Shown here in pieces: positions 1-32,000 of a stretch of 32,000 nt of DNA; the stretch's first letter is position 1; every line of letters starts with the position of its first letter. A model generated the notes under the pieces. The model did no database searches. It saw only the letters and a list, made by a program, of their open reading frames with translations, and had not been told where the DNA came from. This stretch comes from Bryobacterales bacterium (GTDB lineage Bacteria > Acidobacteriota > Terriglobia > Bryobacterales > Bryobacteraceae). Location of the stretch: contig CAWIKC010000004.1 of NCBI GenBank assembly GCA_963836595.1, positions 757,536 through 789,535 of the forward strand, read 5' to 3'. Made by a program: the position numbers and the translations under genes.

Positions 1-40
1 ACCGGATCGCCAACCAACGGGAGGCGCCGACGGCAACGGA

Positions 41-1282
41 TCATGCGGTGTTCCTCTGCTGGAAGCTTTGAAAGAGCTTGCGCTTGGCGCGTTGCATCGC
101 CAGAGCGGCTTCGGTATCGGATTGGCTCTGGGCGAAGCGATCCAGTTCCGCCAGCGTGACCCGGGGCCGCAGGTATTTCGCGCACTGAGGCAATTCCCGA
201 AACATCTCGAGCGGTGTGGCCCACCGCAAGTAGATGCGCCGCCGCTGGCCGTTGGCCGCAGTGAGGATTTGGGGCACCGCGCATGGCCGGTGGAAGTTCA
301 CGTAAGGGTTCAGGTGCTCCCGGTGGAATTGATCGATCGCTTCGGCGTGTTTTGCATCGATGTAACCAAATCCGATGTGCTTGCGGATCACCGCGCCGTT
401 CTTGGTCTCCACCAGACCGTTGTCGCCGCAGTGATGCGCGCGCGACTTGGTCTGCTCGATGCGCAGCTTGTCCAGCAACCGGACGACGTTGTAGTTGATG
501 AACTCGCTGCCGTTGTCGGAATGAAATCCGCGGATCACGAACGGGAACTGTTCCAGGATCGACTCCAGCACCGGTAGCAGCCACAACTCGGAGATCTGCG
601 GCGTTGCGGCCACAATCTCCCACTGCGTCACTTCGTCGACGGCATTGATGTGATACACACCTTTGCGTCCTGGTTGATCGCCCTGATGCACGGTGTCGAT
701 GCGCAGGAATCCCGGTTCGCCGCGCGGTTGCGGTTTGCGCCGCTCGCCAATCGGAATCGGGGTTGGCCGTGTGGGCTGATAACTGGTGTTGCGTTTCCGA
801 TAAGCCGCACTGTTGCGCAACCGGTAAAGGTGCGCCACCGAGATCGAGGCCAGCCGCACATACGCTGCTTGCCCGTAGTCGCGGTGCTCTCGTTCGAGGA
901 TTCGGCACGTCGCCGGTCCGCTTAGGTTCCCGTGCGCCTTGTCGACGTAGGCGAGCAGATTGACGTCCGCACCTGTGTAGCGCGTGGCGAACTTGGTCCG
1001 CTGATAGACGGCCGCTTTCACCCGCCCCGTGCGGCGTTGCAGCGCAATCAAACGCGTGACCTGCGCTCGACCCAACCCCGTCATCCGCGAGAGGTAGCGC
1101 CGGACCAATCCCTTGCCGGGCTTGTCCAAGCCCGCGTACTGGTGCCGCACGAGCGTCTTCTCGATCCAACCATACACCTCCTCGCGCCGCTGGCCGGCAA
1201 ACCGCACCTCTTCGCTGCCGGCCAGGAACGCCTGAATCTGCTCCAGGCTCGTGGCCTCTGTGTCGTCCATGCTGATGATCAA
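41..1282 (-). CDS. DDE transposase, integrase-core (rve) type
   Basis: 413-aa ORF with a DDE context visible by eye: FLRIDTVHQGD ... FHSDNGSEF ... NGLVETKNG with rve-like spacing. The N-terminal part looks like a DNA-binding region. Resembles ISNCY/IS481-like rve transposases from memory; exact IS family not verified. An alternative ATG lies 12 nt downstream (MDDTE...). Confidence 0.85.
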   Translation of the reverse strand: MIISMDDTEATSLEQIQAFLAGSEEVRFAGQRREEVYGWIEKTLVRHQYAGLDKPGKGLVRRYLSRMTGLGRAQVTRLIALQRRTGRVKAAVYQRTKFATRYTGADVNLLAYVDKAHGNLSGPATCRILEREHRDYGQAAYVRLASISVAHLYRLRNSAAYRKRNTSYQPTRPTPIPIGERRKPQPRGEPGFLRIDTVHQGDQPGRKGVYHINAVDEVTQWEIVAATPQISELWLLPVLESILEQFPFVIRGFHSDNGSEFINYNVVRLLDKLRIEQTKSRAHHCGDNGLVETKNGAVIRKHIGFGYIDAKHAEAIDQFHREHLNPYVNFHRPCAVPQILTAANGQRRRIYLRWATPLEMFRELPQCAKYLRPRVTLAELDRFAQSQSDTEAALAMQRAKRKLFQSFQQRNTA

Positions 1283-1305
1283 TCCCCAGCATCCCGTCTT
1301 TTCCC

Positions 1306-1362
1306 TTCAGGCTCATCTTGCGTGAGAATCCAAGCGCCAGTTCAGGCTCATCTTGCATGAGA
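1306..1362 (+). repeat. 22-nt direct repeat x2 (TTCAGGCTCATCTTGCRTGAGA) upstream of the transposase start
   Basis: Copies at 1306-1327 and 1341-1362 match at 21 of 22 positions. The position fits subterminal transposase-binding repeats of an IS end. Confidence 0.8.
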
Positions 1363-1394
1363 CAAGAGTCACGTCCAGCGCCGTCCGCCTCCAT

Positions 1395-1573
1395 CCTAAA
1401 ATAGCTCCGGACCCTCATCAAGCGAAAGGCGCCACCAAAATGTTCAGCGAACGCCGCATCCGCGCCTCCCGCGCCAACGGCGCAATAGCCCGCAGTCGCT
1501 AAACCAAGCCGGCATAGACCGCTCGCGCCCCAACGCGGTCAAGCACGGCGCCTTCGCCAAATCCCTCCTACTC
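1395..1573 (+). pseudogene. Truncated 5' fragment (promoter region plus first ~45 codons) of a paralog of the gene starting at 2535
   Basis: Aligns by eye to 2489-2669 (CCTAAAATAGC ... AGCGAAAGG ... CCAAAATGT.CAGCGAACGCCGC ... GGCATAGACCGCTCGCGCC ... AAATCCCTCCT). ATG at 1440 is followed by a premature TAA at 1500-1502. Homology stops at ~1573, just before the toxin gene end. Confidence 0.75.
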
Positions 1574-1585
1574 CACGCGCCATGC

Positions 1586-2074
1586 TCATGATTTCCCTTC
1601 GAAGGTCGCTAGTTGGCGGCGGACAAGAAGGATCAGTTTGTCGGAGAGATAGAAGTTGGTCTGACGGAGCTTGGTGAGCGCTATCTCAAAATCGAGCAGT
1701 CCTGCGCGGTGGGCTTCAGCCAGCACGCCCAGCGTGCCGGTGACTGGTAGATGCCGGCGTTCGGCCTCAGCGCGTCCTGCGTGCTCATCGATCAGCAGGC
1801 GGTCCGCCTTGACAGAGAAGGCCAGCGCAATAGCCGCATGCTCACCGGCATCGAGAAACCGGAGGGCCGGGTCAAAGGGCGGGTCCGGACGAATCTCACA
1901 CCACTGCGGCGGCTGCGCGATCCACGCATGGACGACTGCCGGCGTGTTCGGCTCCTGCAGCTCCCAGGCCACCGCTTCAGGCACCAGCACTCGACCATAG
2001 AGGGCCTCCGACACGCCAACTGCTCCGATTAGCACGAGGTAATGGAGAGGACCCGCGTCGGTCACAACGGTCAT
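1586..2074 (-). CDS. PIN-like toxin (DUF3368-type) of a type II toxin-antitoxin pair
   Basis: ATG at 2074 overlaps the antitoxin stop (ATGA, 2071-2074). 162 aa with VVTDAGPLHYL, LDAGEHAAIALA, LLIDEHAGR and GTLGVL landmarks typical of DUF3368/PIN-like proteins paired with UPF0175. The ORF-track start at 2194 would overlap the antitoxin and is not used. Confidence 0.8.
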   Translation of the reverse strand: MTVVTDAGPLHYLVLIGAVGVSEALYGRVLVPEAVAWELQEPNTPAVVHAWIAQPPQWCEIRPDPPFDPALRFLDAGEHAAIALAFSVKADRLLIDEHAGRAEAERRHLPVTGTLGVLAEAHRAGLLDFEIALTKLRQTNFYLSDKLILLVRRQLATFEGKS

Positions 2075-2355
2075 GCACGGTGTTCGGCTTCCCGGATCTC
2101 CTCCAAGCGCCTGATGGTAGTCTGGTCTTGCTCGAAATCTTCGGCGGTGTAGGTTTCGACCTGATGCTCTTTCAGGAAAACATCGAGTTCCCAACGGGAA
2201 GAGATTCCCAGCAGGGTGCGCAGTTGATAGGCGGAGATACGGCGCTGGCGGTAAGCCTCCAGTCCGAGGGCCTCCACTGCGGCGCGGGCGGGATCCTGGC
2301 CGGGGGCCGCGAGCGTTGCGGCCAACTCGTCAGGAATCTCGACCGAAATGCGCAT
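2071..2355 (-). CDS. UPF0175-family antitoxin
   Basis: 94 aa. MRISVEIPDELAATL... and ...RRISAYQLRTLLGISSRWELDVFLKEHQV match the UPF0175 pattern. It has a 4-nt overlap with the downstream toxin gene. Confidence 0.8.
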   Translation of the reverse strand: MRISVEIPDELAATLAAPGQDPARAAVEALGLEAYRQRRISAYQLRTLLGISSRWELDVFLKEHQVETYTAEDFEQDQTTIRRLEEIREAEHRA

Positions 2356-2534
2356 GCCTCAGTCTACCAGGACCAAGCTCAACGTTATTCCGGGTGAGCC
2401 CAAAACTCGTTCACAACAATCTCAAATTTTGTAGCGTTCAAAACAAACCACTTATCGCCCGACAACGCCCAGCCCCATACACCTCTAGCCTAAAATAGCC
2501 CTTGGAAGCCAATCTAGCGAAAGGAGCCCCCAAA

Positions 2535-4574
2535 ATGTCCAGCGAACGCCGCGTCCGCGCCTCACGTGCCAACGGCGCATTAGCCCGCGGCCGCAAGACC
2601 CAGGCGGGCATAGACCGCTCGCGCCTCAACGCGGTCAAGCACGGTGCCTTCGCCAAATCCCTCCTGCTCAACAACGAATCTCCCGACGCGCTCGCCAAAC
2701 TCCGTGACGAGTACTTCGCTGTTCTCCGCCCCACCAACCTCATCGAGCGCGATCTGGTCGAAGAAATGATCGTCGCCAAGTGGCTCAGCCGTCGCTTCCT
2801 TCATCTCGAAAACAGCACCGTCAATAACAAAATGGATGAACAAAAGGCCGCAATCGAGGCCAGACACCACCGCATTCCCGAGCCCATCCGCACCGCCATC
2901 GCGCATAAAGATTTGTACGATAACAGCAGCGCCTTGAGCCATATCCAGCGCTCCCAGGCGAGCAACTCGCGCCGCTATCACCGGGCGCTGCGTGAACTCC
3001 AATACCTGCGCAGCAACCCGCAAAGTGAAAATGAGCAAACGACGCTAATCCCAGATCCGGACACAGGCGAGAGCAAGCCCGCGCGCGCTACACTTGACCT
3101 TAGTGCGTCACATCCCGATTACGCGCCGCCCCCTGCGCGCGCCGTCAACCCCGACCCTAGCCCCGACCGTAAGGGAGGGGATCCCCAAAATACAACGCCA
3201 AACCCCGACCGTGAGGCCGGGGACTCTACACCCACTCCCATGATCCGCATCGCGAATGGGCAAGGCTTTTGGGGAGACTGGCTCGAAGCGCCGGTCCGCT
3301 TAGTCGAGCAAGGTCCCATCGACTACCTGGTGCTCGACTACCTGGCCGAGGTCACCATGTCGATTCTCCAGAAGCAGCGGCAGGCCGACCCCAAACTGGG
3401 TTACGCGCGCGACTTCCCGCCTTTGCTGGGCCGCATTGAAAAGCTGATGCGCGACCGCAACGTCAAGGTCATCGCCAACGCCGGCGGAGTCAATCCAATC
3501 GCCTGCGCGCAGGAGGTGCGCCGCCTCGCGCCGTCTTTGAAAATTGCCGTGGTGCTGGGAGACGATGTCCTCAGCCGCCTGGATGAATTCCTTGCGCAAA
3601 AACACGAGATGCGCAACATGGATACCGGCGCGCCGCTCACCACCGTGCGTCCGCGCATTCTCAGCGCTAACGCGTACATCGGCGCATTCCCGCTGTCTGA
3701 GGCTCTCGACACCGGCGCGGATGTGGTCATCGCCGGCCGCTGCACCGATACCGCGCTGACTTTGGCGCCCATGATTCACCGCTACGATTGGAAAGCCGAC
3801 GATTGGAACAAGCTGGCCGCGGGCACCATCGCCGGGCACATCGTCGAGTGTGGCTCGCAATGCACGGGCGGCAACTGCCAGGTGGATTGGCAGCAAATTC
3901 CGGATCTGGCCAACATCGGATATCCGATTGTCGACGCGGAGCCCGATGGCACATTCGCCATCACCAAGCATCCCGGCACCGGCGGCCGCGTGACCATCGA
4001 TAGCATCAAAGAGCAGTTGCTGTATGAACTCGGCGACCCGAAAAATTACATCACGCCCGATTGTGTGGCGGATTTCACCAGCATCAAATTGAAGTCTGAT
4101 TCGCCCGACCGCGTGCGCGTGAGCGGGATTCAGGGCAGCGCGCGGCCCACCATGCTGAAGCTGTCGATCAGTTATGCCGATGGCTATCGGGCGGTCGGCT
4201 CGTTAGTCTATTCGGCGCCCCAAGCGCTCGAAAAAGCGCGCGCCGCGGACGCAATTGTACGCGACCGTTTGCGGCAGTTGGACCTGCATTTCGACGAAAT
4301 CCACACGGAGTTTTTCGGCGTCAATGCCTGCCATGGACCGGTGGCTGCGCCCAATCCAACACCGCCCGAAGTCCAATTGCGCATGGGCGTGCGCGGGCAG
4401 GATCGCAAGGCTCTGGAGCGTTTCACGCGCGAACTGGCGCCCTTGGCTTTGAGCGGCCCGCCTACCGGGACTGGTTTTGGTGAAGGCCGGCCACCGGTGC
4501 GTGAAGTCGTAGCCTTCTGGCCGGCGCTGATCCCCCGCGATCTGATTCAGACGCGGGTAGAGGTGATCGAATAA
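2535..4574 (+). CDS. Chimeric ORF: uncharacterised basic/helical N-domain + Pro/Asp-rich linker + complete DUF1446 (AtuA-like) domain
   Basis: SD AAGGAG (2521-2526) precedes ATG 2535. Residues ~1-175 (SERRVRASRANGALARGRKT..LNAVKHG.. then helical E/R/L-rich) resemble a recurrent uncharacterised small-protein family. From ATG 3240 (MIRIANGQGFWGDWLEAPVRLVEQGPIDYLVLDYLAEVTM...) the sequence looks like a full-length DUF1446 protein. No stop codon separates the parts, and 3240 is an alternative start. Confidence 0.7.
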   Translation: MSSERRVRASRANGALARGRKTQAGIDRSRLNAVKHGAFAKSLLLNNESPDALAKLRDEYFAVLRPTNLIERDLVEEMIVAKWLSRRFLHLENSTVNNKMDEQKAAIEARHHRIPEPIRTAIAHKDLYDNSSALSHIQRSQASNSRRYHRALRELQYLRSNPQSENEQTTLIPDPDTGESKPARATLDLSASHPDYAPPPARAVNPDPSPDRKGGDPQNTTPNPDREAGDSTPTPMIRIANGQGFWGDWLEAPVRLVEQGPIDYLVLDYLAEVTMSILQKQRQADPKLGYARDFPPLLGRIEKLMRDRNVKVIANAGGVNPIACAQEVRRLAPSLKIAVVLGDDVLSRLDEFLAQKHEMRNMDTGAPLTTVRPRILSANAYIGAFPLSEALDTGADVVIAGRCTDTALTLAPMIHRYDWKADDWNKLAAGTIAGHIVECGSQCTGGNCQVDWQQIPDLANIGYPIVDAEPDGTFAITKHPGTGGRVTIDSIKEQLLYELGDPKNYITPDCVADFTSIKLKSDSPDRVRVSGIQGSARPTMLKLSISYADGYRAVGSLVYSAPQALEKARAADAIVRDRLRQLDLHFDEIHTEFFGVNACHGPVAAPNPTPPEVQLRMGVRGQDRKALERFTRELAPLALSGPPTGTGFGEGRPPVREVVAFWPALIPRDLIQTRVEVIE

Positions 4575-4906
4575 TGAAGATCGCCCTCCATCGCATCGCC
4601 CACTCGCGTTCAGGCGACAAAGGCGACACCTCCAACATCGGCATCATCGCCTATCATGAGCGCCACTATCCGATTCTGGTGCGCGAAGTGACTGCCGAGC
4701 GGGTAAAAACATTCTTTGGCGATTTTGTAAAAGGAAACGTAGAGCGCTTCGAGCTTCCCAATCTGGGAGCAATCAACTTTCTCTTGCATGAAGCGCTGGG
4801 CGGCGGTGGAACTCTGTCCTTGCGGACAGACCCGCAGGGTAAGACAATGGGAGCCGCGCTGCTGCAAATGGAGATCGATGCCGACGAGTCCGAAATTACC
4901 AACTGA
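4574..4906 (+). CDS. DUF4387 protein (AtuA C-terminal-like partner of DUF1446)
   Basis: 110 aa with HSRSGDKGDTSNIG ... NFLLHEALGGGG landmarks. The start overlaps the upstream stop (TAATG at 4572-4576). Confidence 0.8.
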   Translation: MKIALHRIAHSRSGDKGDTSNIGIIAYHERHYPILVREVTAERVKTFFGDFVKGNVERFELPNLGAINFLLHEALGGGGTLSLRTDPQGKTMGAALLQMEIDADESEITN

Positions 4907-6020
4907 CACGATTCAAGAAGCCACTCTGGCGTATGAGAAATGGATCGGCAAGTATTTAACCCTGTTGCCGGCCGATCTCGAGTTGAAACACAAGGCCATG
5001 GCGGAAGGCGTGTTCCCGTTCTTGCGGGCGACCTTCTATCGCTGGATGCAACGCTGGCCCAAGGTGTGTCCGGGCGAAGCGAAGGCGCCGCAACTGCTCG
5101 CCGTCGGCGATCTCCACGTGGAAAACTTCGGCACCTGGCGCGACCAGGAAGGGCGCTTGGCGTGGGGCATCAACGATTTTGATGAAGCGGATTCCCTGCC
5201 CTACACCATCGATCTGGTCCGGCTGGCCGCCAGTGCCCACATCGCCGTGCGGGAAGCGCATTTGACCATCGGCGCCCGAGACGCCTGCGTCGCGATCCTG
5301 GATGGTTATCGAAAAGCCCTCGAAACCGGCGGGCGGGCCATCGTTCTAGCGGAGGAACATCAGTGGCTGCACGATACCGTGACCACGGCCTTGCGTGAGC
5401 CGGTGCAATATTGGAAGCGGTTTGAAGGCCTCACCGAGATCGCCAAGTCCGTCCCGAAGAGCGCGCGGCGGGCGATCGAGAAGCTTTTCCCCGAGCCCGG
5501 AGTGCCCTACAAACTGATGCACCGCGTAGCCGGGTTGGGAAGCCTGGGGCGACAACGCTTTTTGGCCGTTGCCGAATATCGCGGCGCCCGGATTGCCCGC
5601 GAAGCAAAGGCCCTGGCGCCGTCGGCATGCGTTTTCACCCAAGGCCTGAAAAGCGACGCCATTCACTATCAGCAAATTGTGGATCGGGCCGTGCGCGCCA
5701 TCGATCCCTTTGTCAGGCTGAAGGGCGGTTGGATTGTACGCCGTCTGAGCCCGGACTGCTCGCGCGTGGAGCTATCCTCTCTCGCGGCGCGGCGCGATGA
5801 AACCAAGCTGCTGCACGCTATGGGATTCGAAACCGCCAACGTACATCTCGGTACGCCCAAAGCCATCCAGGCCGTACTAAAGGACCTCAAAGCGCGCCCG
5901 GTCCACTGGCTGCATGAGGCCGCGGCCAAGATGGTGGAAGACGCGACGCACGACTGGCAGCAATGGCGCAATTCGATGGTGCCGAAAATTCCCGCGGCGA
6001 AAAAGAAATCCGCCCGCTAA
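4878..6020 (+). CDS. DUF2252 family protein
   Basis: FPFLRATFYRW ... GDLHVENFGTWRDQEGRLAWGINDFDEA ... pattern of DUF2252. ATG 4878 chosen (29-nt overlap with DUF4387), because the ORF-track start at 4788 would overlap most of the upstream gene end. Start uncertain. Confidence 0.7.
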   Translation: MPTSPKLPTDTIQEATLAYEKWIGKYLTLLPADLELKHKAMAEGVFPFLRATFYRWMQRWPKVCPGEAKAPQLLAVGDLHVENFGTWRDQEGRLAWGINDFDEADSLPYTIDLVRLAASAHIAVREAHLTIGARDACVAILDGYRKALETGGRAIVLAEEHQWLHDTVTTALREPVQYWKRFEGLTEIAKSVPKSARRAIEKLFPEPGVPYKLMHRVAGLGSLGRQRFLAVAEYRGARIAREAKALAPSACVFTQGLKSDAIHYQQIVDRAVRAIDPFVRLKGGWIVRRLSPDCSRVELSSLAARRDETKLLHAMGFETANVHLGTPKAIQAVLKDLKARPVHWLHEAAAKMVEDATHDWQQWRNSMVPKIPAAKKKSAR

Positions 6021-6026
6021 AAAGTT

Positions 6027-6165
6027 TGTGGGGCAGGTTGTCAACCTGCCGCGGGTTGTTAACCCGCGCACAGGCTAAAGCCTGTGCCACGAGACAGCCA
6101 AGGTGGCACGGACTTTAGTCTGTGCAGAAAATGTAGAAACTCTAGCCGCGGGTTGTTAAACCCGC
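6027..6165. repeat. Cluster of short palindromic REP-like hairpins between convergent genes
   Basis: GGCAGGTTGTCAACCTGCC (6032-6050), GCGGGTTGTTAACCCGC (6051-6067), GCACAGGCTAAAGCCTGTGCCAC (6068-6090), GGTGGCACGGACTTTAGTCTGTGC (6102-6125) and GCGGGTTGTTAAACCCGC (6148-6165). Related units occur at 13049-13166, 26433-26508 and, degenerate, at 10303-10324. They may act as bidirectional terminators. Confidence 0.75.
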
Positions 6166-6184
6166 CCAAAACCGGCGCAAACCG

Positions 6185-6703
6185 TCACGTTCCCCGGTTT
6201 TGTCCCGCGAACCATGCATTGCTTTCGGGAAGCAGCAGCAGATAGACCGCATAACCACGCAGCGCGAGTTCGAGCAGCGAAACGATCGCGCCGGGGTTGG
6301 CATGCAGAACCAGCAACCGAAACCGAAACAGCAAATTAAAGGCCGTGTATGCGACCAGCAGGATAACGGCAATGCGGCCCACATTGCTGCCGCGCATGGT
6401 GAAAAAAATGGCGGCCACCCAGAGAATCGGGAACAGAAAGAGAGGTATGACGAGCCCGATTCCAAACGAGTGTAACCGGCCGATCAGCGCGATGAGGCTG
6501 ACGATCAAAGCGAGAATGCCGACGGCCACGCTCAGCCAAAGCAATGTCACGGCCCGGCGGACCGCCGCGGGCTGGGAAGCCACCGCGCTGGCCGGCGCCA
6601 TCTGCGCGGCAGGCGCGGAAGCAGCCAAAGTCAACGCTTCTCCACAGTTCGGGCAAGACGCCGCCCCCGGCTCGACCGCGGCAGCGCAGGCTGGACAAAA
6701 CAT
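6185..6703 (-). CDS. Zinc-ribbon domain membrane protein
   Basis: 172 aa. N-terminal CPAC...CPNC zinc-ribbon (MFCPACAAAVEPGAASCPNCG) followed by about four hydrophobic helices. Confidence 0.7.
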   Translation of the reverse strand: MFCPACAAAVEPGAASCPNCGEALTLAASAPAAQMAPASAVASQPAAVRRAVTLLWLSVAVGILALIVSLIALIGRLHSFGIGLVIPLFLFPILWVAAIFFTMRGSNVGRIAVILLVAYTAFNLLFRFRLLVLHANPGAIVSLLELALRGYAVYLLLLPESNAWFAGQNRGT

Positions 6704-6737
6704 AGCATCGCATTGTAACAGGTATTCTGGAGTTTAC

Positions 6738-7817
6738 ATGCCCTTTTCACCCATCCCGGAGGCGATCGAGGATTTTTGCGCGGGCCGCATGGTGGTGATC
6801 GCCGACGATGAAGACCGCGAGAACGAAGGCGACCTCTGTATCGCCGCGCAGTTTGTCACTCCCGAAGTGATCAACTTCATGGCCAAGCACGCGCGGGGAT
6901 TGATCTGTCTGTCGCTCAGCGCGGAAATTTGCGATGCCTTGCATCTGCCGCCAATGTCGTCGCGCAACACGTCGCGGTTCGGCACGGCGTTTTGTGAATC
7001 GATTGAGGCGGCTGAGGGCGTCACCACCGGGATTTCGGCAGCCGATCGCGCGCGCACCATTCAAGTAGCCATCGATCCGGCGTCCACTCCTCGGGATCTG
7101 GCGCGGCCCGGGCATGTTTTTCCGCTGCGCGCCAAAGAAGGCGGCGTTTTAGTACGCGCCGGCCAGACTGAAGCCGTGGTGGATCTGGCGCGGCTGGCCG
7201 GCCTGCGGCCGGGTGGCGTGATCTGCGAGATCATGAACGACGACGGCACCATGGCCCGAGTGCCGCAGTTGGAAGACTTCTGCGCGCGGCACGGCCTGAA
7301 GTTGATTTCGGTCGCCGACCTCATTCGCTACCGCTTGCACACCGAGCGCTTCATTCAACGCCAATCGGAAAGCTGCCTGCGCACGGCGTTCGGCGATTTC
7401 CGCTCCATCGTTTATGCGAGTTCGATTCTTCCGGAGATGCACCTGGCGCTGGTGCGCGGCGATCTCAAGGGGCGGGAGAATGTGCTGGTGCGGATGCATT
7501 CCCGCTGCACTTACGGCGATGTATTTAGCTCCTCCGAGTGCGAGTGCGGAGAGATGATTCGCCGCTCCCTGGAACGGATCGCGCAAGCCGAGGCCGGCGT
7601 GCTGGTGTACCTGCACCAGAGCGGACCGGGCTTTCGGGATCACCGGCTGCAAACCTCGCCCGATGGCCAGCACGCGCTGCAGCACGAAAACGGCATCGGA
7701 GCGCAGATTCTTTCCGATCTGGGTCTGCACAGCATCCGCTTGCTGACCAACCATCCGCGCAAAGTTGTGGGGCTCGATGCCTATGGAATACACATTGTCG
7801 AGCAGCTTCCGCTATAG
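6738..7817 (+). CDS. ribBA: Bifunctional 3,4-dihydroxy-2-butanone-4-phosphate synthase / GTP cyclohydrolase II
   Basis: GGAG lies 6-7 nt before ATG 6738. DHBP synthase landmarks: VVIADDEDRENEGDL, ARGLICL, RPGHVFPL. GCH II landmarks: VRMHSRCTYGDVFSSSECECG, VLVYL. The ORF-track start at 6297 is an artefactual extension across the opposite-strand gene. Confidence 0.92.
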   Translation: MPFSPIPEAIEDFCAGRMVVIADDEDRENEGDLCIAAQFVTPEVINFMAKHARGLICLSLSAEICDALHLPPMSSRNTSRFGTAFCESIEAAEGVTTGISAADRARTIQVAIDPASTPRDLARPGHVFPLRAKEGGVLVRAGQTEAVVDLARLAGLRPGGVICEIMNDDGTMARVPQLEDFCARHGLKLISVADLIRYRLHTERFIQRQSESCLRTAFGDFRSIVYASSILPEMHLALVRGDLKGRENVLVRMHSRCTYGDVFSSSECECGEMIRRSLERIAQAEAGVLVYLHQSGPGFRDHRLQTSPDGQHALQHENGIGAQILSDLGLHSIRLLTNHPRKVVGLDAYGIHIVEQLPL

Positions 7818-8613
7818 TGGCCGGTCATGAGCCCGCCGCACGAAGCGCCAGGCCGTGTGCGACGGAAGTGAACTCACTTCCCGGTGCGCGGGCGTGGACG
7901 TGAGCTTTTTGGCCAACACCAGTTGGTCATGAAACGATCAATGCAACCGCTCCTCACGGTCGCGGGCATACAGTAACGGGTCCTTAATTCGAAGCTGGCT
8001 TCGATCGCCGCAAGTTCTTCGGCAATCCAAGTTTCGAATTCGGCGCAGGAATACACATTGTCGAGCAGCTTCCGCTGCCAGGCCGCGCCAGACGGAAGTG
8101 AACTCACTTCCCGATGCGCGGGCGTGGACGTGAGCGTTTTGGCCAGCACCAGTTGGTCATGAAACGACCAATGCAACCGCTCCCTCAACGGTCGCGGCTC
8201 GGAAGGCGTCGCCGAGCCGCGACCGTCAGGGAGCGGGCATACAGTAACGGGTCCTTAATTCGAAGCTGGCTTCGATCGCCCCATTTCTTCGGCAATCCAG
8301 CTTTCGAATTCGAGGTCCGCTATAGTGGCTGGTCATGAACCCGCCGCGCGTAGCGCCAGGCCGCGTGCGACGGAAGTGAACTCACTTCCCGATGCGCGGG
8401 CGTGGACGTGAGCTTTTTGGCCAACACCAGTTGGTCATGAAACGATCAATGCAACCGCTCCCTCACGGTAGCGGCTCGGAAGGCGTGGCTGAGCCGCGAC
8501 CGTTGAGGGAGCGGTGGCGCACCGTCGCAGAGCCTGTTTGGTTCCGGCTTTGCCGGGTAGTAGCGGTCATACAGCAATGGCAAGGTTGTTTCATGACGGG
8601 CCCTGAGTGTCAT
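7785..8613. repeat. Segmental repeat block, three ~230-280-bp units, first two beginning with the last 29 nt of ribBA
   Basis: GGAATACACATTGTCGAGCAGCTTCCGCT occurs at 7785-7813 and again at 8048-8076. The core GACGGAAGTGAACTCACTTCCC..TGCGCGGGCGTGGACGTGAGC..TTGGTCATGAAACGA.CAATGCAACCGCTCC starts at 7861, 8091 and 8369. Copies differ by indels, including a ~60-nt GC-rich palindrome. Confidence 0.85.
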
Positions 8614-8614
8614 T

Positions 8615-8692
8615 GATAGTGAGCGGGGATAGTGAGCGGGGATAGTGAGCGGGGATAGTGAGCGGGGATGATGAGCGGGGATGATGAGCGGC
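8615..8692. repeat. 13-bp tandem repeat x6 (GATAGTGAGCGGG x4, GATGATGAGCGGG, GATGATGAGCGGC)
   Basis: Read directly from the sequence. Perfectly phased 13-nt units run from 8615 to 8692, ~200 bp upstream of the 8889 gene. Confidence 0.95.
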
Positions 8693-8888
8693 TTGCTCTG
8701 GCGGCCGCGTTAGCAGCGCCGTTGGGAAACTCAGTGCCAAGTACCAGTACAATTTGACCACATAATGTTGCTGCGAATTAGCCTGAACTGAGGCACTTGC
8801 CCGTATACTGGGTCTTCACCACTCAAAAAATCTAAACTCCCAGTGACCGAAACCGGGAGCGGACGAGCGGCCAAAGAGAGGCACTATT

Positions 8889-10226
8889 GTGACTAAGAAT
8901 CAGTCTGCGCGGCTGAGCACAGACGTAAGGAAGTTGGTTGGACTTCTGGCTTGCGCATGTTTCGGATTCGCGCCAATGGCATCCGCGAAAGGAACTGTCT
9001 ATGCGATGACCAACGCGTTGGGCAACAACCAGATCCAGGTTTACAACCGGACCAACGATGGGATGCTGACGTTAATCCAAACCATCGCCACCACCGGCGG
9101 CGGCAGCGGCACTCAACTGGACGCAACTGATTCACTCGGCTCCCAGGGGAGTCTGATGCTGGATCAGAACCACGAACACCTCTTTGCTGTGAACACCGAG
9201 ACCGTGGCCACGCACTCCGCTTCGGGTCCGGTGATCGGGGACTGCCAGGAGGGGTCGATTTCGTCTTTCACGGTGCGGCTCGATGGCACTCTTGCGTTGG
9301 TTAACAAAGTCCCCTCAGGGGGTTTATTTCCCAACAGCCTTACCATCAACCCGTACACCGGCCTGGTTTACGTGCTCAACGCAGGCGGCCCAGGAATCAA
9401 CCCCGTTTGCGGACTGTCGCCCAACATCACTGGCTTCACGGTCGGCCCATTCGGCAGGATTACGCAACTCGCCGGATCCACCAGTCTGATCAATCCAGGA
9501 ATGAGCCCGGGAAGCTTCTTGACTTGCGACCCAGGCGGCTCAACCTTCCCGACGTATGAGTTTCAGTGCGGTCTGAACCCTCCGGCGTTTCCGCGGTCTC
9601 CAGCCCAGATCGGGTTCGATCAAACCGGGCTAATGCTGGTGGTCACTGTCAAAGGAACGAATTCACTCTATATGTTCCCCGTTGGCCAAGATGGGCGACC
9701 CGGACCGCCGGCCATTACCAAGGCTCAGGGACCGAACCAACCCAGCTATTTCGGCTTTGCCTTCGACGCGGCAAATCATCTCATTGTCGCCGAGCCTTTC
9801 GGCGTAACCCCGACGATCCCGGCCTCGCCGTTCAGCGCGATGTCGTCGTTCACAATCATGCCAAATGGCGCCATGCTCCCCATCAGTTCGGACGTACCCA
9901 ATGGAGAAGGCACAAGCTGCTGGATCTTGCTGGCCGGGCCGTACGCGTATACGGCGAACAACGCAACCAGCAACATCTCGTTGTATAGAGTCGGCTCCGC
10001 CGGCAAGCTCAGCCTGCTGGACGCAGCCGCAGCCACCGTGAACCGCCCGAACGATATGGCATTCGCGCTGGAAATATTCAACTCCGCCAGATTTCTATAT
10101 GTGCTCGAAAGCGGCAGCGGCAGCGTAGGCGTTTTCCGAATTCTGGCCGACGGGAGTCTGACTTTCCTCGAATCGGTAAGTGGCCTGCCTGCCAGTGCGG
10201 GGGCGCAAGGACTCGCGGCTTACTGA
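8889..10226 (+). CDS. Secreted beta-propeller protein, lactonase-like (7-bladed propeller family)
   Basis: GTG start preceded by AGAGAGG. Signal peptide LVGLLACACFGFAPMASA. GTVYAMTNALGNNQIQVYNRTNDGMLT and repeated NS.../G..G.L blade-like segments resemble the PF10282-type lactonase propeller. Function not established. Confidence 0.7.
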   Translation: MTKNQSARLSTDVRKLVGLLACACFGFAPMASAKGTVYAMTNALGNNQIQVYNRTNDGMLTLIQTIATTGGGSGTQLDATDSLGSQGSLMLDQNHEHLFAVNTETVATHSASGPVIGDCQEGSISSFTVRLDGTLALVNKVPSGGLFPNSLTINPYTGLVYVLNAGGPGINPVCGLSPNITGFTVGPFGRITQLAGSTSLINPGMSPGSFLTCDPGGSTFPTYEFQCGLNPPAFPRSPAQIGFDQTGLMLVVTVKGTNSLYMFPVGQDGRPGPPAITKAQGPNQPSYFGFAFDAANHLIVAEPFGVTPTIPASPFSAMSSFTIMPNGAMLPISSDVPNGEGTSCWILLAGPYAYTANNATSNISLYRVGSAGKLSLLDAAAATVNRPNDMAFALEIFNSARFLYVLESGSGSVGVFRILADGSLTFLESVSGLPASAGAQGLAAY

Positions 10227-10347
10227 GCAGTCGCGAACCTCGCGGCTTTGGCTCGAACTGCGCGGCTCGGTTCGGAAGAGGGCGCGGGCCGGGAGTCCTG
10301 CTTAGCACAAGTGTTAGCCTGTGCTTCTGGAGGGCATCTGAGCGCCG

Positions 10348-11484
10348 CTATTGCTCGATGTTCTTCCCTTCCGAGAAGGTTTTTATCATCGCTTCCAGAT
10401 TCTTGCGATTGAGTTCGTCCGGCGCTTGCTTGGCCGCGATTTCGGCCTGCTCCCGCGCCTTTTGCAAATCGCCCTTATACGCATAGGTGCGCGCCAGTCC
10501 TACGTGCACCGGCCATGCATCGCCAAAACGCTGGGCATTGTACTGAAACACTTTGATCGCTTCTTCCGGCTTCTTCTCAGCCTGCAATTGCCGCCCATAG
10601 GTGTGGATTTCGACAGGCGTTGTCCCCGGCAGACGAAGCGCGGTTTGCATTATCTTCGCCGCTTCCTCCTCCCGGTTCAGCTTGGAGAGCACTAGCGCCT
10701 TGGTACTCAAGGTGGTGAAGTTCTCCTGGCCGACGAACTGCATGCCGACGGCGGCGTCCGCCCAAACCAGCGCCTGGTCTAAATGCGAGTTGGCCTGCAC
10801 GCAGAATTGAACCGCGTTGACGTACGCCTGGTAACTGAACCCGGTCATGCTGGTCAATTCCTGTTTCAAGTGCGAAACATAAATGTCATTGACGTTAGGA
10901 ACCTTCACCGTCCACGGCACGGCGAGATCTTCCCATTGCAGTTCGGCGGTGGCTTCTTCCGGCTTCCGAGAGCTGAATTCATAGGTCAGATACTCGCGAT
11001 AATCGTGCTTGTGAGGCTTAACATTGACTCGTAACGCATCGGCGCTTTCTTCGTAAAAGAAACTTCCCCAGGCGTTGGAGTCTTTGGAGAAAACAATCGT
11101 CCAGTCCTCCGGGCCCGGGATCATGAACAAACCGTACCGTCCCGCGGGCAGGTTCTTCCCCTCGATTTGCACATCGTTCGAAACCGAGAAGACCGTGTTC
11201 TCATTGGCGCCGGCCCGCCAGGGATCGGGCTTGCCGTTGCCGAAGCCGCCAAGCGTCGTCAACCCGTACGGCACCAACTTGCCCCAGATCTGGCCACGCC
11301 GGTCTTTACCGCCGGGGCCATGTACCGAAGGGCTGGAATATTCAATGTTGATCTGAACCGGTCCGACGTATTGGGTAACGGCGGCCTTTTGATTGTTACC
11401 GCTGGGAGGCAGCGTCAAACCCGTAAACTGGGCGAACACGGCCCCGGTGAAAACAAAGGGTAGAGAGACTTGAAGCAGTCGCAT
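10348..11484 (-). CDS. Secreted DUF2911 domain protein with C-terminal TPR repeats
   Basis: ATG 11484 gives the signal peptide MRLLQVSLPFVFTGAVFAQ. DUF2911 landmarks: SSPSVHG..GR..IWGKLVPYG, WRAGANENT, LPAGRYGLFMIP. The C-terminal half is TPR-like. The longer TTG-initiated ORF (11586) is rejected. Confidence 0.75.
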   Translation of the reverse strand: MRLLQVSLPFVFTGAVFAQFTGLTLPPSGNNQKAAVTQYVGPVQINIEYSSPSVHGPGGKDRRGQIWGKLVPYGLTTLGGFGNGKPDPWRAGANENTVFSVSNDVQIEGKNLPAGRYGLFMIPGPEDWTIVFSKDSNAWGSFFYEESADALRVNVKPHKHDYREYLTYEFSSRKPEEATAELQWEDLAVPWTVKVPNVNDIYVSHLKQELTSMTGFSYQAYVNAVQFCVQANSHLDQALVWADAAVGMQFVGQENFTTLSTKALVLSKLNREEEAAKIMQTALRLPGTTPVEIHTYGRQLQAEKKPEEAIKVFQYNAQRFGDAWPVHVGLARTYAYKGDLQKAREQAEIAAKQAPDELNRKNLEAMIKTFSEGKNIEQ

Positions 11485-11627
11485 GGTTTCTGAGTGACGA
11501 TTCAGCGCGTGGAAGGTGAGGAATATTCGTGCGGTTTGGCCCCGCACCGCGCTCCTCTGGCCCCTTTTCCTAAGTAGGCCAAACAAGATGAAAAGTGCTT
11601 CATTTGTAATCGGGTGCTGACTTTATG

Positions 11628-11633
11628 TATACT
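11628..11633 (+). promoter_or_regulatory. Candidate -10 box TATACT, 8 nt upstream of ATG 11642 (possible leaderless transcript)
   Basis: TTGTAA (11604-11609), an 18-nt spacer, then TATACT (11628-11633). No Shine-Dalgarno sequence is possible in the 8 nt before the ATG. Purely sequence-based. Confidence 0.3.
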
Positions 11634-11641
11634 GGCCGCAC

Positions 11642-11989
11642 ATGAAACTCTCACGCTTGTTGTTGTGCGCCGCGGCGCTGGTTGCCGCTCTGACCATGAC
11701 CCCGGATATGCGGGCGCAGGCTCCCGCCGCCGCCCCGGCTAAGGCTCCAAAAGCTGCCGCAAAAGCCCCGCCCACGGATGCCGAGATCGCCGATGCCAAG
11801 ACCAAGGATTTGGTGTGGGTCAACACGAACACCAAGAAGTACCACAAGTCCGATGCGGCTCTCTATGGCAAGACCAAGCATGGGCAGTTTATGACTGAGG
11901 CCGATGCCGAAAAGGCTGGTTACAAGGCCGCACAGGAAACCGGCGGTAAGAAAGCCAAGAAGGCTACCAAGGCGACCGCCACGCAGTAG
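11642..11989 (+). CDS. Small secreted Ala/Lys-rich protein
   Basis: 115 aa. Signal peptide MKLSRLLLCAAALVAALTMTPDMRAQA, an APAAAPAKAPKAAAKAP linker, and a conserved-looking C-terminal block WVNTNTKKYHKSDAALYGKTKHGQFMTEADAEKAGYKAA. I recall that block in other small bacterial proteins of unknown function. Confidence 0.65.
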   Translation: MKLSRLLLCAAALVAALTMTPDMRAQAPAAAPAKAPKAAAKAPPTDAEIADAKTKDLVWVNTNTKKYHKSDAALYGKTKHGQFMTEADAEKAGYKAAQETGGKKAKKATKATATQ

Positions 11990-12019
11990 TTTCGCCTGAG
12001 CAAACCCCGCCCATTCTGC

Positions 12020-12028
12020 TGTTACAAT
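12020..12028 (+). promoter_or_regulatory. Candidate extended -10 (TGTTACAAT), 9 nt upstream of ATG 12038
   Basis: TG-n-TACAAT at 12020-12028 with no good -35. If used, the ispH mRNA would be nearly leaderless from ATG 12038. Confidence 0.3.
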
Positions 12029-12037
12029 TAGAGACTG

Positions 12038-13036
12038 ATGCAAACGCCTGCTTTGGTCGCTAATGCCATGAGCACTAAGAAGATCATTCTCATTCGCCCG
12101 CGTGGGTTCTGTGCCGGGGTAGTGCGAGCGATTGATGTAGTCAAAATAGTACTGGACCTATACGGCGCTCCGGTCTATGTCCGCAAGGAAATTGTCCACA
12201 ATCGGCACGTTGTGGAACAATTGCGCCAGGCCGGTGCTGTGTTCGTCGAAGAACTATCCGAGGTACCGGAAGGCGCCCGAGTCATTTTCTCCGCGCACGG
12301 GGTTTCTCCCGAGGTTCGCCAAGAGGCAAAACTCCGCAATCTCCAGGTCATCGACGCCACTTGCCCGTTGGTGACGAAGGTTCATTTAGAAGCCACCCGT
12401 TTTGCTCGCGAAGGTTACACCATCGTTCTGATTGGACACTCCGGGCATGACGAGGTAATCGGAACCTTGGGTGAAGCGCCGGAATCCACGTTTCTGGTTT
12501 CGACCGTGGAAGATGCCGATCGGCTTGAGGTCAAAGACGCATCGCGAATGGCGTATCTGACGCAGACAACGCTGAGTCTGGATGAGACCAAAGACATTGT
12601 GCAGCGCCTCCGGGAGCGATTTCCCGCGATCCGCGGTCCCAAGACACAGGACATCTGTTATGCCACCGAAAACCGCCAGCTTGGCGTCAAAGCGGTGGCG
12701 CCTCTGTCCGACGTGCTCCTGGTAGTCGGTTCCCAGAACAGCTCTAATTCCCGCCGGCTGGTCGAGGTCTGCCAAATTGAAGGGGTTCCGGCGTATCTCC
12801 TGGATGACAGCAACGAGGTAAACCCGGAGTGGCTCGAGGGGAGAAGCACGGTCGCTGTGACGGCGGGCGCTTCGGCCCCTGAAAATCTGGTGCAGGAATT
12901 AATTTCACATCTGCAAGTCCGGTTTGGCTTCGGTCAGGTAGAAGAAATGGAATTAATCGAAGAAGACGTTCGCTTCCACCTTCCCTCCGATCTGGAGCGT
13001 TCGGCCATGAGGCTCACTACCATTGCGACAACCTAG
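12038..13036 (+). CDS. ispH: 4-hydroxy-3-methylbut-2-enyl diphosphate reductase
   Basis: Three [4Fe-4S] cysteine contexts (RGFCAGV, DATCPLV, DICYATENRQ) plus HNRHVV, GHSGHDEV and SSNSRRL. The alternative start ATG 12068 (MSTKKIILIRPRGFCAGV) fits the usual N-terminus better. Confidence 0.92.
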   Translation: MQTPALVANAMSTKKIILIRPRGFCAGVVRAIDVVKIVLDLYGAPVYVRKEIVHNRHVVEQLRQAGAVFVEELSEVPEGARVIFSAHGVSPEVRQEAKLRNLQVIDATCPLVTKVHLEATRFAREGYTIVLIGHSGHDEVIGTLGEAPESTFLVSTVEDADRLEVKDASRMAYLTQTTLSLDETKDIVQRLRERFPAIRGPKTQDICYATENRQLGVKAVAPLSDVLLVVGSQNSSNSRRLVEVCQIEGVPAYLLDDSNEVNPEWLEGRSTVAVTAGASAPENLVQELISHLQVRFGFGQVEEMELIEEDVRFHLPSDLERSAMRLTTIATT

Positions 13037-13048
13037 CCAAGCCCATGA

Positions 13049-13166
13049 GCACAGGCTAAAGCCTGTGCCACCTGGCATGATACAACCAATTCAACCGGAA
13101 GGCATTGCAAGGCTGTTTCGTGACGGGTACTTAGCCGCAGAAGGTGGCACAGGCTTTAGCCTGTGC
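13049..13166. repeat. Inverted pair of 24-nt palindromic REP units bracketing a 70-nt insert (MITE-like) in the ispH-shc spacer
   Basis: GCACAGGCTAAAGCCTGTGCCACC (13049-13072) and its exact reverse complement (13143-13166). Each unit is itself a 9-bp-stem hairpin. Confidence 0.85.
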
Positions 13167-13192
13167 AGTCCCCCCGCCAGCGAGGCGCAAGC

Positions 13193-15118
13193 ATGAGTGC
13201 CAGTTACCCGATCATGACATCGTTGAGCACGGCCGCGGCCATGGCTGCGGACCGGGCATCTCAGGCATTGTTGAAGATGCAGAGCCAAGCTGGCTTTTGG
13301 CAGGCTGAACTGACAGCGGACACCACCCTGGAGTCCGACTGGATCCTGCTCCAGCTCTGGCTGCATCCGCCGCAAAATGGCCTATGGAATCCTCCCAATC
13401 GGGAACTGGTGGACAAAGCAGTCCGTTCCATTGTGGCCCGTCAACTGCCCGACGGCGGATTCAACATATATCCCCAAGGCCCCGCTGAAGTCAACGCCAC
13501 GGTGAAGGCCTATTTCGCCCTGAAGCTGGCAGCCCTTCCCGAGACGGCGGAAGCTCTGGCTCGCGCTAAGGAACGCATACTCGCTCTGGGCGGCATTCAA
13601 GCGGCCAACAGTTACGTCAAGATCAACCTGAGCCTTTTCGATCTTTTCCCGCGCGAATACTGCCCCGCGATTCCGCCCGAAATCATGCTGCTGCCGGCCA
13701 ACTTCATCTACCAGATGTCATCCTGGACCCGGGCCATCGTCGTTTCGCTATCCATCGTCTATGCCCACCAGCCCCGGCGTCCGGTCCCGGCTGGGTTCGA
13801 TTTGCAGGAATTATTCCTGCCTGGTGTGACGCTTGGCTACCAGTTTGATAAAGCCGTTGTAACCTGGCGTAACTTCTACCTGGTTCTGGATCGCTGGGCC
13901 AAGTTGTGGGAACGGTTCGGATCGCAAGCCATCCGCCGGCATGCCATCAAGCTCGCGGAGAAGTGGGTTCTCGCGCGAACCGCCCATACCGACGGGCTCG
14001 CCGCGATTTACCCGCCCATGCAGTACGTCATTATGGCGCTGGATCTGCTGGGCTATGCTCCCGATCATCCGCAGCGCTTGGAAGCGCAGCGGGAATTCGA
14101 CGCGCTGATGGTCAACGATGCGGACCGCTTCTTCTTCCAGCCCTGTTTTTCCGTGGTGTGGGACACCGCGATCGCCGCCTACGCTTTGGGTGAATCGCCG
14201 CAACCGCCCCGGCAGGCTCTGCGCGAAGCCGCGGACTGGCTCTTGACCAAGGAAGTGCGCCACAAAGGGGACTGGTCCGTAAAGCGTCCCAAAACCCCGC
14301 CGTCAGGCTGGTATTTCGAATTTGCCAATGAGTTCTATCCCGACATCGACGACACCGGAATGGTGTTGCTGGCGCTCAGCAAGTCGAACGGATCGAACCC
14401 CGCCGAACAGCGAGCCTGTGTTCACCGCGCCATCGATTGGGTCCTTGCCATGCAATCGAAAGACGGCGGCTGGGCGGCTTTCGATGTAGACAACAATTGG
14501 AGTTCGCTGGCCGACGTTCCCTTTGCCGATCACAACGCCATGCTCGATCCCACTTGTCCCGATATCACCGGACGTGTGATGGAGGGCCTGATCGCCTGCG
14601 GCGTGGAGCGCTCCCATCCGGCCATCCGGCGAGCCGTCGCCTATCTCGTCCGCTCCCAGGAGCAGGACGGAAGCTGGTATGGGCGCTGGGGCGTCAATTA
14701 TGTCTATGGGACTTGTTTTGCCCTGCGTGGTCTGAAATCGGCTGGTATCGACGACCGGGAAGCCTATGTGCAGCGGGCGCTCGAGTGGGTGCGCGCCAAT
14801 CAGAACTTTGACGGTGGATGGGGCGAGAGTTGCGCCAGCTATGAGAAGAACCGGTTTGTGAGCGCCCCCAGCACTCCTTCTCAAACCGCGTGGGCGATTC
14901 TGGCCTTACTGGCCGGACAAGACACCACCAGTTCCAGTCTGCTGGATGGAATCGATTACCTGACGCGAACGCAGAAGCCGGATGGAACCTGGGACGAGGA
15001 ACTCGCCACCGGAACCGGCTTTCCGAAGGTTTTTTATCTCAGGTATCATCTTTACCGGAACTCGTTTCCTCTGCTGGCCTTGAATACATTTCAAAAGGCC
15101 GCGAGCCCGGAAGCCTGA
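13193..15118 (+). CDS. shc: Squalene-hopene cyclase
   Basis: Catalytic DxDD motif (YPDIDDTGMV), multiple QW repeats (QSKDGGW, QEQDGSWYGRWG, QNFDGGWGE, QKPDGTW) and C-terminal GTGFPKVFYLRYHLYR. ATG 13193 is preceded by GAGG. The GTG at 13163 lies inside the REP hairpin. Confidence 0.93.
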   Translation: MSASYPIMTSLSTAAAMAADRASQALLKMQSQAGFWQAELTADTTLESDWILLQLWLHPPQNGLWNPPNRELVDKAVRSIVARQLPDGGFNIYPQGPAEVNATVKAYFALKLAALPETAEALARAKERILALGGIQAANSYVKINLSLFDLFPREYCPAIPPEIMLLPANFIYQMSSWTRAIVVSLSIVYAHQPRRPVPAGFDLQELFLPGVTLGYQFDKAVVTWRNFYLVLDRWAKLWERFGSQAIRRHAIKLAEKWVLARTAHTDGLAAIYPPMQYVIMALDLLGYAPDHPQRLEAQREFDALMVNDADRFFFQPCFSVVWDTAIAAYALGESPQPPRQALREAADWLLTKEVRHKGDWSVKRPKTPPSGWYFEFANEFYPDIDDTGMVLLALSKSNGSNPAEQRACVHRAIDWVLAMQSKDGGWAAFDVDNNWSSLADVPFADHNAMLDPTCPDITGRVMEGLIACGVERSHPAIRRAVAYLVRSQEQDGSWYGRWGVNYVYGTCFALRGLKSAGIDDREAYVQRALEWVRANQNFDGGWGESCASYEKNRFVSAPSTPSQTAWAILALLAGQDTTSSSLLDGIDYLTRTQKPDGTWDEELATGTGFPKVFYLRYHLYRNSFPLLALNTFQKAASPEA

Positions 15119-15123
15119 GTCGC

Positions 15124-16101
15124 GTGAAGCCGACACTGGTAACCGGGGCAACCGGTTTTCTCGGCTGGCACGTGGCTCGCAAGTTGATCGAGCGCGGTCA
15201 CCGGGTCCGCGCCCTGGCCCGGCCAGGCAGCCGGGTGCGCGAGTTGGACGACGTTGAAGTCGTCGCCGGCGACCTGCGGGACGCCGAGTCGCTAGCGAGA
15301 GCCACCGCCGGTTGTGGACTCGTGTTTCATGTCGCGGCCGATTACCGCCTCTGGGTCAAGGATCCGGACGAGTTGTTCCGTTCGAACGTCGATGGGACTC
15401 GCAATATGCTGGAAGCCGCGCGCCAGGCCGGTGTGGAGCGGCTCGTCTACACCAGCACCGTCGGGTGCATTGGCATGCCCGGGGATCAACCGGGCAGCGA
15501 GGTCTTGCCGGTGGGTTTGGATGAAATGAGCGGACCTTACAAGCAGTCTAAGTTTCAAGCCGAGCAAGTGGCGATCGAGTTCGCTCAGCGCGGCTTCCCG
15601 GTAATTATCGTGAATCCTACCGCCCCCATTGGTGATCATGATTTTAAGCCCACGCCCACGGGCAAGATCGTGTTGGATTTTCTGAAAGGGGACTTGCCGG
15701 CTTTTGTGGACACCGGGCTCAATGTCGTCGACGCCGGCGACACCGCCGAAGGACATCTGTTGGCCTGCGAGCGCGGCAAGCCGGGCGAGCGCTACATTCT
15801 GGGTTGCGAGAATCTCACGTTGGAACAAATTCTCGTCCGTCTGGCTCTATTGAGTGGCAAGCCGGCGCCGCGCTGGCGCATCCCGTATCCGGTGGCCTAC
15901 CTGGCCAGCGTGGTTTCCACCGCGGTGGCGAACGTTACTGGCCACGAGCCGAGGGCGCCGCTCGATGCGGTGCGTATGGCTCGTAAGAAAATGTGGGTGT
16001 CGAGCGACAAGGCCCGTTCTGAGTTGGGGTTTGCGCCTGGTCCGGTAGACGAAGCACTGAAGCGCGCGGTCGCCTGGTTTCAGGCGAACGGCTATGTCTG
16101 A
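15124..16101 (+). CDS. hpnA: Hopanoid-associated NAD-dependent sugar epimerase/dehydratase-family protein
   Basis: GATGFLGWHV Rossmann motif, YKQSK (YxxxK), AADYRLW, KPTPTGK and PAFVDTGLNVVD match my memory of the HpnA family. GTG 15124 is 5 nt after the shc stop. The longer ORF from 14890 overlaps shc. Confidence 0.88.
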   Translation: MKPTLVTGATGFLGWHVARKLIERGHRVRALARPGSRVRELDDVEVVAGDLRDAESLARATAGCGLVFHVAADYRLWVKDPDELFRSNVDGTRNMLEAARQAGVERLVYTSTVGCIGMPGDQPGSEVLPVGLDEMSGPYKQSKFQAEQVAIEFAQRGFPVIIVNPTAPIGDHDFKPTPTGKIVLDFLKGDLPAFVDTGLNVVDAGDTAEGHLLACERGKPGERYILGCENLTLEQILVRLALLSGKPAPRWRIPYPVAYLASVVSTAVANVTGHEPRAPLDAVRMARKKMWVSSDKARSELGFAPGPVDEALKRAVAWFQANGYV

Positions 16102-16792
16102 GGGGCTGATTTTGTTTGTAGCGGCCGAAGCCCGCGAGTTTGTTGGATTCATGCAAAAGGTGGAAAAATCGGAGCGGCTCTCCTGGCCTGTGCAGTTCGC
16201 ACGGCGAGTGGAATATCGCGGAAGGGTAGCCGTGCTGGCGGCCAACGGTCCGGGATCGCAACTGGCCGGGCAAGCGGTATGCGCGGTAGCGGAGCGGGAA
16301 CCGGTCACATCTGTCGTTAGCACCGGGTTTTGCGGTGGACTGGATCCCACGCTCGCGCCTGGCGACATCTTCGTCGCGCGGGAACTGATCGGGCTCGGAC
16401 CAGTGGTTGCGCCCGAGCATCCTAAAGGGCGCGCCTCGACCGGCGCATTGATCTCGATCAACCGCGTGGCGGTTACCGTCGCTGAGAAAACGGAACTTCG
16501 CAAAGCCGGGGGCGATGCGGTGGAGATGGAAGCGGCTGGCGTCGCCGAGGCCGCTCAGCGCCTGTCCCTCCCGTTCTATTGCGTGCGCGTGGTCACGGAT
16601 ACGGCCGGCGAGAATCTGCCGCTCGATTTCAATCGCATGCGCGACGGCGAAGGCCGTTTCAGCCGGATGCATATCGTCGCCGCGGGTTTGCGCAACCCGG
16701 CAGTGGTTTTTCCGCAACTGATGAAGCTCAATGAACGTTGTAAAAGCGCGTCCAAAGCCTTGGGAGAATTCCTTGCCAACTGCCGCTTCTGA
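16094..16792 (+). CDS. hpnG: Hopanoid-associated phosphorylase/nucleosidase (adenosylhopane nucleosidase family)
   Basis: PNP_UDP_1-like landmarks STGFCGGL, GGDAVEMEAAGVA, VRVVTD. The start overlaps the hpnA stop (ATGTCTGA, 16094-16101). It sits in the canonical position beside shc/hpnA. Confidence 0.85.
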   Translation: MSEGLILFVAAEAREFVGFMQKVEKSERLSWPVQFARRVEYRGRVAVLAANGPGSQLAGQAVCAVAEREPVTSVVSTGFCGGLDPTLAPGDIFVARELIGLGPVVAPEHPKGRASTGALISINRVAVTVAEKTELRKAGGDAVEMEAAGVAEAAQRLSLPFYCVRVVTDTAGENLPLDFNRMRDGEGRFSRMHIVAAGLRNPAVVFPQLMKLNERCKSASKALGEFLANCRF

Positions 16793-16799
16793 AGTCACC

Positions 16800-17879
16800 A
16801 TGCAGGCCGCGGTTTATACCGGCAACGGCGCCATAGCCGTACAGGTGGTCCCGGTGCCCGAGATTGGGCGCGGCGAGATTCTGATCCGCGTCGAAGCCTG
16901 CGGCATTTGCCACACCGATCTCAAGAAAATCGAGTACGATCTGTTGCCGCCCCCACGCATCTACGGCCACGAAACCGCTGGAGTCGTGACCGCCGTGGGA
17001 GCGGGCGTCGCCAAGTATGCGCCTGGCGATCGCGTGATTGTGTTCCATCACATCCCCTGCATGCAATGCTTTTATTGCCGGCACAAACTGTATGCCCAAT
17101 GCGCGGTCTATAAGAAAGTAGGCGTCACGGCGGGCTATGAAGCCGCGGGCGGCGGATTTTCTCAGTATGTCCGGGTCATGGATTGGATCGTAGAGCGCGG
17201 CGTCGAGAAGATTCCCGCCGGCGTGTCGTTCGAACAGGCAAGTTTTGTCGAGCCGGTGAACACCTGCGTCAAGGCCATGGCGCAAATGGATTTCAAGCCC
17301 GGGGACGTGGCTGTCATCCTCGGACAAGGTCCCATCGGCTTGATTTTTACGATGCTGGGCAAGCGCGCTGGCGTCACCATGCTGGCGACCGACGGCATGC
17401 CGCATCGCCGGGAATTGGCGGTTCGCTTTGGCGTAGCGGCCGCCTTCGCGCCCAATGACGCCGCGCTCGAACAAACCATTGCCCAGACCACCGGCGGACG
17501 GGGCGCCGACGCGGTGATCGTGGCTGCATCCGCGCCGGGAATCGTCGAACAGGCGGTTCGCTACTCGCGGCCTGGCAGCCGGATTCTGCTGTTCGCGCAA
17601 ACCTCTCATAAAGAGCGCGTAGACTTGTCCGGCGCCGACATCTGCGTGGGCGAGAGGACGTTATTTGGCTCCTACAGCGCCTCCGTTGACCTGCAAAAGG
17701 AGTCCGCCGATCTCGTTTTCGGAGGAGAGTTGCCGGTTACGGAGTTGATCTCCCATCGTTTTTCTTTAGGAAAAATCCGACTCGGGATCGATCTAGCGTT
17801 GCATCCTGAGCCGCAATCCTTGAAAATAGTTATTAACCCGCAAGATACCAACGGGTGGGATGCTCACAGTGACAGGTAA
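16800..17879 (+). CDS. Zn-dependent alcohol/polyol dehydrogenase (MDR superfamily), copy 1
   Basis: ATG is 7 nt after the hpnG stop. Catalytic Zn context GICHTD / GHETAG / EPVNTC, structural Zn cluster CMQCFYCRHKLYAQC, GQGPIG nucleotide fold followed by ...MLATDG. Confidence 0.85.
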   Translation: MQAAVYTGNGAIAVQVVPVPEIGRGEILIRVEACGICHTDLKKIEYDLLPPPRIYGHETAGVVTAVGAGVAKYAPGDRVIVFHHIPCMQCFYCRHKLYAQCAVYKKVGVTAGYEAAGGGFSQYVRVMDWIVERGVEKIPAGVSFEQASFVEPVNTCVKAMAQMDFKPGDVAVILGQGPIGLIFTMLGKRAGVTMLATDGMPHRRELAVRFGVAAAFAPNDAALEQTIAQTTGGRGADAVIVAASAPGIVEQAVRYSRPGSRILLFAQTSHKERVDLSGADICVGERTLFGSYSASVDLQKESADLVFGGELPVTELISHRFSLGKIRLGIDLALHPEPQSLKIVINPQDTNGWDAHSDR

Positions 17880-17880
17880 C

Positions 17881-18909
17881 ATGACGGCCGCAGTGCTCTA
17901 CGGCAAAGAGCATGTGCGGATTGAAACGGTACCAGTACCTCAGGTCGGACCCAACGACGTACTGGTGCGCGTCAAGACGGCTCTCACTTGCGGCACGGAC
18001 GTCAAGGTGTTCCGCCGTGGGTATCACGCCCGCATGATCGTTCCTCCGGCGCTATTCGGACACGAACTTGCCGGGGACATTGTGGCGCTCGGCACGGCCG
18101 TGAGCAAATTCCACATTGGCCAGCGCGTAGTGGCGGCCAATTCGGCGCCCTGTGGCGAGTGCTTTTTTTGCCAGCGCGGTAGCGAGAACCTGTGCGACGA
18201 TCTGCTGTTCAACAACGGCGCCTATGCGGAATATATCCGCATTCCTGGCCGAATCGTCGAGCGCAATTTGTATGAGATTCCGGCGCATCTGGATTACCGG
18301 GCCGCTGCCTTAGTCGAACCGCTGGCCTGCGTCGTGAGAGGGCTGGACGAAACAAAAATTCAATGTGGCGACAATCTTGTCATCATGGGCTTGGGCCCGA
18401 TCGGGTCGATGTTCGTTCGCCTGGGGCAAGTTTATGGAGCGCGCGTGATTGCGGTTGGCCGCCGCAAATCGCAACTGGATCGCGCCCGCAAACTGGGCGC
18501 GGCCGAATGCGTTCTTTCCGATGGGGTCAATGACGCGCTGGCGGACGTGAAACAGTTGACCGGGGGGCGTGGCGCCGACGTGGTGATTGAAGCGGTCGGG
18601 CTGCCGGAAACCTGGGAGTTAGCGGTTCGCATGCTGCGCCGGGGAGGTACAGTCAATTTCTTCGGAGGCTGTCCCAGCGACAGCCAGGTCGCGATCGATA
18701 CCCAGCTTCTGCATTATTCCGAACTCACCTGTATGGCCACGTTCCATCACACGCCCAAACATATTCGCAAGGCGCTCGAACTCGTGAGTAGCGGCCAGAT
18801 TACCGCTGGAGATTTTATCAATCGCGAGGAACCGCTCACGAACTTGCTGGAGGTGATGCACCACCTCATGAGCCACAACGGCCATTTAAAAACGGCTATC
18901 ATCCCCTAG
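17881..18909 (+). CDS. Zn-dependent alcohol/polyol dehydrogenase (MDR superfamily), copy 2
   Basis: ATG is 1 nt after the previous stop. TCGTD / GHELAG / EPLAC, structural Zn cluster CGECFFCQRGSENLC, GLGPIG nucleotide fold followed by ...IAVGRRKS (basic, NADP-type by analogy). Confidence 0.85.
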   Translation: MTAAVLYGKEHVRIETVPVPQVGPNDVLVRVKTALTCGTDVKVFRRGYHARMIVPPALFGHELAGDIVALGTAVSKFHIGQRVVAANSAPCGECFFCQRGSENLCDDLLFNNGAYAEYIRIPGRIVERNLYEIPAHLDYRAAALVEPLACVVRGLDETKIQCGDNLVIMGLGPIGSMFVRLGQVYGARVIAVGRRKSQLDRARKLGAAECVLSDGVNDALADVKQLTGGRGADVVIEAVGLPETWELAVRMLRRGGTVNFFGGCPSDSQVAIDTQLLHYSELTCMATFHHTPKHIRKALELVSSGQITAGDFINREEPLTNLLEVMHHLMSHNGHLKTAIIP

Positions 18910-19116
18910 CCCAACCAACACTGTTCACTTAACAGATTAAACGGGCCGACGGCTCTTTTCGACCCGGAGGAAATCGGATTCGACTTCCCAGAAATGCCGG
19001 AGCAGGCGGAAGAGTTGAGATTGGGGCGGCATTCGCGACGATCTTGGTCAATTAAGCCGTCAGGGTGGAGCCCGAAGTGCATTCCCCTACGTGCTTCAGG
19101 AAAATAAGCTGGAGTG

Positions 19117-19188
19117 ATATATCTCTCTCCGGTGTCGGCCCGTCGCGCGGGACGCGTGGACCCTATTACGGCCTTGCGAACCAAATAA
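19117..19188 (+). pseudogene. 3'-terminal remnant of an ADOP/FtsX-type permease gene
   Basis: Translates to IYLSPVSARRAGRVDPITALRTK*, against ...NYLPARRAGRVDPITALRTE* at the end of the intact permease (22380). The downstream TGTGACA motif is also shared. An in-frame stop lies immediately upstream. Confidence 0.6.
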
Positions 19189-19223
19189 CGTTGTGACAAA
19201 AAACCACTATCAGCGAAACTCTT

Positions 19224-19502
19224 ATGAACGAAACAACGAGCTATCCATACGAAACGCGTTTAAACATTCACTACCAACAGGGCGAAGTGATCGACGAGCG
19301 GGCGCTCGCCGACGCCTGCGCCTACAAGTGGTATAACCAAACGCTTGGCCAAGTGAACGAATCGGTGGTTCGCCTGGGCGTAGTACAAGGCGAGTATCAC
19401 TGGCACAAGCACGACGATGACGACGAGTTTTTCTACGTGGTCGAGGGAAAGCTGCTGGTCGACCTGCACGACCGCGCGGCCGAACTCGCGCCACGACAGT
19501 AG
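19224..19502 (+). CDS. Small cupin-fold protein, probably 3'-truncated by a frameshift
   Basis: GEYHWHKHDDDDEFFYVVEGKLLVDL is a cupin motif-1 region. The ORF stops at ELAPRQ*, where cupins normally continue. A shifted frame downstream reads VDQVSVPRRPAHH, resembling the missing VPRGxxH strand. Confidence 0.45.
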   Translation: MNETTSYPYETRLNIHYQQGEVIDERALADACAYKWYNQTLGQVNESVVRLGVVQGEYHWHKHDDDDEFFYVVEGKLLVDLHDRAAELAPRQ

Positions 19503-19893
19503 AGTTGACCAAGTATCTGTACCCCGGAGGCCAGCTCACCATTGAATCCCGCTGTTGATGGCATGACCAAGAGGCTGGCATCCCTACCGGGGTGCGGAAC
19601 TTTGATTTCGATTTCCTGTGGTGTCGCAAACTGCGCTCCACCACCGGCTACACGCGGCGATCCCTCCGGGATGAAAAAGCGGCCACGTGCTAGCTTATCT
19701 TAATGCCTATTAAGGTAGGCAGAATGCCCACCCGCTCGTCCACTGGCACTGTCCGATCCCGAAACATGCCATCCCGGCAATGGACATCACCACAAGCGCT
19801 TGACGCATCTCGATCCCCTAAAATCACCGATTAGCCGGAGGCAACGAAGGAACCCAACTTGCATCCCAAGGATACTTGTCCCTGGGAGGCCCC

Positions 19894-22380
19894 ATGAATC
19901 TCTGGCAAGACGTCCGCTTCGCGTTGAGAACCATGTGGAAGTCGCCGCGCATCACCGCGACGGTGTTGCTCACCTTGGCGCTCGGGATCGGCGCCAATAC
20001 CGCGATCTTCAGTGTCGTGAACGCGACCCTTTTCCGGCCCCTCCCGTTTCATGATCCGGAGCAATTGGTCGTATTGCACGCCGATCTGCGAGGGCTGGGC
20101 GCAAATAGCGTCGGCTTTTCCGTTCCGGAGCTCGACGACCTGCGGGATCGCGCCGGCGTTTTCTCGGCGGTCTCGGCTGTATATCAAGGGCCGGGCAACT
20201 TGACCGGCGGTGAGCATCCCGAGCGACTGGAGAGTGGGGTGGTCAGTCCCAATTATTTCAGTATTCTCGGGGCGCGCCCGCAACTCGGCCGCCTGTTCGA
20301 CCCCGGCGACACCGCGCCAGGATTCGGCGATGCCGTGGTGATCACCGATGGCCTGTGGCGCCGCGAGTTCGGAGGAGAACGCTCCGTCCTCGGCCATCGA
20401 ATGCGGCTCGATACCGATCTGTACACCATCGTGGGCGTACTTCCGCCGGACTTTCGGAATCCCTCATCGGCTGGCGCTGTTCCGGTGGAAGTATACGTCA
20501 CTGCGGGATTTCGCGGGGATCCGTTTCCGCCGCCGCAACGTAGCGCGCGATTTTTGCCGGGCATCATCGGCCGGTTGAAACCGGGGATGACGCTCGCCCA
20601 GGCCCAGGCCAAGCTGGCCACCTTCAGTGATTCGCTGCGCCGGGACTATGGCAGCGATTATCCGGCCGGCGCAGGCTGGACGCTTTCCGTGACTCCGTTG
20701 AAGGAAGTCGTGGTCGGCAACACGCGGACGCTGCTGATTTCGCTCTTGCTGGCGGTGGCGTTCATTCTGTTGATCGCCTGCGTGAATGTAGCGAATCTTC
20801 TGTTAGCCAGCGCGTCGGCGCGGCAGCGGGAGATCGCCGTGCGCCTGGCGTTGGGCGCGAGCCGCGCGAGAATTGTCCGGCAACTGCTCACCGAATCGGC
20901 AGTCCTGAGTCTCTTTTCGGCGGCGGCCGGCGTCGCCGCTGCGACGCTCGGTTTGCAGTCGCTGATCGCCATGTTGCCGTCGCAACTTCCGCGCCTCAAC
21001 GACATTCATGTCGATGCGGGCGTGCTGGCGTTTTCTCTCACGCTCTCCTTGCTCACCACCGTGCTCTTCGGACTGGTGCTGGCGTTCCAAGCCGGAAAGG
21101 TGGAACCATCGCTTTCCGGATTGCGCGAGCGCGGCAGTTCCGGATCGCGGCACGACAGCAAAGTCCGCCAGGTGCTCATTGGCGCGGAAGTCGCATTGTC
21201 GTTGATGCTTTTGGTCGGCGCGGGGGTGTTGCTGCGGACGATCTGGAATCTTCTGCAAGTGAATCCGGGGTTCAACTCGCAGCATTTGGTCGCGGGAAGC
21301 GTTTCGTTGCCGGTGCCCAATGACCCCAAGGCAGACATTTACGACAAGCTCGAAACGCGCACCGCACTCGTTCGTGAGACGGTGCGGCGCCTTCGCGCCC
21401 TGCCGGGCGTGGAGAACGCGGCGTTGTCCAGCGTGGTACCCCTGCAGGGCGCGCTGCGGCAAAACGGATACCGCGTGGAAGGCGCCCCCGAAAGCGGCGA
21501 CGCTCCCACAGCGGTTCCCGTATCCGTGACGCCCGAATTCTTTCGGACCATCGGCGCGCCGCTGGTTCGGGGACGGGTGATTCAGGATACGGATGACAAG
21601 CAATCACGCTTGGTCGTGCTGGTCGATGAGACCGCGGCGCGCCATTTCTGGGGCGCGCAGGATCCCCTTGGAAAGCGGATTCGTTCCGCGCGCAACACCC
21701 GCAGGGGCATCGTGCAGCCGGCGCCTTGGTTTACGGTGGTGGGCGTGGTCGGCAACGTGAAGTTGGCCAGCTTGGATGAAAAGGATGTTCCGCACGTTTA
21801 CACCAGCCTGTACCAGACGGCTGGGTACCAGACGCCTGGAAGGCTGATGGGCGTACTGGTTCGCGGCACGGGAGACCGCGCCATGCTCAGCCGTGCCGTG
21901 CCGCGCGAAATTCAGTCGGTGGATCCTAACTTACCGGTATCGCCGATCGTCGAAATGACCGAACTGATGCGCGCCGGCGTCGGCGATCGCCGCTTCGCGG
22001 CCTCGTTGCTGGCGTGCTTCGCCGTGGTAGCGCTATTGCTGATGAGTATCGGAGTGTACGGCGTAGCGTCGTATGCGATTGTGCGCCGCGAAAAGGAAAT
22101 CAGCATTCGCTCCGCGTTGGGAGCCACGCGCGGCCAATTGGTGCAAATGGTTTTGCGCGAGGGCATGGTTCCGATTCTGGCGGGGCTAGCGGTGGGAGCG
22201 GCCGGCGCCGCGCTTTCCGGCCATCTGCTAGCTACGTTGCTGTTCGAAGTGCGCTCCACCGACGCGAGCGTCTTCGCGGCGGCGGGAGTCACGCTGGTGG
22301 CGATCGGCATTCTGGCCAACTATCTGCCGGCCCGTCGCGCAGGACGCGTGGACCCGATTACGGCCTTGCGAACTGAATAA
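19894..22380 (+). CDS. ADOP-family duplicated orphan permease (MacB-like, two FtsX modules, no adjacent ATPase)
   Basis: N-terminus MNLWQDVRFALRTMWKSPRITATVLLTLALGIGANTAIFSVVNA. Two FtsX-type modules (..QREIAVRLALGASRARIV.. and ..EKEISIRSALGATRGQLV..), each after a large periplasmic segment. C-terminus YLPARRAGRVDPITALRTE. No ABC ATPase gene is in the window. Confidence 0.88.
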   Translation: MNLWQDVRFALRTMWKSPRITATVLLTLALGIGANTAIFSVVNATLFRPLPFHDPEQLVVLHADLRGLGANSVGFSVPELDDLRDRAGVFSAVSAVYQGPGNLTGGEHPERLESGVVSPNYFSILGARPQLGRLFDPGDTAPGFGDAVVITDGLWRREFGGERSVLGHRMRLDTDLYTIVGVLPPDFRNPSSAGAVPVEVYVTAGFRGDPFPPPQRSARFLPGIIGRLKPGMTLAQAQAKLATFSDSLRRDYGSDYPAGAGWTLSVTPLKEVVVGNTRTLLISLLLAVAFILLIACVNVANLLLASASARQREIAVRLALGASRARIVRQLLTESAVLSLFSAAAGVAAATLGLQSLIAMLPSQLPRLNDIHVDAGVLAFSLTLSLLTTVLFGLVLAFQAGKVEPSLSGLRERGSSGSRHDSKVRQVLIGAEVALSLMLLVGAGVLLRTIWNLLQVNPGFNSQHLVAGSVSLPVPNDPKADIYDKLETRTALVRETVRRLRALPGVENAALSSVVPLQGALRQNGYRVEGAPESGDAPTAVPVSVTPEFFRTIGAPLVRGRVIQDTDDKQSRLVVLVDETAARHFWGAQDPLGKRIRSARNTRRGIVQPAPWFTVVGVVGNVKLASLDEKDVPHVYTSLYQTAGYQTPGRLMGVLVRGTGDRAMLSRAVPREIQSVDPNLPVSPIVEMTELMRAGVGDRRFAASLLACFAVVALLLMSIGVYGVASYAIVRREKEISIRSALGATRGQLVQMVLREGMVPILAGLAVGAAGAALSGHLLATLLFEVRSTDASVFAAAGVTLVAIGILANYLPARRAGRVDPITALRTE

Positions 22381-22401
22381 GGATGTGACACAACATCCCT
22401 C

Positions 22402-22642
22402 AGGATCGTGCTGGCACCGGGCGCGCTGACGATCGCAATCGGTGTCGGCGCGGGACCGCTCGGCTCCGCGGCATTGACCAGGTTCCTTGGCGACGACAAT
22501 GCTCTTCGAGATTGCGCCGACGGACCCGATCATCTTCTGCGCCCTGGCGACGCTGCTGGACGGAGTTGCCGTGCTGGCGTGCCTGGCCCGCGTCCTGCGC
22601 GCCACACGCGTGGACCCGCTCGTTGCTTTGCGGCATGAATGA
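22402..22642 (+). pseudogene. 3' fragment of a second ADOP/FtsX permease with an internal frameshift
   Basis: Frame 1 reads ..IVLAPGALTIAIGVGAGPLGSAALTRFLGDD. After a +1 shift at ~22498 it reads MLFEIAPTDPIIFCALATLLDGVAVLACLARVLRATRVDPLVALRHE* (stop 22640-22642). This is the last TM hairpin and tail of an FtsX module, starting only ~20 nt after the intact gene. Confidence 0.7.
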
Positions 22643-23010
22643 CAAGAGCATGCGAAAAACAGTTTTGTTGTGGATGGGGATTTTGCAGATGGCCAATGGA
22701 CAGTCCGCGATCGGCAAGGCGAATGCCGAGCACTACACGCGGGGACAACGCTGTGACGGATGGTATTTCGTCAAGGATGACGAGATGACCGTGATCGAAG
22801 AAAGGATGCCGCCGGGAACCGCGGAAACCCTGCAGGTGCATGCCAAGTCGCGGCAGTTTTTCTACATCGCGGCTACTTTCAGCAATTTCCACAGGTGGAG
22901 GAGTCCGTTGAAGCTGTCCTTGTTGCCACGAGAGCGATTCCGATAGCCTTCTCATATGAGCGGCCTTCCTTTCCGAAAGCATCGCGATTCCTACCCGCAC
23001 GCCGAAAGTC
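22635..23010 (+). pseudogene. Cupin-fold gene, frameshifted
   Basis: ANAEHYTRGQRCDGWYFVKDDEMTVIEERMPPGTAETLQVHAKSRQFFYI matches a cupin family I recognise. After ~22870 the reading frame loses similarity. A shifted frame (..VEESVEAVLVATRAIPIA..ASRFL..) weakly continues the fold, but the motif-2 His is not evident. Confidence 0.5.
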
Positions 23011-23031
23011 CTGAACGACCAGCTCCGAAAC

Positions 23032-23484
23032 TTGCCGAAGCCGTGGGTTCACAGCAAGGATGATCCTGAACACTGGAGTCCGTTCGATTGCGGCGGACAC
23101 CTCATCCACGGCGAAAAGACCGATTGGAAGCCGCGCGTGAACATCATTCTCAAGCACAGACCCGCCGTCGCGTTCACGCCCTTCGATCGCTTCGCACAGC
23201 TCCGAGACAGCCAGGGGAAGGCGATCGTTGATTTGCTGGGCGAATTTGCGAATCTTCGCGCGAGCAACCTCAGTGATCTGCGACGCCTGCGACTGACTCG
23301 CTCTCAATTGGACCTCGCAGGCACGCACCGTGCCTTTGGCATCGTGACATTGCGCCAACGTCTCGCTACGCGGACGGTGCACGACCTGAACCACCTGAAC
23401 CAGATCAATCGCATGATGGCGGGACGCTACATGACGGAAGTCGGTCCCTGGTCGGCGTATCTTTCGATTCCTCGGCGTTCCTGA
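23032..23484 (+). CDS. DinB-family (DinB_2-like) metal-dependent protein, N-terminus possibly shortened
   Basis: WSPFDCGGHLIHGEKTDWKPRVNIIL ... FDRFAQL ... TVHDLNHLNQINRMMA ... GPWSAYL matches the four-helix DinB pattern. Only a TTG start is available; the in-frame upstream sequence back to 22960 has no ATG. Confidence 0.65.
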   Translation: MPKPWVHSKDDPEHWSPFDCGGHLIHGEKTDWKPRVNIILKHRPAVAFTPFDRFAQLRDSQGKAIVDLLGEFANLRASNLSDLRRLRLTRSQLDLAGTHRAFGIVTLRQRLATRTVHDLNHLNQINRMMAGRYMTEVGPWSAYLSIPRRS

Positions 23485-24640
23485 GACTAACGAAAAATCC
23501 ATAGGGACTTTCCGCCGGGCAACGGCGACGCATTCCTCCATTTCAAGGGTCATCCGACAGCGCGATCCTGACCCGGGCACGATGGCTCCTCCTCGGTTCC
23601 GGCCCATGCCCGTGCATCATAGCGAGCGCACAGATCCTTAAGATTATTGAGTTTCAGTCCCTCGATGACAGGGCGTGGATTTCAGCGAGCGAGCGAGCCG
23701 GAATGCGAATCAGTTCCGGCCAGAGAGGAAGTTCAACACTTGAGCATCCGACGCATAACCGGCAAAAATGTATCGGACTGACCTCCGGCACGGCGATCTG
23801 GGGTTGGTGGGGCAGGTAATGTAACGCGGGGACTGCAGGCTTGGTCTCTTTTCTAGAACCGCGAATCGGAGACCTACAAATCAATCGCTCCCCCCTGCAT
23901 TGCGCGGACAGCCACCCTCACGAGTGATCGGGCCACAGGCGAGGCTTAGTGGCTTAGCGCATCATTTGACGGTCGAGGATGGGAGCCGGCGCTTGATGAT
24001 TGCCGCGTTGCGATACGAAGGACAAGTTCGTGAAGGTCAACGGAACGGGACTATTCGAGCCGAGCGACTGCTTTACGTCGACTGGCTGGAGGAGCGTTCA
24101 CTGTCAGCTAATCCCACTGTGGTGACACCGAGTGACGGGTTCCTCGCTCCCGCCATCCGCGCCGATGGAAGAAATGTCGCCGCCGGCCGCGTCATTCTTC
24201 GCTGTAAAGAAGATTCGCGTAAACGCCGCGACCACAAGGGGAGGTACTTGCTGAGCCCGCCGCTGGTCATGCCCGAAAATACTTCGTGCTCCAGATATTA
24301 AGGGCTAACCGGACAACTGGCGCCAAAGCCTCTCGCCGCTCGACCATACAGACAAAGGTTCCGGTGGCGATTCTCAGAAGCCCGTTGTGAGTGACAGTGT
24401 CCTTTATCATTCACTTCCCGGAAACAGCTCGGTCTGCGCGCCGTGGACCGTCAGGAAAAGGATGACATCTGGATTCCTGGTCCCGCTTCCGACCGGGCCA
24501 GAAGCCAGAAAAGGCGATTCTGGGAGACGCTCCCGTGCTTGAGCTTAAGTGAACCATATTGCCCCAAGCCCCTAACGTCAGTGAGGAAGCAAGTAAGGCT
24601 CCCTCGCGGACCAGATCTCTAGCCGGTTATCCTAAAGCAA

Positions 24641-25558
24641 GTGCCTGCCGCCGTTCCCCAACTCGCCCCCAAGGACTTCGTTCAATCGGAAACTGCTCTC
24701 GGCGACGTCTACACTCCCGCCCAGGCGGAAGCCTACACCCGCTGGCTGGCTACCCGGCACTATGAAAATTTTCACGTAGTGACCTTCCTGCTGCCCAAAA
24801 AGCTGCACCAGGACTTCTATAACGTCTACTCTTTTTGCCGCTGGGCCGACGATCTGGGTGATGAGATCGGCGACAAGGAAGAGAGTCTGCGTCTGCTCGG
24901 TTGGTGGCGCCGGCAATTGCATGCCATGTACGCGGGCAGCTCCGCTGGCCATCCGGTTTTCACCGCGTTGCAAGGAACCTCCGAGCGCCACAAGCTTCCG
25001 CAAAGTCTGTTCGACGACCTGATTTCCGCCTTTGAGCACGATCAGCGCGTGAGCCGGTACCGGAATTGGGAAGAGGTATTCGACTATTGCCGCTGCTCCG
25101 CCAATCCGGTCGGCCGGCTGGTGCTGCGGCTATGCGGCTACGCCGATGACGAACGCGACCGGCTGTCTGACGCGACGTGCACCGCATTGCAGTTAGCGAA
25201 TTTCTGGCAGGATGTGACCGTCGATCTGGAAAAGGACCGGATTTACCTGCCGCTCGATTTGCTCAAGCGGCATGGGTGCTCCGTGGACGATGTGACTGCG
25301 CGCCGATTTTCGCCGGGCTTTGCCGCGGCCGTAAAAGACGCGGTTGAAGTAGCGCGCGATCTGTTTCACCAAGGGCTGCCGCTGGTCAAAACCGTCGATA
25401 GACGGTTATCTTTTGATCTGGCGCTGTTCAGCCGGGGAGGCTTGCGGATTTTAGACAAAATCGAGCGGCAAGGCTACGATGTTCTGCGCGCCCGTCCGCG
25501 CATCTCGAAAGTCGAGCGCGTAGGCCTCTTGCTCGGCAGCTTGTGGAGTCTGCGCTAA
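24641..25558 (+). CDS. hpnC: Hydroxysqualene synthase (squalene synthase HpnC)
   Basis: HYENFHVVTFLLP, YSFCRWADDLGDE (first Asp-rich motif), FWQDVTVDLEKDRIYLP. GTG start at 24641 (no upstream ATG in frame). Confidence 0.85.
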   Translation: MPAAVPQLAPKDFVQSETALGDVYTPAQAEAYTRWLATRHYENFHVVTFLLPKKLHQDFYNVYSFCRWADDLGDEIGDKEESLRLLGWWRRQLHAMYAGSSAGHPVFTALQGTSERHKLPQSLFDDLISAFEHDQRVSRYRNWEEVFDYCRCSANPVGRLVLRLCGYADDERDRLSDATCTALQLANFWQDVTVDLEKDRIYLPLDLLKRHGCSVDDVTARRFSPGFAAAVKDAVEVARDLFHQGLPLVKTVDRRLSFDLALFSRGGLRILDKIERQGYDVLRARPRISKVERVGLLLGSLWSLR

Positions 25559-25562
25559 ATGA

Positions 25563-26432
25563 GTGCGCTCGGTTTCGTTACCGAGCCAACGGCCGTCAGG
25601 GAGCGGTCCCTTCTCAACAGAGAAATCCTACGCCTTCTGCCGCCATATCGCCAAGACCCGCGCGCGCAATTTCTACTACTCGTTCGTGCTGCTTGCGGCG
25701 GAGCAGAAGAACGCCATGTGCGCCATGTACGCGTTCATGCGCTATTGCGACGACATCAGTGAAGGGGCAGGCGCGTCTCTTGCGGCGATCGAACAGTGGC
25801 GCGGCGATCTCGAAAAAGCATTGCAGGGCCAGTTTTCCGGCCACCCCGTCTGGCCAGCAGTGCACGACACCGTCGAGCGCTTCCGCATTCCGCACGACTA
25901 TCTGTTCGACATGATCCGCGGAGTCAGCTCGGACTTGCAGGCGCGGCAGGTACAGACGTTCGATGAGTTGTATGGTTACTGCTATCTGGTCGCGAGCGTA
26001 GTGGGTCTCACCAGCATTCACATCTTCGGCTTCGACGATCCTAAGGCCAAGGACCTGGCCGAGAAATGCGGCATCGCGTTCCAGCTCACCAACATCCTGC
26101 GCGATGTCAAGGAAGACTACGAAAACCAGCGGGTGTATCTACCGGCCGAAGACATCTCCCGCTTCCAAGCGGACCTCACCCAGTACGACCAGCGCTTTAT
26201 CGCCCTGTTGGAATTCGAAGCGGCGCGCGCCCGGGACTACTACGCGCAGTCGCGGCCGCTGATCGATATGGTCGACCGCCGGAGCCGTGGATCGCTGTGG
26301 GCGCTCATCGAAATTTACCGGCGGCTGCTGGAGCGCATCATTGATTCCCGCTACGATGTCCTCAGCCGGCGAGTGCGCTTGCCCGCTTGGGAGAAGATGA
26401 GCATCGTAGCGCGAGCGTCGTTGCGCCGCTAA
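25563..26432 (+). CDS. hpnD: Presqualene diphosphate synthase (squalene synthase HpnD)
   Basis: ARNFYYSFVLL, MYAFMRYCDDISE, AFQLTNILRDVKEDYENQRVYLP. GTG 25563 is 5 nt after the hpnC stop. An out-of-frame ATG at 25559 also abuts the stop, so the exact start is uncertain. Confidence 0.85.
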   Translation: MRSVSLPSQRPSGSGPFSTEKSYAFCRHIAKTRARNFYYSFVLLAAEQKNAMCAMYAFMRYCDDISEGAGASLAAIEQWRGDLEKALQGQFSGHPVWPAVHDTVERFRIPHDYLFDMIRGVSSDLQARQVQTFDELYGYCYLVASVVGLTSIHIFGFDDPKAKDLAEKCGIAFQLTNILRDVKEDYENQRVYLPAEDISRFQADLTQYDQRFIALLEFEAARARDYYAQSRPLIDMVDRRSRGSLWALIEIYRRLLERIIDSRYDVLSRRVRLPAWEKMSIVARASLRR

Positions 26433-26508
26433 TGTGGGGCCGATTATTAATCGGCGGCGGGTTGTAAGCAGTTGTAAGCCCGCCCTGGCAGGTTAATAAC
26501 CCGCGCGT
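26433..26508. repeat. REP-like hairpin cluster immediately after the hpnD stop
   Basis: TGTGGGGC lead-in (same as at 6027) followed by three hairpins. The first is GCCGATTATTAATCGGC (26439-26455). The second is GGCGGG..CCCGCC (26456-26484), which carries an internal 9-bp duplication of GTTGTAAGC. The third is GCAGGTTAATAACCCGC (26488-26504). Confidence 0.65.
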
Positions 26509-26594
26509 GGAGCGTTATCAGCCGGCCGGCTGAGCGCGCCTGTCACTTTACTTAGGCGCTTAAGGGCGAAGCCCGACAAAATGATTGTCGATGT

Positions 26595-27999
26595 TCAGGC
26601 GACCAGCCCCAACTCCTGGAAAACGCCGTGCATGGCCGTGCGAATCGTCTCGTAATGCATATCGATAACGCCGGGATTCTGCGCGCCGCGGGATGGCCTT
26701 TGGTTCTGCGTGCCGGCTAGCAATGGCTTGATGGCTTTGTTTCTCAGGACCACCAGAGCCGCCATCGCACGGAGTCCTTTGGGCAGCGATTCATATTTGC
26801 GCGTCTGCCCCATCCGCTGGACGATCTTCTTTCCCCGGAGTTTTTTTAGGTCATAAGCGGCGCGCCGGGCGCCATACTCCGCTGCGCTTTGCTTGCTGAA
26901 CACTCGGACCTGACTGGCCAACTGGGAAGCCGTGAACCCACCGGGTGACGGCGATAAGGCGATCACCGCTGCAATAACCCAGCGTATACGGGCCTTGTTG
27001 AGATCGATCCCACCGACTTTCGTTTTCCCGACCTGCGATGGAGCCGGGAGCTGTTCCAGCATTCTATCCGCGATGAAGCACCTATCGATACAGCTCAGAG
27101 CTTCCATGAATCGCCCTAGGATGCCCTTTGCTCCGGTCACGATCTCGGGAAACTTCTCCAGCGAACGGCCCCAGCGGAGTTCCTGGGTATTGTGGACGAC
27201 CACCTCGATGCGCAGCACACGCTCGCCTTTGGTATAAATCTTCAGAGTCAGCTTGCCGCAGTGCAGCTTGAAGACCGTCAGATCATTACGTAGGTTTCTC
27301 GACCGCGACTTCCCATTCGGCAGACTTCTTTTTCCGCTTGCGGTACTTCGGGCGGCGCTGGTAACCCAGGATCGTACGGACGGTCTTCAGGTCCAGCAGC
27401 ACGCGGCTGCGATCAATCAATGCCTGAAACACCTGATCCATGTGGCCGCCGAGCTCAAAAATCAGATTCCGGCTGTATTCCACCTGGTAGTTCGAGTACT
27501 GGTAATGAAACCCGCTCCGCTTCAGCTCTTCCACATCGAGCGCGAAACATAAGCAGGTGGTATAAATCCAACGCTCGCAGACTTGGCTCAGCCGCCCTAC
27601 CGTCCGTTGCCCGGACAAGGTGTCCGCGATCTTTGCCAAGCCTGTGGCGTCAGAGATATGAGTAAAGCAGTTTCCCTCTTTTATCAAGCTGATTCCGGCT
27701 TTGCCCGCTTGGCAGGCCACGTATTCATGACCATTCAGGATCACTTGCGCGGGAAACGGAGGATGTCCGCTGATCTTGATGGTGACGTGGCCCCAGTCGG
27801 GATCGAGGATAGGAAACGAGTAATGATTGACATAAGGCAGCGGCTTTTTCCGTTCGAGGTGGTGATGACCGCTGACATCCCAAACGGGTGCTTGAGCGCG
27901 ACCTACCAGAATGAGGAACAACCCTTGAGTGACCGTTGTCTTGGCCAGGTATTCTTCGGCGATTTCGTGCTTCCGTTCCCCGGCTGGACAATCCACCAC
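26595..27999 (-). pseudogene. Gene of an uncharacterised, apparently mobile-element-associated protein family; N-terminally truncated and frameshifted
   Basis: ORFs 27286-27999 and 26595-27218 are one reading unit broken near 27285. One frame ends ..EWEVAVEKPT*; the other continues RNDLTVFKLHCGKLTLKIYTKGERVLRIEVVVHNT... Landmarks: VNHYSFPILDPDWGH, ILNGHEYVACQ, YSNYQVEYS, AAYDLKKLRGKKIV. The upstream end abuts an IS fragment. Confidence 0.7.
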
Positions 28000-28444
28000 G
28001 GATGGTGAACGTCGGCATGACGCATGACACGGCGGAGTTTGCGGTGGAGAGTATCCGGCGTTGGTGGCTCCAGTTTGGAGTCCGCCACTACCCCAAGGCC
28101 CGGCGGCTGTTCATCTGTGCCGACAGCGGAGGAAGCAACGCCGCCCGGAATCGGGCCTGGAAATACTACCTGCAGCAATTCAGCGACGAGACCGGGCTGG
28201 AAATGGTAGTGGGCCACGGAGAGGCGAACCGCTGGTCAGTTTCGAAACCGTGGTGAATATGATCAGCGCCACCCGAACGGGCCAAGGGTTGCGAATCCAG
28301 GCCATGCTGGACCCGAGCATCTATGAGACCGGAGTGAAAATCACGGACCTGCAAATGAAGCAACTGAACCTGCAACCCCACCGTCGAAATCCTGAATGGA
28401 ACTATTCGCTACTGCCTCGCATAGCGTCGCCACAACATTCCTAA
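27984..28444 (+). pseudogene. ISAzo13-family transposase, C-terminal fragment with internal deletion
   Basis: ..LDNPPRMVNVGMTHDTAEFAVESIRRWWLQFG..YPKARRLFICADSGGSNAARNRAWKYYLQQFSDETGLEMVVGH, then after a frame change GEPLVSFETVVNMISATRTGQGLRIQAMLDPSIYETGVKITD..NPEWNYSLLPR. The segment that normally carries ..PPGTSKWNKIEHRLF.. is missing. Confidence 0.75.
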
Positions 28445-28469
28445 TGGTAAATGTTATTTTGCGGCAAGC

Positions 28470-29135
28470 CCTTAGTGGCGCAGCCGTCGAGGATCGACTG
28501 CTTGATCGCCACTCGGCGCAGGGGCTCGGTCGCTTCGTTAAGTCCGAAAAGGCGCACCGGTAAGCCACATCGCTCAGCTCCGCAGAAATGGAGCAACTCG
28601 GGAGTACCGCTCAAGCGGCCGTTACACCCGGACATTATGCCTTGATCCTGACCGCACTCCGTGCCGGTTTACGCGAAGGAAACTTGCCGGAGCTTGAGTG
28701 GGGCGACATTCAGTTCGGGAAGCACGCCAATTCCCCAGATCGTTTCATCCTCGTCCAACGTACTTTTGACCGGCGCTGGTCGCGCACGATGCTCACGCCA
28801 AGAGCGGGAAGCCGCGCCGCGTCGACATGAGCCGCGAGTTGCGGCGGACATTGATGAGCCTTCGTGACGCTAAGATTCTCAAGGCATGCGCTGCTGGAAA
28901 AAGCGAGGTTTCCGGAGCGCTCATATTCCCTTCCGAGGCGGGCACTCCCATCGCAGATGAACAACTTCATCCAACGGACCTTCAAGCCACTCGCGAGAGC
29001 CGGTCTGCGGGACATCCGGCTCATGACTTGCGCCACACCTGTGGAAGCTTGCTGATTCAGGCCGGAGCGTCGACGCGCCCACCAGTGTGGGACAATCCGC
29101 AATGCCACCGCAATGCGCCATTCGGCGGCAATCAA
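28470..29135 (+). pseudogene. Tyrosine recombinase (phage-type integrase), N-terminally truncated with several frameshifts
   Basis: The pieces lie in three frames: ..AVEDRLLDRHSAQGLGRFVKSEKAHR*, then ..LSSAEMEQL..YALILTALRAGLREGNLPELEWGDI.., then KSGKPRRVDMSRELRRTL..LIFPSEAGTPI, then NNFIQRTFKPLARAGLRDIRL, then HDLRHTCGSLLIQAGAS. The R..HxxR box context is recognisable. It ends ~30 nt from the tRNA 3' end. Confidence 0.8.
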
Positions 29136-29164
29136 ACGAAATAATGGAAGTCTTCGCGAATGAT

Positions 29165-29238
29165 TGGCTGGGAGGCAGGGACTCGAACCCCGATACGCAG
29201 ATCCAGAGTCTGCAGTCTTACCATTAGACGACCTCCCA
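29165..29238 (-). tRNA. tRNA-Gln (anticodon CUG), CCA encoded
   Basis: Reverse complement is TGGGAGGTCGTCTAATGGTAAGACTGCAGACTCTGGATCTGCGTATCGGGGTTCGAGTCCCTGCCTCCCAGCCA (74 nt). It has a 7-bp acceptor stem TGGGAGG/CCTCCCA with discriminator G. The anticodon stem is GCAGA/TCTGC with loop CT-CTG-GA. The T loop is GGTTCGAGTCC. Confidence 0.93.
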
Positions 29239-29389
29239 GAGAGGAGTCAGTTTTGAGCGTGACACTCCGGCGTTGACATTCTGATTTTAGCATCCGGAAC
29301 CACGATCGCCGGGTTTGTCTCGGAAATGCGATTTGTCCCTTGCTTTGGTCATCCGCTTGCTCCCTACCTCGGCGAGGTATGCCATTGAG

Positions 29390-29986
29390 ATGAAAACTCA
29401 CTCGCTGACAGAGCACAGTGCCCCGGCCCCCGCTCTTGCACAATCCTTGCTAAAGGTGCAATCGACCGCAAACAAGGCCAGTTCTAGTTCTTTTGCACAG
29501 TACTTGGCCGCGAATCTGAGTTCTGCCCGGGTGCCCAGCGCCGGCGTCGCCAGGCAATCTCCCGTCACGAGCCAAAATTCTGCCGTCGTGACGACAGCTA
29601 GCCAAACCCCGGCCCAACTCGCCTCTCAGCTACTGGCTCAAAATTCGCTGCCGCCCGCGCAACCAACCGAACCGGTCAATGGGCCTCTGTATAGCGGCTC
29701 CTATATGCAGGAACTGACCTATAACGGCTTCGTGAACCAGGCCAATCTGCAAAATCAGAATGCAGCGGCGCAATACCAACTCGACATGTCGAACTGGGCG
29801 CTCAATGAGACCCAGCGGGACTCGATCGGGCTACCATCGCAACCGCCTCCCACCGCTCCGCAGTACGTGGCCGTAAATTCCTCGGGCTTCAATCAGTGGT
29901 GGTCCAGCCTCTCGAACTACGGCGACCCTGCGCCCGTGACGTTCATCAACCCAATCCCGGAACAGCAGTCAAGCACGAGCGCGTAG
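29390..29986 (+). CDS. Hypothetical Gln/Ser/Ala/Asn-rich low-complexity protein
   Basis: ATG 29390 (MKTHSLTEHS...). 198 aa, no Cys, few charged residues, no signal peptide or TM helix evident. Coding status rests only on ORF length and position. Confidence 0.45.
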   Translation: MKTHSLTEHSAPAPALAQSLLKVQSTANKASSSSFAQYLAANLSSARVPSAGVARQSPVTSQNSAVVTTASQTPAQLASQLLAQNSLPPAQPTEPVNGPLYSGSYMQELTYNGFVNQANLQNQNAAAQYQLDMSNWALNETQRDSIGLPSQPPPTAPQYVAVNSSGFNQWWSSLSNYGDPAPVTFINPIPEQQSSTSA

Positions 29987-30125
29987 CGGCGGGACTACTA
30001 CGCAGCTTCTGGCTGGGGGGCGCGACTCCGGGATCGGCTGCGGTCTTTCCGACGCGTGGCTTCCACCTGCAACGTCCGGCTCGCCTTTCGAGCGATGTTA
30101 GGATGAAGCAGAGTTGACAAACTGT

Positions 30126-30962
30126 ATGAAGCCGCTGCTTGTCGTATCCCTAACCACATGCGTCCTGTGTTTGGCCCAGACGCCCGGGGATCCTCAAAAA
30201 AAAGAAGGCCCTCCGCCGGAAGTCGAGGCTGCGTTGCGCGCTCGCGTCGAGCAGTTCTACCAGGCCAGCGTCACCGGAAAGTTCAAGCAGGCGCTGGTGC
30301 TGGTCGCTGAAGATTCCCTTGACCACTTTCTCGAAGAAGGGGCGAGCAAGTTCGACGCCTGCGAGACAGTAAACATCAAGTTTTCCGCCGATTTCAAAAC
30401 GGCCGATGTCCTCGAAAAGTGCAAAGGCGAAGTTCACTTTCACGGCTTGGACCAGCACCCCACGTTTCCGGTCACCAGCCGCTGGAAGATGGTCGATGGC
30501 CAGTGGTTGTGGTATTGGGTTCAGCCGGCGGAAGTGTCGACGCCGTTCGGCGTATCGAAGATCAGCCCCACGGAAAGCGCGGCCGCCGTCCCTCAGGTTC
30601 CCGACGGGAAAAAATTGGCGAGCGGCATTTTCGAGTCCGTTAAGCTGGATCGGACCAGCGTGAATTTGAGCACCTCGCGGGTCAATGAAGACGCCATTTA
30701 TGTGACCAACGGATTGCCTGGCGGCATTTCCTTGTCGCTGCCGACAACCAATCAACCCGGCTTGCACATCACGGCGGATAAGACCGATCTGGGCGCGGGC
30801 GAGAAAGCGCGGATCGTGTTTAAATACGACGTCAACGATCCCGCGATTGCCTGCATGGATTGTTTGAAGAAACTGCGGGGGCCCGTGATGGCGCAGCTTC
30901 GCATCATCCCCACCGGGCAAATCTTCCCCATCAAGATCAATTTCGTGAACGTTGAAAAGTAG
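30126..30962 (+). CDS. Secreted protein of unknown function
   Basis: ATG 30126 gives the signal peptide MKPLLVVSLTTCVLCLAQTPG. 278 aa with a mixed alpha/beta-looking sequence and no recognised motif. Confidence 0.65.
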   Translation: MKPLLVVSLTTCVLCLAQTPGDPQKKEGPPPEVEAALRARVEQFYQASVTGKFKQALVLVAEDSLDHFLEEGASKFDACETVNIKFSADFKTADVLEKCKGEVHFHGLDQHPTFPVTSRWKMVDGQWLWYWVQPAEVSTPFGVSKISPTESAAAVPQVPDGKKLASGIFESVKLDRTSVNLSTSRVNEDAIYVTNGLPGGISLSLPTTNQPGLHITADKTDLGAGEKARIVFKYDVNDPAIACMDCLKKLRGPVMAQLRIIPTGQIFPIKINFVNVEK

Positions 30963-30974
30963 GTTCGGCCGCGT

Positions 30975-32000
30975 TTACCCCGCCAGCTCGACCAGAACCC
31001 GTTTCTTAGCCGCGTCCAATTCGACAATCCGGAAGGATCGGATTTCGCCCGGGCGGACACCTTCCTTGCCGGCAGCCGCGGGAGAAACGTTCCCGCCCTG
31101 TTTCCATTTCGAAGCCAGCATCGCGGTCATCGAAGAAAGGTCGGTTTTATCCCGTACCGGTTCGGCGGCGGGCGGCGCAGCCTCCACTTTTGGCAAAGAG
31201 CACATCGCGAAAACGCCGTCTCCCAGCTCGATTTTGGCGGTCTCTTTGCCGGTATCGACGACGCGTCCCGTCACCACTTCACCCGGCTTGTGTTCGCCGA
31301 TAAAGTGGTCGATCGTGGTCGGCTCCAACTGCTTCATGCTGAGCTTAATGCGCCGGCGCTCCTTGTCCACTTCGATCACCGCCGCCTTCACCACTTGCCC
31401 CATGGTGAGTGCCTCGCGGGGATGATTGAGCCGCTTTTCCCGGCTGATGTCCGAGATGTGAATCATGCCTTCCACGCCACTGCCCAGATCGACAAATGCG
31501 CCGAACTGCTGGAGATTCGTCACCGCGCCTTCCGCCGTCGCGCCCAGCGGGTACTTCTTTAGCGCCTCTTCCCACGGATCGCCCAGAGCTTGCTTCAATC
31601 CCAGCGAAATCCGTTTATCGGCCGCGTTCACGCCCAGCACCACCGCTTCCACCATCTCGCCAACCTTCACCACATCCGCCGGTTTCCGGATTTTTTTTGA
31701 CCAGGAGAGTTCCGACACGTGAATCAAGCCGTCCACGCCCGGCGCCAGTTCGACAAACGCTCCGAAATCCTGCAGCCGGGAAATCTTTCCCTGCACGCGG
31801 TCTCCCACGTGAAAGCGTTCGCCCACCAGCGTCCACGGGTCGGGCGCCAACTGCTTCATGCCGAGCGAAATCTTCCGCGATTCCGGCGAAATCTTGAGAA
31901 TTTTGACTTCTACCGAGTCGCCCACCGAAACCACAGCCGAAGGTTTGCCGATGCGATGCCAAGCCATGTCCGCTACGTGTAACAGCCCATCCACGCCGGG
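30975..32000 (-). CDS. rpsA: 30S ribosomal protein S1, C-terminal part (gene continues beyond window)
   Basis: Tandem S1 (OB-fold) repeats: DGLLHVADMAW..GDSVEVKILKI..RKISLGMKQL, GKISRLQDFGAFVEL..GVDGLIHVSELS, GAVTNLQQFGAFVDL..GMIHISDIS. Stop at 30975-30977. The ORF is open at the window edge. Confidence 0.9.
   Translation of the reverse strand, partial: PGVDGLLHVADMAWHRIGKPSAVVSVGDSVEVKILKISPESRKISLGMKQLAPDPWTLVGERFHVGDRVQGKISRLQDFGAFVELAPGVDGLIHVSELSWSKKIRKPADVVKVGEMVEAVVLGVNAADKRISLGLKQALGDPWEEALKKYPLGATAEGAVTNLQQFGAFVDLGSGVEGMIHISDISREKRLNHPREALTMGQVVKAAVIEVDKERRRIKLSMKQLEPTTIDHFIGEHKPGEVVTGRVVDTGKETAKIELGDGVFAMCSLPKVEAAPPAAEPVRDKTDLSSMTAMLASKWKQGGNVSPAAAGKEGVRPGEIRSFRIVELDAAKKRVLVELAG

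Follow-up and report, generated by a model that had tools for sequence, protein, structure and literature searches.

Two genes for zinc-dependent alcohol dehydrogenases (ADH-1 and ADH-2) lie in a hopanoid operon of a Bryobacterales bacterium, and their position raises the question of what they contribute to the making of hopanoids. An earlier note on this DNA had proposed them as candidates for the reduction of ribosylhopane to bacteriohopanetetrol (BHT), a step that, as the note pointed out and as was still the case in November 2025, has no assigned gene (PMC12583986). The cell-free reduction of ribosylhopane is attributed to Bodlenner 2015, as cited in PMC12583986. We analyzed the window, a 32,000-nt stretch of contig CAWIKC010000004.1 (assembly GCA_963836595.1), together with related loci from other genomes and metagenomes.

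The genes of the operon run in the order ispH-shc-hpnA-hpnG-ADH1-ADH2 (Table 1), and the successive gaps from shc onwards are 5, −8, 7 and 1 nt, exactly the tight packing that had been described before. By direct reading of the sequence, the shc stop codon (TGA, 15116–15118) is followed after 5 nt by the GTG of hpnA at 15124, the hpnG ATG at 16094 precedes the hpnA stop codon (16099–16101) in an overlap of 8 nt (ATGTCTGA), the hpnG stop codon (16790–16792) is 7 nt away from the ADH-1 ATG at 16800, and a 1-nt spacer separates the ADH-1 TAA (17877–17879) from the ADH-2 ATG at 17881. An alternative ADH-2 start at ATG 17860, used in a database copy (P0121, 349 aa), produces a 20-nt overlap with ADH-1; the Met at 17881 is kept among homologues. 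At nearly every related locus, ispH lies upstream of shc. The hpnG-like gene fails the HpnG equivalog test (TIGR03468, 123.8 bits, below the cut-off of 187.1), with HpnG still its best-scoring family, and the acidobacterial gene in this position has been handled as hpnG in the literature (PMC5462960). A scan for promoters and terminators that could bound the operon gave nothing exceeding shuffled expectation, and an Rfam scan returned one tRNA as its sole match and none in the operon region.

Table 1. Features of the hopanoid locus, in window coordinates.
Feature	Position	Strand	Evidence or content
ispH (HMBPP reductase), opens the conserved block	12038..13036	+	NF002189 460 bits, above cut-off
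shc, squalene-hopene cyclase	13163..15118	+	TIGR01507 636 bits; PF13243, PF13249
hpnA, hopanoid-associated SDR 'sugar epimerase', GTG start	15124..16101	+	TIGR03466 457 bits, cut-off 368
hpnG-like, PNP/nucleosidase family	16094..16792	+	PF01048; best match TIGR03468 HpnG
ADH-1 (= ug1), MDR dehydrogenase, predicted Zn-dependent, 359 aa	16800..17879	+	PF08240 + PF00107
ADH-2 (= ug2), MDR dehydrogenase, predicted Zn-dependent, 342 aa	17881..18909	+	PF08240 + PF00107
5.7-kb lineage-specific interruption, ADH-2 to hpnC	18910..24640		ADOP permease, DinB-like, unassigned ORFs
ADOP permease inside the interruption	19876-22380	+	TIGR03434 861 bits
DinB-like ORF inside the interruption	23032-23484	+	DinB_2
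hpnC (hydroxysqualene synthase)	24641..25558	+	TIGR03464 344 bits, above cut-off
hpnD-like (presqualene diphosphate synthase)	25563..26432	+	TIGR03465 245 bits, best match, slightly below cut-off 279

The genes themselves are already published. Sinninghe Damsté et al. 2017 (Front Microbiol 8:968, PMC5462960) listed ug1, a 'Zn-dependent alcohol dehydrogenase (ca. 370 AA)' after hpnA-hpnG, and ug2, a 'Zn-binding alcohol dehydrogenase (ca. 350 AA)' before hpnC-hpnD-hpnE, with their function 'not established' (Table S1), and every BHP-producing acidobacterium of SD1/SD3 carries them. ADH-1 and ADH-2 agree with this description in size (359 and 342–349 aa) and occupy the expected positions at 160 loci. 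Whereas the 2017 study split the two genes between separate clusters (C and A), we find that they form a single, almost never separated pair, with representatives beyond Acidobacteriota. A recent preprint on hopanoid synteny makes no mention of the ug1/ug2 genes. What is new here is the recognition of the pair as an old two-gene module that has hpnC/D as its most constant neighbor.

ADH1-ADH2 is an ancient, near-obligate two-gene module and a fixed part of the acidobacterial hopanoid cluster. The ADH-2 partner was found directly downstream of ADH-1 at 142 of the 147 loci that could be judged (74/77, 61/61 and 7/9 in three sets), and the distant partners are regarded as true ADH-2 orthologues because they are closer to ADH-2 (46–60% identity) than to ADH-1 (26–33%). 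The pair is embedded in an hpn cluster at ∼160 acidobacterial loci; beyond these, one Armatimonadota MAG and several lineages without assignment carry it too. Across 80 species-level genomes, the order ispH-shc-[hpnH]-hpnA-hpnG-ADH1-ADH2-hpnC-hpnD was present wherever the flanks permitted judgement, and at 80 further metagenomic loci, where ADH-1 is 48–55% identical, the pair was retained within the cluster. This recurrence of gene order at 160 related loci is more than chance. The earlier note had made linkage to hpn genes in other genomes one test of its proposal, and on this point it was borne out strongly. In soil metagenomes, near-identical copies of both genes number in the thousands; no orthologues were found on annotated plasmids, where the best match was 33% identical.

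Within the cluster, the pair has the side-chain genes (hpnH/hpnA/hpnG) on one side and the squalene genes (hpnC/D/E) on the other. Its commonest neighbor is hpnC/D (119/122 loci), followed by hpnG/hpnA (106/124). The synteny with hpnG depends on the lineage: hpnG/hpnA adjoin the pair at 71/71 and 35/49 loci of Terriglobia/Bryobacterales but at 0/4 in distant lineages, and no such ADH genes lie near alphaproteobacterial hpn clusters (PMC12583986). The window itself is atypical, with hpnC pushed 5.7 kb away from ADH-2, whereas 116 of 117 judgeable related loci keep hpnC/D within ≤1.5 kb. No match to hpnE was detected within ±10 kb of the Bryobacterales-type clusters. A GHMP sugar kinase and a nucleotidyltransferase downstream of hpnD were considered as further parts of the system and rejected, being confined to a small subclade (7–8 of 80 loci).

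These positions could mean that the pair is part of the squalene module (HpnD/HpnC/HpnE) and acts on a squalene-stage intermediate, its adjacency to hpnG in Acidobacteria being incidental. Conceivable roles would be the oxidation or reduction of hydroxysqualene or of a prenyl alcohol/aldehyde, or an aid to the reduction by HpnE. Consistent with this, hpnC/D was found ≤1.5 kb downstream of ADH-2 at 70/70, 46/47 and 3/5 loci in the three sets, and the median distance from ADH-2 to hpnC in Bryobacterales-type genomes is ∼1 nt, as compared to 31 nt from hpnG to ADH-1. Furthermore, inverted or split clusters (L101, L103, L112, L128, L141, L144, L151, L167) hold the pair together with hpnC-hpnD-hpnE and not with hpnA-hpnG. 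The coupling to hpnG, from which the earlier note had argued for a ribosylhopane reductase, is thus not specific, since in most related genomes ADH-2 abuts hpnC equally tightly. In the Armatimonadota genome (GCA_028871815.1), L084 and L174, the arrangement is ADH1-ADH2-hpnC-hpnD(-hpnE), with no hpnA/G/H/shc within the available sequence. The pair is also present in a Vicinamibacteria MAG (GCA_016934575.1), a class whose cultured SD6 strain Luteitalea possesses hpnCDE and lacks shc, hpnH and hpnG (PMC5462960); however, at the MAG locus the pair lies beside other terpenoid genes, without an SQS_PSY gene within 10 kb. More difficult for a squalene-stage role is that HpnC, HpnD and HpnE suffice for squalene in E. 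coli, according to the summary of Pan et al. 2015 in PMC5462960, and that the module therefore has no enzyme-less step. Moreover, ug2 was reported for every SD1/SD3 strain, even where hpnC and hpnE are missing (PMC5462960), the ADHs resemble enzymes of hydrophilic polyol or amino-alcohol substrates and not of hydrocarbons, and we found no chemically sensible role. We consider this explanation somewhat unlikely.

By their domains and zinc-ligand residues, ADH-1 and ADH-2 can be assigned to the Zn dehydrogenases of the MDR superfamily. The GroES-like catalytic domain (PF08240) and the Rossmann domain (PF00107) scored 88/61 bits in ADH-1 and 89/91 bits in ADH-2, all above the gathering scores, and we located every residue of the zinc sites and GxGxxG motifs that the earlier note had ascribed to both proteins. 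In ADH-1, the predicted catalytic ligands are C34/H57/E58(/E151), the structural cysteines C87/C90/C93/C101 and the dinucleotide motif G175-x-G177-x-x-G180; the counterparts in ADH-2 are C37/H61/E62(/E146), C91/C94/C97/C105 and G170-x-G172-x-x-G175. Across both families, these putative ligands either never vary or reach ≥90% conservation. Both proteins have an E-P third zinc ligand, ADH-2 bears a TDH/polyol-DH-like CGTD(V) motif, and ADH-1 has a family-specific insert at approximately residues 102–120 (YKKVGVTAGYEAAGGGF), whose signature is Y-K-x-x-G-[TV]-T-A-G-[FY]-E-x-x-G-G-G. The two are 30% identical to each other. An AF2 model of ADH-1 (pLDDT 95.1) matched many MDR structures with TM scores of 0.81–0.85; the ADH-2 model was weak (pLDDT 67, shallow alignment), and the fold search was run with the ADH-1 model alone.

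The cofactor sites of the two enzymes differ. At the end of strand β2, ADH-1 reads LATD198G and ADH-2 reads AVG193-R-R-K-S, and this split, previously noted for the window, is conserved in homologues: the D198 position is D or E in 31/31 ADH-1 family members examined, whereas G193-R194-R195 of ADH-2 is invariant in close homologues and G/V-[RK]-R in most orthologues, with the NADP-type site swapped for D/E in L084 and L089. ADH-1 is predicted to be of the NAD(H) type because an acidic residue closes β2, and ADH-2 of the NADP(H) type because Gly-Arg-Arg occupies the corresponding position.

Could the two enzymes simply be ordinary soluble dehydrogenases of sugars, polyols or amino alcohols, whose genes sit in the operon by inherited gene order only? 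Homologues carry the label 'L-iditol 2-dehydrogenase' at JGI, which is assigned automatically, some pairs lack hpn neighbors (L088, L089, L082), and ADH-1-like genes standing alone are found in unrelated surroundings (L087, L172). The top-scoring NCBIfam families were IolM (ADH-1 142, ADH-2 168 bits; cut-off 450), TDH (TIGR00692/NF003808; 142/141 and 163/160 bits; cut-offs 458/380), GatD (104 and 100 bits; cut-off 550) and IdnD (65 and 102 bits; cut-off 469). Hence no curated equivalog cut-off (380–550) was reached and the nearest solved structures are 20–29% identical, so that a recognizable housekeeping identity, which the earlier note had named as a refutation of its proposal, was rejected. 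The best sequence and structure matches, L-threonine 3-dehydrogenase and the uncharacterized Sinorhizobium meliloti MDR 4EJ6/4EJM, have the fold and both zinc sites in common with the ADHs, and TDH shares the CGTDV motif of ADH-2; however, the TDH scores of 141–163 bits fall far below the cut-offs and the locus contains no kbl partner gene. Gene order also persists where ADH-1 identity is just 48–55%, the link to hpnCDE recurs in a second phylum, and linkage to SQS_PSY genes, seen in 6/9 paired lineages, is far above the expectation from random neighborhoods. An ordinary, unconnected role is therefore quite improbable, and the pair probably serves a hopanoid or isoprenoid-lipid function.

Known systems give some indication of the substrate. 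In sorbitol and xylitol dehydrogenases, which belong to the MDR zinc enzymes, a Glu is the third zinc ligand, a feature that ADH-1 and ADH-2 appear to share, although human and insect SDH match them at just ∼98–116 bits. The polyol pathway and the fungal xylose reductase-xylitol dehydrogenase couple likewise combine an NADP-type and an NAD-type oxidoreductase on a sugar-derived polyol, as predicted for the ADH cofactors: an aldose is first reduced with NADPH, and an MDR polyol dehydrogenase then oxidizes the product with NAD+. In contrast, the aldose reductases of both systems are aldo-keto reductases and not MDR enzymes, and their substrates are free sugars. In CDP-ribitol synthesis by TarJ/TarI, an MDR zinc ribulose-5-phosphate reductase makes the ribitol moiety and works with a cytidylyltransferase. 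In formal terms, BHT carries a 5-substituted ribitol as its side chain, and P0257, a distant ADH-1-type relative (39% identical), is fused to a nucleotidyltransferase and located beside a CDP-alcohol phosphatidyltransferase; this setting suggests a polyol-phosphate substrate. The parallel is limited, as P0257 has neither an ADH-2 partner nor hpn context and the window contains no nucleotidyltransferase gene. The operon itself encodes a further NAD(P)-dependent oxidoreductase, HpnA, a member of the extended SDR superfamily and unlike the MDR-type ADHs, and it was HpnA, not ug1/ug2, that was previously proposed for the conversion of ribosylhopane to BHT; it is reported to be dispensable for BHT in Burkholderia and absent from Rhodopseudomonas (PMC5462960).

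Alternatively, the pair could be a lineage-specific tailoring or accessory system that is co-regulated with the hopanoid genes and carries out neither BHT formation nor a squalene step, acting for example on a polyol or cyclitol head group or in an undescribed acidobacterial hopanoid modification. Its distribution, limited to Acidobacteriota, Armatimonadota and a few unassigned lineages, is in line with this, as is C. thermophilum, which lacks ug2 and nevertheless produces BHT as well as BHT cyclitol ether (PMC5462960), and the missing ADH genes near alphaproteobacterial hpn clusters. Some neighborhoods and relatives also fit this reading: in L174 the pair and hpnC are separated by an inserted methyltransferase, the pair in L171 is flanked by a polyprenyl synthase, a lycopene-cyclase-domain protein and an HpnN-like MMPL-LolA transporter, and P0257 carries the fusion described above. 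However, the cited literature documents no unusual acidobacterial hopanoid that requires such chemistry; after Rohmer degradation, acidobacterial BHPs were tetra- and some penta-functionalized only (PMC5462960). In addition, ADH1/2 are 66–77% conserved across Bryobacterales/Terriglobia loci (hpnG, 34–56%), which suggests a core function and not an optional decoration. We regard a tailoring role as unlikely.

Our preferred explanation, held tentatively, is that ug1/ug2 form a module of the hopanoid cluster whose two enzymes act together on a polyhydroxylated pathway intermediate, with ADH-1 and ADH-2 cooperating within one heteromer or by catalyzing successive steps. A polyhydroxylated substrate is suggested because both ADHs resemble the dehydrogenases of polyols, threonine and inosose, and the hopanoid side chain is favored because its ribose-derived C5 unit is the only polyol of the pathway; an action on the side chain is accordingly conceivable, if short of probable. 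In a scheme resembling the polyol pathway, ADH-2 could then use NADPH to reduce the carbonyl of ring-opened ribosylhopane to BHT, while ADH-1 might oxidize a side-chain carbinol with NAD+ to a keto or epimeric derivative or a lactone, or else serve as a partner subunit. The cell-free reduction of ribosylhopane reported by Bodlenner is said to need NADPH. Regarding the reductase reading, we note that a single reduction requires no second enzyme and that the pair is absent from other BHT producers, namely from C. thermophilum (PMC5462960) and from the hpn clusters of Alphaproteobacteria (PMC12583986), which speaks against it. The proposal of the earlier note stands insofar as the pair is linked to hpn genes and matches no housekeeping enzyme, but the hpnG link is inconstant and the specific assignment as ribosylhopane reductase, although possible, is not specifically supported and seems rather unlikely. 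The same low expectation applies to the pair as the missing ribosylhopane-to-BHT system of Acidobacteria, possibly a two-enzyme NADPH/NAD+ 'polyol pathway' on lipid-bound ribose. Among other ideas, an alternative source of DXP from 5-deoxyribose was rejected for its unsuitable stereochemistry, and a substrate-cycle transhydrogenase and hydride delivery to HpnC were considered and set aside.

Bacteriohopanepolyols, a major class of membrane lipids, give rise to geohopanes, which are more abundant than any other molecular fossils, and Acidobacteria rank among the most abundant bacteria of soils. Since the step from ribosylhopane to BHT is a gap in the core BHP pathway, the pair offers a delimited and testable two-gene candidate, for which BHT, ribosylhopane, squalene and hydroxysqualene are the relevant lipid read-outs. 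The evolutionary anchor of the pair is the squalene module, which calls for caution in assigning functions by adjacency to hpnG alone. If a two-enzyme 'polyol pathway' on ribose did operate here, it might also yield keto or epimeric derivatives of BHT.

The two dehydrogenase genes are known already: they are ug1 (ADH-1) and ug2 (ADH-2) of Sinninghe Damsté et al. 2017 (PMC5462960), who described a 'cluster C' (hpnA-hpnG-ug1) and a 'cluster A' (ug2-hpnC-hpnD-hpnE) in SD1/SD3 Acidobacteria, listed the products as Zn-dependent (ug1, ~370 aa) and Zn-binding (ug2, ~350 aa) ADHs of function 'not established' (Table S1), and suggested hpnA, rather than ug1/ug2, for the conversion of ribosylhopane to bacteriohopanetetrol (BHT). 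The missing gene for this step, noted earlier, is a real gap: a 2025 survey from that group states that no enzyme has yet been established for it, and found no obvious further candidates near alphaproteobacterial hpn clusters (PMC12583986). A 2026 review draws the step as non-enzymatic, and a 2025/26 microsynteny preprint leaves the ADHs unmentioned. Linking ug1/ug2 to this gap is a new candidate assignment for known genes.

Direct reading of the junctions bore out the tight packing of shc, hpnA, hpnG, ADH-1 and ADH-2 (see Table), including an hpnA/hpnG overlap of ATGTCTGA at 16094–16101. P0121, the database copy of ADH-2 (100% identical), begins at an ATG at 17860, which would mean a 20-nt overlap with ADH-1; the Met at 17881 is kept among homologues, and the packing is tight under either start.

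Features of the window and of related loci (bit scores from profile searches)
Locus	Feature	Position	Strand	Match
Window	Transposase-like ORF	41–1282	−	IS481/IS3, 47 and 37 bits, far under cut-offs
Window	690-aa ORF	2502–4574		AtuA (acyclic terpene utilisation) domain, 491 bits
Window	Bifunctional ribBA ORF	6297–7817		RibB
Window	DUF2911 + TPR protein	10348–11586	−
Window	Small 'sunset domain' protein, just 5′ of ispH	11642–11989
Window	ispH			NF002189, 460 bits, above cut-off
Window	shc	end 15118		TIGR01507, 636 bits
Window	hpnA	GTG start 15124		TIGR03466, 457 bits (cut-off 368)
Window	hpnG-like	16094–16792		TIGR03468, 124 bits (below cut-off 187)
Window	ADH-1 (MDR)	16800–17879		PF08240 + PF00107
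Window	ADH-2 (MDR)	17881–18909		PF08240 + PF00107
Window	ADOP-family duplicated permease	19876–22380		TIGR03434, 861 bits
Window	DinB-like ORF	23032–23484
Window	hpnC	~5.7 kb beyond ADH-2		TIGR03464, 344 bits
Window	hpnD			TIGR03465, 245 bits (slightly below cut-off 279)
Window	tRNA gene	29168–29238	−
L004	hpnH	7044–8150		TIGR03470, 420 bits
L004	Sugar kinase and nucleotidyltransferase	13995–15846
L084	ADH-2 orthologue	3037–4083
L088	ADH-2 orthologue	6654–7685
L089	ADH-2 orthologue	3606–4706
L090	Fusion gene region	76–4236
L171	ADH1-ADH2 region	3320–12113

The Zn ligands, the GxGxxG motif and the segments LATDG (ADH-1) and AVGRRKS (ADH-2) all lay where the earlier note had placed them. At only 30% identity to each other, the two proteins are old paralogues. 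Neither reached any NCBIfam equivalog cut-off in the profile search (top matches: IolM, 142 bits for ADH-1 and 168 for ADH-2 against a cut-off of 450; TDH, 142 and 163 against 458), ruling out a trivial housekeeping identity, and the best solved structure was an uncharacterised S. meliloti MDR (4EJ6; 124 and 151 bits, respectively). The predicted ADH-1 model (pLDDT 95) matched many MDR enzymes with TM ~0.83–0.85 at just 20–29% identity, so that the fold indicates an MDR enzyme and is silent on substrate; the ADH-2 model, poor owing to a shallow alignment, was left out of this comparison. ADH-1-type proteins carry a diagnostic insert, YKxxGTTAGFEPxGGGF, beyond the structural-zinc lobe and a GSYSxS motif, both absent from ADH-2 and generic MDRs. 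An acidic residue ending β2 usually marks NAD(H) use in MDRs; the corresponding D198 of ADH-1 is D/E in all 31 family members examined, implying NAD(H) as its predicted cofactor. For ADH-2, the β2 end reads G/V-[RK]-R in Acidobacteria, Armatimonadota and two further loci (L173, L174), implying NADP(H). Distant orthologues (L084, L088, L089) have Gly-Arg-Arg replaced by Glu/Asp (NAD-type; L084 and L089) or GGND, suggesting that cofactor preference may have switched between lineages.

Each dehydrogenase has thousands of soil-metagenome homologues at ≥73% identity. With one genome taken per species, at least 579 contained an ADH-1 relative; the best 80 of these were all Bryobacterales, Terriglobia or Acidobacteriaceae, and every one with sufficient flank showed the order ispH-shc-[hpnH]-hpnA-hpnG-ADH1-ADH2-hpnC-hpnD. 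Eighty more metagenome loci, with ADH-1 just 48–55% identical, had ADH1-ADH2-hpnC-hpnD-hpnE downstream and usually ispH-shc-[hpnH]-hpnA-[hpnG] upstream. Across genomes, metagenome loci and distant lineages, respectively, ADH-2 lay directly 3′ of ADH-1 in 74/77, 61/61 and 7/9 cases, hpnC/D within 1.5 kb downstream in 70/70, 46/47 and 3/5, and hpnA/G within 1.5 kb upstream in 71/71, 35/49 and 0/4. Eight of the 14 metagenome loci without upstream hpnA/G (L101, L103, L112, L128, L141, L144, L151, L167) kept the ADH1-ADH2-hpnCDE block unbroken as far as the sequence reaches; in seven of these eight the upstream ispH/shc block was inverted, mostly together with hpnA. Approximate distances in Bryobacterales-type loci and the second set were ~31 and ~123 nt for hpnG to ADH1, ~0 and ~5 nt for ADH1 to ADH2, and ~1 and ~155 nt for ADH2 to hpnC. 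The ADH1-ADH2 junction was the tightest in both sets, and hpnG coupling was no tighter than hpnC coupling. Clearly, ADH-1 and ADH-2 make up a conserved module linked to hopanoid or squalene clusters, and the hpn linkage expected of its orthologues holds in other genomes. A role within the squalene module itself is doubtful: HpnCDE are enough for squalene according to PMC5462960, ug2 is retained in strains missing hpnC and hpnE (PMC5462960), and both ADHs resemble dehydrogenases acting on hydrophilic, vicinally substituted substrates.

The window is atypical in having no hpnH at the shc/hpnA junction (15118–15124) and a 5.7-kb stretch between ADH-2 and hpnC (18910–24640), which holds the ADOP permease, an acidobacterial hallmark, the DinB-like ORF and unassigned ORFs. 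Since hpnC/D lie within 1.5 kb downstream of ADH-2 in all but one of the 117 related loci that can be judged, this stretch looks like a lineage-specific insertion. A 1.1-kb hpnH occupies the junction in 47 of the 80 genome loci, and that of the window's genome must lie elsewhere. The hpnG-like gene, just 26–36% identical to its counterparts in the second locus set, is by far the fastest-evolving cluster gene, and the neighbouring ADHs are the most conserved. An HddA-like GHMP-family sugar kinase and a MurU/HddC-like sugar-1-phosphate nucleotidyltransferase lie 3′ of hpnD in a small subclade only (L001–L006, L009, L054). Elsewhere in the window, AtuA forms the C-terminal 440 residues of its ORF; the N-terminal ~247 gave no Pfam match, and the listed TTG start may be too far upstream. 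The ribBA ORF has ~147 extra residues ahead of its RibB match, and translation probably starts 3′ of the listed TTG. The transposase-like ORF, at the window edge, may represent a degraded insertion sequence.

Beyond Acidobacteria, a search over 50%-identity representatives returned full-length ADH-1-type proteins (39–49% identity) in the arrangements hpnA-hpnG-ADH1-ADH2 (L081), ADH1-ADH2-hpnC-hpnD (L084), ADH1-ADH2-methyltransferase-hpnC-hpnD-hpnE (L174, forest soil) and ispH-HpnA-ADH1-ADH2-HpnD-PNP (L173). An Armatimonadota MAG (L085/86) has a threonine-aldolase-like gene, then ADH1-ADH2-hpnC-hpnD-hpnE; shc, hpnG, hpnH and hpnA were not found within ±10 kb. In the paired distant loci, the gene downstream of ADH-1 was in every case a true orthologue of ADH-2. 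At 60% identity, ADH-1 clustered into 13 lineages, 10 with an ADH-2 partner; hpnC/D were adjacent in six of the nine paired lineages with judgeable downstream sequence, and hpnA/G in only three, plus L081. In a Vicinamibacteria MAG (L171), the pair adjoins a polyprenyl synthase (489 aa), a protein with a lycopene-cyclase domain and a fusion of an MMPL transporter with a LolA-like domain that is weakly similar to HpnN; neither squalene-synthase (SQS_PSY) nor hopanoid genes occur within 10 kb. Some other lineage-specific isoprenoid-lipid function for the pair is, on balance, unlikely. Pairs without hpn genes also occur in L088 (marine) and L089, QueF-ADH1-ADH2 precedes a contig end in L082, and L087 (cyanobacterial) and L172 have lone ADH-1-like genes. 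We consider an unrelated function quite improbable. In L090, P0257 (602 aa) joins a sugar-phosphate nucleotidyltransferase to an ADH-1-type MDR, and its neighbours are a CDP-alcohol phosphatidyltransferase on one side and an asparagine-synthase-type amidotransferase on the other; together they look like a system for the synthesis and transfer of a CDP-activated polyol.

The observation in the earlier note is confirmed, and its interpretation, that the pair acts at the ribosylhopane step, is partly supported: hpn linkage and a non-housekeeping identity speak for it, but the evidence does not single out that step. The pair is anchored to hpnC/D, side-chain genes were not seen near some paired lineages, and the pair occurs in the Vicinamibacteria MAG; Luteitalea, a cultured SD6 strain, carries hpnCDE but lacks shc, hpnH and hpnG, and C. 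thermophilum makes BHT and BHT cyclitol ether without the pair (PMC5462960). The pair is also absent from alphaproteobacterial hpn clusters (PMC12583986). We tentatively prefer, at somewhat less than an even chance, a redox role on the ribose-derived hopanoid side chain, because this chain is the pathway's sole polyol and because the predicted NADP-type/NAD-type split of ADH-2 and ADH-1 recalls polyol-pathway or redox-epimerase pairs. That the pair is the BHT-forming reductase, one part of the side-chain reading, would be a fairly unlikely outcome.

What is new is the near-obligate, ancient ADH1-ADH2 pairing, its reach beyond Acidobacteriota, its primary linkage to hpnC/D and its match to no characterised family. 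The finding turns the question of how ribosylhopane becomes BHT into a testable one, though it is far from settled.
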